A stretch of 63,911 bases of DNA, the filler included, from Collodictyon triciliatum (Eukaryota): NCBI GenBank assembly GCA_043381765.1. It is 7 parts of 7 records of this genome, joined end to end, with 100 filler letters (N's around TTAATTAATTAA, not from the genome) between each part and the next. Parts side by side here need not be neighbours in the genome. Positions count along the whole stretch, not along the records: positions 11,420 to 22,739 come from JBHJMP010002432.1; 6 more parts are not named here. The stretch is one strand, 5' to 3'. Positions 1-63,911 of this stretch are shown here, one piece after another. The notes below the pieces were generated by a model, which saw only the letters and a program-made list of their open reading frames with translations, made no database searches and was not told where the DNA came from. Made by a program: the position numbers and the translations under genes. Numbering within the stretch: the stretch's first letter is position 1; each line of letters opens with the position of its first letter.

Positions 1-939
1 CCAACCCCCCTTCTCTTTTCACCCCCCCTTTCCACCCCTTGCGCCATCAAAGCAGTTTTCCCCCCCCCCCCCCCAATCAAAACCCCCCCCCCCTTTTTTT
101 TTTTTCTATCGCCACGTTATTAGTTTTCTTGAAAGTCTCTGAATCCCATAAAGCAAACACATTCGCACCAACTCACACGAAAATAATCGCAAAGGAATAA
201 CCGGGAAGATAAGAATAAAGATTAAAAAAAAACTAAAACCAAAAGCAAAAGCATACAAATAAATAAGTAAAATTAAAAAAAAAAGCATATTTCGAAATTA
301 ACCACAGTTCGTCCGTCCAAAGGCACAATTTACACTCCCAAGAATAGTCCCAACCCGCTTTGTTTGGTCAAATCACAACCAACCAATTCGCTCAATTTCC
401 ATACTCCATCGCTTCTCATATAACAAAACCAAAATCCTTCTCACCTTCGCACAAACACGCACACCCATTATTCTTTTTGTCTTCTTCTTACCTCTCTTTC
501 CCTTACCATCGAGCGAAATATAATTAATAGAAGGAGAAAAAAAAGAACAACAAATACTGCCTCCGCCTTTCTCACAACCACATCAAACCTCCACGCTTCT
601 CCACGATCACAAAACGCCGCACAAAGCCTAATGAATCAAATCAACGCAAAACCTACCTTTTTGCCACTCTCCTTTTTATTTCATCTCTTTACTTCCTAAC
701 TTATTTATTAATCATTTTCATTTCTTTTCTCCGCCTTTTTTGCTCGCTCGCTTCCTGTCGTCGAAAACCAAAAAAACCAAAAAAACCAAAAAAACCAAAA
801 AAACCAAAAAAACCAAAAAAACCAAAAAAAACCTAAGAAAAGCAAGAGACGGAAAAGAAGACCAAAGTCAAAGCCACCGGCCACAAACCACCAATCGAGC
901 AGAGCTTCCTCGCAAAACCGCGCTTGGCCCCCGCTCAGA

Positions 940-3900
940 ATGATGAGTGCCCGAGCCGATCCAACCCGCAAGCCACGTCTCAGCTTCATGCAGGTCTGCC
1001 TTCTGCTGCTTGTCTTTGCCAGCCTGACGAGTCTGCATCTCTTCTACACATACGACCGCTACATGGCTCTCCAGGATCAGCCGCTTTGCGACCCGAGCGC
1101 AGAGGAGGCCGAGATGCATCATCTTGAGTGGCTCAACGAGTTCGGCTCGGTCCACCCGGACTTCTCCTTCATCCGCATTCCGCGGTCCAATGCGGCTCTG
1201 CTTGAGAGGCTTTTCCACCCGTTTGCCTCCTACTCTCTGAGCGACCTTGAGCGCAACATCACACGCGACTCAAACTGCGGCTGGCACCCAAACATCAATC
1301 TCAACGAGTTCTTTGGCCCTTTGCAGAGCCAAAAGAAAGAGCTGCAGCTGCAAGAGGCGCGTCGAAAAGCAGCCGAGCAGATTGCGGTGGAGCAGAAACA
1401 AAAGGATTTGGAGCTGCAAACAAAGCAGGAGCAGGCGTTTCTTACACGTCTGCAAAAGTTTTACCCCAGACGCGAATCATGCGTGTGGCCGTGCGAACGC
1501 CGCAAGGAAACGGTTTTTTCGTTTGAGCCGCACGAAAAGTGTCTGCCGCGAATGGGATGTCTCTACTCGCAGTATGTGCTGGTGATTCCATCCTTTGAGA
1601 AACTGATTCTGCAAAACTATACGGTCGAGGCGCAGTGCGCCACACTTGATGACGGCCGCGTCGTGGCAAAGTGTCTCTTGCCCATCCCCACAGACTGTAT
1701 CGACTACTGCTGGAATGAATGGCACGTTACGCTTTTCGCAGGGATTGCAGACACGCAAGGCTCCGTCACACAGTCACCCAGCGGCTCGCCCACACCCACG
1801 TACATCTCCAGCCCGAGCCCCACCCAAGTCGTCGACCAGGAGCAGAACTCCATCCTCAACTCTCTTCTTAACAGCCTTCTCATGCAGAACGATAGCTCCA
1901 TCAACACCACTCAGATCCAGCTCTCCTTCAACCAGTACCTCATCAAGGCAAACAAGACCGAAAAGCTTCGCCAGGCCGTAAAGGGCCCCGAGGCACTCAG
2001 TCGTCTGGAGAATAAGACACCTGTCAGTCATGGGAAGCATGAAAAGCGCCAGTTGGATGCGCAGGGGGGAGTGGAGGAGGATGCGAAAGGTACAATAATC
2101 GTCCATAGTGTTTTTTTTCTCGACATTTTTTCGATTTTTTCGATTTTTTCGATGAGGGTTTGTCCTAATCTAGAGGACATAGATACTGTGAAATTATATG
2201 TCAACTAACCTTTCATATCATCATCTCTTTTTTCATAACCATCATCGTCAATAAATATGTTTGTAAATATTTGTCATCATTTTTAGAAATAAAAGTATGA
2301 AAGATTCCGCCTACAAAATTAATATAATACACACTCCTTCCTTTTCATAAATCAATATCCCCTCTTATTTTCCTTTTGATGGGTTTGTGATTTGCAGACG
2401 CATTTTGTTTTAGACAAAGAAATCAATTTATACATTAAATTAATACCTATATCAGAATCATGTCTTTATCTTAATATCATCGTTTAGAAGAAGGAAAGCG
2501 CAAATCGAAGCGAGATATGGACGACCCACACAAAAGAAGGAAACGAGATGCTGCTGTGAAACTCTTGATTCAAAACTACTTCAACGGGCCGGAAAAATCG
2601 TCGAGAATCGACAAAAGATCCAAGGACGACCTGGATGCTTTGAAACTATCAAACTTGAGTCTGCCTCTCATCCGACATTATGCAGAGCTGCTCAACGAGT
2701 TGCAATCAAACAGCCCAGCCAAAGCACCGAACAAAGAAGGCGACCTTGTTCCTTCTTCATCGCCATTTCTCAAGGAAAACAACTTCAAGTTTGTTGTGCC
2801 AGACTCTTGGCAATCCAAGGACACCCATTTTTACGACCTCAACCTGATGCCTAGCCGCCCCTTCCGCGTGGCCGAAATCCTCCCACATCACAACAAAGGC
2901 TACATCCAAGTGATTGGCTACTACCTGCCAAACATCGACCGGCCGGACAAATGCAACCAACTCTTTTGTATCTGGGAGCATCCGAACGGATACATCGAGC
3001 ACACAGCCGCAGTCCACGGAGATGTTTCGGTAACCTTCTGCCCAATGCCCAGCGCCAACATTGACGAAAGCTCGCTGGCTCTGCAAGGAATAGCAAAGAA
3101 CGACGATGCGAAGCATTCCAAAAACACACCGCGCGTAATCGACACGAAATCCGGCGTCAACGACCTGATACGGACACACCATCTCCTCCGCTTGACATAC
3201 GACAACGAAATCATCAGCGAGCCATTCCCTTACTACGAAGCCCCAAAGTTTGGCGCGGTGCACCCAAAGGTCTTTATGAGCCTGTGCGTGATAGTGAAAA
3301 AGGAAGGGTTCAATCTGCTGGAGTGGATCGAGTACCACCGCTTGATGGGCTACGACCGGTTTATTCTGTACGACAACAACCCTGTGGACGAGCCGGACCT
3401 TGTGATGGAGAAAATCCTGCAGCTGTACTCGTCCATCATCATCCGCAAGAAGTGGAACCACGTCCACGCACAGACGGAGGCGCTCACCGACTGCATCCGC
3501 CGATACGGCGACACGAGTCAGTGGATGTCGTTCATCGACGTGGACGAGTTTATGGTGCCGTCGCCAAAGTACCGGACCATCCGAAACCTGCTCAAGAAAG
3601 GCGGGCCTCTGTCGAAGCACACGTACCTGCGAAGCTACTGGACCACCTTCGGGCCGTGCGGAAACATGACGAAGCAGCCCGGGCAGCTTGTGATGGAGAT
3701 GTGCCTCAACACCACAAAGTCCACGTCCAACTCGCCAAAGTCCACCTTCATGCCGCACCTGGCCATGTCGATCCAAGGATACGGACCACACTACATTCGC
3801 ATGTGGAAGGAGCAAGGCAGCTTCCCGAGATCCAGAAGCGAGGTCAGCATCGGGTACTTTTCGGTCTACCACTACCGGTACCGCACTTGGGAGGAGTTTG

Positions 3901-4019
3901 TGACGCGCCGCAGAGGCCCCACGGCCGGGCGTGTCCTTGTCTGGGACGATGCGCGCTTCATGGAGGAATGGGCAAAGGGCATCCTCTACAGCCAGCCGCT
4001 CCCCAAGGAGAAGAACCAC
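940..4019 (+). CDS. Glycosyltransferase family 92 (DUF23)-like type II membrane protein; exons 940-2089 and 2488->4019, 3' end lost in N gap
   Basis: N-terminal signal-anchor (QVCLLLLVFASLTSLHLFY). GT..AG intron 2090-2487 joins the two long ORFs in phase 1. C-terminal motifs LLEWIEYHRLMGYDRFILYDN and WMSFIDVDEF (DxD) plus HYRYR are typical of GT92/GT-A. Confidence 0.8.
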
Positions 4020-4993
4020 NNNNNNNNNNNNNNNNNNNNNNNNNNNNNNNNNNNNNNNNNNNNNNNNNNNNNNNNNNNNNNNNNNNNNNNNNNNNNNNNN
4101 NNNNNNNNNNNNNNNNNNNNNNNNNNNNNNNNNNNNNNNNNNNNNNNNNNNNNNNNNNNNNNNNNNNNNNNNNNNNNNNNNNNNNNNNNNNNNNNNNNNN
4201 NNNNNNNNNNNNNNNNNNNNNNNNNNNNNNNNNNNNNNNNNNNNNNNNNNNNNNNNNNNNNNNNNNNNNNNNNNNNNNNNNNNNNNNNNNNNNNNNNNNN
4301 NNNNNNNNNNNNNNNNNNNNNNNNNNNNNNNNNNNNNNNNNNNNNNNNNNNNNNNNNNNNNNNNNNNNNNNNNNNNNNNNNNNNNNNNNNNNNNNNNNNN
4401 NNNNNNNNNNNNNNNNNNNNNNNNNNNNNNNNNNNNNNNNNNNNNNNNNNNNNNNNNNNNNNNNNNNNNNNNNNNNNNNNNNNNNNNNNNNNNNNNNNNN
4501 NNNNNNNNNNNNNNNNNNNNNNNNNNNNNNNNNNNNNNNNNNNNNNNNNNNNNNNNNNNNNNNNNNNNNNNNNNNNNNNNNNNNNNNNNNNNNNNNNNNN
4601 NNNNNNNNNNNNNNNNNNNNNNNNNNNNNNNNNNNNNNNNNNNNNNNTTTCCCCATGTTCACTGCACAGCATCAACCCGGAAGCTACTTTCCTTTCTTTC
4701 CTTCAAACCCTTAATATTTTTTTTTAGCCGATTGTTGCATACACAGCAATAAACCAAATAAAAGAGAGAAAAGAGGGGAAGCAGGTCTTTTTCTACTCAG
4801 CATCTTGGTCTCTAACTATCATCGCCTGACTCTGCCGCCGTCTCTATCCTTTCGTTGATCAGAGTCGAGCTTTCCTTGCAAGAGAAACCCGCCCAGAAAA
4901 CCTCCAAAGCACACACGCACACACTCACTCGCCTTCGAACGAAGACAAAGAAGGGGCCATTAAAGCGCGTCATTAAAAAAAAAAAAATCTGGG

Positions 4994-7900
4994 ATGGCTG
5001 GTTCTGACTCGCAAGAGCGGCTCGAGAAGCAGCTCAAGGACATCGTAGACTCCTTGCAGCATACAAGCATAGAAGGGCGCCATGATTCGACAGTGCAGGA
5101 ATCCTTGAGGAAGCTTGCTCAGTTGATTCCCCTTTGCTCCGGCCACATTGCGGCTGCGCCTCGCATCCCAAGCCTGTTGCTTCTTCACAGTGCGATATGT
5201 CTGCTCCGCTGGCTGGGTGGAGGTGCCTTGAGTAAGGGCAGCTCTATTGTGGCAATCGCTCGCATGCTCAAAGTCCTATTTTCGAGGCTCTCGACAAGCA
5301 GGGTTGACCCCATTGCCAAACATTACGCAGCTATGATTGTGCAAGCGAGCATCCGGCTGTGTCACCCATGGGAGTCCCTTCTAGTCAATCTTAGGCTCCA
5401 GTCGATTGCAGTTTCCTTTAAGGTGATTGATGGACAGAACATTGTCGAGCAGAACGAAGATATGGCACTCGCGGGGCTGTTCTGTGAGTGGTATAGTAAG
5501 AACCAAAAGGAACCGGGATTGTCCTTGTCATATGAATATGGCCTCTTCTTCTCGATCTTGGTGCGCACAAGAGGTTTTCGTGCAGCATCTCTGTACTTGA
5601 CCTCGTTGGGCCAGGAGCACAGAGGTAGTTCTCTTCTCAGCTTCTCTGTTTTGGATGCCCTAGCTTCAATGTTAAAGGGCGATTCCTTTTCAAATACTCA
5701 TACTCATACCCAAATTTCTTCTGGGAAGCACGATGCTATAATGGTATTACTCTTGTTGGTGGCTACCAATCACCTGTGGAGCACTGACCCAAGCTTTCAC
5801 AAAGCCCTCAATTTGCTTGTCCAGGAGTTCAAATCAGACCTTTTGCAATACAAAAATGAATTTCTCAGTGAGAGGGAACTTTTGAATTGGATTTATCAAA
5901 GATCTCCAGCAGACTTTGCCTCGATACCAAGGTTACTAGGCGAAGCATTTTCTTCTTGCTTCGGAGATGGTGGACCATCATCTGTCAATCGCATCATTCA
6001 AGACGGAGACGAAGGGCATACCCCAATTTTTCCCATGATTTATCAAGAATATACAAATATTTTAATTTCAGGCATACTTTCAAAAGATCGGTCATATTGG
6101 GTGCCCATCCGTGGTTCCTTTCAATGCCATCGAAGTAACTCTTCATGTGAACTATGGGAGGCGTGTGAATTCTTTCTGAATGAAGACAAGATGTCTCTTT
6201 TTATTACAGGACCGAGCGGAATAGGTAAAACATCATGTCTAGAGCACGCCTTTAGATTATACTGCATTACTTTCAAAAAAAAGAAGATATTACCGATTCT
6301 ATGCTCTTTCGATCAACTGTTGAAGGTGACGGATATATCAATTTTTGCGACCAACTATTTCAAAATTAGTAGCTCACCTGTGGTGAAAAACTTTGAAGCA
6401 TTTCTCGCTGACTCAGATTTCATGGTTGTGTTCTTTTCTCATGTATTTGATGCAAAACAATATCTGCAGATACCTTTCATACAAGAAAAGCTCTGCCATA
6501 TGCGCACCAAACTGATATTCGCTTCCCATATATTTACCGATGATTATTTGGCAGATAAGGAAAACAGTAGAAACTCGGCTTTAGATTACCAAAGCTATGC
6601 ACTATTCAAAATATTTGACTGGGAAGATAACCAGTTGGAGAAATCATTCATTTATGAGTTCGCAGGGATTGAAGCAAAAACATATTTAGAGTTTTCTGAT
6701 GTCACAAGATTTTTGCATCTACACACAGAATTGACTTCACAAATGCGTCTCCCTTTATTTACCATCCGATTATGGCAAACAATACATACATTTTATAAAT
6801 CACCCTATTCATTTGTGGATGAATACCCTGCAGCAACCAATTCATCCCAGTTTTTTAGTTACTTTGACTTTATTTGTTGGAAGTACAAAAGTATGCACAA
6901 AGGAGTGACAAATCGATGTAAATTAACTACAATTCGCATTCATAAAAAAAAAACAATAATTTAAACGAACACTAGATTTCATCTTTCATCCTGACTAATT
7001 CTTATTTTTAAATGGTTTATCGATAGAAACCAAAAACTCTTTATCTTATGCTTTACTTCTTTCTCTTTTCATTCTTATTTTAACCAACTTTTTTTGTTTT
7101 GCATTCTTAGATTTGCTGGAAAGTAGTTTTCCTAGGAGATATGATACCAAGCAATACGAGTCATTCAAAGATAAACTAAAGGACTTTTCCATAACCTTGA
7201 TTGGAACCAGTATTACTATCAGACATAACATCTCAGAGGCTAAAAAATCCTTTAGAGAACTGAAGATGAAAAAGATCATTCTGCAACTCAATAGGCATCT
7301 TTCCTACATGAATCTCTATGAGCTTTCTAAAACTTTCTCAAGAGACTCTGAAATTACGGATATTCTTTTAAAATTAATTTCGCGTTGTAAGAATGATGAG
7401 AAAATGCATTTTGTCGTGTCCAATTGTATGACTACTCTAAACTATCTTGGATTTCGTTTTCTTAACATGGACATGAGCAATGCTACTCTAAAAAATGTTG
7501 ACCTTAGATGCAGTGTCCTTGAAAACGTCAGTTTTGAGGCTTCGCATCTTGAAAAAATTGATTTTAGCCATTCTCAAATCAAATCATGCAAATTTGACAA
7601 CAGCTCGATGAAGGATGTGCGATTTGGATCTTCAATTCAACGAAGAGATCACCTGGAGCCTATAATTAAGGTTTGTGCTCTGAAAAGAGATGACCATTCT
7701 TCATGGATTATTTCGAGTGGAGAAGACAAATGCTTGAAAATCTATGATGCTACCCAAAATATGAAACTTCTTCGATCCATATCCATGAAATCATCTGTGC
7801 GTGCAGTCATTATTTGGGAAAACAGTGTTCAAAAACAACATTTTCTTTGTGGAATGCATGATGGCAGGCTTGAATTGATTGATTTAGATACTTTCCTTGC

Positions 7901-9941
7901 TATATATTCGATCCAAACCCAACACCGTTGCATCAATACCATCGCACTTTTGCCTAGGGAGAAGGAAGGGGATTGTGCAATCTCTGGAGGAAGCGATGGA
8001 ATTATCAGAATATGGAGCGTAGCTAGTGGTGTATTGATATCTGCTATTGATATAGGAGTGCTATATATTTCTCAAATATGTAGCTTTAGAAATGAAGATA
8101 ACAGAGTGTGCTTGGCGGTGAGTTGTCAAGACACTATCGTTCACATGGTCGATTTTGAAAATGGACACCATCTTGCTCAAATTGAAGGCCAATCGATGAC
8201 AACAAAGAGTCTGTGCTGCGCTCATATACCTGGTTATTCTTGGGCCGTCATCGCTGGGCTGTGGAATAATACTATTGTTGTGTGGCATGCGCGCTCGATT
8301 CAAGAAACGAAATATCTGACTGGGCATCTGGACTTGGTCACTGGATTGGTACCATTTATGGGTAGAGATGGGCTAATGTACTTGGCCTCATGCAGTCGTG
8401 ATAAGTCTATCAGAATTTGGAACCTTGCATCGGGGTCGATAGAGAAAAGTTTTTATACTCAACACTCGGATGTATTGTGTATAGACTATCTTGAAGATAA
8501 TCAAGGAGACTCATTCATTGTATCAGGAGGCACAGATAGAGCTGTTTGTCTGTGGAAAATTTCTGATATATGGGAAGAAAGACAAAGGGATTATGAAAAA
8601 GAAGCCTCGTATATAACTGCATCGACTGTAGTTCATAAAAGCGAAACTAGTGTATTGATTGCATTTGCAGATGAGTTTAAAGGCATCTTTCTTCAAGAAA
8701 TCTCCCTCTCAATGGAATCGGGAAAGGTAGCGAGAGATAGATGTTTGATGAAAAAATCCATCGGCGCACTCGACAAGAAGGTTGTTGGTATTTTAGCTAA
8801 GCCCGGCGGTCAGGAGGCACATTTCTTATATGCTTTGGATGTCGCTGGCAATTTGCACATTTTCAACACAAACCGTAAAGATCAACGAAATTCTAAACAG
8901 GCCAAGTTTACGGGGAGTACCTACTTCATTGTTCCTGGGGAATCGAATGCGGTGTGGGTTGTTGCGACGGATATCCAACACAGAATCACAATTTATGATG
9001 CTGATTCACATGAGATTGTGGAAAGAATTTATGGAAATTCTCACAAAGTAACCGCTGTGTGTGTCCTTGAAACCCCTAGAAGTTCAACCGCGCTTCTCGT
9101 TGGTTCTTATTTGGGAGAAATCACAATATGGGAAAAAGGATGTCGCACACCCTTAGCGCGTTTGTGTGACTCTTACGATGCAATCGTTTATTTGTGTATC
9201 GTATCGCTCCCTACCGGAGACCGTGCCATTGTCGCGCAAAGTTGTGACGATACTATCAGAGTCTGGAGTTTGGATGACTGGTCCGTCAAGTTTAGATACC
9301 AACTATCGATGCTTCTGTACACCCAAGAAGGAAACGTACTTATGATACAAGACAAAGAACATAAGGAAAGAGCAAGTTTAGTGTTCTCATTTACAAACTT
9401 GGGCGATGCTTTTGCATTATTTGGAAGGAATGCTGTATTCCAAGATAGAGATTCTGTTGTTATCGGCTGCTTGCCTCAAGCGCAAATCCATGCCACTTTT
9501 TCCAATGCAAGGGGGTTGGATTGGTTTCAGACAATGACTATTTTCAACAAAGGAGGACTTTGCCGACCAGAAACCATCGATGATGAGTTTTGTAGATACT
9601 GTTTGACCCAATCTCCTTCAATTATGCAAGCGCTTGTAATGTCCCGATTTTTTGGCTCAGCTCGGTGTTTGCCCATGTCAACTTCGAGATGGATTGAGTG
9701 GCTGGGCCGGGCATTTGATATAGAAACGCTGGCTAAACTAGCGAAACTTGGAAACCGCGAGGCTGTGGACAAGATAAAGTTTATAGTCGATCGAAGATTG
9801 CCACCGTTCGATAGCCTTTATCAAAAGGCTGCGCTGGCCTTGGCACAGATATTTAAAAATGGATGGGGCACCGAAGTTAATCCATCACAATCTTTTGCCT
9901 ACTGTGCAAAAGCTATTCGAGGAAACTTGGAGACAGAGTAG
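4994..9941 (+). CDS. NLR-like STAND (NACHT-like) NTPase with pentapeptide repeats, WD40 repeats and a C-terminal SEL1-like repeat; exons 4994-6917 and 7111-9941 (~1584 aa)
   Basis: Walker A FITGPSGIGKT (6209-6232). Phase-1 GT..AG intron 6918-7110 fuses the 656-aa and 942-aa ORFs. Pentapeptide run DMSNA-TLKNV-DLRCS-VLENV-SFEAS-HLEKI-DFSHS-QIKSC-KFDNS. WD40 motifs SGGSDGIIRIWS, GH..ASCSRDKSIRIWN, SGGTDRAVCLWK. LAQIFKNGWGTEVNPSQSFAYCAKA is SEL1-like. Confidence 0.8.
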
Positions 9942-10386
9942 GATACAAAATAAAAGAAAGGAGACCAAAAGAATTCGCATTTTATGCATTTGAAAGCTTT
10001 CATGTTCGAAAAATGGTGGGGAACTTCTCGATTAGAGAAAGCTATGTTGATTCGGACGGTATTGTCTTCTTATTTATGAATGCTGATATATTGTACATTA
10101 TACATCAGTTTTGTTGTTGAGTTGCTGCTTTTTCTTTCTTTTCTTTTTTTCATTTCTGTTTGGATTGATTCAGGAATTGCGTCTTGTCGCACTCCTAGTG
10201 CAAAAATTAGGTAATAAGATTTTAAGATGAGGTACATAAAAGTGGCGACATTAAAGAAAAAAATATGGTATAAATTGTGATACATCGATACATGAGGCTG
10301 GTGAAAGAACGTCGTTTTTTTTCTTGATATCACCTGTTGATTCAGAGAGAAACTTGATGCTTGGTGACGAAGCAGATGCTCGTAGG

Positions 10387-10897
10387 CTATGCAAACCAAG
10401 GAGGTAATGGTTTGAACGAAAGCACAAGGGCAAGAAATGCAAAGCCGAGTCCAAAGAACGCTGCTGTCTGTTCTTCGATGTCCGTCCCGGTTGAGCGGAA
10501 AAGCGCACCCACTAATGACCCTATTGTTAAAAAAAGACACCAGTGAATGTGCGTGCATGGCAAGGATATAATATTATATGAGTGGGTATTCAATATGTTT
10601 TTTCGTATGTATATTATCCAGTAACTCAAGACTCCGCCACGGAATTATCTCTACCAAAAAAAGTGTGGTGGCAGAGAAACATATGGTCTTTGTAAGAGAG
10701 AATGCAATATAAATATGATAACCTCCAACAACTCCGTAAAGGAAGCCTGATAGAGCGCCAACGAATAAAGTAGCGAGTGGAAACAAGTATGGGTACGGCG
10801 CAACAATCCTCGTGGACAAAAAAATGCCAATCAAGAAGTAAACTCCTGTTATTTGATTTGAATTTTCATTTATTAGTTCCTGTGAAGAAATGTCCAT
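10387..10897 (-). pseudogene. Possible disrupted multi-pass membrane protein gene
   Basis: Two overlapping hydrophobic ORFs in different frames (10574-10897 and 10387-10629); no clear splice junction links them and the family is not recognised. Confidence 0.25.
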
Positions 10898-11267
10898 ATG
10901 GTAGAAGATGTGAAGGAAACTAGGATAATTTTGTTTTCTTTAATTAAAAATATAGACTAATAACAGTAATAAAGTGGATTTAGGGCTATTAATTTTAAAT
11001 AATATGAATGCTTGATATATGAACACATGGCCCTATTGCATTCTAACAAGATTATTTCAATTGCTTCTTATGTCCCTTGATATTTTTTCACCAACCCCTT
11101 GTCAAAGACGTGAATAATACACATATAATAGTGATAATGAGAATGAGAATGAGAATGAGAATGAGAATGAGAATGAGAATGAGAATGAGAATGAGAATGA
11201 GAATGAGAATGAGAATGAGAATGAGAATGATAGTGATAATGATAGTGATAATGATAATGATAATGAT

Positions 11268-11296
11268 TTTTTTTTCCTTTATTCGATTCAAAGTGT
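11268..11296 (-). mobile_element. Solo LINE 3'-tail insertion with 23-bp flanking duplication
   Basis: Reverse complement ACACTTTGAATCGAATAAAGGAAAAAAAA matches the LINE end at 15700-15729. GTGATAATGATAATGATAATGAT flanks both sides (11245-11267, 11297-11319). Confidence 0.7.
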
Positions 11297-11319
11297 GTGA
11301 TAATGATAATGATAATGAT

Positions 11320-11419
11320 NNNNNNNNNNNNNNNNNNNNNNNNNNNNNNNNNNNNNNNNNNNNTTAATTAATTAANNNNNNNNNNNNNNNNNNNNNNNNN
11401 NNNNNNNNNNNNNNNNNNN
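11320..11419. other. Artificial contig spacer (N44-TTAATTAATTAA-N44)
   Basis: All-frame stop linker at 11364-11375. Identical linkers at 22784, 34200, 45627, 59505 and 62221. Confidence 0.97.
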
Positions 11420-13488
11420 AGGAGGAGGAGGAGGAGGAGGAGGAGGAGGAGAAAAGGGACCTGAGGGGCAAGGCCTTCGGGGGCGACGAAGGGCTTGACA
11501 CCAGCGTTGGCGAGCTGGGTCTGGAAGTTGTGGAACAGAATCTCCAGCTGGGTCTTCTCGGAAGCCTTCGGGGGCTTTGCGTCGACACGGTACGAGTTGA
11601 ACTTTTGCAGGTGGTCCTGTGGAGGCGGTGGGGTGAGAAGGGGCAAAGCGATCGGACTGTGGAGGGGCGTGGAGGACGTGGCGCAGACGTACGAGGGTCT
11701 CGGCGTAGTCGGTGCTGAAGTCCTGCTTGGAGAAGGCGTCGGTGCGCTCCTTGACCCAGGCGGAGAGCTGCAGGGGTGGGCGGGGCGGTGAGTGGTGGGC
11801 CGGAGGAGGGAAGGAAGGGAATGGAAGCGAAGGGGCCATAACGGAAGGGCAGCTACCTCGGAGGCGCGCTTGGTGTATGAGTCGCGGACGGCGTCGAAGC
11901 CCTGCTTGCGGGAGAGAGCCTTGGCAATGCGGCGACCGGCCTGGGTGGACTGTGTGGGGAGGGATCAGAGGAGGTCGAGCGGGAACGGGAAGGCGGGGGA
12001 GAGAGCAGAGGGGCCGCGGGATGGAGCAGACCTTGGACGAGGCGGCAAAGGCCTTCCAGTAGAACGAGACGTAGGTCATGATACTCTTCTCGTCGGCGTA
12101 GACAACAAGGTCTGCAGGGGCCGCGGGTTAGATGGGGGTTGGGCGTCGGACGGAGGGGTGGGTGGGTAGGTAGGTAGGTAGGTAGGGAGGTAGGTAGGTA
12201 GGTAGGTAGGTGAGGAGGTAGGTAGGTAGGTAGGTAGGTAGGTAGGTAGGTAGGGAGGTAGGGAGGTAGGTGGGTGGTTGACGACGTACCCTCGGCGTCC
12301 ATCAGCTTGGGGATTCCAAGGCGCTCCTCGGCAAGGGCGAAGGCCTGGTTGAGGTTGGCAATGGCGTTGTCCTGGATGGCGGGGGTGTGGGGGCGGGTCA
12401 GGGGATCGGCCGGTGGGAGGGAGAGGGAGAGGGAGAGGGAGAGGGAGAGGGAGAGAGACCTTCTTCAGGCTGTCGTAGTCCAGCCAGTCGGGGTGGAAGC
12501 GGTGGATCAGGCCGTTGAAGGCGAGGCCGTCTTGCCAGCTGCAGGGAGGGATGAGGGGTTTGAGGGGTTTGAGGGGTTTGAGAGGTTTGATGAGGTGAGA
12601 GGTGAGAGGTGAGAGGAAGAGGAAGAGGAGGCCGACCTGTTGGTGAAGTTGTTCATCTGGATGTTCTTGTAGGGCGCGAGGGTCTTCTTGCACCACAGGA
12701 GGAGGCCTTCCTTGGCAGTGAGCTCTGCAGGGATGCGGGCGGGGTGAGAGGGAAGCAGGAGGGGAGGGGAGGGGAGGGGAGGGGAGGGGGGACGCACCTT
12801 CCTCGGACACGTCGTTGATGGCGAAGCGCAGAATGATGATCCACAGGAAGCCGAGGACGTTCTTGCCCTCGTGGATGTCTGCAGGGGAGGGTGGATGGGA
12901 TGGGATGAGACGAGACGAGACGAGACGGGCGAGGAGGAGGTTGAGAAGGAGGATAAGGAGAGGAGGAGGAGGAGCGCACCTTCAGGGGAGTAGGTCAGCT
13001 TGATCTTCATCTGCAGGCAAAAGTCGTTGATGAACTTGACGCAGCGGGACAGATTGTCGAGGCAGTGGGGGCGGGACGTCAGGGGCACAGCCGGGTCCGC
13101 GCGCTGCTTGATCTTGCCGAAGCTGGTCTGCGAGATCTGCTCCAGCAGGGCGACCAGCAGCACACCGTCCGAGAAGTCCTTCTCGATGTCCGTGGCCACA
13201 AGGCGCTTCTTGCCCAGGTGGTAGTTGACCCATCCCGTGAAGGTCTTCTTCTGGATCTCCTGCCACTTCTTCTCGTGGCTGGCGGGCGACGCAGGGGTGG
13301 CGGCCTGGGGTCGGGTCAGGTCAGGTCAGGTCAGGTGAGGAGGAGAGGAGGTGAGGAGGAGAGGAGGAGAGGAGGAGAGGAGGAGAGGAGGAGAGGAGAA
13401 GAGAAGAGAAGAGAAGAGAAGAGGGGCGTGAAGAGGCAAGACGGCCAGGAAGGGGTGGGGCAGGATGGTGGCCTACGGGTTCACTCAT
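11420..13488 (-). CDS. ACTN: Alpha-actinin-like actin crosslinker (CH1-CH2 plus first spectrin repeat), multi-exon, 3' truncated at contig edge
   Basis: Spliced translation: MSEP|AATPASPASHEKKWQEIQKKTFTGWVNYHL..DFSDGVLLVALLEQIS..LTAKEGLLLWCKK..SWQDGLAFNGLIHRFHPDWLDY..NLNQAFALAEERLGIPKLMDAED..DEKSIMTYVSFYW..AGRRIAK..KPPKASEKTQLEILFHNFQTQL..PFVAPEG. Short GT-AG introns. Confidence 0.92.
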
Positions 13489-14295
13489 GGCGTGGGGCGG
13501 TGGAGGCGGAGGCGGGCTGTGCGCAAGGAAAATGCTTTGTTAGTACGGTCCGGCGATCGCAGGCGCTCAAGCCCGTGGCTCTTTTGCCTCCGCAGCGATC
13601 CCCTTGACATTCTCCAACCCATCCTCTCGAATCCACGGCGGCATCTGTGGGCCCTTTGCCTTTTGTTGGGCTGCAGGCACTTCCTGTCCTATCTCCTATG
13701 TCTTCTCTTTCGGCTTGGTTTTTTTGACAGATGCGTGGGTGTATCTAACACCGCAAGAGCGCCTAGGTTCGATGGTCTCGTCAATATATACCCCGCTTTC
13801 CGCGTCTTTGACGCGTACAGCATAACACAAACCCGAGAGAAAAAAAATTAGGATTTTTATATTGCCGGCTGAAAAATGTATAGTTCGATAGGAGGAAATA
13901 AATCAAGTCCTATGCGGGGCGTGATGCGCGTAAATCAAGTCTGGTTCTTGGTTGGGAATGTCGCATTGAGAATGAATATGTCGAATGGAAAAAAATTGTG
14001 CCCAATTAGTTGTCGACGTTTTATTTCCTTTTTTGAGATTTAACAATTCACTTAACCGGCTTTTTTAATTGAAGATACAATAAAATATCCGCCTTGTGGT
14101 CTGTCCTTCGCTCGCCGCCTCGCCATCCGTATAACACGCCCGAATAATACACTCAACTCTGGGCTAGGCATGCGATTTTCTATTATTCTATCAATTGAAA
14201 TATTTTGAGACAAAATCAAAATGTGTCGTTAATATCACATTTGAAATATTTAGGTATATATTTTCCATAAATGAAAATATAGTTTCTCATAATCT

Positions 14296-15729
14296 CGAGC
14301 GCAAAACTTGCAGGCTCTCTAAGCTACCCACAGAGAGAGGACTGGGACTCATAACGCCTGGCATTGCATGGACATCGCTCACGATGAGATGGTGGACAGA
14401 TATGCTTATCCATCCGAAAGGATTCTGGCAGCGTGGAATGTGGCATCTCATCCATCGCATATGCCCGAACTTCAAGGCACAGCTCTGTGAGAGTATAACC
14501 CCGTTGCCCCTCGCCAAACACGCCCGAGCCGCTACTAGCGCGGTGGAAGATTCTGTATGAAAACTGTGAAATGTGCGAGTCCATCCAACTACATGCTGCT
14601 ACAGGCCAACTCTGCTGGGATAGAGCAAAAGGCTTCTGTATCATCAAGTCGAGAGAAGGAAACAGCTCCTTCATCCTGCAACAAGTCACTTACCAAAAGG
14701 ATGGAAGCTTCGCACCGTCGAAAAATGCAACGATATTTCACTCCTCGAATGCAACCCCAACCACAGCCGTCCTGAACAACAAAGGAGAATGGCGCTCACG
14801 ACGTCCCGTCTCATACAGAGCGCCGTCGCCATTTTTCTTTCGCCTGAAGAACCAACGTTCAATTACAACTGACTCTCCGCAATTCTCGACGGCCATGGCG
14901 TACTCCAAGCCGTTTCGATATAAAATCATCAGTCCGAATACCTACAAACCGGAAAAAATGAGTCGTTGGGCCGAAACTATAGGCATTATAGACCCGCCAA
15001 TAGCCAAAAGCTGGAAGCAAGCCCGTATACCTCAGTTACTCCCGAAACACCGCGCCCTACTGCTCAATATCTCCAACAGAGAGCTGTGGATAGGTGCGTG
15101 TGTAGTCCATGCAGCAACGACCTCCCCAGAATGCACCATATGCCATAGTAGATGACTCTATCGAACACACATTTGTGAAGTGCTCTCTTGCTCAAAAAGT
15201 GACAGAGTCCACCCACAAGATGCTCCCTGAGCTTGACTATGCTCCCAACCGACTCAGCGCGTCTGATATCCTGTTCGGCCCACAATGCCAAATGACCCAC
15301 GACTCTAGAATACTCTGGACAGTCACAAGGGGACATATGCTGTGGGCCCTATGGAGTGTGCGTGCATTCTCTCGCTCTAATGATTCAACCGAACGAGAAA
15401 TCAATGTATCCATGCTTGAAAGCCTCGTGCAATACAGCTTCCTGAAGCACACTCGCATTCTTCGCTACTCTGACCGCAAGCGAAGAGAGATGTGGGAATG
15501 TGTCGTAAGATATCTCCCACAGCATATCCAACCCCTGCTACCCACGCAACCAATCAACCAGTTGGGACGCCCACCTGACCAACTCGCTATCACTGACTTC
15601 TTTCCAGTGCTACCCTCTCCACAGTAGTGTCTTCCCCTACTCGCGTTTGCTCTCTCCCATGCGCTCCCATCCCGCCCCTTTGTATGGCATAACCTCGCTA
15701 CACTTTGAATCGAATAAAGGGAAAAAAAA
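14296..15729 (+). mobile_element. 5'-truncated, degenerate non-LTR retrotransposon (L1/Tx1-like ORF2 C-terminus, 3' UTR and A tail)
   Basis: LPTERGLGL (post-RT GGLG motif). zf-RVT CCHC (CTICH..DSIEHTFVKC) split by a frameshift. LWALWSVR and RPPD. Frameshifts near 14555 and 15150. Ends AATAAA-GGG-A8 at 15713-15729. Confidence 0.85.
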
Positions 15730-16721
15730 TATTATGTATTCCAGTATCAGTAATTTTCGCTGCAATGAGCCCGCCAAGCGAAAGCGCTTCGTTTTCTCGT
15801 ACTTTCGGCGAATAGCAACACAAATGTGGAATTAAGCGTGTGGCCTTGTGGTCTGTTCCAAATACAGACAAAGACTTTTGCTGTGGCTTTTTTCGCGGGA
15901 AACAGAAGAGCCTGTTTTGATTGAATTCTTTGAATTGTTTTTTCAAAAGAAAACGTTAATATTTCTAAATGATTTTTTTTTTCCTCTTGTTTTCATAAAA
16001 AAATTCGAAATCAAAAATCATGACGTAAGAACATTTTTTTTTTTAATGTTTAAAACAATCAGTTTGATGCACATTTCTCGAAAACTATTTTTTTTTCCTT
16101 TTTTTTCTTGATGAAAATTCGAATTGAATTGGATTGAATTTAATTGAAACAAATTTCGGGCAAACACAAAAGAAACAAAAAGCTTTTCAACAAATAAAAA
16201 AAAGCACCATAATTCACGAAACAAAGGGGGGAAAAAAAAAAAGATTATAATTGAGAATTCAACAAAAAGCGTGACCATGTCAACACACCATTTTTGATTT
16301 TCTTTTGTGTTTCAGCCACAAAATATCCACTGAATTTCAATAATGAGTTAATTTTTTAAATTTATACTCGAAAAGATAAAAAAAAAAAAGGTATATAAAT
16401 ATTTACAAAGCACCAAGAGGAATAGGGCACGAAGAAATCTCCCTCCGCACTATTTAAAGCTAGATACTCAATGCCGAGCCAACAGAAACCACTTGACATC
16501 CCCCACACCAAACCGCCCACTCGCACACAATGCCCGCCATACAACAGTCCGAACAACCATTTCTCCCCGTTTTCGAGGCACGATGAATGGAGAGAAAAAC
16601 CATCACGACCCACAAATAGATCAAAGATCACTCGCAACCTCCTTTTCCTTCCTCCCCTCCCACACCTTCCCCAACCAGCCAAGGGGACATAGAAATAGAC
16701 TTGAGCGCAGCACCGCCTTGC

Positions 16722-16757
<36 letters not shown>

Positions 16758-16969
16758 TACACAACGGGCGATCAAACCCAAGAACAAGAGCCCCAACAAA
16801 GCCTGAGTCAGCGCTGGCGAACCTCCCCCCCCCTTTTATTCCCACCAATAACCGATCACCCAAGACAAGACAAGACGCACGCCGCCACAAAGAGAAAGAG
16901 AGGCGAAGACTCCCGCACAACCACCACCACCACCACCACCGACCCCTCACCGCCCTTCCTCATGGCCAG

Positions 16970-19285
16970 ATGCCTCAGCGCCGCCACACCGCCCTGACCG
17001 CGGGGCTGCTCGCCCTGCTGCTGCTCGCCTGCACCGCCACCACCGCGCTGGTAGCGGCGGCCGAGACCCAGTCGCCAACGCCCTCGCTGACCGAATCGGA
17101 GTCGGAGTCGCAATCCAGATCCAAGTCGGCCACGGAGCCCGTGGAGACGCCGCCGGAGCCCAACACGCGCACCGCCTCCAGAACGCCGCAGCCGCAGCCC
17201 CAGACGCAGACGCAGACGCGGTCGCAGCCGCAGCCGCAGTCGCCGGTGGTGCCGTCCGATGCGCGCAACACGCCGTCGGCCACGGTCTCGCAGGACCCGC
17301 AGAACGTCCGCCGCGACGCCGTCTCGATCCTCGTGGGCGTGGGCATCCACACCTCGGCCTACGGCAGCGTCAACATCACGTGCGCACGCAGCGGCTGCAC
17401 CGACGGCGAGGCGGAGGTCTCGTACGAGTTCCACAACATCCCCGCAGGCAACCACTCCTTCAACATCTACGAGTACGGCAACATCGCCGACGGCGGCGCC
17501 GCCACCGGCCGCTACTACCTGACCGCCCCGCCCCTGCGCGACTGCAACCCCGTCCCCAAGCGCGACTCCCGCGCCGGCGATCTTGGGAACGTCTTCGTCC
17601 CGGAGGGCGCCACCGTCGTCAGAGACACCTTCAAAAAGTACGGTATCTTCCTCTCGGGCGACCGCTCCATCATCGGCCGCGGCATCGGCCTGGACGTGGA
17701 GCCCTGCGACCCCACCTCGGACGGCAAGGACCGCACCAACGTAGTCGTGGGCGGCATCGGCATTGCGCAGCCGCCAGAGGGCTTCCGCTCGTCCGCCTCG
17801 TCCGGCGCAGCCCCGTCGTCCGTCAAGGGCGGCGCATGCACGCTCTCGGCCATCGGCAGCTCGGGCCTGACGGGCTCTGCCGCGTTCCGCCTGGTCGGCG
17901 TGAAGGAAACCCTGGAGCTGACGGTCGACCTGGCCGCCCCGGCCCCGGCCTTCTACTACGCCCAGATCTACACATATGGCGACCTGCGCGACGCAGCCAC
18001 CGGATCCACGCTCGGCCCCGTCAACAACAACAACATTGGCAGCCGTGCAGTCCTCACCCGCGACGAAGCCGCCTCCGCCCCGGGCGCCGAGATCTACAAG
18101 CTGGCAGACAACTACACAAACATCGACCTATCCGGCTCCAAGACCATCGTCGGCCGTGCCCTGGGTATCTACATCTACGATGCTGAGACAAACAAGTTTG
18201 TCATCCGAGCCGCCTGCCCCATCGCACTCTCTGGCCCCGTTCCCGACAGGGTCTGCCAGAACCCCTCCGCCGCAAACTTCAACCAGGCCTCGCCCTGCAT
18301 CATGGCCGCAAAGCTGGCCAGCAAGGACACCACCACCGTCATCGCCATCGAGGACGGCCCTGGCTTCACCGTGCCCCCAGGCTCCCTCAAGGTCGACGAG
18401 CTCTTCATCGAGGTCTACGAGGTCGACCAAGAGTTCGAACCCCCAACCGTGAGTTCTCTCCTCTCCTCTCCTCTCCTCTCCTCTCCTCTCCTCTCCTCTC
18501 ATACATCCTCTCCTCCTCTATGATATGATGACACCACCTTCTCGCTATATGTGCTCTATTGGTTTATTTCCCACCTTTTTCCTCACACAATTACATTTAC
18601 CCAGGTTGGTAAATTCAGTGCCATCGACATCACTTCCAGCATCGACTTCCAGCCCCCAGGTGACCACTTCGTCGCAAACAAGTTGCCCACCGTCTCGTTC
18701 CCCGTGGTGGCCACCAAGGGTTTCGACCTTGTCGGCCTCATCTCCAAGGATGGCGTCGTCTGGGAGCTGCTCCCTGGTCTGAAGTACGACTCGGTCAATG
18801 GCCTCACCGGCTCCGTGCCTCACTTCTCGTACGTGGCATCTGGCCAATCCAAGAAGCAGGAGAAGAAGGATGACAACAACGACGTTGCCATCGGTGTCGG
18901 CGTGGGTGTTGGTGTCGGAGGCGCGGCAATCATCGGAGCTGCCAGTTTCCTCTACTACAAGAGTAATGTTACATTTTGACCTACCTACCTCCCTTCTCTT
19001 TTTATTGAATTTTTTTTATGATCATCATCAACATTATAATTATTTTATTCCTTAACAAAAGAAAGAATGATTCATGGTGTGTGCATACATGTTTTGATTA
19101 TTCCCGCTCTATCTCGGCTATCCAATCATTTCCCGAACGAGCCCGCCCAGTTGTGCGAGCGCAGTCGGTTCATATCCCTGACTGACTGTCCTCTGCCTCA
19201 TATAGAAAACAGGCGAGGAGGCTCCTCCGATGAGGATGCGAGCAGCACGCCCCTCACTCCCCAGGAAAAGTACGGCAACTTGTAG
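16970..19285 (+). CDS. Type I membrane protein with signal peptide, S/T/P/Q-rich linker, two Cu/Zn-SOD-like domains, TM helix and short tail; exons 16970-18448, 18605-18962, 19206-19285
   Basis: Signal peptide ALTAGLLALLLLACTATTALVAA. SOD-fold motifs GNHSFNIYEYGN, RAGDLGNV, LSGDRSIIGRGI (domain 1) and QIYTYGDL, LSGSKTIVGRALGIY..RAACPI (domain 2). TM VAIGVGVGVGVGGAAIIGAASFLYY. Both introns GT-AG and phase-compatible. Tail ends YGNL. Confidence 0.82.
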
Positions 19286-19969
19286 AGAGGGTGTACGGAA
19301 CACTGAGCCAGTGCACAGACCCACCATCCGCCATCCGCCAGCAACAGATCAGCAAGTGCGCAAGGGTAGAACTTAGTTGCACCGATGTCCCTCTCCTTCA
19401 TATTTTATTACCGCACATCGCAGCACATCACCCTCGCCCCACCCGAATCTGTGATGAGACACGATGTGCTGCAATGCAATGTGTCTCAGGAGAAACCCAC
19501 AGCCTGGCCAGTGCCACCGCCTTCGTACCTACCATGCCGTTACATATCCTCCCGTACCTAACCTAGCATTCATTTCGTCCGCTCCCACAACCAACCTTCC
19601 TCACCCCCTCAGACTCTCCTGTCCCCTCCAAAACCTGCCCGTCCTCTCGCACCAACGACGAAGCAACTAAAAACCAACAAGAAATGAAAAGAAACGAAAG
19701 ACAAAGATATCAAGAGATGGAAACCCAAACAAGGTCATTGGCTACACGGCCGATCCACAGCGCGCCCGGAGAGCTGCGAGGCAGGCAGGAGTGGGTTGAA
19801 GGGCCCAAGCGATGTCCCTATCCCGTCGCCTCAGTGTTGTTGCGTAAAAGGCGTGGTATGCGGTCACCTCTGTCTCGCACAACGCAGCTAAAGTCCCTGC
19901 AGTCCTCCTTTGCTCTCGCATAGAGCACGCGCCGTTCTGGCCTCCTCTTCATTTTCCTGAGGGACAATA

Positions 19970-20046
19970 CTGAAAAGACTGAAAAGACTGAAAAGACTGA
20001 AAAGACTGAAAAGACTGAAAAGACTGAAAAGACTGAAAAGACTGAA
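19970..20046. repeat. (TGAAAAGAC)n tandem repeat
   Basis: Directly visible 9-mer tandem array. Confidence 0.95.
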
Positions 20047-22839
20047 ACGATGCATGAGAGGGCATTTGTGAAGCGAAAGGCACAGTTTCTTTTGCACGGC
20101 GCGGCCCTCATGGATAGTACGTGCGTGATTTATATTTGCGTGTGCATTCTTTCCTTCAACCACCAGGGTGATATGCAGAGTTGTCGACAAAGAAGCGAAC
20201 AAGTCGAAGCGCATATGCTTCTGGATTTGTCACGTAGACGTCGGCAGTGGGCCGGCATAATATTCTTTGCGATGGAATCAAATTGTCATGGTTTACATAA
20301 AAAAGAAAAAAAGAAAAGGTTAGTTGAATAAAAAAAGACATAAAATAGGAATATTTCAATATTATGGCACAATTCACCGCAATAGATAAACAGGCGAGTA
20401 AATAAATTGTGCATGAACTTTGGTGTTATTCTACTATTCATTTTTATTATTGGGCCACTAATAGGACAAACCTGGTTTTGTACAAATTTTCTAGTGTATC
20501 CAACCAAGTGTGTTTTCTTGCAAAATCGATAATTCCGACATAAACCTTTGGGTGCTCTTCGATTTTTCAAGCATAGGATTGGGGATAGTAACATGACACA
20601 GGTCAGTAGCCAAATATTTTTTTATTTTAATAAATAAGATTCATAGTAAAACGCACTTTGATAGAATTTTATGAACCAAAAAAGTAGTCTGATTGAATTA
20701 AAACATCGCCCCTTTCATTTATGTGTTACTTATTCAATATTAGAAAAAAAAAGAATCACAAGAAATAGGTAAGTTCTAAATTACCAAAATACCCTTCTTC
20801 TATCATCGTCATAGCACTGGAATGTGTCGATTTCGGACGAATTCGACTCCTACATATATATTTACTTCTATATTATTCTCTGGTGAAGACAAACTCTCGA
20901 ATAATATCATATAGTGCTACATGACCTCTCGGATGATGAATCTTGGCGGTGTTTTTCAAAAATATAATTTTTTTTATGACATCGTGAATAAAAGCAAAAG
21001 ACAGGAGTTGAGTTACCCTGGTTGACATATGGCAATCAAAAGGTTGTAGCCTATGAGCCCCCGAGATGATAGAAAGTTCGTATCTTGTGAAATCTAGTTA
21101 TATCATTAGCATGGTGTCTATCTCCAAGTTTCTTTGAACTTCAGGTGTGGCTCTGGTTTGAGTGAACGCGTTGCGCTCTTATGAAATAAAAATGGGTTTA
21201 TTCCATTCTTCATTCGATGCATTGATAATATATGAAAATATTAATATATTCATACCATCTCAACATAAAATTCACGATCTTCGCGAGAAAATCTAATGGG
21301 AAGTTCCTTTGTAATATCTGAGTCCTTCAAAGTCTGTTGAGATGCTGTGAAAATTGAGGTTAGTCTGGATAAAAATTCGTACTGCATTTAATGCTCAATA
21401 TGGTTTATGATTTTCTGATATAAAATTATTAATCTGATGCTAAGCGTTTTTCCCTTAAAATTCGAGTGGATAAATATTACATAAATTAGTGCATCTCTGC
21501 ACTTCATCGTCATTAAGAGGAACATTAGACCCATGGGACGGACTATATAAAAAAAATACACCCATTGCATTTTCTCCTCGTTGATAATCCACAGTGATAT
21601 TATAAAATCCAATAAAAAAATATTCTAAATGTTATTTTTATCTTACATACCGAAAGGGTGATTGGCGAGGAATTCGAGAGACCCCTTTGATTTCGTACTT
21701 CTTCATTTGTGGGGATGGCTGTGTGACAATAGAAATAAAAAAATATAACATTGAAAGTATAAGCAAAAAAAATAAATAATTGAATCATAAAAAAAAAAAG
21801 TCAAAATACCATAAAACGCTTATCAAATCAACGTACTGTAAAAAAAATTTCTCAAATATTATCTCGGCACGTCTTTCTTCATTTCTTGTTTGTGTTTTTT
21901 TTTCCCTTTAAGATAAAAAAGCAACAAACCGCAATGTTCGCCAAAACAACGAGATACGTTTTTCTCCCATACATCATCATAGAGTGAAGACCCATGTACT
22001 ATTTAGTGGCGTATTGAATGTTTTAAACAGTTTCGCAAACCAAAATATTGCTATGATACTATGGAATAGAAAGGGCTTGGAATTGAGGCATCAGAACATC
22101 ACACAGACTTCATAATGTAAAATTCAATATATAGCAGTTATATCATTCATGAGGCCAATTTTAGAAAGATAATTACTCGTGCAAGGAGTGAACTTTTGTT
22201 ATCATGCAAGTAGTGATAGTAGTCGGGCAAAAGTTCCAGCAAGGCATCTTTTTCTTTTTTATCCTTCGATCAATAATCAAAATATATAGTAAGAGCTAAT
22301 TTTTAAATGAGCTAAAAAACTTTAAAAAGTCGATGTTTTTTTTTTTTTTTTTAAAAATGGAAGATAAAGAAGGACCTATGAAATGGTGAGGTGTGAAGTA
22401 AATGTATTAGACATACAATTGTTTTCAAAATAAATCTTGAATTTTCGCTAACATAGGTAAATCTGCCACCCTTCTTCTCAGAAAAACGTTCTCGTATATC
22501 TATAGAGACAATTTTTTTAATAGAAAAAAACCCATATGTTGCATGCAATAATTCATTTAATTATGGCAAAACCTGGTACCCACTTTGTGATAAAAAAAAG
22601 GCAAGCTCACTGTCATATGCAAAATTGAGAATCTTCAACCTTTATCGTGAGAGAAGGACTTGACATATTCCTCAGTCTCAACACCACAGTCTTCTCTTAG
22701 CTGCCTAAATACTCGCATCGCGTATGATTTAAACTTAAANNNNNNNNNNNNNNNNNNNNNNNNNNNNNNNNNNNNNNNNNNNNTTAATTAATTAANNNNN
22801 NNNNNNNNNNNNNNNNNNNNNNNNNNNNNNNNNNNNNNN

Positions 22840-23220
22840 AAAACAGTCTATTCTGCGTTGTCCGACCACAGTGCTATCCTGGCTAACATCGATTCAGCCG
22901 GTGGCTGTGAATGGCAGGCGAGGTATATAGACTGGAGGACATACAATGACTCCAAGTCGGTAGAAGACATACAAAACAAGCTCAGGGCTTACTTCAACAC
23001 CCCAGGTGATGCGCCCATCGAGGCGGAATGGCCTGTACTCAAAAAGCAGCTCTCTATTCTTCTTATCCAAAAATCGAGCTGGTTCAAAAATAAGGATGGA
23101 GAGGAGCGGAAGAAGTTTGAAAAGGAAAAAGAGGCTCTGATGAAAGCAGCCGGTAGACCTTCGGGGTGGAAACACACCAAAAAAGAAAAACTGATGAGCT
23201 CGGGATTGAAACTTGCCTAG
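22840..23220 (+). mobile_element. Probable remnant of a LINE ORF2 (end of APE endonuclease domain plus linker)
   Basis: SALSDHSAIL (APE SDH motif) followed by W..LKKQL and a charged helical segment, as in L1-type ORF2; at the contig edge. Confidence 0.4.
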
Positions 23221-23619
23221 TTATTTTCTATGTTTTTTTTTAAAAAATTTTTTGACACGTCACATTATTTTTTTTTATTTTTAATGTCAAGTAGCTTTCT
23301 TAATTTTAATAATTACACCTCTATCTCTTGAAGATAATCATATTCATTTTCTTGTAGCAGGTTTTTTTTAGCAATTTTTTTTTACTATTACTTGTGCGGT
23401 GCAAAAGAGAGTAAATTCTGATTAAAATCACATACTAAGACTTTCAATGTAAGTCATATGTCTAAAATAAATAGCGAATTATTCCTTTTGTCTACCCGAA
23501 TAACAAGGAAGCAAATGCAATATAGCTTTTTGTTGGATCAAATGAAATATTCGAGCAAGTCGCTCATGTATTAGAGTTTCCTCTTAAAAATATTTTTGCC
23601 AATTTATTGTTAAGCATAA

Positions 23620-23652
23620 TTTGTTTTTCCTTTATTCGATTCAAAATGTACT
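23620..23652 (-). mobile_element. Diverged solo LINE 3'-tail copy
   Basis: Reverse complement TACATTTTGAATCGAATAAAGGAAAAACAAA resembles 15699-15729; no TSD seen. Confidence 0.5.
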
Positions 23653-23877
23653 GCTTACTTTACAAGTTATTCTGGTATTACATACTTGATTATATGAATG
23701 AATGGGTTTTTGAGATCCCGGGCTAAAACATAGTATAAAATTTAGATATTTGCATATTTTGTATATGCACTATAATCAATATTTTAGATAAATGCAATAA
23801 ATTAATTAAAATTTTACCAAAGATATTCAATGATATGATTTTATTTATAATTCTATCCTTATAGTTTTTTAAGATGA

Positions 23878-23913
23878 TTTTTTCTTTTATTCGATTCAAA
23901 ATTCTAGTTGTGC
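23878..23913 (-). mobile_element. Diverged solo LINE 3'-tail copy with possible 7-bp TSD
   Basis: Reverse complement ends TTTTGAATCGAATAAAAGAAAAAA. AAGATGA flanks both sides (23871-23877, 23914-23920). Confidence 0.5.
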
Positions 23914-24714
23914 AAGATGAGGTCTTGCTTGATTGAAAATTAAATTCCATCGTTTTAGATAATTAGTACAAAAATTACAGGGTTTTACCTTCGGTGATGC
24001 ATTTATTCTGATTCATTAGTGATAGACGTTGATAAAATGAATTTTTTCATAAATCAATCATAAATCTAATTAATTAAATTAATAAATGACCTGATTCGAT
24101 AAAAAGAGAAATTTAACTGACATGATAATCCCCACTATATTGCGCAAAATTGAAGGGAAGAATAAAAACCAATATGAAAATAGAGGAGATCACATTTTCA
24201 AAAAAGAGAAATTAAATAACCAGAGCAGAAATGAAAATATTGATAATAATGCCTAATTCATTAGATACGATATATCATAACATATATATTGATCATTTTT
24301 ATCTTATTTTTCTGTTTGAAAAATATGTGAATATTTATTTTGATAAAATTTCGAATTCATAAACTTAATTTACGTGATAAAGTGTTAGGTGATAACAAAA
24401 CTCAAACATAGCTTTTCTTTAAATATACAGTTTTAGGGCCTTCTAGATGAGCTTCATGTTTTTTGATCGCAGAACGTAAATTTTGATTTTTTCCATTATA
24501 ATGCAGTAAATAACTCAACACGAGCCATTCTATTCAGTATATCATTTTCAAATTTTTCCTTATCGGCTATATAACGTATGTTTATGAAATTCAGATATTC
24601 TATGAGAAATTTCTTCATTATTTCTACATATTTTCATGCCTTATTAATTTAAGATGTCGCACTCATTTTTTTGTCTTTTATTAAATAATTTGACTTGATA
24701 ATATTAGAAACTGG

Positions 24715-27700
24715 ATGTTGTTGACTTTTATTTTTTTCGTCGGTCTAGCGGTAACACATTCATCAGCCCTCGATGCAGTTTCAAGGTCATTTAGAGCAGA
24801 CATATATCAAGAAATTCATCTTTTTAAACACAATTTTTGTAGACCCCACTGCCAATACACAAAAGAGGAATTAAGGACCATGAAAATCGAGGATGCGTTT
24901 CAAGTTTTGATAAGCCTCTATGATGATTTATGTCCCATTACCCCTATTAAAAATAATCAAGAAATCTCAAAAAACCCAACCAATGAAGAAAATTATGAAG
25001 CTTTTAATTTCAGGAACAAAATTTTGCGCCAATATAATTACCAAAGTAAACCTACAATCGATGAACTTGAATTCTACGAGGAATTTAACTTGCAAAGGTC
25101 GAAAAAGCCTGAGTTAAAAGATGATAGTAGCACAGAGACTCAAAATCAATACAACATTCTTGTTCATCTCTATGATTCACTAAATGGTGATAATTGGCTT
25201 GATAAAAATGGATGGAAGGATGAATCTATTTCAATTTGCGATTGGTTCGGGGTGCACTGCAGCGAAAAATGTATGGATGTAGAATACAGAGTAAGTGATC
25301 ATAAAATCAAGACTGTTTTTATTTTTTTAACTGAAAATTTATGCGATAGAATAATACATGCCCAGTGGTTGGATTTTCATTTCCAGGGAATCGTCTCATG
25401 GGAAATATTGGTGATGCTTTTGACATTGTCCAAAAGTTTCCTTTTTTGAAGAAACTTGACTTCAGTAACAATCTACTCCACGGCACTATATCCAACGTTG
25501 AACTCAAAAACTTAGAAGTACTTTACTTGCACATTAACTCGATGACGGGATTTATCCCTGACTTCCAAGGATTGCCCATGATTGAAGATATGGATATTAA
25601 TGGAAATGAATTTGAAGGGTGTATTCCTGATTTTAGCAATCTTACAAACTTGAAAAAAATTTGGATCGGTGACAGTCGGAAACTGACAGGTTATATTGAT
25701 ATTACATTTTCAATTTTCATCACACCAAGTGATTAAAAAAATATTTCAGGTTCTCTTCCAAACTTTTCTGGAATTCCAAGCATTGAAAATATTGGAATAT
25801 TTCACACTGAAATAAATGGTAATGGAATTTCAATTAAAATTTACCAATATACTGCGTAATCTATAAAACCACTCCTATTTTCATTCTATAAAGGAACTAT
25901 ACCCAACTTTGACGGAATAAGATACGTGAATCGATTATCTTTGTTCAGCAATCTAATGATAGGTAAGTTATTTCTTCAGCAAGTTAAATAAAGTTAATTT
26001 CATAAATAAATTAATTTCAAACTGAATGAAACAGGAACAATACCAAATTTCGATAAAACTCCTCTATTGAATTACCTTTCAGTTTCAAATAACAAATTGA
26101 ACGGTACCTATTGATGGTTTATTAAAATATTAATAATCTAATAATCTAATGTTGAAAATTCAAAATGTCCTTTATAATTTGATGAATGTTGTGCAATTGT
26201 CATGTAACCTAGGTGTAATCCCTAACTTCAAAAATTTGAAAAATGCGGCCAAAATATTTCTACATAGCAATGATATTGAAGGTTATTTTCATATTAAATT
26301 TTAATCTATTTCTGAAAAAAATTACTTGATAAAAAAAAGAACTGTTTTTCTTTTATAAAACAAAACCAACCAAAATTATTTAAAATAGGAAGTATTCCAG
26401 ATTTCGAAAGTACCCCCTTAGCCGAAGTGATTGATATAGGAAACAGTAAACTAACAGGTTAATTGGAATATATTTTACATTATTTAGCCGCAAAAACATC
26501 AATAAATGATTACAACTTTATATTTCGAGTGATTACATCTTCTAAAAGAACTCAATCACAAACATAATTGTTCACTTTTAACATATAAATAGGCAAAATA
26601 CCATATTTTTCATCCTTATCAATGCTGAAAATTCTCGACATTTCCCGAAACAACATTAATGGTAAGTATTTTCCTTCTTATACTCAAGAATAAACATATT
26701 AATGTAATTAAAAATAGGAGAAATACCTCGATTTTCAAACCTTACAAATCTGAGATCATTCTCCTGTTACTCAAATTCGATTTTTGGTAATATGCCTGAC
26801 TTCAGTGATTTTCCAAATATCAAAGAAATACATGTATTTAGAAATATGATAAGTGGAACATTTCCTTTTTTCGAATCGAAGACTCTTCAATATTTGGACA
26901 TCAGTGAAAACAAGATATTTGGAAATGTTGATTTGGGCAATTTTGGACCCTCATTTCAATTTATCGACTTATCATGGAATGAAATGAATGGGACAATATC
27001 CGGCTCCATAGAAAATTTATATCAGCTCCGGTCCTTAGTTTTATCACACAACAATATCTCTGGTAGATTTCCAAACGATTTTTGGAATTTACCATATCTT
27101 AATTCTATCGATATTAGAAAAAACCAATTTTCCGGAAATGTGGGCTATTTCTTGAACCCTTCTTTTCCTTCAGGAAACACTGTCTTTCTTTATCAAAATA
27201 TCTTCCTTGATGATAACGAATTGTATGGTGAACTAAATTGGAGAATATTCAAATACTTGCTCAGTATAAAAATTATGAGCGTAAAGAATAATAAAATAAT
27301 AGCTTTAGGAGATTTAAACAGAGCAGTTAGATGGAATTATCTTGACCTTAGCGGTAATCCTATCATCGGTAGTATACCCGAGTCATTTATAAGATTCTCA
27401 AAGCTTAATTATTTAGGGCTGAGCAAAACATCTATGAATCACGGAACTGTTAACTATCTGCCAGAGTTTATGAATTATGCAGCTCCATTCAGATTAGAAG
27501 ACGAATCTAAATTATATTTGTGCCCATCGGTAATTTCTAAGGCAGGTTTAATTGAATTAAAAGTTGATCTGGACCCTGATTACTACGATTATGAGTTTTG
27601 CAAATGTTTGCCGGGGTATTTTGGTTTTGGAAATAATTGTATCCAGTGCCCAAGAGAGTGTGATTGTTTCGATGGTGTATCTTTAAAATACTGTCATGCC

Positions 27701-29271
27701 TCACCAAGTGTGTCTGCCATTGAGTCATTGATTTCTTGTCCCCTACCAAAATCATGCTATACTTGGATACCGAGTAAATCATCAAATGCAAATTCAACGA
27801 TCAAAATAACTAGTTTTTGTGAAATGGGATACGAAGGGCATGCTTGTTCTAAATGCAAGAATGGGTTTGGAAATCAAGGAAGGTCATGTATTAAATGCGA
27901 AAAAGGAACAGTCTATTCAAGCATTATTCTCGGCTCTGTTGGATTTTTCTTTTTCATTTTTTATCTGTATCGCTCGGAGTCATCAAAGTCAGGTAAAATT
28001 TAACGTTTCTGACTATTACTGTAACATTTACTTACTGCAATTTATTTTTTTTTGCAGCTAAACTTAGAATCACCATGTTTCACATGCAAACCTTGTCGAT
28101 TATATCCGTTGGCCTTTTTCTCCCAGAAGATACGAACAAGTTTATTGATATTTCTTCATCACTTGGTTCGATACAATTTCCAAACCTTTCATGCGTTCTT
28201 GGGATGGACAACGTTTTTCATTATCTTTTGTTCAGTTTTGGGAGAATACCACTTTTTGTAATTGGTGGCTCTGTTGCTTACTATTTTGGTTATGGACGCA
28301 TGCGGAACAAGGTAATTGGTGATATTGCAATTTAAAAATATTAACTGGTAAATAATTGTATTTTTGTGTGCTCATTTGTGGCATTTTGTTAGGCAATTTT
28401 CATCACGATGAATCTTTTGTTTTACATATACTACTCAATCGCAAATGAGGTTTTTGGTGTTTTTGGATGCACTGTTTATGATGACGGCGAGGGTTTATGG
28501 TATCTAAATCACAAACCCTGGATTCAATGTAATCCAGCAAGTGAAGAATATCAAAAAATGTTGGCAGTGGCAATTCCGGTTTTTATCTCATTTTTGATCG
28601 GTTTACCTGCTTTTACGTTATGGAAAGTTAGAATTATGTTTGAACGACCTGGGTATGAACCAGGAGCTCGATACGGGTTTCTGTACTTGCCATATAAAGA
28701 GGTAGATTTCAAGATTTTTTTAAAAAAAAATTACTTCAATTCTTTGTCATTATAAAAAAAACCTTACTTTCTTTAGAGCTTCAAATTCTGGGAATTCATC
28801 GTAATCGCTCGTCGATTAGCTTTTTCGTTCGTTCTCAGTGTGATTCCTTACACAAGTCCATCTATTTTCTTTTTGCTGCTTGTGATTGTGATGCAGGTTA
28901 ATTTAATATATGTAATATCTTATAAAATTATATCTGTATAGTTTCATATAAATATCTTAGAAATGCTTTAGGCCTCCATTTGGATGCAGAAAAAGTACAA
29001 ACCATACAATTCGAAAATCGAAAACCAAATGGAGTTATCTAGCCTTTACATCATCTTTGTTTCTTTCTTCCTCGCACTGTTATCTACCCTTCTTGGATCA
29101 ATAACATGGATTTCTATTCTTCTAATTGGAGTTAATTCGCTTTGGCTCTTTTATTTTACATCGGTGGCCTTCGTTATTCCCCTTTTACAAAGTGGTGAAA
29201 TCAAACAAAAATTGTTTGAAATGAGAAACGTCAAAAAAAATACCCCCTTATCGGACCCATTCTCTAACTAA
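24715..29271 (+). CDS. LRR receptor-like multi-pass membrane protein (signal peptide, LRR N-cap, plant-type LRRs, Cys-rich region, TRP/Flc-like multi-TM C-terminus); 13 exons
   Basis: Exons 24715-25290, 25350-25689, six 69-nt exons, 26718-27992, 28058-28311, 28393-28701, 28777-28896, 28972-29271, all GT-AG and phase-consistent. LYDSLNGDNW..GW..ICDWFGVHC cap. LxxLxLxxNxLxGxIP repeats. CKCLPGYFG and CEMGYEGHACSKC. RYGFLYLPYK..FWEFIVIARRL..KPY..ENQME. Confidence 0.88.
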
Positions 29272-30019
29272 AAGATGATGAAAAAAATATTCAGAAGGCA
29301 TAAAATGAACGTATTTTTTGGCCTCTGTTCAACAGTTATTGATAATAAAACAAAGCCGAGGAAACCGCCTTCGCCTCTAGGACAAAAATGAGCTGTGGAT
29401 GAGACAGCGGAAAACCCTGGATTGTGTGGTTGGAGTTTTTGTGTTTTATGGTGAATAAAAAAAACTTGATAGAAAAGAGAGAAGGTGTTCCCACACGCAG
29501 ACTATTCCACCCGAAGTGGTGAACTCCTTCAAGATTTCTGGTTATATTCAGGACTGACAGAAGAGCGGTTAAAGTTGTCGGGTCGATGAAAGTACGCACA
29601 TGGCAGTTACCTTTAAAATCGATTCCGGCGAGTCCTTTCAACTGTTTATCTCTGACAAGTTTTACATCCTGTTTCATTCCATAGGATGAGTCTTTTGAGG
29701 GGACAACGGGTCACTTTCCTTGCGTTCCTTGCTGAGTTACTTAGGCAAAAAGAGGTACATCGTCTTTTGTCTGGTATTATCGGAAGTGGCGCTTGACCGG
29801 AGTATGGCCGTGCGTTTGTGGTTTTAGAAACATACGCTCCTGTTTGCTCGGACTGTCATTGGTGTGCGGAGTTTAAAGCTTGGATTCGATTTGTAGTGTT
29901 TGCTCTTGCTCCTTGCTTCTCGGTACAACGAGTCAGCAATGATTTTCATTCTTTCTTTCAATTTTGTGCAGGATGGTGGAGATGCTGGCTTTGGTTCGCT
30001 GGCCATCGTTTGCACGGAC

Positions 30020-31330
30020 GCTACTTGGTGGCCGGGTGGCGGAGAAGTAGTCGGCAATCAGGAGTTGCATCCTGCGGTTTGGCCTGTAGCCTGGGTCTTG
30101 TGCTTGCATGAGAGATACAAGGCGAGGTTGAATCTCTTTCTCAGCCTCTTTCCACATGTCTCTTCTCACAGGGTCTGAGTAGTAGAGAACGTGCAGATGT
30201 CAAAGGAAGCTATTGAGGAAAGAGATTTGTATGATGTCATCTAGTCTATTATCAGGAATGGGTGGCTGGTTGTTGTGTCTCGCTTTGCGTGAGTATATGC
30301 GCGCTATCCACATAGTCCATAGCAAATGGCATCACATCACTCCCATAATGTTTTTGCATCTGAACGCAGCTGTTGCAGAGGCCCAAATATCGCCTGGATT
30401 GGGCCAACAGCCGCAGCCGTCTTGAGTGTCAGCCGAACAATCTCACCGGCTGTTTTGCGCAGGTTTTGAGCGAAGGGACATTACACAAATGTGTGCTCAA
30501 TGGATTCATCACCATTGCTACAAAGTGTGCATTGTTGGGAGACTTTGTCAGCTTTTGTCGCGCGTGTGCCTATCCATAGCTCCCTTTAATTGGTGATCTT
30601 AAGCATTAGAGAGCGGTGATTTGGAAGGACTTACGGGATTCTTGCTTGTCTCCAGCTCGCGGTGAGCAGGGTGTGGGTGATGCCCAGTGATTCTCCCCAT
30701 CGTTGATGTTTTGACTTTTTGTAGGGTGTCGGCGGTGTTTTGTATCGAAAGAATTTGGAGTAGGCCATAGCCATCGAGAACTGAGTAGACTGCGCACCGT
30801 TGGACGAGCGTTCGTTCTTGAGGCGGAAAAAGAATGGCGACGGGATGTTGTATGAGATTGGTCTTCGTGAGCGCCATTTTCCTTTGTTATTAAGGATGGA
30901 TGTGGTTGGCTGTGCATCTTGTGTGCGTAATGCGGTGGAGTCTGGCGTTGTGATGTACGAGCCGTCCTCTTTGAATGAGATTTCTCTGATGGTGGCCGCG
31001 TTGCCTTCGTGAATCTGTTTGATGATGTAGAAGCCTTTCTGGTTGTCCGGGCATATTTTTCCTGCTGCCAATGGCTCGTTCAGGGTTATTTTCATTTCGC
31101 AGTGAGTATACAGAATCTGCCAACGCGAGAGCAAAGGCTCGGGTGTATTTGGAGGTGGTCGTGGGATTGTTCTTTGTTGCAGCTGTGTTTTGAAGTCTGC
31201 ACACAGTTTAGTGATGAGTTTCCACATCCCAATTTGCCAAAACCCTTTCAGCTGCATGAACATGTCCGTCCACCACATCATGGTCAGTGATATTCATGCG
31301 GTTTTGAGTGTGACGAGTCCAACGCCCATT
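30020..31330 (-). mobile_element. Second degenerate copy of the same LINE family (ORF2 C-terminus)
   Basis: SLTMMWWTDMF..KGFWQIGMW and NNKGKWRSRRPISYNIPSPFFFRLKNERS align with SLTMRWWTDML..KGFWQRGMW and NNKGEWRSRRPVSYRAPSPFFFRLKNQRS of the 14.3-15.7 kb copy; contains stops and frameshifts. Confidence 0.85.
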
Positions 31331-31880
31331 ACTTCGAAAAGGATATAAAAGTAAAACTAATAAAAGCGCCAGGCTTTCATAGCCGCGCAACCCCGAACGA
31401 AGCCAATCTGCCCTATCCCATTTGTGGAAAGTATAAGCTCTCTTCGATCTCTTCATCTTTTCATCTCATTCTCACCATCGCTCAAACAAAGGAAAATCTC
31501 GAAATCAAGCAGGTGCGTCCGCAGCGTTAGTAGTAAAAAGAAAGGACCCGATCAGCAGAGACGCAAGGCCATGGTAGGCACTCGATCCAATATCCTACTC
31601 TCGAAGCAAAGACACCGTGAAAGGCTATTCTCGTTTCGGGCCAAGAAGTTTTTTTGGGAAAGTAAATCGCTGTCCGCTCACCTCTAAAAGGGCCAAGACG
31701 GAAGCAAGCAGGAGGCAAAGCAACCTACACAAAACCCCCTTTCCTACACTGTTTCCAGCCAGCCTCGTGCAGGATCACTCGGAGCAACCACGGCCCCTGC
31801 AAGTCAACCCCGGTCCTCAAAGCCTACATCAGTATGCTCACAAGTTCTTTATTTGCACCCTCTTCCCTCTTTTCTTCAGT

Positions 31881-33385
31881 ATGGTATATCTTTTCAAGTA
31901 TTTTTTTTATTTTTCATGAATTCTAAAGTCATTTGGTTTTTTTATGGCATATTGAGGGTGATAAAACATGTGGAATTCTTAACATTTATTTTGTAATTAG
32001 TTATTTCTTATTCAGTATATTTTCTTAATGGGATTTTAAATCTACTCCTTTTTCTTACGTCCATGTATGAATTCACATGGAAACTACCATTCAGTATTAA
32101 CCGACTGTATTTCAGTTCGATAAATGATACTTATCATTCAATTATTGGGCAGGGAGGAAACGTAAATCAAACACCTGGTATCATTACCATTCATTCGGAG
32201 GTCGCCCGCGAATCCACCGACCCTGACCTGGCGCTTTTGCAACAACTTCCAACAGTAAACTTTACGAGACATTATTTTTTTCATAGCAAGCTGAAGCCGC
32301 TATGGATTACCATCATTCGATTGATGTCCGGATTCGCTCATTGCTGTGATGACTTGAATATGTAATAATGATAAATAGAACAATATAAGTAAAAAAAAAA
32401 AAAAATAGGCTCGACCTCTTATCAAGTCTAGTATCGAAACAAACTGGAACTTCAAAGATTTATTTTCGTCTCCAAAAGCCGAACAATTTGGTAAATTTCA
32501 ATTTGTAGCTGGGATTATTCGAGAAAATAATGTTGGAGATGTAGACAAGTTAAAGAGATATACTCAACAATCCTTACCAAAATCTCCTCTAGATAAGTTG
32601 GATGCAAGGCCTGTCATCAAGTTGATCAACGAGTACCAAATATTTTGCCGACGTTGGGCATCACAGGTCTCACAGAATCAGGTTGTGTTTTTGTTTTGTT
32701 TTGTTTTGCTTTGTTTTGCTTTGTTTTGGTTGTGTTTTTGTTTTGTTTTGTTTTGTTTTGTTTTGTTTTGTTTTGTTTTGTTTTGTTTTGTTTTGTTTTG
32801 TTTTGTTTTGTTTTGGTTTGGTTTGGTTTGGTTTGGTTTGTTTTGGTTTGGTTTGGTTTGGTTTGGTTTGGTTTGGTTTTGTTTTGTTTTGTTTTGTTTT
32901 GTTTTGTTTTGTTCATTCAAGGTTTGAGATAGATGATTCATGTTTGTATATGTATCATATTGTATGAACTTTGAAACGTAACAAAATGTTGACAAATAAA
33001 TATAACATGTAGAAAGAGATCGCAGTGAAGATGAGGCGCTCAGAAAATGTTTCTGCGAAAGTGCGCGACTGTGTCATCATGCAAACGAATGACATGAAGG
33101 TCTTTGCAAATCAGTTCCGGGAGGGTATTCTTTGAAATTCGATATGATAATCAAAACAAGAAAATCAGTTGGCTATTAATGAAAAGACGAGCCTTATCTG
33201 TGGCCTTTATCTAAATCACATATCAGTAATCATCTTGTTGACTATCTGTAGTTGAAAAGCTCAGACAGCAAATGGACGAACTGAACCAGCTTGTGCAAAA
33301 GATTCTCACACAAACAGAGCAGCTTCGCTGCCTCCTTCCTGAAGAAGACCGTCCTTTGCCATTTCATGAGACTCTTAAGGTTTAA
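31881..33385 (+). CDS. BORCS5: BORC subunit 5 (myrlysin/LOH12CR1)-like protein, multi-exon
   Basis: Spliced translation M|GGNVNQTPGIITI..TDPDLALLQQLPT|ARPLIKSS..|DKLDARPVIKLINEYQIFCRRWASQVSQNQ|KEIAVKMRR..|..TEQLRCLLPEEDRPLPF. It recalls BORCS5 motifs (MG myristoylation start, DPDL..LQ.IP..PL, LD....Y..V..DQ, LN..LPE..RL.PF). The first exon is only the ATG. Confidence 0.62.
32688..32911. repeat. (GTTTT)n/(GGTTT)n intronic microsatellite
   Basis: Directly visible; follows GT donor after ..TCACAGAATCAG. Confidence 0.95.
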
Positions 33386-34436
33386 GAACGGGATATGCTA
33401 ATTGACGTGGGTGTGAATTACGACCAGAAAATACTCGTATGAAAGCCAAGCCATCCTTCATACAATAAAAAAAAAATTGTGTGAGATTGATTTCCATATC
33501 ACCTGCATTTTACGAGACTAAAATACGTGATGTCCCAAAACTTGTATGCGGTAGTAATCCGACTTATTTGGAGTATTTTTTTTTTTCGAAGTAAAAAGAC
33601 AAAAAACCTTGAAATATTGAGGTATGTTTATTGGAAGCCATTGCGAGTGGATTCCTGTTATGTCTCTTCCGATTAGTGAAGAGAGTGCAGGAGTGGAAGA
33701 CGCCTTTGTTGCGATTTGTTGAATCTTTGTTTCGCAGCGCATCATGTCCAACACAAGTTAAGGTTCAATTGGTTGGGGAACTTGTCTTGTGTTGCGCTTG
33801 TCGTTTTTGTGGCGTCCGAATCGTAATTTTCTGTGTTTTCCACTCATGGATAATTTTCATAGAAAATTATATTTGGCATGAACAAGTGCCTTATTTTGAA
33901 TGTTCAAATTCCAAATTGCAGATTGCTGATTAATCTCGAACAATCGATTAGTGGCGGAGGCTTTGAAACTACCAAGGGGTGGCCGTGCCCCACTCTTGGG
34001 TTATTTCTGGTTTATTTGCTTGTCTATTTCTTTTTTATTTGCTTTTTTATTTGCTTTTTTATTTGCTTTTTTTATTTGCTTTTTTTATTTGCTTTTTTTA
34101 TTTGCTTTTTTTATTTGCTTTTTTTATTTGCTTTTTTTATTTGCTTTTTTTTTATNNNNNNNNNNNNNNNNNNNNNNNNNNNNNNNNNNNNNNNNNNNNT
34201 TAATTAATTAANNNNNNNNNNNNNNNNNNNNNNNNNNNNNNNNNNNNNNNNNNNNTCCTTCCTTCCTTCCTTCCTTCCTTCCTTCCTTCCTTCCTTCCTT
34301 CCTTCCTTCCTTCCTTTCTTTCTTTCTTTCTTCCTTGATTTATTTCTTTCTTTCTTGATTTATTTCTTTCTTGATTTCTCTATATCTGTTGTTGCTATTG
34401 TTGTCATCGTCCCCAAGGGCATTCACGACTGCAGTG

Positions 34437-36098
34437 CTACAGAGGGGAAGGCAAGGAGTCGTGGCCAGCTGCTTCGCCAAAGAGGCGCGGCTGCTGTCGG
34501 ATGAGAAACGCGACGGTCTGCGCGCTCAGTCCAATCTCAGTCATTACAGAGTCTGTGTTGTCGCTCATGGGGCGGAGGAGGCTTGGTCCCAGGCAGATGG
34601 CCAGGTTTGCAGGCGTCATTCGGTTCTTTGCGCTGTGTTTGGCCAGGCGGTGGAGAAGCCCAAAGACAACGCAGGCTGTGGCTGTGTGGCTGCGGGGGAG
34701 TTTCTCGAGAAGCCGCTGTGTAGCGTCCATCTGCTCTTTTTCATCCTCCAGTTCTTTCAAGAGAGGGAGAAAAAGAGGAAAAGGGAAAGGAAAGGGAATC
34801 AGTTTTTCTTTGTGTGATGTGATATCATATGATTTAATGCGATGCCATTCAAAGTTGCATAGTTAGTTGCCCAGCATGGCAAGGCAGGTGATTTACCTCC
34901 AGCTTGAAGAAATAAGGTGTATAGGTCGAAGGTGAGAAGAGGGTTGGGCAGTTGGCGTAAATATGACTTCAGGAAGCTGGCGACAAGGAGAGGGTCGGTT
35001 TGAGGAGGAAATGTGGCGCTTCTGTCTATGAACATCATGGTAGAAGAAAAACAAAAAATAGGGAAAAAAAAAAAGAAATATTGCGTAACTAGAGAGTAAG
35101 GGTTGATATTTCTTGGAAGAATTCACCAGGAATCTAGGGTTGAATTATTATAAAAGTAATATCCATAAAATATCTGATTTAAACCGAAGAATGAGACTGT
35201 TTGTTTGAATTAAAAGAAAGGAAAAGAACAACACGCTCATAATGGAATGCATAGTCTATATGATTTTATTTAATTATTTATTTATTGTATATGAGTAATG
35301 TTACTTTCGTCAAATTCTTTCTGCCATACAGACAGTGACGCAACTCCACTTGCAACGCGAAAAATTCCCTCGCTTTCCATTCCTACTTGTCGATAAAAAA
35401 AAAATGCGGATATAAGGGAAACACTAAACACTCGATGAATTGCTTGGGAAAGAAAATATACATTCAAACGCTGCACCAACGTATTTTTAGTTTTATAAAT
35501 GAAATCAAAGAACTTGTTGATATGTGCTGATTAAAAAAAAATTATTTATCATAGGAATAATATTTCTTGCACATAAATGGCTTCAAATTTAAAAACTATT
35601 GATTTCATCTGGGGTTTATCACGCAATACCTTAATAATACACTAATATTTTAATTTGATATTACCATTCTCTTCGATGAAACGGACACATTCTAAAACAA
35701 CGTGGGGAATTGGCTGTGATTCGCTAGTCACATTTTCGATTGCAATCCCAAAAACGGCAAACTCTGGGATAGAAAAGTTTAACAATAGAATTTTATTTAA
35801 TAATTAACATAAAAATTCCTTTTCTTGATTTGATACTATAAATTATTATGCGATGAGTATATTTGAGAAGAGGAAGGAGAAGAAGAAAAAAAGAGAACCT
35901 TTTGATGGAAATATTCGACTTTTTCGGACCTGATATAAAGCATATGAGTTACAATATATGTATAATTCATTTTTAAATTCACAATTAATTCCTATGGAGT
36001 TTGCACTCTAGTGTAGCGATAATATAGTTTTTGATGAACTGTTTATTTTATTTTCGCAAAGTATTGACTGTTCGATGATAATGATGATGATGATGATG

Positions 36099-36195
<97 letters not shown>

Positions 36196-36990
36196 GCACT
36201 CTCGCCATATCTAAGCTTCCTTCGATATCCCTGTATTTTTTCAAATAATTAAATTAATCAGTGATTTATTACGTATAAAAAAAAGAGACATGAAAAGATT
36301 AGGAATCGATATCATTTACTTGATTGTTGCTTCGGGTATTGATATATTACTCGGTTCAATAAAGGTATAAATTTCTTCCAGCTAAAAATTTTGGATGATA
36401 AATACAATATGAGTTCCCTTTACTTTCGTAATTTCATGAAGCCTATAACTGTGTATTATTACAGAAAAAAATAAGTAGCGAAGAAAGACATAAACAGATA
36501 GGCTTTGTTTACCGTTTCGGCATATTTCACTTTGTCCCAGAATTTTCCGCTCACAAATGGCAGAAAGAAACTAATAGAAACCCTCGTCCATACTGAACTC
36601 CTCACAAAGATGAGAGATTTCAAATTTTTCTTATATCTATTTTTTGGACGACAAGTACGATTTACATATGAGAAAAACGAATCTAAAAAAATTAGAATCA
36701 TACAGGTGGCTGAACAGGTATGAAAAAATTACACAAAAGAATCATCATTTTTAGATATAAACGGTATACAAACTTCCGATTCACCACAGAGTATAATTGC
36801 TTCATCCAACCAAAAGCTGGCTTGTTTTCTGCAGTGGCACCAGCACCAAAATAATATACAGAATATGGACGGAGAACAACTCTGTCGAGTTTGTTAATAA
36901 TATACATCATGACACGTCCAGGTTCCATATTTGATGCAGGATAAAGCGAGGCATCAATTGAGACACATGCGTGCCCGATTCTGTCCACAC
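34437..36990 (-). CDS. BCH/CRAL-TRIO plus RhoGAP domains (ARHGAP1/Cdc42GAP-like), multi-exon; 5' end in gap
   Basis: GVDRIGH..YSVYYF..NKPAFGWMKQLYSVVNRK|YKKNLKSLIFV..PFVSGKFWDKVKY (BCH). VFGIAIE..IPHVVLECVRFIEE, GMESEGIFRVASG (arginine finger), VASFLKSYLRQLPNPLL, NRMTPANLAICLGPSLL (RhoGAP). Confidence 0.9.
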
Positions 36991-37954
36991 CTTTCGGTCA
37001 AATAGAAGAAAAAAATAAGCACCGGCANNNNNNNNNNNNNNNNNNNNNNNNNNNNNNNNNNNNNNNNNNNNNNNNNNNNNNNNNNNNNNNNNNNNNNNNN
37101 NNNNNNNNNNNNNNNNNNNNNNNNNNNNNNNNNNNNNNNNNNNNNNNNNNNNNNNNNNNNNNNNNNNNNNNNNNNNNNNNNNNNNNNNNNNNNNNNNNNN
37201 NNNNNNNNNNNNNNNNNNNNNNNNNNNNNNNNNNNNNNNNNNNNNNNNNNNNNNNNNNNNNNNNNNNNNNNNNNNNNNNNNNNNNNNNNNNNNNNNNNNN
37301 NNNNNNNNNNNNNNNNNNNNNNNNNNNNNNNNNNNNNNNNNNNNNNNNNNNNNNNNNNNNNNNNNNNNNNNNNNNNNNNNNNNNNNNNNNNNNNNNNNNN
37401 NNNNNNNNNNNNNNNNNNNNNNNNNNNNNNNNNNNNNNNNNNNNNNNNNNNNNNNNNNNNNNNNNNNNNNNNNNNNNNNNNNNNNNNNNNNNNNNNNNNN
37501 NNNNNNNNNNNNNNNNNNNNNNNNNNNNNNNNNNNNNNNNNNNNNNNNNNNNNNNNNNNNNNNNNNNNNNNNNNNNNNNNNNNNNNNNNNNNNNNNNNNN
37601 NNNNNNNNNNNNNNNNNNNNNNNNNNNNNNNNNNNNNNNNNNNNNNNNNNNNNNNNNNNNNNNNNNNNNNNNNNNNNNNNNNNNNNNNNNNNNNNNNNNN
37701 NNNNNNNNNNNNNNNNNNNNNNNNNNNNNNNNNNNNNNNNNNNNNNNNNNNNNNNNNNNNNNNNNNNNNNNNNNNNNNNNNNNNNNNNNNNNNNNNNNNN
37801 NNNNNNNNNNNNNNNNNNNNNNNNNNNNNNNNNNNNNNNNNNNNNNNNNNNNNNNNNNNNNNNNNNNNNNNNNNNNNNNNNNNNNNNNNNNNNNNNNNNN
37901 NNNNNNNNNNNNNNNNNNNNNNNNNNNNNNNNNNNNNNNNTTTATATAGTGCTA

Positions 37955-40595
37955 CAAACCAATATTTTGCTCAGTGGTCAGCAGAGATATAAAATGCGTG
38001 TACACTAAAAGCATGATAAACAATCTTAGAATGTAATATCGACTCTCTATTCTTACAATATCAGGCGTATTCTTGTAATTTCAAATAGGCAGAGAATATC
38101 ACAGCGATGGAATACATATAAGTGATGATAATTAAACAGACGAGGGTAATCAGGACACAAGGAAAGAATCCCTGTACGTCTTTTTAAACAAATCTTGTGG
38201 AATTTATCCAGTGAATCTATTTCTTCTTCGGATATAATAAATAATCTATTTGGAAGTGAATTTGGCGATATCTCTGGCCATTGAAGTTCTGTTGATGTGG
38301 CTGCTTGGTTGTGATTGTTGTTGTTGTTGTTGTTGTTGTTGTTTTGTTTCGTATATGCAGAGGTAATTAGTTAAGAAAAAGTATGACTCTTTTTTTATTT
38401 AGAGTACAAACAATTATGTATTATTCGACAGTATGCGGCTGCTATTTTGTATCTATGGTCAGTACCATTTGGGTCGGTGGTGATTTGAATTAGGAAATGG
38501 TTCATTTTTGGAATATTTTCATCCACATAAGGCTGCATTTCTGTCATGAAAGATTCTTTGTACCCAAACGATATTCCGCTTGATATTGCCTTGGTTTTTA
38601 GTATCAAATAAATGCATGATTAGGAAATAGCAGAATGAAAGTGGTATTAAATCAGCCTAATCGAAACTAGCAATCAATTCACAGATACTATGGGGTATTA
38701 AAATGAGCTAAATGCCTCATTCTCAACATACTTGTAATACTTTCCCCAATAAAATAAGATTTCTGCGCGGTGTAGGATGTATATTTATATCTTCATTTAT
38801 TATCCTCCTTTTATCTGGGCTAATAACTGCAGCATTCACAAATCTGGAGCAGATAGATATATTTACTGTAGTATGCGTTTGAAAGGGATATCGAAGAAAA
38901 GGATATTGCTTGTCCAGATAATAAGTAAAATATATTTGAATAAATAAACATCATGTTTTTTTGGTTAAAAAAGGGAGAGGAAGAGTTTAGATGGATCGCG
39001 CTGGTGTCTATATCTTAATTTACTCATGAAAAAAAATAATCAAGTATCTACCTCAGCATAAAAAATCCACCAATCAAGGCTTCAACTCCAGACGGGACAT
39101 TAGCCTCGGCGAAGATGCGAATGATATAGGCTAGCAATCTGAAAATAATTTAAACCCCCAGATGGAATGTAATCGACAGTCAAAAAATGAGAATGCATAA
39201 TGGTTGTTTTCGAAAGAAAAAAATAAGCACAGAAAATAATCTCCCTTTAGTTCATATATATGATTCCAAGAGGCCATTTAACAGTGGGAGTGTGCATACA
39301 TAATAATTTACCATGATAAAATAAAATAAAAATTGAACCTTATCCTTCTAGGCAGTCTTTCGATTGCTGATTCACTCATGATTCCGAAAAGAAGCTATCC
39401 ATTCAGAAGCATTAATTAATCATTTTCGTATTAAAGTATCGCTGATGATAAGATAAGTCTTAAATTATCTTGTAATTGACGAGTACATCAAGGATTTCTA
39501 TAATCAAGCAAAGGTGACTACTACTTTATCACATGCTGCTTGAATCTTATCCTTGTTTAATTTCACCACAGCATCAATTGTCTCTTGGGTGCATTCCGCA
39601 TTTTCGGCTTCAAACTGAGATTGAATTTTCCTGTACAAAAATAAAAATATAGCGATGTGAATGAATTTCACTATTTATTTGTTGGATGGACAGTTTGATA
39701 GGGTTATAGAAAAATGTCAGAAACAAAATGGTGTGAAATTTGCTAGTATTTTATTGAAGTAGATCTACACTGGGTCTATTTCGAAGCTGTCCTCCGTGTT
39801 TGACACAATTTCATAGATAGCTGCACCGATCGATGCAATCAGATATTCAGAGCCGGTGTCTTTTTAATGTATATAACGCAGTAGACTGGTCAATTACGGA
39901 GAAGAATATATAAATCAAATGATGTATGTTCATACTTGTTTGGAGAGATATCATCTTTGTAGCGATGTCATCATTCCTGCAATTTATTGAGAATATTAAA
40001 TATAGAATCTTAAAGACTAGTGATGGATTGCATCAACATCACACATCAGGAAACAAATAACAGGACGAATATTGATTGAAATTGGGAAACACCGTAATAT
40101 GCTCCCAGGAGTATTCACGTTGGCATCGAAGCTGTGCTTAACGAGTCCGTGCAACATGAGCGACACATAACCAGCCTTGTGTGAAAAGTCATGGACAATC
40201 TGTGCCACACTTTCGAGGTCGGAGCCGTCCAGACACGAGCATATTGCAGCCACGAAACTGCAACACAAAACGCAATTACTTTTTATTATTTACTTACATT
40301 TTTTTTTATTAACTGAACAGGCCCATTTATTCTCATAATTGAGCTCATCTCTTTGTCTGGGCTATTATTTCAACATTAAATATACTAATCTGTCGCATGG
40401 GGACAAATTAGTATCGCAAAGATCGCACGGTGGGGATAGAGAGAGAGTGTGTGAGAGTGTGTTATTGACTAGCACAAGATGGGCCCGTGTGAGCAGGTCT
40501 TTCACAAACTCTGGGTCGGAAGCCAGCTGATTGGCAAGGAGAAGATAAGGCTCGCGCAAGGCCACGTCATAGGTCAGGCTGAGCCGCAGATCCAT
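37955..40595 (-). CDS. RasGAP domain protein (neurofibromin-like), multi-exon; runs into gap without a visible stop
   Basis: GSILR|NDDIATKM, EYLIASI..FEIDP, ALIGGFFML|RFVNAAVISP (FLR signature), RRNLILLGKVLQ|AISSGISFGYKESFMTEMQPYV. Confidence 0.85.
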
Positions 40596-41334
40596 TCTTG
40601 CCCCGTCACTTTGCAGGGTTTCCTCTCAGTCTTGTGCCGATTCGTCTGTTGCAGCTTCGGCTGTTGCCTTCTTGTTGCTTTTTATTATTATTATTGCTGT
40701 TATCTGCCGCTACCTTGTGTCTGTGTCGAGCCATCGAGAGTGTTGGATTACAAGTGTACTTTTACACGAAGCGATGAGAAAGAAATGAAGAGAATCGTGG
40801 GAAAGTCGGGTTATGCCTCGGGGCTCAAAGCCAGCGTTTACAGTTGGCTGGTGATGGGCGATCTGACTCCATGAAGCCCGCAGCTTATTGTTCTTGTTTT
40901 TTGCACCGATCAGGGAGTAAAGCGCGTTATGCGTGACAGATCAGAGCAACATAAGGAAGACAATCTCTGTCGATTACATAATTGAATATGTGTCATATAT
41001 TTTCAGTATTTACATTGAATTGTCCTCTTTTAAGAAATTTTATATTGTAATATTATAACTTCCACGAATGTGCGTTACAGAAACCATCTCTTGTAGTCGC
41101 TTGCTTCTCGTTATTCGCGGGTGTTTATGCTCTGCCGTGCGGTGGCATTCGCGCCGAAGCCTGTCGGGTGGTTTGTGGTATTCTTTATGGGACTAACAAG
41201 CGGCTTGGGTGGCGGTGCAACATAGGCATGGCCCACGAGCCTTCCCATACGACCGGGTTGGGGACGTGGAAGGAAAAGCAGATAGAAACAGTGCGCGGTC
41301 GAAGAGGGTGCTGCGGTTGGAGGAGGGAATGTGG

Positions 41335-42970
41335 TTAACCAAAGTACTTTTTAGAGAGGCGAAGGAGCTGCTCGTTTGTAAGGAGGGTGATCATCACGTG
41401 AGGGGCGATGCGGACGTAGTAGGTCAGAAAGCCGCGGTAGAATGCCAAAGGCCCTTCCTGGCGGATGACTTGGCGCACGCAGTCGAGCGAGTTCTTGTAA
41501 GGCAGTGTGCCGTCTGGGTTGGGCTGCTGCTTCTGGATGCGTGTCTTGACAAAGTCAAACGGCAGGCTGAATGCCGACGCAAAGAACCCCGATATCATAG
41601 ATGCTGAAAACTCAGCACCAAAACCCTTCCCGAATTTGGATTGGAAGTATTCCTGCAGCGAGCGATTAGCCGTGTGATTGTGTGATTGTGTGATTTGATT
41701 ATGTGATTGATGATGTGATTGATGATGTGATTGATGATGTGATTGATGATGTGACTGATGATGTGATTGTGTGATTGTGTGATTGTGTGATTTGATGATG
41801 TGATTGATGATGTGATTGATGATGTGATTGATGATGTGATTGATGATGTGATTGATGATGTGATTGATGATGTGACTGATGATGTGATTGATGATGTGAT
41901 TGATGATGTGATTGATGATGTGATTGATGATGTGATTGATGATGTGATTGATGATGTGATTGATGATGTGATTTGGTGATGTGATTTCCTTCAATTGTAT
42001 GGTGAACCTTTGATTGGTCAAAAGAGGACAACATGGCCATGTTGAGGGACATCGCGCGGGTCACGGTCGGGATGCAGCCCTTCCAGAGAGAGGCGACTCC
42101 TTCCTCACGAATCATGCGGCTGGAGATTACAACCGTCAGCAAAATAAAATAAGATAAAATAAGAAAGTAAATATAAAAAGAGAGCTGCATCCGAGAAGAT
42201 TAGATGAGAGCAAAGAAAATGTCTAAGGGGCTGCACGCACGTCAGGGCATTGCCGACGCCCGTGTAGTTGCGGCGGCTCTCCGGAGGAAGCGTGCCGTCG
42301 GCCTGCATGCGGATGAGAGCCACGTCGGCCGGCGTGCCGATGATTGCGCCGAAGCCGCCTGCGCCGAGGCCGCACAGGACTTTGTAGATGAAGGGCAGCG
42401 GCCGGCCGGGCTCCTCCAGAGACGACGTCAGCTGCCGGTACATCCCGAGACGGGCGGTTGTGTACGTGGCCTGCGCCCGGTCGGTGTTTTGTTACAGAGG
42501 GAACCCTGAGTTTGCAGGCGGCGCGAGGAGGGCAACAGAAAGAGAGGGGGAGGCGTGGGGGACGAGGGATGAGGGATGAGGGACGAGGGACGTGCCTGCC
42601 GGAGAAGGGCTGCTGAAAGGCCGCGATACAGCGCAAGGAATCCTTCCTTCTGGATGACTTCTCGTGCAAGAAGAATGGGGCTTGCGTTTGCTCCTTTTCC
42701 GAGAAGTTGGATGCGCACCTTGACCATGTCTAGTAAAGGAGTTATTATTGTTTGTTTGTTTGTTTGTCTGTTTGTTTGTTTGTTTGTTTTTTTGTTTTTG
42801 TTTTTTGTTTTTGTTTGTTTTTTGTTTCTGTTTTTGTTTTTGTTTCTGTTTGTTTTTGTTTTTCACCGACCTATGGGCTGGATGCAGCATGTTGCCCACA
42901 TTCCAGAGACACCGCCGAGGACGAAGGGGGTCGCTTTCTTCCAGGCAGAACTGTTGCTGTTGCTGCTCAT
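41335..42970 (-). CDS. SLC25A11: Mitochondrial 2-oxoglutarate/malate (dicarboxylate/tricarboxylate) carrier, multi-exon
   Basis: PFVLGGVSGMWATCCIQPI|DMVKVRIQL, LYRGLSAALLRQ|ATYTTARLG, GTPADVALIRMQADGTLPPESRRNY, PTVTRAM, SLPFDFVKTRIQK, YYVRIAPH: three PX[DE]XX[KR] carrier signatures. Confidence 0.93.
41672..41985. repeat. (TGATGATGTGAT)n intronic tandem repeat
   Basis: Directly visible 12-mer/8-mer array inside the last carrier intron. Confidence 0.95.
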
Positions 42971-43511
42971 GCTTTTTGAATCTGCCTGGCTTTGGTCTGT
43001 TATTTCGTCTTGTACATTTCATATTTTTTTTCTTTTTATCTTTCCTTCTTTTTTTCTGGCGTGTTCAGCTTCGCTCTTGCTCCACCTGGTTGCGCGTCCA
43101 GCTCATTGTACTTGTTTCCTTGTCAAAGCGTGTCTGTTGCTTTATTACTCGGTTTGATTTGAGTGTGCGTCATTCGATGCGTTGTGATGACTGTGATCGC
43201 CTTTTGTGTGGGTTTGCCAAGCAAAACTTTCCATGACATCATGATTTGTCCAGATGGACAGAATTTGCAACATTTGTGGCATATTTCCATTTCTTTTCAA
43301 TCCTTCACGTATTCAGAAGTGATACACACCAAATACATATAATGTGTAATATACACATATATTCAGAGCATATTTATAGACTTAATGGTGTATATTTACC
43401 AGCATATTCATATTATAAATTGATTTCCACAATGAAGTATATAGTATCGTACTTCTGCCACTTCTGGAATATGTTGCCGGGAAATTCTTTTGTCCGCCGT
43501 TTATTCGCTTC

Positions 43512-45382
<1,871 letters not shown>

Positions 45383-45483
45383 CTGATCCATATTAAAAAA
45401 AAAAGATTATATGTTACAATAATACAAAATATACAAAGTAATAAATATGAAAATGCAAAAAAATACAAGAGAAAGAAAGAGAG

Positions 45484-45582
<99 letters not shown>

Positions 45583-46216
45583 NNNNNNNNNNNNNNNNNN
45601 NNNNNNNNNNNNNNNNNNNNNNNNNNTTAATTAATTAANNNNNNNNNNNNNNNNNNNNNNNNNNNNNNNNNNNNNNNNNNNNTTTTTTTTTTTTTTTTTT
45701 TTTTTGAGAAAAAAAACATTTTATCTTGAAAACTCTAAAGCAGTCTGTCATTCCTCGCCCGTAACGCTTGGTGCTTCTTAACCTTTTTCCTTTTGATAAA
45801 TCACATTGATGTCACATTCCATAAAAAAAAAAAAACGTATATGAAGAAAAGGATTCTCTTTTTTTTTTTTTTTGAGTCTTGAACACAGAGCACACGATTT
45901 CTTATCTTCCTGTTAGGGAGGAAACCTATTGGTTTAAAGGATTTATTTATCATTAATTGCTTATTTTTTTCAAAGAGCGAAATTGATGTCAGAGGATGAA
46001 AACAATTTGGTTTCATTTCTTGGTCGACTCTTCATTTTTTTTTGTCAATTTTTTATTTTATTTTATTTTATTTTATTTTATTTTAATTGTTTGTGAGCCA
46101 GACGACATGCAATCAAAGTCGTCAAAATGTTTTGCGACTTTATCGCGCTTCGCCAAGTGGATGCGATTAAAGGAGGCGGAACCCTCTGTTAGGAGACAGA
46201 ATCGAAGGAGGCCGTC

Positions 46217-49180
46217 TTACGACTTTGCTGTCAGGAAGCGGAACAAAACAGAGGTTCCCGAAATCAAGCGACGAGTGACTGCCTCTGTGAATTCGTTGAA
46301 GTTGAGCCCTGAGCGCAGGACAGGCGGGCCAAACAGAGCCTGCACAGCCTACGCCGAGAAAAAGAACATCAGAAAGCAAACAAAGTCTTCAGTCGAGGAA
46401 TCAAGTACACTTGGGTGTTGGAAAACATGCATTACTCAATTATTATCCCACAAAAGAAAAGAAAAGAAAAGAAAGAGAAAAGGAAAAGGAAAAGGAAAAG
46501 GAAAAGGAAAAGGAAAAGGAAAAGGAAAAGGAAAAGGAAAAGGAAAAGGAAAAGGAAAAGGAAAAGGAAAAGGAAAAGGAAAAGGAAAAGGAGAAGGAAA
46601 AAGAAAGAGAGGGAATGTGCGGGCGAAGACCTTTTCTATGGCTTGGGTTGGGTCTTCGTTTGGTCTGCGTGGGTCCAAGCTATAAATGTCTCTAATCATG
46701 GTCTTGACTTCTTCTACACTGAGGGAGCCGTTGCATGATTTGTTGTAGAAGCGAAAGATAAAGATTAGGCGGAAGCGGCCGGTGGTTTTTGCTAGGTCGT
46801 GCGGGACATCTGCGCGCATGGCCAAGACCCCGTAGAGAAACTCATCGACACTGATTGTGCCGGAGCTGTCAAAGTCGAGGGCGCGGAAGAAATCGTTTGT
46901 GTGTTGGCGGATGAAGTGAGAGGCATTTTCTGTCTGAAGGAACTGCGCAAAGATATCACGGGTCATTTCTGGCTGACTTTCGCTTCCGTACTGATGGCAG
47001 TATTGCCTGTAGCAATTGTGGATGGACTGAACGTGCTCTGCATCGGAGCGGATTTCCAGGAGGAAAGCGGGCGCAAGACGGGTCATTGTGGAGAGCAGAA
47101 GCGAGTCCTGTGGCTTCGGTTGGGACTGGTGAATGCGCTTTTCCTCTCTGGTTGGAGAAGGCGGGCGGTTGGATTGAGACCAGGAGGACGAAAGGAGGCC
47201 CTGAGAAGACGACGATGACGAAGGCAGCTGCTCGCGTTGCGGTTGCGGTTGCGGTTGCAGTTGCAGTTGCGGTTGCAGTTGCGGTTGCTGATAAGGCGAA
47301 GGAGTGTCTCTTCGTGGGATAGGGCTGTATTGCAAGTCTGATTCGTTATCAAACTCTGACTGCGATTCTGACTGCGATTCTGACTGCGATTCTGACTGCG
47401 ATTCTGACTGCGATTGCAATTCAGCGGTGTGTTGAATCAGGAGCGGTGTCAAGAGCAGACTGCCAGTGCTTCCAGAGTCGTCGTGAGAGGGGTCGACATC
47501 GTGTGTGACGAGGATGATTGCGCCGTGGTTTTCCTTCGAGCCGCAGTAGTTGCGAGCAGAGAAGACGGTGAGGAGCTGGCCGCCTGCAAAGAACTCGTAG
47601 CCATTCTGGACGCACTCGTGGGAGCGGATGATTGCATCGAGATTTGAGTTGCGGCAGAAGCGGGTGACAACGTCAGTGCCGAAGCACTGTGTGGAGCCGC
47701 CGCGCTCGTTCTCTGTGATGCCGTAGATCTTGCTGTAAGGCACAGGGTCGTTCCAGAGGGCGTCTGCAGCGACGGGGTCTTCGATTTCGCTGAAGGGGAC
47801 GCGGACGGCGCGCAGGTCGTCCAAGGAGCGGAGATGGGAGCCGATGCCGCCGTGGACGACCAAGATGCGGTCTTGGGCCTGCCAAGCGCGGATGCGAGCG
47901 TTTGCGTTTGCATTTGCGTTTGCGTTTGCGCGGGGCGAGGATGACGGGAGCGGAGTCAGGGCCTGCAGGACGGCGCCGAGGGGCAGGTAGTCGAAGACGG
48001 CGTTGATGTCTTCGTAGAGGGCGGGCCCGTCGTGCGGGCCGTAGCGGGCAAGGCACTCGTCGTAGAGGCCAAAGTCCCTGTTTGTGGCGCGCAGCTCGTG
48101 GTTGCCGCGCACGAGCGTGATGCGGGGGGCGTAGAGCAGCTTGAGCGCAAAGAGGATGGCGACGACCTCGAGCGAGTGCGGCCCGCGGTCCACAAAGTCG
48201 CCGTTGAAGACGTAGTGGATGGCCAGGACGTCGCCGCTGTACGCGCACGGCCGCCCGTGCTGCCGGAACAGCTCCACAAGGTCGCCCAGCTGCCCGTGCA
48301 CGTCGCCAAAGACCTTGGCCGGCGCAAGCACGCTGACCACCGCCGTCGCCTGCGCGTAGCACCGCGTCCGCACGCTGCTGCACACGTCCCGCAGCTCCTC
48401 GTACCGCAGCCCGAACGCCCTGCCCTGGCCTCCGTCTGTGGCGGGCGGCGCGAACGTCCCTGCTCGCTCCACCGCCGTCTGCACAATCTGCTGCGCCGTC
48501 CGTCGCGCCCCGGCAAAGGCCGCGTCCCCCGCGTCTGCCGGCAGGAACGACAGCGACGGCGTCCGCAGAAACTCCGCAGGCACCGCCTCCGCCTCCCCCG
48601 CTCGTGCTGCCTGTCCGTGCAGATCCACACGCTCCTCCTGGTGCGCTGCAAACGGCGCGAAGCGCAGCCCTCCGCGGTTGGCCGTCCTGGGCTTGCTGTT
48701 GTTTGGTTCGGTGCGTGGGTGGGGTTTCTTTTGAAATGGTTTGTTTTGTTGTTTTGTTGTTTTGTTGTTTTGTCGTTTTGTTGTTTTGTTGTTTTGTTGT
48801 TTTGTTGTTTTGTTGTTTTGTTGTTTTGTTGTTTTGTTGTTTTGTTGTTTTGTTGTGTTGTTGTGTTGTTGTGTTGTTGTGTTGTTGTGTTGTTGTGTTG
48901 TTGTTTTGTTGTTTTGTTGTTTTGTTGTTTTGTTGTTTTGTTGTTTTGTTGTTTTGTTGTTTTGTTGTTTTGTTGTTTTGTTGTGTTGTTGTTTTGTTGT
49001 GTTGTTGTTTTGTCTTGGAGTGTGTTTTGCATAAACTCGGAACCACCCAGGGCGCCCCCTTTCAGATATGGATTCGGCACGAAGTGTATGATCACCCGAC
49101 TGTCGCACGGCCTCTGCATTTCCCGATGTTGTAAATGTGTCTGATTTGGATGAAATTGAATTTTCGTTGTGGTCGCACCT
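46217..49180 (-). CDS. PPP-family Ser/Thr phosphatase (PPKL/BSU1-like catalytic domain) with C-terminal EF-hands; 5' end unresolved
   Basis: GDVHG, GDFVDRG, RGNHE, HGG, RSHE and FSARNYCG motifs. EF-hand loops DFDSSGTISVDE and NKSCNGSLSVEE. Last exon ..AVQALFG..FTEAVTRRLISGTSVLFRFLTAKS* follows the (GGAAAA)n intron. The 971-aa ORF reads through microsatellite introns. Confidence 0.88.
48740..49010. repeat. (TTGTTGTT)n/(TTGTTGTG)n intronic microsatellite
   Basis: Directly visible. Other arrays: ~765-832, 11136-11229, 12168-12269, 34031-34155, 36076-36194, 43879-43970, 45467-45582, 46487-46590, 55515-55650, 60192-60308, 62049-62176. Confidence 0.95.
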
Positions 49181-50512
49181 GTCTGTTTTTCTTTTTAAAA
49201 AAAAAATAAACCCGAGATTGGACTGCTTGTGGCAACGAATATTTTTCAGACCCGATGGTGGCACCGTGTGACAGCTATGCACGTTGTTGGTGATCATTCG
49301 CCATCTTTGGTTTTTCGCTCCTTGCAATTGTCCTATTTTCAATATTGTCATACTTTTCCTTATGCAACATCTCTTTTACTTTCATTTTACTTTCATTTTA
49401 ATTTCAATTTTCTTCTCTCTTACTCTTTTCTCTTGTTCTTTTCCAAAACACATGAATTTCAGCTACACAATTCAGAAGTTTCAATGGTCTTGTTCACATT
49501 TAATTCTTGGTCTAGAGGCAGAAGCAGTTTCCTCGGCTTTATTTTCTCTTAATAAACTGCTGAAATGAAATCAAAGCAATTAAAACAGAAAAAAAAAAAA
49601 AACAGTTCAATCATAATAAACAAGACCGAGGAAACTACCTCCGACAAGAGGGCTGGACGAGACCATGAAAATCCTTGGTTTTTTTTTTTATTGTTACACA
49701 TGTACGTAGGCGGGAAAGAGAAAGAGAAAGGAGAGAATAAATGGAAATGGAAAAGAATGGGGGGCAGAAGTAACACAGGGAAAGGTGAAAGCGTTCGCTT
49801 TCAGAATACATCCAAGTCGATGGCTGAACTCTGATTTATTTTCTGGTCTACGATATAACGCCCATGTGATCGTAGGTTCAGCAATTCCCATTGCTTGCTC
49901 TCCCTTGTTGGTGCTCTCTGGAACATACATGCTATGGTGCTGGCTCTTTTGGTATGGATGAGCCGTATAATTTTTTCTTCAGTTGAGCTGTGGGCAGATG
50001 GGGCAATATTTTATTAAGTTAGCAGTCCCTTAGAACTACTTCTACATATAACCAAAAAAGGGCGAGTATCTAAAAAGTAGATGTTATTCTGACTTTTGTT
50101 TGTCTCTGTTAATGCTCTTGGTCCTCCCTTTTCTCGTATAGTATAGCCTTTCTGTCATAAGTGAATTGGTAAGTTATATACTAGAAACGATTTGGCTAGA
50201 GGTAAAAGGGATTGCAATTTAATGTGGAACTGCATTATTGTCTGATTTTGTGATGGATTCATAAAAGAACACACATTATTGCATTCAGATGTAGCTTTGA
50301 AATGAAAGAACTGTTTTATCTGTAGGTTCCAGAGGGGGGGGGGGGGGGGTGTTGAATTATCAGTACTTGATTTATTCCGGGAAAACAGGCATTGTAATAT
50401 GAGAAGAATTCAACTAGGAAACGTGGACAAAGGGGTAGGCCTTCGATTTTAGGTCGGAGTGTGGGTGAATTAAGACAGATGGAATGATTAAGACTTGGTG
50501 AATGAGTCGTAC

Positions 50513-50815
50513 TAAAGAGCCGAAGCCGCAGATTTTGTTCCGGTGCTTGAGGGAGATAACAATGCCATGGCTGTGGCTGTCTTGTGGCGAGCGTGTTCTA
50601 TGCGTGCAATGGTATCGTAGAAAACATGCTCCAGGAATGTTTTGAGAGCTTGCTTGTTTCTTTATATATGAGTCTAGATACACACTGGACACTGCTGCAG
50701 CTTGCAAGGCGGCGAATGACAGGCTTAGTGATGCCCATATGCTGCCACGCAAGACCTTGCGGTGGCGCTTGATGCCTCCTTTTATAAGTCGCTTCCCACA
50801 TTTTTCTCGGTCTAT
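50513..50815 (-). pseudogene. H4: Decayed histone H4 pseudogene
   Basis: Frame-corrected translation KGGIKRHRKVLRGSI/GITKPVIRRLA..VSRLIYKET../LKTFLEHVFYDTIARIEHARHKTATAM/IVISLKH..CGFG is collinear with canonical H4, with about three frameshifts and many substitutions. Confidence 0.88.
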
Positions 50816-51214
50816 CGTTCTTGAAAATGTGGGCCACGGTGACTGATTAGCACCTTTTGTGATTTTTGTGATTTTTGTGATTTTTGTGATTTTTGTTTCA
50901 ACTGAAATTATTTATATCTGGAAAATATTGCATTTTATGATTATAATTGTGTGGTGTTAAATATTCGAAGCTTTAGTATAAATAATACACATAATATTGC
51001 ATAAAGGTATTATATACAGAGGCCGCTCCTGTGACATCGAAATCATGAACCTGCTTTGTTACACCCTGGAAACACTGGCGATCAGAGCCCAAATCTCTTA
51101 TGCCTTTCTAATAATGACACAAAGGCCCAATTCCTATTCACCTGCTTGCTTCGATGAAAAGTAAACAAGAGAGGACTATACACTCAACTAATCACGATGC
51201 TTCCCCGCCAGTAG

Positions 51215-52510
51215 ATGAAGTCGCTCTGCGTTGTTGTTGCTGTTGTTGTTTCGTTGGCACTCTCCGTTGCTGGGGATGGAAATAACAAGTGCATTTGGAC
51301 TACGTCTGAGAAAGTTTATGATTTTACACCGCTGATCAGATCAGGGTAAGAAGGAGTGTTTCGTCTTTTTATCTGAGGTTCTTTCCAAGTTGTGCACTGG
51401 ATTTGAAAATAAAATAATGCGCTCAATCATCTCTTAATACCTGAAATGATGTCTTTAAAAGCTATTCTGCAAGGTGTTGATCTATTTACGCACAAAAAAA
51501 AAAGAAGTTCTTTTCACTAAAGTAAAGACCCTACATCATCTTTGCTTCTGTATATACTAGCGGATTCTACGCGGGAGTTGAGCCACCAGAGGTCTACTAT
51601 GAACTCAACTTCTGTGCCGAGGCTGTCTCGAGATCTTGCGCTTCGTATATTTATCTCTATATTCGTTTCATCATTATTATAATCATATATATCACTACGC
51701 ATATGCATCATAAGTTACTTTTATTTCAAACCCTGCATATGTATGATTGGGATGAATCTTCTGAAAATATTCTTTAAAAAAATAGAAGCAATATGACATC
51801 GATGGGCATCGAAATTATCGATGGCCAGTGCAGTTCGATAGTCCCCAAGGATTCAAGCCCCACATTTTCCTTTGTGAATGGTACAATATATTTGTCGATG
51901 GCTACCATATCCACTAGACTTTATGTTGAAGATTATTGCATACGATATTTTCCTGTTATCTATTAGGAAGAGAATTTAATAATATACTATGAGCCTTTTT
52001 TTTATTTTTATCTTTTTTTTTTTAACTTTCTTTCGGAGGAAAAGCATCTGGAGCTCAGAAATCAATAAGTCATTACAAAAATATACAAATAAAATCAATC
52101 ACGATATTTATACAATTTGCGCTGAATTGTAGGTAAAAACGACGTGGATGGTATCCTAATGAGATTTTCGGACGGTGAAAAATCCCTAGTATATGAGCTC
52201 ATATGCAAAAGCGGTTTGTATCCAGCAGAGCCATTTGAGGTGACATTTATGTGCAAAATTAAGGCGATCATTGTGTATTCCAATATATAACTTCAACCCA
52301 AAATAAAAAGAAAAATGATTGAAAAGAATGACAAGGAAATCAACCATCTTACTCGCTTCATCCAATCACATCTCGTATAGCCCTCGCTCACAAACATATT
52401 GTTAGATAATCCTCAATCAGAGGGAATACAAAGCCATCAGACTGGGAACTTCATGCGCTTGCGGAACCAGTCTTCCTAACAAGGAGCCGGGAGTTATTCT
52501 GAACCTCTAA
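51215..52510 (+). CDS. Small secreted protein with one mannose-6-phosphate-receptor-homology (MRH)-like domain; exons 51215-51345, 51561-51644, 51786-51880, 52133-52239, 52406-52510 (173 aa)
   Basis: Five GT-AG exons splice in frame: MKSLCVVVAVVVSLALSVAG-DGNNKCIW..VYDFTPLIRS..YYELNFC..C..C..GILMRFSDG..LVYELIC..IRLGTSCAC. YDLxPL, YxxNxC and TxxAC are MRH hallmarks. Absent from the ORF track. Confidence 0.7.
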
Positions 52511-52815
52511 GCAGAAGCTGAGCTGGATGCGATCCGCACTCACAATGAGACATGACATCCCGAGCAAGCATCCCAAAAAAAAAATTGCCGAGATATGATG
52601 GACAACAGAAGAGAATAAAAGCATAAAAAAAATATCTTCCACAAGCAGAAAAAAAATTTTTTTTTTCTCTGCTTCGGTCGCTGCTTACAAATCCGTCCGA
52701 GGGGATAATCTGTCTTTTGCTGTCGCCAAGAAATGACACAACATCGGCAAAGAGAGCGACCCACAAAGAAAACAAAGAGAACTTGCAAACGAGGCATTCT
52801 TATACTCACACCAGA

Positions 52816-55513
52816 ATGGATCGGCCTGCGCTTCCTCCGGTGCCGAGTCATCTGCCTCCGCCTCCGCCAACAACTACAACAACTCCAACAACTTCAATTC
52901 CAACAACTTCAGCAACTTCAACAACTCCAACAACTTCAACAACAAAGCAAAACCTTGCATCCGTGCCTGACTCAGCAACGCGTGTGGCCGTCCCAAAACG
53001 ACCGCCCCCGCCAATCCCATGCGACTCTTCTTCAAACTCGAGTTCTTTATCACAGCCATCAACACCGCTTTCTGGGCAGACCGCAAACCCGCCTCTTCCG
53101 CAACCGCCTGTGCGACGAGCACCAAACACCCCGACGCAGACGCAGATACCACCATCACAATCACAATCACAATCACAATCACAATCACAATCACAATCAC
53201 AATCACAATCACAATCATCCGCAGCACCTCTTTCCCCACGACGCGGACAAGTGGCAAACTTCTCTCTCAGTGGTGTCTCTGATCTGCTCCACTCGTTGAT
53301 TCGTGGCAAAGAGGCAAATACTTCTCCGCGCAGCACTCGCAATCTCAGCGCCGGATCGCTGCCGGACTCGCTTTCCACCCGCTCCAATGTGTCCGCCCAA
53401 TCGGCCTCATCGCCCGTCCAGTCCTCGCATTCGACCAGCCATGATAATCACGTGCAGCTGCAGTATCGTGCTACCGTTCAGATCATGGGTTCTATTCCAG
53501 TTATTTCCACATTCTCGTCCGCCGGAGGAGCGCGTTTGTCGACGGCGACTTCAATCAGCGCTGCGACTCAGGCGGGATTGTTTGAGGAGAGTTATGGGTT
53601 TGCAGATGATGGAGCAGATAAGAGACGCTCCGCAAGTTTGGTTCTTTTGGAGGAGCGCGCAGAAGAAACAAAGATGCAAATGTGTACGCAGGGGCTCGTC
53701 TACTTTTATCTTGAGAATGAGGAGCTGCAATCAGATTATCTCCAGGCGTGGATGATGCTCCCTGTTGCAAACGCGCAGGTGCAGTTGGTCGTTCCTTAAT
53801 TAATTCTTAGTCTTTATCATGTATTTATATTTATATTTATATTTATATATCTTTTGTATTTTGCATGTCTGTGGAACCTAATGAAAAAATCGCTGACTTG
53901 AAGTTGATATCAAATTTCCTTTGTGTTTGTGTTTGTGTTTGTGTTATTATTTATTACCGTCATCACTATTGCGATTGTTTTTTTCTTCTTTTTATATTTA
54001 TTGTCTCTTTAATTGCTGCTTGTTGTAAGGTCTTCCTGGTTGCTACATCGAACGGTAATCTCTTTCGACTTCTTGGGGCTGCTATCACTGTGTCTCAGAG
54101 TATAAAAACGATCATCAGATATGCAAAAATTGCCTGTGGAAATTGTCCATTGGAGGTAAATGATTCGTTTTTCTTTGCTTTTTCTTTGCTTTTCTTTGCT
54201 TCTTTGGCCTGCAAACCAGTTTCATCAATAGATATTTTCTATTCTCCTTTCTTGGATTTTATATTGTTTCCAAGATTGATAAACCATGGAAGAGAAGAAA
54301 ATGCTGTTTGTTTCAACACAGAACTCCCGACGGCATATCGAGGAGTATATTGCATCAGCCGAGGAAAGATATGAGTATTTGATAAAATGTACAACAAACT
54401 GCCAGCAAAAAAGGGACGATAAAGTGGCACGACATCAGGTTTAGTTGTCGTTTTTCTTCTCTCAATTAAATTCAGTGCTTTTATTTTTATAGAGCCGCAT
54501 TAATATTATGTTATGTCATCATACTCTAGGATTTTCTGCCATAAAATAATATCATTAGTAAAACTGCTATCATTTTTATAATATGCCTCTGTCTACTCGG
54601 GGCGGCTTATTTCCAACTGCAGTTGATGAGTGCTGTAAAATCCTTTCAACATGCGGCTCAACAACTTATTTCTATTGGTGCTGGGCAGATTGAAGAAAAA
54701 TCCACGGAGTATATGACAGGAGAATCAATAAATGATCCATTAATTACACTCGGAGTACAATTTATCGAAGTTTGTTTCCAAAAAAAATAATCAATTTTGT
54801 ATGTATCTTGGAAAAAAATTGATTTAATTTTAACCCATGTCTAAAAACGAATCAACTGATAATAGCAAATTGAGGCCGTCTCTGACATCCAGAGCTTTGA
54901 CCAATTTTGTCCTGACCTTACCCGAATTAATGCCACTTACATATCTGCCATACACCAAAGAGCTGCAACTTGCAAAACCACATCCTTGCGTAGGTGTCTT
55001 CATGATGTAACCAAAGAACTCAGGTCCCGATTTATTCATATATACCATTAGATTTGTCATTTTTTGGCTATTGATTTTTATTTTGATAAACTCCACCTTT
55101 GTATCGAATATATCGCTTTTTCCGATACAGGAATTTTACTTCATGTTTTAATAATAAATCTTTAGCTCACATCACACCGAGCTCCTTGAATTTGCCAAAG
55201 GATATTCATCAGACCCTTCATTTTCCAAAAAATACCATACTGCGAGGTTTTTTGTTTGTTTTTGTACTTGTTTTGTACTTGTCTTTATTCTTGTTTTTGT
55301 TCTTGTTTTTGTTCTTGTTTTTGTTCTTTTTTTGTTCTTGTTTTGTTTTTTTGTTTTTTGTTTTTTTGTTTTTTGTTTTTTGTTTTTCTTAAGCTTTATG
55401 TTATATTATATTTAATGTATTTATATTATTAAGTGACTCTAAATTCATGTGTCATTTTAGTTTGCTTACGCCAACTCAAATATTTAAAGTATGCTTACCC
55501 AGTGATGGTTTTA

Positions 55514-55599
<86 letters not shown>

Positions 55600-58500
55600 G
55601 TTTTTATTATTGTTATTATTATTGTTATTATTATTGTTATTATTATTTTATAGACACAATTTGAAAGAATTGAAATCTAAGGCGTCAGCAATATCCACCA
55701 TTATTGTTTTGTGTCAATTGGCTGAAAAATGTGCCACTGCCTCAATCAATAAGCTGAAATCTCACATTGAAAGCTTGGTGAAGCAAATGCCGAAATTTGA
55801 ACAAGCATGTTCCTTTTTTTCATTTGCATTTCTATAATTTTTCCTGCAATATGGTGCTTACACATTATTATCTGCTTTTTATCTCATAATTTCCATCTTG
55901 CGCGGATGATGTAGAATATTCAGTCGTATTTAACGGATGTGCTCCAAGTTATAACCGAAATGGAGTCAGAATTGGAATTGTTATCCACAGTTACTTCCAA
56001 TATTTCTTCGATTAATCAAATAGGAGTATATGTATGGTCCAAAGGAAGTAAATTCATGGATATAATTACAAAGAATCCTGGGTGAGTATATTTATATAAA
56101 CACGTCTATATTGTCTGTTATTTATTATCTATTGTTAGGGTATATCGTAAATTTAAAAACAAAGCGTAATAATTTCTTTAAACAAACCTATTTTAAGGGC
56201 TATAAAGGACATGTTCAGTCAAGTGAATATTCGAAAGCTGTACCTTCGTCGTGCATACGGCATATTTGATTCAAGCTATCTCTTTATGTTGAGCTGTCGT
56301 GCTGTCTCGAACTCGAATGCAGTGTAAAACCTTGCCTTCTTTGTAAATCAACACCCTTTTAATGTTTATCATTATCGTAAAGTGTTTCTTTTTAATTATG
56401 AATATACCGTTTTATTAGTTTATTGTTTTTATTTTATTTTTATTTTTTTATTTTTTAAATTTTATTTTCCATCGGATTAATATCAATGTTCAATTGCAGA
56501 GACCACTCTCTCCTTTTTCAAGTCACATCGTTGTCATGGACAATCTGCAACTCTGTCGCAGAATTCACAGACCTCATTATAATGAGCCGAAATATGAAAA
56601 TGGCTCTCTACCAACGGTCCTCAGACATTGTGCCAGATATGGGCCTGTATGGAAGTGTTTCGAAAACACCCAAAATTGCAGCATCAGAGAAGTTGGATTT
56701 GATGCACACAGACCCAACAAGTATATGGGCTGAAGTAGACTCAGGTCGCACTGATAACGTAATTTTCGGGTATGCTTTAATGAAATTTATGGTGCATTAT
56801 CTTTCAGAAAGTTGGTCCTCTAAGATGCTTTGACAGAATAGCTAAATGGCTGTCTTCGTCATATACTAAGTCTCCTTTCTAGACCTTTTGATTCATTTGA
56901 TCCCTGTTAAGTTTTTTAATCGTCAGTTTCTATACTCAGAGACCAGGATGGTACAATGAAACTTAGAGCTGCTTCCATAAATAAGCTGATCGAAAGACTT
57001 ACTTNNNNNNNNNNNNNNNNNNNNNNNNNNNNNNNNNNNNNNNNNNNNNNNNNNNNNNNNNNNNNNNTTTTTTAAAAAAAAAAAAAAGTAAATGTGAAAA
57101 CTAGACCAACAATTTAAGTATCCTGTGAAGATTAACAATACAATTTGTTCCTACTATCTTGATTTCAGATATGGACTTTGTAATGGCTTTTTTGGCTACT
57201 TACCGGTCTTTCATTTCCCCTCAGAACCTAATGGATAAATTATTTGAAAGGTTTCTGCTTAACATGTCTACACAACTTCAATCTATATATTTGTATTTAA
57301 CATAAAGTGCCATCGAAATACTTTGAATCGAATAAAGGGAAAAAAATAAAGTGCCATCGAAATCAAACAGATATCACGTCCCTGAGAAATACAGCAGTCA
57401 AGCTAATGTAATAAAACTGAGAGTTTGTAACTTCATTCATCATTGGCTTCGCGCTGGGGTAATTAATAAGTTTTTAGATTAATTGCATATTTTAAGATAA
57501 AATTTTGATCTTATATCTTTGAAGAGTATGTAACTTCCTGTAATTGACACAAACTCAAAAAAAAATTCATAAACTATGTATTATCGCATTATTGCACATA
57601 TGCTCTTCTTTCTTTTTATTTTTATCTTTATTACACCATCCAGAAGTTTTGCATATATCATATAAATCTTTTTCATGTATTGGTATTGTCAGATTGAAAA
57701 ATGAACAATGAATGTTTTAAATAGTCTGATGACTTGGACGAGAATCTTATTTCGAGGCTGGAGAAATTCATCGAGGATTTCAAAGCGTTATCATTTCGCT
57801 CAGAGGCACATATTGCCAGTAAGCTAGAAAAGGACATCAAACAGGTATGGCGTCCTGATTAATTTTTAATACATTTGATTGAACAAATGTTTCGTTTTTA
57901 AAAGAAAAATTGGATAATAATATAGTTTTGGCTATAAAAACAGGTTAAAATTCAGCAACAAGAAGAAATCATCGAAAAATGGACTCGCCAACTGAGCGTA
58001 TTTTTTTTTGTTATCCTTTAATTTTTATATTTGGCTCTTACGAATGAATGTGTCCTTGTAATATCATCTGATGATATTCAAATTATGTATGGCATTTGAT
58101 TGTTTCTGTGAAAAAAAATATTTAAGACAACTTCAATTGATATTAGCATTTGGAGGATGTTTGGCCTAATCGAATATTGGAGGCTGACGTTGACTCGATC
58201 GCGGAACAGATTTCGCTGATTGATTTTTCAATTTTTGGCAACATCAAAGTAAACTGATCAAAGAAAATCACTGGAACCTTTGTTTATTTAGATTATTTAC
58301 TTTTTAGAATTTATATACTGAAATTTCATAATAAAAAAAAACCTTTATTTTTTTATCATATCTGGGGTTGGGTCCACCGCTAATTTTGAGTCTCCTTTTT
58401 ATGTAAAAAGAGATCATATTAAAATATTATTGATTGCAAAAGTGCCACGAATTGTTGGACCAGTCCTGGAATAAACCACACCGCCGCCACCATTCTCCCC

Positions 58501-59460
58501 ATGTGGTCTCTATGATTGCTCGATTCAATTGGATATCTTACTGGGTTGTTAGCTCCATTCTTTGGCAAGGTAGTTTTCATAATAGGACTGAATATTTGGT
58601 GGTATGATTTCACTATCCCAAAATCAAGTTCAATCATGTAATAACTGCATTAGCTTTCCCAATAATAAAACCCTTTTTATTTTATTTTACAATATAGACC
58701 AAATAAGAAAACGTACAAAGCTCATCAGCAAATTTATACTTATTGCAGAGGCCAGTCATTTTATGCTAATCTTTTTGTTTTTGTTCTTGTTTTTACCGAA
58801 AAGATAATGCATTCCTCTCGTATTAGATTTCATACATACATTCTGGAAATGTGTATCGCACGAAGAAAAATTCATTTTCCTTTCTTTTCTAGTCACTCTG
58901 CAAACTTAACAACTTTAACTCGCTGATGGCAATCTTATCTGGACTGAATCTGACACCGATTCACAGGCTTCGTGTAGCAGTTGATGATTTACCTTCAAAA
59001 TCAAAACAGGTTTACTTGTCTTATAGAAGATGAAGGGCAATATATTTATAGTGCTAAAAAACATTCGTTTCGTGTCAAAAAGATATGAATTCTATCAGTT
59101 CAGAATATATTGCTAATTCTTCTATCTTCCCCTTTATGATTTTTTTTAAAACGAATCAGATATGGGCTGAAATACAAGACTTGATGAGTAGTAATGGTTC
59201 CTACAAGAAATACCGAAATGCATTGAGACAAGCGAAACCACCTTGTATTCCATTCCTGTAAGAAACCGAAGTCAAAGTCATTTTTCATTTATACGCATTT
59301 TTCTCTGTTTTTTTTAATTATCTGGGAGACGAAAGAAAAAAAGGATTGCATGGTCGAATTATTAACCTTGGCTACTAAATAAATTGAACTACCATCATAT
59401 GACCGCGCGTCATTTTTATAGAGGTATGCGCATTAATATGTTGATTTTTCTATATAGTAT
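52816..59460 (+). CDS. RasGEF (Pro/Ser-rich N-terminus, helical middle, REM plus CDC25 domain), many exons, 3' truncated
   Basis: RAASINKLIERLT, FVMAFLATYRSF, LRVCNFIHHW, IAEQISLIDF, ELLDQSWNK..SPHVVSMIARFNWISYWV, RTKLISKFILIAE|SLCKLNNFNSLMAILSGLN..IHRL, YKKYR..PPCIPFL. Confidence 0.88.
57320..57345 (+). mobile_element. 26-bp solo LINE 3'-tail insertion with perfect 18-bp TSD, inside a RasGEF intron
   Basis: ATAAAGTGCCATCGAAAT (57302-57319) + ACTTTGAATCGAATAAAGGGAAAAAA + ATAAAGTGCCATCGAAAT (57346-57363). The insert is identical to the LINE end starting at 15702. Confidence 0.9.
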
Positions 59461-60478
59461 NNNNNNNNNNNNNNNNNNNNNNNNNNNNNNNNNNNNNNNN
59501 NNNNTTAATTAATTAANNNNNNNNNNNNNNNNNNNNNNNNNNNNNNNNNNNNNNNNNNNNAAAAAAAAAAAAAAAAAAAAAGAAAAAAAAGTAAAAAAGT
59601 AAAAAAAAGAAAAAAAAAAAGGAGATTCGCCCCAGTAGTTACTCTGTAGCTGCGCAAAGAGAGCAAAGTTGTCTTCGTCACAGAAAGCTCCCACTTCACA
59701 ACAAACGCGCCGCCCTATCTCCAACCTCAGACACATTATCTTACTTAAAAGCCCTCTCCATTCTGCCTCAACGCAGGCTCCCTTCAACCAAGTCCCCAGA
59801 TTCTCACAGACGCACCAGACGATTCCTTCGTGGCAGCAAAGATGGGGCAGATGAAGTGTTTGTTTTTGAGGCAGAAAGGGATGCGCGAGTGTGGGGAATC
59901 CCTGTTAATCCGCCATACAGTGTGGGTTTATTGACATGGCTTTGCTTTTGACATGATTCGGACGAAAGGGGCGAAGCGGGATTTAGAAATAAATATAGAA
60001 ATAAATAAACAAATAAACAAATAAATCAATAGTTGTGTGTTTATTGCAATAAGTAGGGCAGTGAGGTTTACATCACACCCCAGACAAACTATTCATGTGC
60101 GCCCACCGTTTTCTTCTCTCTTCTCTTCATCATATATATGTATATTTTTTGCAATGAGAGTATACTCGAAATAGAGAAGGAGGGAAAGAAAGGAGAAGGA
60201 GGAGAAGGAGAAGGAGAAGGAGAAGGAGAAGGAGAAGGAGAAGGAGAAGGAGAAGGAGAAGGAGAAGGAGAAGGAGAAGGAGAAGGAGAAGGAGAAGGAG
60301 AAGGAGAAGAAGGTTCGGCAGAATGCGAATGAATTTGCACCAACTGAGCGCGAAGAGGTATAATGAGAGATTTATTCGACGGAAGTAGGAATCGGTGCGT
60401 GATTAGTGTACATGATAACGGCATAAGATAAAGCAGAAACGGAAAAACAGAGAGAACCCCCAGCAATTAGATTCTCAT

Positions 60479-61981
60479 TTAGACGATAGGCAGAGACCGC
60501 CATTTGTCGAGAAGATGGACGAGGAACCATTCCAGGTCGACTCGCGGAGCGCTATAGAATTCGAAATGGTCAGTTGGATAAATCAAACACATTGAGTGAA
60601 AATTTCTTGACCAGAAATAATATGCGTAGGTAAATACTATTCGGAAGTGAATGCATCATAAATTGGGTAATAAAAAGACATAGTCTCTTTAGATAAGCAT
60701 ACAACCTTGTAATTATTCGTTTACTGAAAAAAAAAGTATATGATTCGACATAATGGATTGATAATTATTTTTAGGGAATATACTTCGGGTCTGGATACGT
60801 GTTATCGGCTATTTTTGACTTCATATCGGCCACTATCTCCTCAGCGTTTGTAACTTCTCCAAAAACACTATCAACCACGTGTTCTGCTCGATAAGACGGT
60901 ATCATAATCGGTCCGCGTTGTTGGGTAAGTGAGGTTGCGTTCACTTGGTGCATGACTAGGCCGAGGCAGTGTCTAGTAATAGTTGTATTAGAGCGAGAAA
61001 GATGGTCATTACATATCACATATCATACAGATTAAGTACGAAACATTAATACAAACAATAATAAAAATAAAATAGAAATAAAAAAATAATAACAAACAGA
61101 GACAAACCAGAAACAAGCAGAAAAGAGAAAAAAATATTAATTGCGACGTGCGCACTAAATAAGCTCCACATTGTTTCATGTAAATTAGTGTTTACATATA
61201 AAAATTCAGGTCTTCGAGACTAAGCTCTTCATCATAGCCACAAAAGCGGGCAAACAATTGAATTTGCGGATGACCACGAATGCATTGTTTTAAAGACCGG
61301 ACAAACGTATTTAAGTGCTGTTTTTTATGTGAATTATTGAAAATTAAAAAAATTAAATATTGATAAGGTGAATGAGTGACACGTTCTAATCGAACAATGT
61401 TAGATAATTAGGGAAAACCTGCTCGGCCAGTGATTTCAGGCCATATTTTTGCAGAAAGATATCACGAACAAACTGTGATAACGATATATAAAGCACCTAT
61501 TTTGACACCGTATTAGAATGAACAAGATGTATTTATTTGTCTAGGGTTTCTTAATCCTGAGAAAATAAAACGATATATTTCATTAATTGTTAATGTAATT
61601 TTTTTCTTCGGAAAAAACAAAAATAACTAACTTTCGGGTCTTTGTTTTTGGCATGAACGCGGTCGATATAGAATTGGAATATTCGCTTTCGTAATAAATT
61701 TGCCTTTGTTACATAGGATTGGTTTGCTGGTACATCTTTCGTTTCGGCTGGGATGATAAAGAGGAATAAGGAAGGAATTACTCGATGTGAACTGGGTGTA
61801 AATATAAGCAAAATAATTCTGCAGCGAGCTTGATTAACCTTGTGTAAAGCTACACAACTTTGCGTTGGTCGTAGGGACTATTGGCTCGCTCACGCGGACT
61901 CTTGGGTCGGTTATCGCCGGATGAATCGTATTGATTGGCGTTTGCTCGGCTGTTCGGTTTGCCATCGGAGTTCCCAAATCC
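60479..61981 (-). CDS. Hypothetical multi-exon protein, 3' part
   Basis: Spliceable exons ..LLRKRIFQFYIDRV..|FVRDIFLQKYGLKSLAEQ|HLNTFVRSLK..QLFARFCGYDEELSLEDLNFY..|..LEWFLVHLLDKWRSLPIV*. The family is not firmly recognised. Confidence 0.5.
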
Positions 61982-62477
61982 TGATTATTATTTATTTTGA
62001 GTTTGGGCGTACAAGAATCATATATTGATCCAATATCACTGAATTCGTATCCACATCCACATCCACATCCACATCCACATCCACATCCACATCCACATCC
62101 ACATCCACATCCACATCCACATCCACATCCACATCCACATCCACATCCACACATCCACACATCCACACATCCACATNNNNNNNNNNNNNNNNNNNNNNNN
62201 NNNNNNNNNNNNNNNNNNNNTTAATTAATTAANNNNNNNNNNNNNNNNNNNNNNNNNNNNNNNNNNNNNNNNNNNNAAAAGCCCAACCCCCTATATCTTG
62301 CAAAAAGAGAAATTTTAGGGAAAAAAAAAAAAAAAAAAAAGTCAAAAAAAATAAAAAAAAAAAAAAAAAAAAGAATATAGTCAACAACACTATTATTTTT
62401 ATCAAATAGTTCTTAATGAAATAGTCGAGTATTAGTTTAATAGTAATCATGTTGAGTAAAATTTTTAATTTTTGCGG

Positions 62478-63829
62478 TTACTGACCTTGGTTTAGGCAAC
62501 GTTTCACATCATATCCGTCACTATAGGTTAGCCCATTCATCAAACATAATTTGGAATCTTCCATAAAAATAATAGGATAGTTTTGTAACGGGGGACTGTT
62601 GTTGGTTTCTATGATAGTTGCGTTGCTAAATTCCAAATCTATTATCGAAATAGTATCTCCTTGTATAGAGTAAGTCGAATATTTATAAATTCCTCCCCAA
62701 ATCCAAAGACGTTTCCCGATCGAAAAAGTGTGCATCCTGTAGCTGCAAATATAAACACTCTCTAGGGACCAATCTACATCCCATCGGGTCCATACCCCTT
62801 GATCTAATGATTGTAAAAAAATATACATAATCATTTCAGGCTAAATATTGAATACTGTGTACTGATACATAAAAGCAAATTTTTAATATTTGGGGAAATT
62901 AATAAGGTTATTAAAATAAATGATATTATATTTATCTATATAGTTAGATAAATATAATATCAAATAAATGAATAGTCATAAGTGTTTTTTTTTGGTTCAT
63001 CAAATTACCGATGGAAAACTTCATAGTTGTCCCGCATCTGTCTTCAAACATATGCGAACCACTTAACAGATATATGGTTTTATTGTAATAAGATATTACC
63101 TATAATGTTTCAAATTCAATATATATATATATATCCCAAAGAAAAAAAAAGAGAAACGGGGGCATCCATGACTATGGAAATTACTCTTACAATGTCTGGT
63201 ACTAATGGTATGCAAAGTTCTTCCAAGGGTGTACAGTCTCTTTCTTTATGGATCAGAGTCCACGTCTTTGATGCTTGGAATCATTAAATTTCATAATTTA
63301 ATAGCAAAATTTACGGAGATGGCTATTAAAAACTCTTGAACGATACTGCAAAAGATTGTGTGTTGCAATTTAAAAAAAAAATTCTCAGTAGAATGATGAA
63401 TCACATATGCTATAGTGATAAAAATGAACCCATTACCAGTATTAAACTTCCAAAAATCATTCAAAAATTGGTAATTATGGTAAGGAGAATATCCTCCAAC
63501 TGTGTAAACATCACCATATACAGATACGCAAGCTGCAATAGCCGAACGTTTGCTCGGGTAATAATGCAGACTGCTCCAGTTCCACGAATATGTATCTATA
63601 CAGGAAAAATAATAATTAAATAAAAATGAGTTGCGGCAGCAAATATGGTTGGACTAAGAAAACCTGATTCAAGTCTCCAAATATCATTTAATAGCTCCTT
63701 GGATACTCCAGAATACAAAAATAAAGTGTCTTGAACGGAAACAAAAGTGGCTCCTTGTCTTGACGGAGGTTTTAGGATTGGGAGGGAGGATTGATTTTGA
63801 TAATTTTCTCTAAAGATAACAGCCATCAC
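62478..63829 (-). CDS. Kelch-repeat protein fragment, multi-exon
   Basis: PPSRQGATFVSVQDTLFLYSG..LLNDIWRL, PSKRSAIAA..VYTVGGY..FLNDFWKF, KRLWIWGG. Confidence 0.7.
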
Positions 63830-63911
63830 ACCTTTTTTTTAAAAAAAAAATCAAATACAAAAAAAACAAAAAAACAAAAAAACAAAAAAACAAAAAAACA
63901 AAAAAACAAAA

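What the first reader, a model, noticed from the sequence alone, without database searches (positions are those of the whole stretch)
4994..9941. NLR-like STAND-pentapeptide-WD40-SEL1 protein in a protist, with only one intron
Seen: ~390 aa unassigned helical N-terminus, Walker A GPSGIGKT, a degenerate Walker B region (MVVFFSHVFDA instead of hhhhDGhDE), NCMTTLNYLGFRF then pentapeptide repeats, many WD40s and a terminal SEL1-like motif. It has one intron in ~4.9 kb, while most genes here have many short exons. Knowledge: effector-NACHT-WD40 proteins (Podospora HET-E/NWD) are non-self receptors. From memory, a NACHT-pentapeptide-WD40 layout occurs in Mortierellaceae, ciliates and some intracellular bacteria. 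Inference: a candidate innate-immune or allorecognition receptor with an uncharacterised effector domain, possibly horizontally acquired and possibly hydrolysis-impaired.
Basis: partly seen in the sequence, partly recalled or inferred. Interest (0 to 1): 0.72.

Follow-up and report, generated by a model that had tools for sequence, protein, structure and literature searches.

The report
Divergent NLR-like P-loop, pentapeptide, WD40 gene
This is a real eukaryotic gene for a large receptor-like protein whose sensor half clearly matches bacterial NACHT-pentapeptide-WD40 proteins, while its nucleotide-binding core has changed too much to be placed in any known family.

Summary
The sequence features are there. 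Two long open frames (4994-6917 and 7111-9941) can be joined by a canonical GT..AG intron of 193 nt to give a 1584-aa protein. No read data cover the junction.

Its parts, in order:
- an N-terminus of about 390 aa with no relative found
- a Walker A motif, GPSGIGKT, at aa 406
- about 270 aa that match no family
- two helices and a 12-unit pentapeptide beta-helix (Pfam PF00805 above cut-off)
- one confident 7-bladed WD40 propeller and a degenerate second one
- a helical tail with one sub-threshold Sel1 repeat

The helix-pentapeptide-WD40 module is collinear with bacterial NACHT-pentapeptide-WD40 proteins.

The NTPase core fails every NACHT test I could run. It has no Pfam NACHT hit and no D[GAS]hDE signature. 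Its profile score against the family equals that of shuffled sequence, whereas true members score 85-269.

Exon 1 has no homologue among 1.84 billion representative proteins. I found no evidence of recent gene transfer, and a tree could not place the protein.

Verdict: an NLR-architecture protein with an eroded or replaced nucleotide-binding core. It is a new variant of a known kind. An immune role is inferred only.

The parts
4994..6917 (+). Exon 1: aa 1-641 plus the first base of codon 642
   Evidence: Open frame 4964-6964 with first ATG at 4994. Chance of being open 6e-17. No homologue in 1.84 billion representatives.
4994..6163 (+). N-terminal domain of about 390 aa with no family, rich in Leu and Ser, probably helical
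   Evidence: No Pfam family (best E 0.048). Best Atlas score 0.77. All-helix in a low-confidence model. No clear membrane helix. No BLASTP match to 27 N-termini of relatives.
6209..6232 (+). Walker A (P-loop) GPSGIGKT, aa 406-413
   Evidence: Regex. Sub-threshold P-loop hits AAA_16 and nSTAND3. hhalign of the P-loop region against relatives gives z 8-15 over shuffles.
6419..6454 (+). Candidate Walker B strand FMVVFFSHVFDA, aa 476-487. His483 lies under the Walker B Asp of the relatives
   Evidence: MAFFT and hhalign placement in low-confidence columns. It lies 70-81 aa after Walker A, against 75-103 aa in relatives. No D[GAS]hDE.
6509..6535 (+). Candidate sensor-1 strand KLIFASHIF, aa 506-514. 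ASH lies under the TSR of relatives
   Evidence: MAFFT alignment with NACHT-type modules. Not supported statistically.
6918..7110 (+). Predicted intron: 193 nt, GTAAAT...T-rich tract...TTCTTAG, phase 1
   Evidence: Sequence. GC 24% against 41-43% in the exons. Stops in all three frames. No read or contig crosses it.
7111..9941 (+). Exon 2: aa 642-1584 and the TAG stop
   Evidence: Open frame 6999-9941. Chance of being open 1.8e-28. A contig of run X1 covers 8480-9908 without gaps.
7302..7457 (+). Last helices of the NTPase module (aa 706-757), ending in the motif VVSNCMTTLNYLG
   Evidence: hhalign z 7.8-9.0 against NACHT-type relatives, at the matching end of the template. BLASTP alignments start here. 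pLDDT 87-89 for the last two helices. The A1 consensus reads GYxxGNxxNLL.
7452..7631 (+). Pentapeptide-repeat beta-helix, 12 units (aa 756-815)
   Evidence: PF00805 27 bits > 20.2; Pentapeptide_4 E 1.9e-7. Run of 12 reached in 0 of 1000 shuffles. pLDDT 87-95.
7662..8558 (+). WD40 propeller 1, seven blades (P0002 aa 184-482)
   Evidence: PF00400 66.9 bits. 28 strands at pLDDT 75-93. Foldseek finds WD40 propellers.
8823..9383 (+). Degenerate second beta-propeller region (P0002 aa 571-757). It follows a stretch modelled poorly, aa 490-602
   Evidence: 17 strands, pLDDT 58-87 only for aa 603-731. Weak WD40 hits: PF00400 at 17.7 bits, below the cut-off of 27.
9522..9935 (+). C-terminal helical region with one Sel1-like repeat at 9825-9923
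   Evidence: Helices at pLDDT 39-54. Sel1 E 0.0039, 18.2 bits, below the cut-off of 30.7. No BLASTP match to the relatives in hand.

Best explanation
One spliced gene encodes a 1584-aa protein with NLR or STAND architecture.

Shown:
- The order of domains.
- The intact Walker A motif.
- Homology of the last NTPase-module helices, the pentapeptide beta-helix and the WD40 propellers to bacterial NACHT-pentapeptide-WD40 proteins.
- The absence of the NACHT Walker B signature.
- The lack of any detectable similarity across the NTPase core.

Inferred:
- The P-loop domain is a strongly diverged descendant of a STAND nucleotide-binding oligomerisation module.
- The propellers, perhaps with the pentapeptide helix, hold the protein inactive and sense a ligand.
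- Ligand binding lets the nucleotide-bound module oligomerise.
- Oligomerisation brings the N-terminal helical domains together as the output.
- The best alignment puts His483 under the Walker B Asp and ASH under the sensor-1 TSR of the relatives. Hydrolysis is therefore probably slow or lost, and nucleotide would serve as a cofactor or a one-way switch.
- A role in conflict, immunity or self/non-self recognition is the likeliest by analogy. It is untested.
For: Gene model:
- Open frames of 641 and 942 codons, with chance 6e-17 and 1.8e-28.
- A GT..AG intron in phase, 24% GC, with stops in all frames.
- The second frame has no Met until P0002 aa 51.
- The P-loop (exon 1) and the pre-pentapeptide helices (exon 2) match the same relatives in the same order. 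The spacing is 352 aa, against 376-523 aa in relatives.

Domains:
- Walker A.
- PF00805 and PF00400 above their cut-offs.
- Model of exon 2 with a confident beta-helix and propeller.

Homology of the C-terminal module:
- BLASTP is collinear from P0002 aa 77 with P0026 (E 3e-12) and from aa 68 with P0013.
- The hhalign tail scores 30.1 (z 9.0). Left-out members score 22-66, and the two weakest of them (P0013 22.1, P0015 24.1) score below the query.
- The same layout is confirmed by Pfam in the L001 ORF.

NTPase class (a lead only):
- All ten best named Atlas clusters for P0001 are NACHT or related, at score 0.92.
- The motifs are in the same order in MAFFT.

Likely functional:
- Against a contig of a close relative, 8 of 20 listed differences are synonymous, there are no indels or stops, and pN/pS is 0.42.
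Against: - No Pfam NACHT, NB-ARC or other STAND model matches beyond the P-loop, even at E 10.
- There is no D[GAS]hDE.
- The 274 aa from after the P-loop to the last helices score 13.3 against the family profile. That equals shuffled sequence (z -0.5), while left-out true members score 85-269.
- The only structural model of this region is unusable, with mean pLDDT 37. The fold is therefore untested.
- Atlas scores of 0.9 or more also occur for 4-10 in 100 shuffled proteins, and only 150 of 256 features are shared.
- The splice has no read support.
- The excess of synonymous changes is only borderline, binomial P 0.054.
- Nothing here bears on immunity. No genome was held for counting paralogues.
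Confidence: 0.55

Rival explanations
1. A chimera. Exon 1 (an orphan helical domain plus an unrelated P-loop NTPase) was fused, through the intron, to the 3' part of a STAND-pentapeptide-WD40 gene. The NTPase is then not a diverged NACHT-type module but a replacement of other origin.
For: All detectable homology apart from the generic P-loop lies in exon 2. Exon 1 has no hit in 1.84 billion representatives. The core scores like shuffled sequence. The boundary of homology lies near the intron.
Against: The hhalign match to relatives starts about 35 aa before the P-loop: query 5-65 on template 2-65, probability 83.7. The distance from P-loop to pentapeptide (352 aa) is close to that of relatives, 376-523 aa. 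Candidate Walker B and sensor-1 strands fall at family-like spacings. Atlas features point to NACHT.
Confidence: 0.15
2. The architecture is the same, but the protein is a housekeeping scaffold or regulator, as some eukaryotic P-loop-WD40 proteins are, and not an immune or allorecognition receptor.
For: There is no paralogue in the 64-kb window. The WD40 region has no DNA-level repeat identity. The N-terminus has no known death or effector domain. pN/pS of 0.42 is compatible with purifying selection.
Against: No homologue of exon 1 exists in 15 billion clustered proteins. That argues against a conserved housekeeping function. 12 of the 20 listed differences from a relative about 98.5% identical change the amino acid. 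The closest layouts belong to protein classes described as conflict systems (passages read).
Confidence: 0.25
3. There are two separate genes, or a decaying gene. Either the intron is not removed, or the locus is losing function.
For: No read crosses the junction. 53 of 190 GT..AG pairs would also keep the frame. The catalytic motifs and second propeller are degenerate. GC3 is 0.38-0.45, against 0.62-0.77 in three neighbouring ORFs.
Against: Both frames are fully open. Frame 2 has no Met before aa 51, and without exon 1 it would begin inside the module shared with relatives. There are no indels or stops in 1429 nt of a relative's contig. An LRR ORF in the window has even lower GC3, 0.30.
Confidence: 0.1
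4. The whole gene was recently transferred from a bacterium or endosymbiont.
For: The best matches to the pentapeptide-WD40 module are mostly bacterial, including a Mycoavidus genome. The gene's codon composition differs from three neighbouring ORFs.
Against: Identity to any hit is only 20-36% and driven by WD40. Scans of genome contigs and viral contigs with the window's own proteins found nothing. The gene has an intron. In the tree the query has a branch of 4.67 and no supported placement. An old transfer of the module cannot be excluded.
Confidence: 0.05

Closest known systems
Bacterial NACHT-pentapeptide-WD40 proteins. Examples are the 1727-aa ORF in the Mycoavidus cysteinexigens genome locus L001, the 1696-aa ORF in L005, P0026/P0032 from metagenomes, and Nostoc P0015
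   Same: The same order: N-terminal region, P-loop NTPase, helices ending in a GN/SN..L motif, 9-13 pentapeptide units, then WD40 propellers. The window's helix-pentapeptide-WD40 part aligns collinearly. Its tail scores 30.1 against the family profile; left-out members score 22-66, and two of them (P0013, P0015) score lower than the query.
   Different: The relatives pass Pfam NACHT (L001: 50.1 bits) and carry hhhDG[YF]DE. The window protein has neither. Its core is undetectable by profile. Its WD40 repeats are far more degenerate: 66.9 bits in 4 stretches, against 516 bits in 13 stretches in L001. It has an intron, an orphan N-terminus and a Sel1-like tail.
Cyanobacterial STAND-WD40 proteins with Walker A GMGGIGKT and Walker B LDN.E. 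Sources name some NB-ARC, some NACHT and some only WD40. Examples: P0008, P0021, P0045
   Same: P-loop NTPase, a GYxxGNxxNLL helix, a short pentapeptide-like stretch of about 8 units, then WD40.
   Different: The window's tail matches this set poorly (z 1.4), against z 7.8-9.0 for the NACHT-type sets. It has 12 units rather than 8. The core is not similar.
Fungal NACHT-WD40 non-self receptors (HET-E/NWD type). Their properties are recalled; PMC1805685 was seen only in a search listing with its abstract
   Same: Three-part layout: effector, NTPase, WD40. Fungal NACHT-WD40 proteins (P0003, P0014) are among the WD40 hits.
   Different: No HET or other known effector domain. No DNA-level repeat identity among the WD units. 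A pentapeptide linker is present. No NACHT signature.
Apaf-1 (NB-ARC with two WD40 propellers)
   Same: An NTPase followed by a double propeller. Apaf-1 chains 3shf and 5juy_A are Foldseek hits at ranks 31-32, E 7.6e-20.
   Different: Those hits are generic WD40 matches with TM-scores of 0.23-0.28. No NB-ARC Pfam match. No CARD. Apaf-1 has no pentapeptide helix (recalled).

Membership tests
NACHT (Pfam PF05729; NACHT clade of STAND NTPases) | Walker A GxxxxGK[ST] | tested here: met
   GPSGIGKT at aa 406-413.
NACHT (Pfam PF05729; NACHT clade of STAND NTPases) | The D[GAS]hDE signature in Walker B, as defined in passages of bioRxiv 10.1101/2022.07.19.500537 read | tested here: not met
   The regex finds none in 1584 aa. 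The aligned position reads F-S-H-V-F-D-A. The only hhhh[DE] within 200 aa of Walker A is AFLAD at 469-473, followed by S-D-F-M.
NACHT (Pfam PF05729; NACHT clade of STAND NTPases) | A match to the family HMM at its gathering score | tested here: not met
   NACHT is not listed even at E up to 10. Only P-loop-local hits appear, all below cut-off (AAA_16, nSTAND3, AAA_22).
NACHT (Pfam PF05729; NACHT clade of STAND NTPases) | Profile similarity of the core (Walker B, sensor 1, helical and winged-helix parts) to NACHT-pentapeptide-WD40 members | tested here: not met
   hhalign score 13.3, z -0.5 against 40 shuffles. Left-out true members score 85-269.
STAND NTPases in general | A winged-helix extension C-terminal to the P-loop core | not testable with these tools
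   The single-sequence AlphaFold2 model has mean pLDDT 37.2. No homologues exist to build an alignment.
STAND / NLR architecture | A central P-loop NTPase between an N-terminal domain and C-terminal repeats that form a superstructure | tested here: met
   A 390-aa N-terminus, the P-loop at aa 406, and pentapeptide plus WD40 from aa 756.
STAND / NLR architecture | Collinear homology of the post-NTPase helices, linker and repeats with proteins that carry a recognised STAND module | tested here: met
   BLASTP from P0002 aa 68-77 onward. Tail z 7.8-9.0. The relatives carry Pfam NACHT.
Pentapeptide repeats (PF00805) | A match above the gathering score, and a period-5 pattern | tested here: met
   27 bits > 20.2. 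12 units; 0 of 1000 shuffles reach 12.
WD40 (PF00400) | A match above the gathering score, and a propeller fold | tested here: met
   66.9 bits > 27. A 7-bladed propeller at pLDDT 75-93.
Sel1 repeats (PF08238) | A match above the gathering score | tested here: inconclusive
   One repeat, E 0.0039, 18.2 bits, below the cut-off of 30.7. The helices there have pLDDT 39-54.
HET-E/NWD-type fungal allorecognition NLRs | Highly similar tandem WD40 units and a HET-type N-terminal domain (features recalled) | tested here: not met
   There are no tandem DNA repeats in 7400-9941; only 21-nt motif matches. No N-terminal Pfam family.

The most novel reading that the evidence does not exclude
This is a pseudo-NTPase NLR. 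It descends from the bacterial NACHT-pentapeptide-WD40 lineage, resident in a eukaryote. It has kept the P-loop and the sensor module but lost the Walker B Asp, the sensor-1 Arg and all recognisable core sequence. Activation would then depend on nucleotide binding alone, or on none, and the output would be a helical effector domain found nowhere else in 15 billion proteins.
Probability: 0.2. Interest if true: 0.6.

Novelty: new variant of a known kind. Interest (0 to 1): 0.4.

Why it matters
NLR-like STAND proteins are central immune and cell-death switches in animals, plants, fungi and bacteria. How far they can diverge and still work is an open question. This gene pairs a sensor module clearly shared with bacterial NACHT-pentapeptide-WD40 proteins with a nucleotide-binding core that no current profile recognises and that lacks the catalytic signature. 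If it functions, it gives a natural test of whether such receptors need hydrolysis. It also shows that domain-based surveys of NLRs in microbial eukaryotes can miss members. As it stands, it is one lineage-restricted gene with an inferred role.

Tried and rejected
Read evidence:
- No RNA holder is listed for 4994-9941.
- Contigs of three coded runs of unknown kind were laid on 4700-10400. None covers 4891-8328, so the splice could not be checked.

Homologue searches that found nothing:
- phmmer of exon 1 against 1.84 billion representatives: 0 hits.
- Word-index search of exon 1 among longer proteins: 0 hits among 7994 candidates.
- P0002 aa 1-200: 0 hits among 518 candidates.
- Genome contigs with P0002: none.
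- Viral contigs with P0001: none.

Family and structure look-ups:
- NCBIfam gave only chance-level hits.
- PADLOC gave nothing for exon 1 and one weak hit, HEAT-ARM_XIII, on a WD40 stretch.
- phmmer against PDB sequences gave designed PPR proteins at E 2e-5 with 0 passing stretches. I read these as composition artefacts.
- The Atlas search with the N-terminus gave a best score of 0.77.
- The single-sequence AlphaFold2 model of exon 1 has mean pLDDT 37.2. I did not send it to a fold search.
- I did not fold the NTPase with an alignment of bacterial relatives. The fold would have come from the relatives, which makes the test circular.
- Foldseek on the exon 2 model returned only generic WD40 propellers.

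Other:
- The tree of the tail, pentapeptide and first propeller (22 rows) left the query unplaced on a branch of 4.67.
- BLASTP of the N- and C-terminal ends against the relatives in hand gave nothing below E 0.05.
- Rfam on the whole window: 0 matches.
- No whole genome is held, so paralogues could not be counted.
- Supplements were not opened. Table S1 and Figure 2 of the bacterial NACHT preprint, which I could not see, may say which NACHT clade holds the pentapeptide-propeller layouts.
- I made no search to test whether this exact gene is in print.

Full report
**Gene model**

Between two runs of N (ending at 4647 and starting at 11320) lie two long open frames on the + strand. One runs 4964-6964 and the other 6999-9941. 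The first ATG of the first frame is at 4994. From their base composition, frames of 641 and 942 codons would stay open by chance with probability 6e-17 and 1.8e-28.

The first frame closes at 6962-6964 and the second opens only at 6999. A simple frameshift therefore cannot join them. A canonical intron can:
- The donor GTAAAT starts at 6918. A T-rich tract and TTCTTAG end the intron at 7110.
- The intron is 193 nt, has 24% GC against 41-43% in the exons, and carries stops in all three frames.
- The splice is phase 1 and makes a Tyr codon. The product is 1584 aa without a stop.

Being in frame is weak evidence by itself. Of the 190 GT..AG pairs around the gap, 53 also give an open product. The 6918/7110 pair has the best consensus.

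The better argument for one gene is homology. The P-loop lies in exon 1 and the helices before the pentapeptide repeats lie in exon 2. Both match the same relatives, in the same order and at a similar distance: 352 aa here, 376-523 aa in relatives. The second frame also has no Met before its residue 51.

No read data test the splice. No RNA holder was listed, and the laid contigs do not cover 4891-8328.

One contig of run X1 (kind unknown, guessed RNA) covers 8480-9908 without gaps and with 21 differences. Another X1 contig skips 139 nt at 10194-10332 with CT..AC ends. That is a minus-strand GT..AG intron in the neighbouring gene. It suggests the run holds spliced RNA of a close relative.

Of the 20 differences listed by place, 8 are synonymous and 12 are not. 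pN/pS is 0.42. The excess of synonymous changes is borderline, with binomial P 0.054.

**Anatomy of the protein**

- **aa 1-390.** No Pfam family (best E 0.048). No Atlas neighbour (best 0.77). No clear membrane helix. No similarity to the N-termini of 27 relatives. The region is all-helical only in a model of mean pLDDT 37.
- **aa 406-413.** Walker A, GPSGIGKT.
- **aa 432-705.** No family assigned.
- **aa 706-757.** Helices ending in VVSNCMTTLNYLG.
- **aa 756-815.** Twelve pentapeptide units. PF00805 scores 27 bits against a cut-off of 20.2. In 0 of 1000 shuffles did a run reach 12 units.
- **First propeller.** Seven blades, modelled with confidence (pLDDT 75-93), just after a confident beta-helix (pLDDT 87-95). 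That model used a 28-row alignment.
- **Then** about 110 poorly modelled residues and a degenerate second propeller. pLDDT is 58-87 for P0002 aa 603-731, and only weak WD40 hits are found there.
- **C-terminal tail.** Helical, with one Sel1-like repeat below Pfam's cut-off: E 0.0039, 18.2 bits against 30.7.
- **WD40 overall.** PF00400 scores 66.9 bits in 4 stretches. The WD40 region has no DNA-level tandem repeats.

**Relatives**

Exon 1 has none:
- 0 hits in 1,835,955,588 representative proteins
- 0 among longer proteins in the word index
- 0 in viral contigs

A search with P0002 aa 95-560 gave 62 hits at 20-36% identity. Most are bacterial WD40 proteins, and many carry precomputed NACHT, AAA_16 or nSTAND1 families.
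- 31 of the 62 have a Walker A motif.
- 19 of the 62 have a Walker A followed 250-600 aa later by a period-5 hydrophobic run of at least 7 units.
- Such runs occur in 21 of the 62 hits, against a mean of 5.4 when the same proteins are shuffled.

BLASTP of P0002 against P0026 and P0013 is collinear from the helix before the repeats, through the pentapeptide units and into the propellers.

A scan of bacterial genomes with P0026 found 17 loci. Two matched P0026 over nearly its full length:
- **L001**, from a Mycoavidus cysteinexigens genome. Its 1727-aa ORF has Pfam NACHT (50.1 bits), Pentapeptide (46.2 bits) and WD40 (516 bits, 13 stretches), in that order.
- **L005**, from a gammaproteobacterial genome. 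Its 1696-aa ORF has a Walker A at aa 80 and 13 pentapeptide units, with PF00805 at 58.1 bits.

Mycoavidus cysteinexigens is an endohyphal bacterium, and the same abstract mentions a Mortierella elongata endosymbiont (abstract of PMC5877345). I did not test the ciliate or Mortierellaceae parts of that recollection.

**Is the NTPase a NACHT or STAND module?**

I cut the module, from 40 aa before Walker A to the first pentapeptide unit, out of the spliced protein and out of the relatives. I compared it by hhalign with three sets of relatives, and later with a six-member NACHT-pentapeptide-WD40 set. Each comparison used 40 shuffles as control.

| Part of the module | Result |
|---|---|
| P-loop part | z 8-15 over shuffles |
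| Last 52 aa | z 7.8-9.0 against the NACHT-type sets, 4.8 against all sets together, 1.4 against the GMGGIGKT set. The match falls at the corresponding end of the template |
| The 274 aa between | score 13.1-13.9, z -0.3 to -0.7. Indistinguishable from shuffled sequence |

As a positive control, I left each member of the six-protein set out in turn (P0026 and P0032 were left out together) and scored it against the rest. Their middle parts score 85-269, at probability 97-99.9%. Their tails score 22-66, against 30.1 for the query.

So the tail is within the range of true members, above the two weakest of them, while the core is not recognisable at all.

Pfam lists no NACHT or NB-ARC match even at E 10. 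The passages I read from the bacterial NACHT preprint define the clade by a D[GAS]hDE signature in Walker B. No such string occurs in the 1584 aa.

MAFFT and low-stringency hhalign place FMVVFFSHVFDA under the hhhhDG[YF]DE of the relatives. His483 falls under the Mg-binding Asp and Asp486 under the second Asp. They place KLIFASH under hhhTSR. These are low-confidence columns. AFLAD473-S-D475, just upstream, is an alternative Walker B.

The Atlas feature search returned only NACHT-type clusters, at score 0.92 with 150 of 256 features shared. By that tool's own statistics this is a lead and not a test.

My reading is that a STAND origin is probable from context, that NACHT membership fails the tests that could be run, and that the fold remains untested.

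**Origin**

Nothing supports a recent transfer:
- There is no close relative anywhere.
- The gene has an intron.
- The tree of the tail, pentapeptide and first propeller (22 rows) leaves the query unplaced on a branch of 4.67 changes per column.

GC3 is 0.45 in exon 1 and 0.38 in exon 2, against 0.62-0.77 in three neighbouring ORFs. An LRR ORF in the window has 0.30, and GC3 falls from 0.63 to 0.36 along exon 1. I therefore do not treat composition as foreign. An ancient bacterial origin of the module remains possible. The preprint's passages argue for repeated transfers of NACHT genes to eukaryotes.

**How it most likely works**

These steps are inferred, not shown. The propellers and the pentapeptide helix sense a ligand and keep the protein closed. 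The P-loop module binds nucleotide and drives oligomerisation. The orphan helical N-terminus is the output. If the alignment of the catalytic motifs is right, hydrolysis is weak or absent.

Rivals:
- a chimera with a non-STAND P-loop (0.15)
- a housekeeping scaffold rather than a conflict protein (0.25)
- two genes, or a decaying gene (0.1)
- recent transfer (0.05)

**Comparison and verdict**

The closest known kind is the bacterial NACHT-pentapeptide-WD40 protein. The window's gene differs from it in several ways:
- an unrecognisable core without the signature
- much more degenerate WD40 units
- an intron
- an orphan N-terminus
- a Sel1-like tail

It is not like HET-E-type fungal genes in repeat structure. 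Its match to Apaf-1 is only the generic double propeller.

I rate it a new variant of a known kind, of moderate interest.

**Limits**
- No genome is held for this window.
- Figures and supplements of the cited preprint were not seen.

Noticed in passing
window 11320-11419, 22740-22839, 34156-34255, 45583-45682, 59461-59560, 62177-62276: Pairs of 44-N runs 12 nt apart. The first four pairs are spaced about 11.42 kb apart. There are also larger N runs at 4020-4647 (628 nt) and 37028-37940 (913 nt), and a run of 63 N at 57005. The regular spacing looks like masking and not like assembly gaps.
   Followed up: no
window, ORFs at 712-2208, 2475-4020, 16352-18523, 46436-49375 versus 4994-9938 and 26708-28003: There are two classes of codon composition. 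GC3 is 0.62-0.77 in the GT92, SOD_Cu, phosphatase and 712-2208 ORFs. It is 0.30-0.45 in the NLR-like gene and an LRR ORF.
   Followed up: partly
window 24694-28003, + strand: An LRR gene in several frames. LRRNT_2 is weak (E 0.0006). LRR_4 and LRR_8 are above their cut-offs in ORFs 25350-25736 and 26708-28003. This is a second candidate receptor-type gene, about 15 kb downstream.
   Followed up: partly
window 10194-10332, - strand: A contig of run X1 skips 139 nt with CT..AC ends. That is a GT..AG intron of the neighbouring minus-strand gene. One of that gene's ORFs has a weak 5TM-5TMR_LYT match, E 0.0031.
   Followed up: partly
window 46436-49375, - strand: A single 979-aa open frame with a calcineurin-like phosphoesterase domain and EF-hands. 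It shows that long uninterrupted coding frames are not unusual in this window.
   Followed up: no
window 16352-18523, + strand: A 723-aa open frame, 62% GC, with a Cu/Zn superoxide dismutase domain at aa 338-448. Several overlapping long frames on both strands there reflect the high GC.
   Followed up: no
L005 1-9006: A gammaproteobacterial genome carries two large WD40 ORFs in tandem: one of at least 1296 aa, open at the 5' end of the locus, and one of 1696 aa. The second has a Walker A at aa 80 and 13 pentapeptide units.
   Followed up: partly
window 9949-9954: AATAAA lies 8 nt after the TAG stop of the gene. Reading it as a poly(A) signal is from recall and untested for this organism.
   Followed up: no

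What the first reader, a model, noticed from the sequence alone, without database searches (positions are those of the whole stretch)
16970..19285. Cell-surface protein built from tandem Cu/Zn-SOD folds that have lost their metal ligands
Seen: both SOD-like domains keep the structural motifs (GDLGN, L.G..SIIGR, terminal ACxI) but replace the histidines. HGFHIHEFGD becomes HSFNIYEYGN and YYAQIYTYGD; RHxGDLGN becomes SRAGDLGN; IGR..VVH becomes IGRGIGLD and VGRALGIY. They lie between a signal peptide plus mucin-like stalk and a further ectodomain, a GxGxG-rich TM helix and an acidic tail ending in YGNL. Knowledge: the Cu/Zn histidines are required for dismutase activity, and Yxx-hydrophobic is an endocytic/lysosomal sorting signal. 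Inference: a pseudo-SOD beta-barrel reused as an adhesion, receptor or cargo-binding module, an architecture I do not recognise.
Basis: partly seen in the sequence, partly recalled or inferred. Interest (0 to 1): 0.7.

Follow-up and report, generated by a model that had tools for sequence, protein, structure and literature searches.

The report
Membrane protein with two dead SOD domains
A protist gene encodes a membrane-anchored surface protein whose outer part is built from two copies of the copper/zinc superoxide dismutase fold that have lost their metal-binding residues, so an antioxidant enzyme has probably been reused here as a non-enzymatic scaffold.

Summary
Window 16970-19285 (+) is a three-exon gene with GT-AG introns of 156 and 243 nt. 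It encodes a 638-aa type I membrane protein.

- **Layout:** signal peptide, S/T/P/Q-rich region, SOD-like domain D1, conserved linker, SOD-like domain D2, Cys-loop plus orphan beta-rich domain, Gly-rich TM helix, 27-aa tail ending YGNL.
- **D1:** it passes Pfam Sod_Cu (38.5 bits, cut-off 28.9).
- **D2:** it is recognised only by profile-profile comparison (94-96.5 %) and by the predicted fold.
- **Fold:** both are confident beta-barrels. Z is 18-19 to solved SODs, and 28.7 over both domains to a tethered SOD1 dimer.
- **Metal sites:** D1 keeps 1 of 7 ligand positions (the Asp83 equivalent). D2 keeps none and has deleted the HxGDxGN segment.
- **Origin:** domain-specific cysteine pairs point to tandem, ligand-intact surface Cu/Zn SODs of other protists.
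- **Relatives:** only two were found, a full-length Diphylleia rotans transcript (38 % identity, same layout, same dead sites) and a metagenomic C-terminal fragment. All three end in PLTPQ[ED]KYGN[LI].

It is most likely a non-catalytic pseudo-SOD glycoprotein sorted by a C-terminal YxxΦ signal; its ligand is unknown. Inactive extracellular SOD-like proteins are known in animals, so this is a new variant of a known kind.

The parts
16970..18448 (+). Exon 1 (codons 1-493): signal peptide, low-complexity region, both SOD-like domains, Cys-loop and the start of the third domain
   Evidence: Open frame from the ATG at 16970, with donor CCAACC|GTGAGT. The start is supported by alignment to the N-terminus of P0003.
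18449..18604 (+). Intron 1 (156 nt, GT..AG), containing a (CTCTC)n pyrimidine repeat at 18456-18515
   Evidence: The junction PPT|VGK is continuous in the relative P0010.
18605..18962 (+). Exon 2: the rest of the third ectodomain, the juxtamembrane K/D-rich segment and the TM helix
   Evidence: It aligns without a gap to P0010 and P0003.
18963..19205 (+). Intron 2 (243 nt, GT..AG, phase 1)
   Evidence: The junction YYK|KN is continuous in P0010 and P0003.
19206..19285 (+). Exon 3: cytosolic tail and TAG stop (19283-19285)
16970..17059 (+). Signal peptide (residues 1-30; hydrophobic core at residues 6-33)
   Evidence: Kyte-Doolittle peak at residues 6-33. AF2 predicts a helix at 6-29. The cleavage site after AAA is inferred.
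17060..17305 (+). Disordered S/T/P/Q-rich N-terminal region (residues 31-112), with a GCCGCA repeat at 17185-17243
   Evidence: 66 % S+T+P+Q. pLDDT is below 50. Tandem repeat found.
17306..17773 (+). Pseudo-SOD domain D1 (residues 113-268). Ligand positions: H46>N165, H48>Y167, H63>Y182, H71>R190, H80>R201, D83=D204 (kept), H120>D242. Arg143>N257. Cys192/Cys246 are retained.
   Evidence: Pfam Sod_Cu 38.5 bits. HMMER alignment to human SOD1. MAFFT columns. VIA-align Z 18-19, about 143 aa at 2.4 A.
17774..17824 (+). Conserved D1-D2 linker (residues 269-285, ...SGAAPSSV)
   Evidence: 12 of 17 residues identical to Diphylleia, against 38 % overall.
17825..18232 (+). Pseudo-SOD domain D2 (residues 286-421). 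H46>Q332, H48>Y334, H63>V351, H71>R359, H120>Y401. The HxGDxGN segment (H80, D83) is deleted. Cys290/Cys416 are retained. The N381-x-T sequon is conserved.
   Evidence: The model is confident there. 6dtk_E aligns over model residues 114-422 with Z 28.7.
18233..18316 (+). Cys-loop, DRVC-x13-C-IMAAKL (residues 422-449). This is the most conserved ectodomain stretch.
   Evidence: 21 of 28 residues identical to Diphylleia. C429 and C443 are invariant.
18317..18850 (+). Orphan beta-rich third ectodomain (residues 450-575; spans intron 1)
   Evidence: No Pfam, PDB-sequence or Atlas match. Not SOD-like by hhalign (probability 0.1 %). The AF2 model of the orthologue is below pLDDT 50 here.
18884..18958 (+). 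Transmembrane helix, residues 587-611 (VAIGVGVGVGVGGAAIIGAASFLYY), 62 % identical to Diphylleia
   Evidence: Kyte-Doolittle peak for 19-residue windows starting at 585-593. Sequence and identity.
19250..19282 (+). Conserved tail end PLTPQEKYGNL (residues 628-638). The YxxΦ motif YGNL is at 19271-19282, directly before the stop.
   Evidence: PLTPQ[ED]KYGN[LI] is present in 3 of 3 family members, while the preceding 16 tail residues are 31 % identical.

Best explanation
This is a real, spliced, conserved gene for a type I membrane glycoprotein. Its ectodomain carries two Cu/Zn-SOD beta-barrels that can no longer bind copper or zinc in the canonical way, so it is not a canonical superoxide dismutase (a pseudo-enzyme).

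The two barrels descend from the D1 and D2 domains of the tandem, secreted or anchored Cu/Zn SODs found in several protist lineages. They are predicted to pack against each other like the two subunits of an SOD1 dimer.

Inference: in D1 the lost metals are replaced by side chains. Arg190 (at the Zn ligand His71) lies opposite the retained Asp204. Tyr167, Tyr182, Asn165 and Asp242 fill the former Cu site. This would keep the loop architecture without metal.

The protein is anchored by a Gly-rich helix. It carries a strictly conserved C-terminal YGN[LI], a YxxΦ signal of the type read by the mu subunits of AP-1, AP-2 and AP-3.

Inference: it therefore cycles between the surface and endosomal, lysosomal or phagosomal membranes. 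The rigid pseudo-dimer, together with the conserved linker, the Cys-loop and the orphan third domain, would serve as a binding or scaffold ectodomain. Its ligand is unknown.
For: - **Gene model.** It is in frame, both introns are GT-AG, and it is colinear to the last residue with two relatives.
- **D1.** Pfam Sod_Cu 38.5 bits against a cut-off of 28.9. HMMER hits to 106 distinct PDB SOD sequences at E <= 10, best 2.7e-9.
- **Fold.** AF2 blocks over both barrels are mostly pLDDT 85-98. VIA-align gives Z 18-19 for D1 (about 143 aa, 2.4 A) and Z 28.7 (278 aa, 3.5 A, model 114-422) to the tethered SOD1 dimer 6dtk_E. Foldseek gives E 3.6e-16.
- **D2.** A profile of D2 alone, against profiles of the 18 ligand-intact relatives, gives 93.9-96.5 % probability, E 1.6e-7 to 9.4e-10.
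- **Ligands.** The window protein and both Diphylleia isoforms have no His at any ligand position; only the Asp83 equivalent of D1 remains. At each scored ligand position, 16-18 of the 18 aligned tandem SODs have the canonical residue, except D1 His46 and His48, where 16 of the 17 with a residue do (one row is truncated).
- **Origin.** The Cys pairs typical of the tandem family are kept. The D1 Zn-loop Cys and the Cys after H120 are each present in 13 of 18 relatives. The D2 beta1 Cys is in 12 of 18 and the beta8 Cys in 11 of 18. D1 nests among D1-type domains in the tree (UFboot/aLRT 81/73 and 91/80).
- **Constraint.** All 8 mature-protein cysteines and one N-x-T sequon are invariant in Diphylleia.
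- **Tail.** The tail end is 9 of 11 identical, against 5 of 16 for the rest of the tail.
- **Sorting signal.** YXXΦ is recognised by mu1-mu3 (PMC4114066, passages read).
Against: - No experiment or expression data exist for this organism.
- Localisation and sorting rest on a four-residue motif plus its conservation in only three sequences.
- A YxxΦ that ends at the C-terminus has no residue after Φ. Whether this organism's adaptors read it is unknown.
- The D1-D2 packing is a prediction (pTM 0.66, no PAE seen, 21-row alignment). It may echo SOD1 dimers in AlphaFold's training data.
- The Arg/Asp and Tyr/Asp 'metal replacement' is inferred from alignment columns. I could not inspect model coordinates.
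- The replacement residues in D1 (N, Y, Y, R, D, D/E) are largely conserved between the two species. This could equally mean a new metal or ligand site, so absence of all metal binding is not shown.
- The D2 barrel is only 26 % identical to Diphylleia, which fits a spacer role as well as a binding role.
- The third domain, which could hold the real function, is uncharacterised.
Confidence: 0.55

Rival explanations
1. It is a passive protective coat protein. On this reading it is a heavily glycosylated, protease-resistant type I glycoprotein lining phagosomal or lysosomal membranes, or the cell surface, and works like LAMPs. The SOD barrels are kept only because they are very stable, and there is no specific ligand.
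For: - Short tail with a C-terminal YxxΦ.
- S/T/P/Q-rich region, 66 %.
- A conserved N-x-T sequon.
- The D2 barrel surface is poorly conserved, 26 %.
- From my own knowledge, LAMP-1 and LAMP-2 are type I glycoproteins with short tails ending in YxxΦ.
Against: - The linker (71 %) and the Cys-loop (75 %) are much better conserved than the barrels. That suggests a specific interaction surface.
- No LAMP-domain match in Pfam.
- There are only three N-glycosylation sequons.
Confidence: 0.2
2. It is still a metalloprotein. On this reading the former Cu/Zn site of D1 has been rebuilt with oxygen ligands (Tyr167, Tyr182, Asp242, Asn165, Asp204). It binds another cation such as Fe3+, Mn or Ca2+, for uptake, sensing or a different redox reaction.
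For: - Five of the eight former active-site positions in D1 are identical between the window and Diphylleia (N, Y, Y, R, D), and a sixth is D/E.
- The endocytic-type tail would suit an uptake receptor.
Against: - D1 is 42 % identical overall, so 5 of 8 is not significant.
- The equivalent positions of D2 are not conserved: 1 of 5 identical.
- Arg side chains at two Zn-ligand positions argue for charge replacement of the metal rather than for binding a cation.
- No geometry could be inspected.
Confidence: 0.1
3. It is a partner or chaperone of active surface SODs. Like CCS domain II, the dead barrels would dock onto ligand-intact SOD domains and stabilise, anchor or regulate them. Such domains include tandem surface SODs, or the SOD-ectodomain receptor kinase noted elsewhere in this genome.
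For: - CCS domain II is an SOD-like domain without a Cu site that heterodimerises with SOD1 (PMC13017621, section 5 read).
- Ligand-intact tandem SODs are the closest relatives.
- An earlier, unchecked note (e1-7155665) reports an intact SOD ectodomain in the same genome.
Against: - The predicted intramolecular D1-D2 packing already occupies an SOD1-dimer-like interface.
- There is no Atx1-like or CxC copper-handling domain.
- No interaction was tested.
Confidence: 0.07
4. It is a decaying duplicate (pseudogene) of a tandem SOD gene, with no function.
For: - Very long branches for both domains in the tree: stems of 3.3-3.4 changes per site.
- All catalytic residues are lost.
Against: - The 638-codon frame is intact, with canonical splice sites.
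- The same dead-site layout occurs in an expressed Diphylleia transcript at 38 % identity. All 8 cysteines, the linker, the Cys-loop and the tail motif are conserved.
Confidence: 0.02

Closest known systems
Tandem, ligand-intact surface Cu/Zn SODs of protists. Examples: Thecamonas trahens XP_013762572.1 'superoxide dismutase' (719 aa); Physarum, Ancoracysta and Ancyromonas transcripts; metagenomic proteins of 365-2165 aa.
   Same: - Signal peptide, two or more tandem Sod_Cu domains, and a C-terminal hydrophobic anchor.
- The same domain-specific cysteine pairs: in D1 the Zn-loop Cys with the Cys after H120, in D2 the beta1 Cys with the beta8 Cys.
- They align colinearly over both domains.
   Different: - At each scored ligand position, 16-18 of the 18 examined keep the canonical His or Asp (16 of the 17 with a residue at D1 His46 and His48).
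- None of them aligns to the Cys-loop or third domain, or has the PLTPQxKYGN[LI] tail.
- I found no paper describing this tandem family.
Cu-less CSRPs (Cu-only SOD repeat proteins without Cu sites) of Bombyx mori and tardigrades, and the N-terminal dead repeats of other animal CSRPs
   Same: Extracellular tandem SOD-fold repeats that lack the copper site and are predicted to be inactive but still fold, with unknown function (PMC13017621, sections 8-9 read).
   Different: - CSRPs derive from opisthokont Cu-only SODs, which had already lost the Zn site and loop VII.
- They have 4-12 repeats with linkers of 5-9 residues.
- They keep the conserved intramolecular disulfide.
- They are GPI-anchored or secreted.
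- The protein here has two repeats of Cu/Zn-type ancestry (D1 keeps the GDLGN Zn-loop), different disulfides, an extra domain, a true TM helix and a cytosolic sorting tail.
Oyster dominin (extracellular SOD-like protein without an intact Cu site)
   Same: An extracellular Cu/Zn-SOD-like protein devoid of SOD activity and reused for another role, namely immune recognition of bacteria (PMC13017621, section 9 read).
   Different: As I recall it, dominin is a soluble single-domain plasma protein. It is not a membrane protein with tandem domains. No sequence comparison was made here.
CCS domain II (copper chaperone for SOD1)
   Same: An SOD-fold domain that has lost copper binding and works through protein-protein contact (PMC13017621, section 5 read).
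   Different: - CCS is cytosolic.
- It keeps 3 of 4 Cu histidines and the Zn site in humans.
- It is flanked by Atx1-like and CxC domains.
- None of these features is present here.
LAMP-type lysosomal membrane glycoproteins (functional analogy only)
   Same: Type I topology, a glycosylated luminal part, a single TM helix and a short tail ending in YxxΦ. The tail was read from the sequence. The LAMP features are recalled from knowledge.
   Different: There is no LAMP domain. The tail is 27 aa, against about 11 aa in LAMPs. There is no sequence relationship.

Membership tests
Cu/Zn superoxide dismutase fold family (Pfam PF00080 Sod_Cu) | Match to the Sod_Cu HMM above the gathering score | tested here: met
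   D1 scores 38.5 bits against a cut-off of 28.9, and 37.5 bits as an isolated domain. D2 alone gives no Pfam hit at E <= 10. Its profile matches true-SOD profiles at 93.9-96.5 %.
Cu/Zn superoxide dismutase fold family (Pfam PF00080 Sod_Cu) | Eight-stranded Greek-key beta-barrel | tested here: met
   This is a predicted structure only. AF2 pLDDT is mostly 85-98 in both barrels. VIA-align gives Z 18-19 for D1 and Z 28.7 over residues 114-422 to 6dtk_E.
Active Cu/Zn SOD enzyme | Four Cu-ligand histidines (human SOD1 H46, H48, H63, H120) | tested here: not met
   D1 has N165, Y167, Y182, D242. D2 has Q332, Y334, V351, Y401. That is 0 of 4 in each.
Active Cu/Zn SOD enzyme | Zn site (H63, H71, H80, D83) | tested here: not met
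   D1 has Y182, R190, R201 and D204, so only the Asp is kept. D2 has V351 and R359, and H80 and D83 are deleted.
Active Cu/Zn SOD enzyme | Catalytic Arg143 and the electrostatic loop VII | tested here: not met
   In D1, N257 aligns to Arg143 (Lys in Diphylleia). In D2 the loop is shortened to about 8 residues. R413 lies 3 residues before Cys416 but is not conserved in Diphylleia, so D2 is inconclusive on the Arg.
Active Cu/Zn SOD enzyme | Cys57-Cys146 disulfide | tested here: not met
   D1 has Gly at both positions (G176, G261). D2 has Cys416 at the Cys146 position but no Cys57 equivalent. Other family-specific Cys pairs are present instead. Disulfide pairing itself was not tested.
Protist tandem surface Cu/Zn SODs (unnamed family) | Signal peptide + two or more tandem SOD domains + C-terminal hydrophobic anchor, with D1-type and D2-type cysteine patterns | tested here: met
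   The alignment is colinear. C192/C246 and C290/C416 sit in the family's Cys columns. D1 falls within the D1-dominated clade with moderate support. The placement of D2 is unresolved because of its long branch.
Protist tandem surface Cu/Zn SODs (unnamed family) | Intact metal ligands in the domains | tested here: not met
   at each scored ligand position 16-18 of 18 relatives are canonical (D1 His46 and His48: 16 of the 17 with a residue). The window protein and both Diphylleia isoforms are not.
Animal CSRP / fungal Cu-only SOD | Intact Cu site with loss of the Zn site and loop VII; 4-12 repeats with 5-9-residue linkers (CSRP); conserved disulfide; GPI anchor or secretion | tested here: not met
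   There is no Cu site. There are two repeats joined by about 17 residues. D1 keeps the Zn-loop motif GDLGN. The protein has a TM helix plus a tail. Criteria are taken from PMC13017621, section 8. The E110/D113 signature was not tested.
CCS copper chaperone | Atx1-like domain I and a C-terminal CxC domain III flanking the SOD-like domain | tested here: not met
   There are no such Pfam matches. The protein has a signal peptide and a TM helix.
YxxΦ-sorted type I membrane proteins (functional class) | Cytosolic Y-x-x-bulky-hydrophobic motif that binds an AP mu subunit | not testable with these tools
   The motif YGNL/YGNI is present and conserved in 3 of 3 members. Binding to adaptors and trafficking were not tested.

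The most novel reading that the evidence does not exclude
The former Cu/Zn pocket of D1 has been rebuilt into an oxygen-ligand site (Tyr167, Tyr182, Asp242, Asn165, Asp204, conserved in Diphylleia) that captures a hard cation such as Fe3+. With its C-terminal endocytic YGN[LI] signal, the protein would be a nutrient-metal uptake receptor built on an SOD barrel. That would be an invention analogous to, but independent of, diatom phytotransferrin-type endocytic iron receptors (recalled from knowledge). A less bold version is that it is the first SOD-derived endocytic or phagocytic receptor, with a non-metal ligand.
Probability: 0.08. Interest if true: 0.75.

Novelty: new variant of a known kind. 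Interest (0 to 1): 0.48.

Why it matters
Cu/Zn SOD is one of the best-studied enzyme folds. Its known non-catalytic derivatives (CCS domain II, oyster dominin, Cu-less CSRPs) are all either cytosolic or from opisthokonts.

This gene shows a separate loss of both metal sites in a deep-branching protist lineage. It started from a tandem surface Cu/Zn SOD family that itself seems undescribed. It ended as a transmembrane protein with an added orphan domain and a conserved sorting tail.

If the barrels serve as a receptor or scaffold, this would be a clean case of an enzyme turned into a pseudo-enzyme ectodomain. It would also be a handle on endocytic or phagosomal membrane proteins in a group (relatives of Diphylleia) with almost no cell biology.

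The practical weight is limited. The family has three known sequences, no functional data and no tractable host.

Tried and rejected
- **Word-indexed protein searches.** Exon-1 protein, whole and residues 117-493, returned nothing at E <= 0.001. Only about 8000 candidates sharing most words were scored, so this is weak evidence. The exhaustive HMMER search did find relatives. A profile of the C-terminal part searched among longer proteins returned only P0003.
- **Metagenome contig scan** with alignment A1. 134 pattern matches were found, none confirmed by tblastn.
- **Own genome.** No whole genome is held for this window, so paralogues and other YxxΦ tails in the same organism could not be surveyed.
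- **Third domain.** No match in Pfam at E <= 10. Nothing in PDB sequences by phmmer or profile, best E 0.21-0.57 to unrelated proteins. ESM Atlas features gave a best score of 0.77, below the lead threshold. hhalign against the SOD domains gave probability 0.1 %.
- **AF2 of the full-length Diphylleia orthologue**. pLDDT was below 50 for almost all residues after about 423, and the TM segment was drawn as strands. I therefore ran no fold search on that part.
- **Domain tree**. D2 of the pseudo-SODs sits on a branch of 3.4 + 3.0 changes per site at the midpoint root. Its origin within the D2 type cannot be read from the tree.
- **Upstream in-frame ATG** (about 16583). I considered it as the start and rejected it. 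It would add about 129 residues of translated microsatellite (CACA and CACCAC repeats) ahead of the signal peptide, and the orthologue starts at the signal peptide.
- **Literature**. No paper was found on tandem dead SOD domains in a protist membrane protein.
Full report
**1. What is at the coordinates**

The window is eukaryotic. Its exons are GC-rich (55-60 % GC) and lie in AT-rich DNA (about 30 % GC). Neighbouring open frames match glycosyltransferase 92, WD40, CH-domain, LRR, mitochondrial-carrier and EF-hand phosphatase families.

The finding's span, 16970-19285 (+), is exactly one gene, from the ATG to the TAG:
- The exons are 16970-18448, 18605-18962 and 19206-19285.
- The introns are 156 and 243 nt, both GT...AG.
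- The spliced frame is 1917 nt, or 638 codons.

An in-frame ATG lies about 390 nt upstream. It would only add translated microsatellite (CACA and CACCAC repeats) in front of the signal peptide, and the orthologue starts at the signal peptide.

Both exon junctions are continuous in relatives. The 194-aa metagenomic protein P0010 aligns to residues 445-638 with 142 of 195 columns identical. The 637-aa Diphylleia protein P0003 aligns to residues 14-638 with 249 of 653 columns identical, right up to the last residue.

**2. Architecture**

| Residues | Feature |
|---|---|
| 1-30 | Signal peptide |
| 31-112 | Disordered region, 66 % S+T+P+Q |
| 113-268 | SOD-like domain D1 |
| 269-285 | Linker |
| 286-421 | SOD-like domain D2 |
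| 422-449 | Cys-loop, DRVC-x13-C-IMAAKL |
| 450-575 | Beta-rich region with no recognisable family |
| 576-586 | K/D-rich juxtamembrane stretch |
| 587-611 | Helix VAIGVGVGVGVGGAAIIGAASFLYY |
| 612-638 | 27-residue tail, KKNRRGGSSDEDASSTPLTPQEKYGNL |

**3. Are the two domains SOD folds?**

D1 is an SOD fold by sequence. It scores 38.5 bits against Pfam Sod_Cu, above the gathering cut-off of 28.9. It also matches 106 distinct solved SOD sequences at E <= 10, the best at 2.7e-9.

D2 is not detected by Pfam at E <= 10. Three other lines support it:
- It resembles D1 by BLASTP (E 9e-5, 28 % over 97 residues).
- A profile made only from D2 of the window and the two Diphylleia isoforms matches profiles of ligand-intact SOD domains at 93.9-96.5 % probability (E 1.6e-7 and 9.4e-10).
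- The predicted structure is an SOD barrel, as described next.

I ran AlphaFold2 on the exon-1 protein with a 21-row alignment. The rows were the query, the 2 Diphylleia isoforms and 18 hits that I picked because they have two SOD stretches and 307-543 residues. Both barrels came out at pLDDT mostly 85-98. The mean was 71.8 and pTM 0.66, lowered by the disordered N-terminus and the tail of exon 1.

VIA-align gives Z 18-19 for D1 against many SODs (about 143 residues, 2.4 A). It gives Z 28.7 (278 residues, 3.5 A, model residues 114-422) against 6dtk_E, a single-chain tethered SOD1 dimer. Foldseek ranks the same entry first (E 3.6e-16).

So D2 also superposes on an SOD subunit. The predicted D1-D2 packing resembles the SOD1 dimer. 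This last point is a prediction that could echo the training data.

**4. Metal sites**

I used the HMMER alignment to human SOD1 and the MAFFT columns shared with 18 two-domain relatives.

| SOD1 position | D1 | D2 |
|---|---|---|
| His46 (Cu) | N165 | Q332 |
| His48 (Cu) | Y167 | Y334 |
| His63 (bridging) | Y182 | V351 |
| His71 (Zn) | R190 | R359 |
| His80 (Zn) | R201 | deleted with the HxGDxGN segment |
| Asp83 (Zn) | D204 (kept) | deleted with the HxGDxGN segment |
| His120 (Cu) | D242 | Y401 |
| Arg143 | N257 | inconclusive (see membership test) |
| Cys57, Cys146 | both Gly | Cys416 at the Cys146 position; no Cys57 equivalent |

At each scored ligand position, 16-18 of the 18 relatives carry the canonical residue. 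At D1 His46 and His48 it is 16 of the 17 that have a residue, because one row is truncated.

The Diphylleia orthologue has the same kind of replacements. In D1 they are N, Y, Y, R, Q, D, E. In D2 they are E, F, V, Q, V.

GDLGN is in D1 only, and ACxI is in D2 only.

**5. Where it came from**

The exhaustive HMMER search of 1.84 billion representatives gave 74 hits at E <= 0.001. Only two share more than the SOD domains:
- P0003 (E 1.9e-70; Diphylleia rotans transcriptome, with a second isoform P0077).
- P0010 (a C-terminal fragment).

The next-best hits are proteins with 2-8 SOD stretches. They carry a signal peptide and a hydrophobic C-terminus. They come from Ancoracysta, Physarum, Ancyromonas and Thecamonas (annotated 'superoxide dismutase') and from metagenomes. 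All 9 such sequences that I read in full carry HxH...H...H...HxGDxGN...H motifs.

These tandem proteins have domain-specific cysteines:
- In D1, a Cys two residues after His71 and a Cys about six residues after His120. Each is present in 13 of 18.
- In D2, a beta1 Cys (12 of 18) and the Cys146-position Cys (11 of 18).

The window protein and Diphylleia keep all four: C192, C246, C290 and C416.

I built a tree of 41 individual domains; one truncated D1 was dropped. The pseudo-D1s form a 100/100 clade on a stem of 3.3 changes per site, inside a group of 16 D1s and 2 D2s (support 81/73). The pseudo-D2s sit on an even longer branch and are unresolved.

The simplest history is descent from a two-domain surface Cu/Zn SOD, followed by loss of both metal sites and fast divergence.

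An earlier unchecked note of this scan calls the organism a freshwater protist related to Diphylleia (e1-7201255). My result that the only full-length homologue is from Diphylleia agrees with that, but it does not prove it.

**6. What is conserved**

These are identities to Diphylleia by region:

| Region | Identical |
|---|---|
| Signal peptide | 20 % |
| Low-complexity region | 27 % |
| D1 | 42 % |
| Linker | 71 % |
| D2 | 26 % |
| Cys-loop | 75 % |
| Rest of third domain | 41 % |
| TM helix | 62 % |
| Variable tail | 31 % |
| Last 11 residues | 82 % |

All eight cysteines of the mature protein and the sequon at N381 are invariant. The tail end reads PLTPQEKYGNL (window), PLTPQEKYGNI (P0010) and PLTPQDKYGNI (P0003).

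The selected features are therefore the inter-domain linker, the Cys-loop, the helix and the C-terminal motif. The D2 barrel surface is not among them.

**7. How it most likely works**

Shown:
- It is a conserved gene, and it is expressed in Diphylleia.
- It has type I topology.
- It has two SOD barrels without canonical ligands.

Inferred:
- **No canonical dismutase activity.** All four Cu ligands are gone in both domains. According to the review PMC13017621 (section 5 read), a single His-to-Asp change at one Cu position is enough to abolish Cu binding and activity in human CCS domain II.
- **Metal replaced by side chains in D1.** Arg190 sits at a Zn-ligand position opposite the retained Asp204, and two Tyr, one Asn and one Asp sit at the Cu positions. 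These probably replace the metals with a salt bridge and hydrogen bonds and so keep the Zn-loop (GDLGN) in shape. This is read from alignment columns, not from coordinates.
- **Sorting by the tail.** The terminal YGN[LI] fits YxxΦ, which is read by the mu subunits of AP-1, AP-2 and AP-3 (PMC4114066, passages read). Its strict conservation next to a variable tail argues that it is used. This points to endocytosis and/or delivery to endosomes, lysosomes or phagosomes. From my own knowledge, a YxxΦ at the very C-terminus of a short tail is typical of lysosomal membrane glycoproteins such as LAMP-1.
- **Role of the ectodomain.** It acts as a rigid binding or scaffold module, and its ligand is unknown.

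I put 0.55 on this package. The first two inferences are much more certain than the last two.

**8. Rivals**

- A passive LAMP-like coat protein (0.2).
- A rebuilt oxygen-ligand metal site in D1 (0.1). The replacement residues are largely conserved, but 5 of 8 identical against 42 % domain identity is not significant, and the D2 positions are not conserved.
- A CCS-like partner of active surface SODs (0.07).
- A decaying pseudogene (0.02), contradicted by the intact frame, the conserved cysteines and the expressed orthologue.

**9. Comparison with what is known**

The review by Peterson and Culotta (PMC13017621; abstract and sections 5, 8, 9 read) lists these derivatives of Cu/Zn SOD:
- CCS domain II.
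- Fungal Cu-only SODs.
- Animal CSRPs with 4-12 Cu-only repeats. Some repeats, and all six in Bombyx and tardigrades, lack a Cu site.
- Oyster dominin, an inactive extracellular SOD-like protein acting in immune recognition.

The review treats Cu-only SODs and CSRPs as opisthokont inventions. A term search of its text found no mention of transmembrane forms, and its only 'protist' is Capsaspora.

The protein here shares the principle: extracellular dead SOD barrels in tandem. It differs in several ways:
- **Ancestry.** It is of Cu/Zn type with a Zn-loop remnant, and from non-opisthokont tandem SODs.
- **Disulfides.** It uses different cysteine pairs.
- **Repeat number and linker.** It has two repeats and a longer linker.
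- **Added parts.** It has an orphan domain, a true TM helix and a cytosolic sorting tail.

My literature searches found no description of this layout or of the protist tandem Cu/Zn SOD family. Subscription-only papers are not covered.

**10. Verdict**

The pseudo-SOD part is solid, while the receptor or adhesion role is untested.

This is a new variant of a known kind. It is interesting mainly as an independent enzyme-to-scaffold conversion in a poorly known protist lineage. It is limited by a three-sequence family and the lack of any functional data.

Noticed in passing
Proteins P0004-P0009, P0011-P0018 etc. (hits): This is a widespread family of secreted or anchored proteins with 2-8 tandem, ligand-intact Cu/Zn SOD domains. 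It occurs in Thecamonas, Physarum, Ancoracysta, Ancyromonas and many metagenomic protists. The first and second domains carry their own distinct cysteine pairs. The 2026 SOD review that I read describes tandem SOD repeats only as opisthokont Cu-only CSRPs, so this Cu/Zn-type tandem family may be undescribed.
   Followed up: partly
window 37029 to about 37940: There is a run of N (an assembly gap). It explains the apparent 16.8 % GC of the 36001-38000 block and the six 'open' frames there.
   Followed up: yes
window 19969-20047: A perfect 9-bp tandem repeat (ACTGAAAAG x 8.8, 100 % matches) lies about 700 bp downstream of the gene's stop codon.
   Followed up: no
window 16722-16763 and about 16920-16945: A (CA)n microsatellite and a CACCAC run lie in the presumed 5' UTR, in frame with the CDS. 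They produce a spurious long upstream ORF reading HTHTHT.../HHHHHH.
   Followed up: yes
window 46436-49375 (-): A long single open frame (979 aa) has a calcineurin-like phosphoesterase domain followed by EF-hands, a PPEF-type phosphatase layout.
   Followed up: no
window 2475-4727 (+) and 6999-9941 (+): These are two large single-exon frames. One has a glycosyltransferase family 92 domain. The other has a pentapeptide-repeat stretch followed by WD40 propellers.
   Followed up: no
P0003 and P0077 (Diphylleia rotans isoforms): The two transcript isoforms of the orthologue differ only in roughly the first 50 residues, that is, the signal peptide and the start of the low-complexity region. This suggests alternative first exons or alleles.
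   Followed up: no

Follow-up and report, generated by a model that had tools for sequence, protein, structure and literature searches.

A 26-nt LINE 3' tail between exact 18-nt repeats in a RasGEF intron of Collodictyon triciliatum: a probable product of early-stopped target-primed reverse transcription

How did the last 26 nt of a LINE come to lie, with nothing else of the element, flanked by exact 18-nt repeats in an intron of the freshwater eukaryote Collodictyon triciliatum? The stretch of DNA that we analyzed (the window, 63,911 nucleotides of which 61,779 are non-N bases) is made up of seven contigs (1-11319, 11420-22739, 22840-34155, 34256-45582, 45683-59460, 59561-62176 and 62277-63911) joined by N44-TTAATTAATTAA-N44 linkers; these are short contigs, with N gaps inside them and microsatellites at their ends. 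On the fifth of them, the word ATAAAGTGCCATCGAAAT is found on the + strand at 57302..57319 and again at 57346..57363, as an exact repeat, and between the two copies lies the sequence ACTTTGAATCGAATAAAGGGAAAAAA (57320..57345, + strand), identical at 26 of 26 positions to 15702-15727, the terminus of a LINE fragment on the second contig. The direct duplication adjoins the insert on both sides and is at most 18 nt long, since the bases that precede its two copies differ (C and A) as do those that follow them (A and C). The identity with the LINE fragment is just as sharply bounded, extending 0 nt further to the left and 1 nt, an A, to the right. The insert consists of 20 nt of LINE 3' end followed by six A, or seven if the first A of the right repeat (57346), which could equally well belong to the tail, is counted with it, and it contains an AATAAA at 57331-57336. 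In other words, it runs co-linearly with the element's 3' end, has its A run at the end and is 5'-truncated. The 18-mer occurs at these two sites only in the window even when up to two mismatches are allowed (expected 0.00 in 100 shuffles), and the first-pass annotation, which had described a 26-bp insert between perfect 18-bp target-site duplications and had recognized it as the terminus of a LINE fragment on another contig, was right on each of these points. There are no differences in the 18+26 nt of the insertion, a count which bounds divergence only loosely, and recent activity of the LINE family, also proposed at first pass, appears plausible on this kind of evidence.

The insertion lies within a gene. 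The exon whose end is at 57250 matches RasGEF_N (2.2e-09), three downstream exons have RasGEF matches of 2.3e-08 to 2.7e-07, and reading-frame continuity together with GT..AG ends suggests an intron at 57251..57370 on the + strand. At 120 nt, this intron would be only 76 nt long without the 44 inserted bases. The insertion is in the sense orientation relative to the gene, and the right copy of the repeat ends 7 nt upstream of the next exon as placed by the inferred splice, in good agreement with the earlier description of a RasGEF intron interrupted a few bases before its acceptor. Contigs of close relatives (from the runs X2 and X3) are 95–99% alike across the exons of the RasGEF gene and, starting at 57764, skip stretches of 99–194 nt with GT..AG ends, so that they prove to be spliced and RNA-like; the gene must be expressed and spliced in those relatives. 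These transcript-like contigs start downstream of the intron that carries the insertion, and exon ends taken from the contigs of another organism are inexact, the joined exons giving four stops in the best frame.

What kind of element supplied the tail is best approached through the longer copy on the second contig. This copy, LINE-a (14281..15728, + strand), comprises the C-terminus of ORF2, a 3' UTR and the tail, and is identified by its similarity to a metagenomic relative, L005, and through L005 by zf-RVT. Its 5' limit is approximate, as homology can be traced from 14345 and a possible 7-nt duplication, AAAATAT, is found at 14274; with its second copy at 15726, this AT-rich word is the only candidate duplication for LINE-a and an unconvincing one. 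Over its ~1.4 kb LINE-a contains stops and a frameshift (between 14499-15155 and 15106-15627), which splits a C..C...H....C motif in its translation. Pfam searches with the window's own LINE ORFs upstream of 15702 returned either nothing or a stray match (0.056) to v110, so the LINE nature of the copy has to be established through L005 and its relatives. When metagenome contigs were scanned with TTTGAATCGAATAAARGRAAAA, ten loci were obtained, and one of them, L005 (1157 nt), belongs to the LINE family. L001, L002, L004, L006 and L008 proved all to be one unrelated AT-rich gene, and L003, L007, L009 and L010 were unrelated single matches; in prokaryote genome contigs the tail had 0 matches.

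An alignment of L005 with 14693-15729 (1054 columns) shows 93.2% identity, and the contig has the same tail at its end. Its open frame of 202 aa matches zf-RVT at 32.4 bits, above the Pfam cut-off of 27.5, and contains the Cys-His motif of that domain (C-x2-C ... H-x4-C) in the form CTMC...H TFVK C. Among 1.84 billion representative proteins this frame has 14 relatives, of which the close ones are all fragments of 72–359 aa and four are 1226–1275 aa long. All four of these full-length relatives contain both Exo_endo_phos and RVT_1, and three of them also have a zf-RVT match below threshold (22.6–24.6 bits, relative to the cut-off of 27.5). The L005 piece aligns to residues ~960–1150 of the four, at ~25–38% identity, and in the 1226-aa protein, with its APE, RT and zf-RVT domains, to residues 975–1123. 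For P0009, the one relative that was compared with solved structures, the best match was human LINE-1 ORF2p (E 3.4e-57). The LINE-a and L005 copies themselves span the C-terminal region of ORF2 only, and APE and RT are seen in the relatives. Both copies end in a polyadenylation signal and an A run (AATAAAGGG followed by A8 in LINE-a, AATAAAGG followed by A10 in L005), and this arrangement of AATAAA, 2–3 nt and then an A run is an end of the L1 type. Judged by these sequence features, LINE-a is a decayed, 5'-truncated copy of an element that we assign, at the level of the superfamily, to L1. As it is itself 5'-truncated, frameshifted and interrupted by stops, it should be seen as a sibling of the 57320 insert and not as its source, and the term 'parent copy' that it had been given earlier is not appropriate. 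The full-length master copy that was also envisaged did not turn up, as neither the window nor the protein libraries searched contain an intact copy.

The 57320 insert and LINE-a are not the only places in the window at which this 3' end is found. The 15-nt core of the tail, TTTGAATCGAATAAA, has five exact sites, at 15704 and 57322 on the + strand and at 11278, 23631 and 23886 on the - strand, and at up to two mismatches there are seven matches where 0.72 would be expected in the window. The two additional matches, at 7903 (-) and 55098 (+), are not followed by an A run and were rejected as probable chance hits. The tails of the window are thus five, the 3' end of LINE-a and four solo tails. 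The second solo tail (11267..11296, - strand) reads ACAC, core, GG and A9, with 21 nt of unique sequence and 8–9 A, and is flanked on both sides by ATCATTATCATTATCATTATCAC. The duplication here measures at least 22 nt, the contig ending within its left copy; as the site is located in an (ATCATT)n microsatellite, some of the repeated sequence could simply be satellite. This second tail agrees at 30 of 30 positions with the end of L005, whose GG variant it shares, and the 57320 copy shares a GGG variant with LINE-a, so that each of the solo tails that bear a duplication matches one of the long copies exactly. The third (23620..23650, - strand; TACAT, core, GG and A5, with 22 nt unique) has one mismatch to LINE-a (93.5% over 31 nt) and no recognizable flanking duplication. 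For the fourth (23878..23900, - strand; core, AG and A6, with 17–18 nt unique) there is a single 7-nt candidate, TCATCTT, 12–13 nt upstream of the tail, and a 7-mer match like this one occurs by chance at 3.3% of random places. Four solo tails had been counted in the first-pass annotation; that number stands for the window, and a convincing duplication accompanies only two of the four (18 nt and at least 22 nt). A scan of both strands for an A run with a word of at least 11 nt repeated no more than 400 nt upstream led to the same two, as it produced 30 rows from which, once tandem and low-complexity repeats had been set aside, only the 57320 and 11278 copies remained. A repeat finder applied to the whole window reported low-complexity families only.

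A 3' end of the L1 type that is 5'-truncated, carries an A run and stands between exact direct repeats bears the established signature of target-primed reverse transcription (TPRT). At 57320 the tail is the 3' end of a LINE, with AATAAA, 3 nt and an A run, and the flanking duplication is exact, which supports the core of this reading. The insert is identical to a 3' end that can be shown to belong to a LINE, it has an A tail, its target is exactly duplicated, and the 62 kb contain three more tail-only copies of near-equal length. On these grounds we consider it very probable that 57320-57345 arose in one TPRT event, carried out by an L1-superfamily LINE and stopped ~20 nt past the poly(A). This is also how the locus was first interpreted, and the L1-superfamily 3' end, the A run, the duplication and the 5' truncation all point the same way.

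The individual steps, namely the nick, priming, early stop and staggered second cut, are taken from the established TPRT model of L1. The endonuclease would nick the bottom strand of the RasGEF intron, at a place that corresponds to C|ATAAAG on the top strand, and leave ...CTTTAT-3' as the primer end, from which the poly(A) end of a LINE transcript would be used as the template for reverse transcription. The A run and ~20 nt of the 3' UTR, with the AATAAA signal among them, would then be copied, the cDNA would be joined to the upstream end of the staggered break 18 nt away, and gap filling would give rise to the 18-nt duplication. Copying might have ended early because the enzyme aborted, because a host factor intervened or because the template RNA had already been cut near ACAC|TTTG. 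L1 endonucleases prefer a T-rich stretch before a purine; CTTTAT|G is T-rich and resembles this preference only loosely, which speaks somewhat against TPRT, and the bottom-strand nicks that can be deduced at the two sites with clear duplications (...CTTTAT| and ...AATGAT|) are too few for a consensus. Other observations also weigh against it: two of the four solo tails are without a convincing duplication, the 11278 copy has its duplication within a microsatellite and interrupted by the end of the contig, there is no intact master element in the window or the protein libraries, and the contigs of X1, X2 and X3 provide neither a bridged filled site nor an empty-site allele.

It could be argued that no endonuclease was needed, and that a fragment of LINE cDNA or RNA was captured as filler while a double-strand break was being repaired. 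Filler DNA is typically very short, and in this respect a 26-nt insert would fit. Yet the insert is an uninterrupted stretch that corresponds exactly to the LINE's 3' end and A run, an exact 18-nt duplication encloses it, and a second copy (11267-11296) has the same anatomy. Break repair, as it is described in PMC1920257, usually results in deletions rather than long duplications and usually leaves no A tail. We regard such a capture as very improbable. A different concern is that the structure was created by the assembler, following a path through the repeated 26-nt word. The contigs, short and with microsatellite ends and N gaps, are of a kind that makes this worth considering, and no independent contig from X1, X2 or X3 confirms the junctions. 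However, a wrong path through a repeat joins two different loci and does not flank the repeat with identical 18-nt words, and to the left and to the right of the insertion the exons and introns of a single gene continue intact, all of which makes an artefact extremely improbable.

Early-stopped TPRT, then, is the reading with which we continue, and it raises the question of whether such tails are also found in other genomes. None of the public runs listed contained half or more of the words of 57068-59460. Four runs were aligned to 57100-59460, with depths that were summed over contigs and are to be taken qualitatively, as they give no copy number. In X1, X2 and X3, which are two close relatives and one freshwater metagenome, records match ~57311-57354 only and diverge on both sides. 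The summed depth in the bin 57258-57336 is 125 in X2 and 116 in X3, and in the next bin it is 96 and 84, relative to ~2–8 for the exons of the gene. As none of the five 'before' loose-end consensus strings among those listed resembles the LINE 3' UTR, the matching records appear to be tail-only copies at other loci; one loose end listed is a run of 16 A. In a 151-nt record from X1 the tail is located between similar words, ...CATAGACC..AC, on both sides, in what looks like a duplication. Among the records listed, the left ends of the tail-only matches are at 57311–57320. Among the contigs of X1, X2 and X3 none extends over 57179-57257 or spans the insertion, and the raw-read run X8 gave 0 reads.

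The length of the tails is their most notable feature. In the four solo tails a unique part of 17–22 nt is followed by 5–9 A, and the earlier estimate of a stop after ~25–35 nt is thus about right. Probes of 19, 15 and 14 nt from the 3' end, which should detect tails down to ~9–11 nt, found the same copies and no shorter ones in the window, and there are no copies in the window between 22 nt and ~1.4 kb. For all four unique parts to fall in one 6-nt band has P = 0.018 under a model of uniform lengths from 9 to 40 nt, a crude and arbitrary model applied to n = 4. The 5' ends of the solo tails are clustered, the 15-nt core being preceded by 0–1, 2, 4 and 5 nt; with four copies this is a lead and not a result. 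No predicted structure explains the early stop, as the tail RNA folds no better than its shuffles (z +0.43 and +0.46; z -0.90 for an 89-nt stretch).

Such clustering might mean that the tail is a discrete unit, in the sense that a short RNA (the last 17–22 nt and the poly(A), for example a cleavage product) was copied to its end, or that the enzyme stops or jumps template at a fixed point, ACAC|TTTG; this would still be TPRT, with a programmed length. In its favor, the unique part is 17–22 nt in all four solo tails, neither shorter tails nor copies from 22 nt to ~1.4 kb were found, the 6-nt band has the low P value given above, and the tail-only matches in related organisms begin at 57311–57320. 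On the other hand, there are only four tails, the uniform model is arbitrary, the alignments in related organisms are blind to shorter tails and have ends that may be shifted by chance matches, the four starts differ from each other by several nucleotides, and the boundary is not marked by any predicted structure. We think it improbable as an account of the insert, and prefer a TPRT event that was cut short. It is tempting to go one step further and to speculate that 17–22 nt of 3' UTR, AATAAA and a short A run make up a discrete module, with a 5' boundary fixed to within ~5 nt, that is the main product of the LINE in this lineage, arising by early termination of TPRT or template jumping or from a processed 3' RNA fragment held by its poly(A). 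We find this doubtful, if still worth entertaining. If it were true, micro-insertions of tails would outnumber all longer copies and would be missed by standard repeat annotation, and the modules would distribute polyadenylation signals in the sense strand over introns and untranslated regions.

It is instructive to compare the tails with better known systems. With mammalian L1 the family has in common a Cys-His motif in ORF2 (and probably, judging by the relatives, an APE endonuclease and an RT), the AATAAA followed by an A run, the target-site duplications that flank its insertions, and truncation on the 5' side, which in L1 is due to synthesis starting at the poly(A). It differs in that the host is a freshwater eukaryote and not a mammal, that the unique part is merely 17–22 nt, that the ORF2 piece has only ~28–30% identity with the closest of the full-length proteins, and that in the window tail-only copies are to longer copies as four to two. 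Among fully characterized L1 insertions in tumors, 35 of 35 were highly truncated, averaging 585 bp, and an extreme case contained no L1 sequence at all (PMC3514663). About 60% of mouse L1 insertions are reported to be shorter than 400 bp (PMC11084082), and the two shortest among mutagenic mouse L1 insertions listed in PMC6466679 measure 81 and 180 bp. Why L1 copies become 5'-truncated is described as not understood (PMC3514663).

SINEs and other non-autonomous elements that carry the 3' tail of a LINE are similar in that the LINE machinery inserts a short sequence and a duplication results. A SINE, however, has a body of its own and an internal promoter, whereas here there is nothing above the 17–22 nt derived from the LINE and the flanks differ in all four cases; the 60 nt upstream of the four tails share nothing beyond 0–5 nt, and the idea of a SINE or an independent micro-element was set aside. 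By sequence, then, a solo tail is a truncated copy of the LINE and not a separate element. Poly(A)-only insertions mediated by L1 exist and, like orphan 3' transductions, are cases in which TPRT ended before almost any of the LINE body had been copied. Orphan transductions, such as an insertion made of transduced sequence only (PMC3514663), differ in copying the downstream flank, and what was copied here is the LINE's own terminal 3' UTR. A phrase-level search of open-access text found no LINE family dominated by ~20-nt tails, which is weak evidence of absence. We conclude that the 57320 event is an aborted retrotransposition, known in kind but extremely short, and that it stems from a new, distant family of the L1 superfamily.

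The insertion at 57320 is a clean TPRT footprint and indicates that L1-type machinery has worked in this eukaryote, and CGAATAAAGGRAAAA-like ends offer a probe of 15–22 nt for the products of the LINE. Inserts of ~20 nt escape repeat maskers and can be mistaken for unique intron sequence. The first-pass annotation had supposed that the tails are very abundant and seed AATAAA signals across the genome. Short tails do put AATAAA in the sense strand of genes, as at 57320; a very high genome-wide abundance is plausible, with indirect support from the four solo tails in 61,779 non-N bases and from the tail-only contigs of related organisms, as is the possibility that some of the putative signals seeded in this way are functional. 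Should the cluster of lengths be confirmed genome-wide, the family would be a natural system in which to ask why TPRT fails just after initiation. The window also holds a second and older fragment, of a related family, at ~29920-31320 on the - strand; aligned with LINE-a over 873 columns (30464-31320), it shows 65% identity.

Besides LINE-a, the decayed L1-superfamily copy, the window holds a second 5'-truncated LINE fragment on the minus strand (29920-31320). Its family is related to that of LINE-a, but older. Aligned with LINE-a, the fragment shows 65% identity across 873 columns (30464-31320); with L005, a 1157-nt metagenome contig related to LINE-a, identity is 77-81% in short stretches. 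Its 3' end, at ~29960-29990, looks like a LINE-a-type tail after decay. The 22-nt search pattern was also found in five metagenome contigs from different records, at 2001-2022 in L001, L002, L004 and L006 and at 1895-1916 in L008, in each case within one conserved AT-rich gene. The gene has no relation to the LINE, and the pattern match is coincidental.

Two of the solo tails, the short copies of the LINE 3' end, lie in the same minus-strand orientation within 23620-23900, separated by 255 nt and set in AT-rich surroundings, with flanks that are unrelated to each other. Relative to LINE-a, each shows a single-base difference within or adjoining the core, the 15-nt word common to the end of LINE-a and all four solo tails, so the pair may be older or may derive from another subfamily. 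At the RasGEF intron insertion, the hexamer ATAAAG forms the first 6 nt of the 18-nt duplication (57302-57307) and recurs inside the LINE tail at 57332-57337 (AATAAAGGG), a match between duplication start and tail that is absent from the other tail copies in the window; it may be coincidental, or may hint that the primer end base-paired with the template.

At 57764-59424, seven RasGEF exons are delimited by spliced contigs from two related organisms; the introns have GT..AG ends and measure 99-194 nt. The two organisms differ at one junction (58748/58750 to 58891/58900), which has non-canonical ends (AG..CT, GC..CT) and 7 additional letters in one of them; this may reflect an alignment effect or a true difference in exon ends.

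Linkers of the form N44-TTAATTAATTAA-N44 (11320-11419, 22740-22839, 34156-34255, 45583-45682, 59461-59560 and 62177-62276) connect the seven assembly contigs that make up the window, and distances spanning a linker are without meaning. Most contigs end in a microsatellite, such as (AGG)n, (TCCT)n, (ACATCC)n or (GAGAAT)n, or in a homopolymer run of poly-A or poly-T. G+C is ~45-59% in the coding parts, as against ~30% between them. Three very long open frames are without introns: a PPEF-like phosphatase of 979 aa with Metallophos and EF-hand domains (46439-49375, minus strand), a 980-aa frame with WD40 repeats and a pentapeptide-repeat stretch (6999-9938, plus strand), and one of 723 aa whose middle part holds a Cu/Zn superoxide dismutase domain (16352-18523, plus strand).
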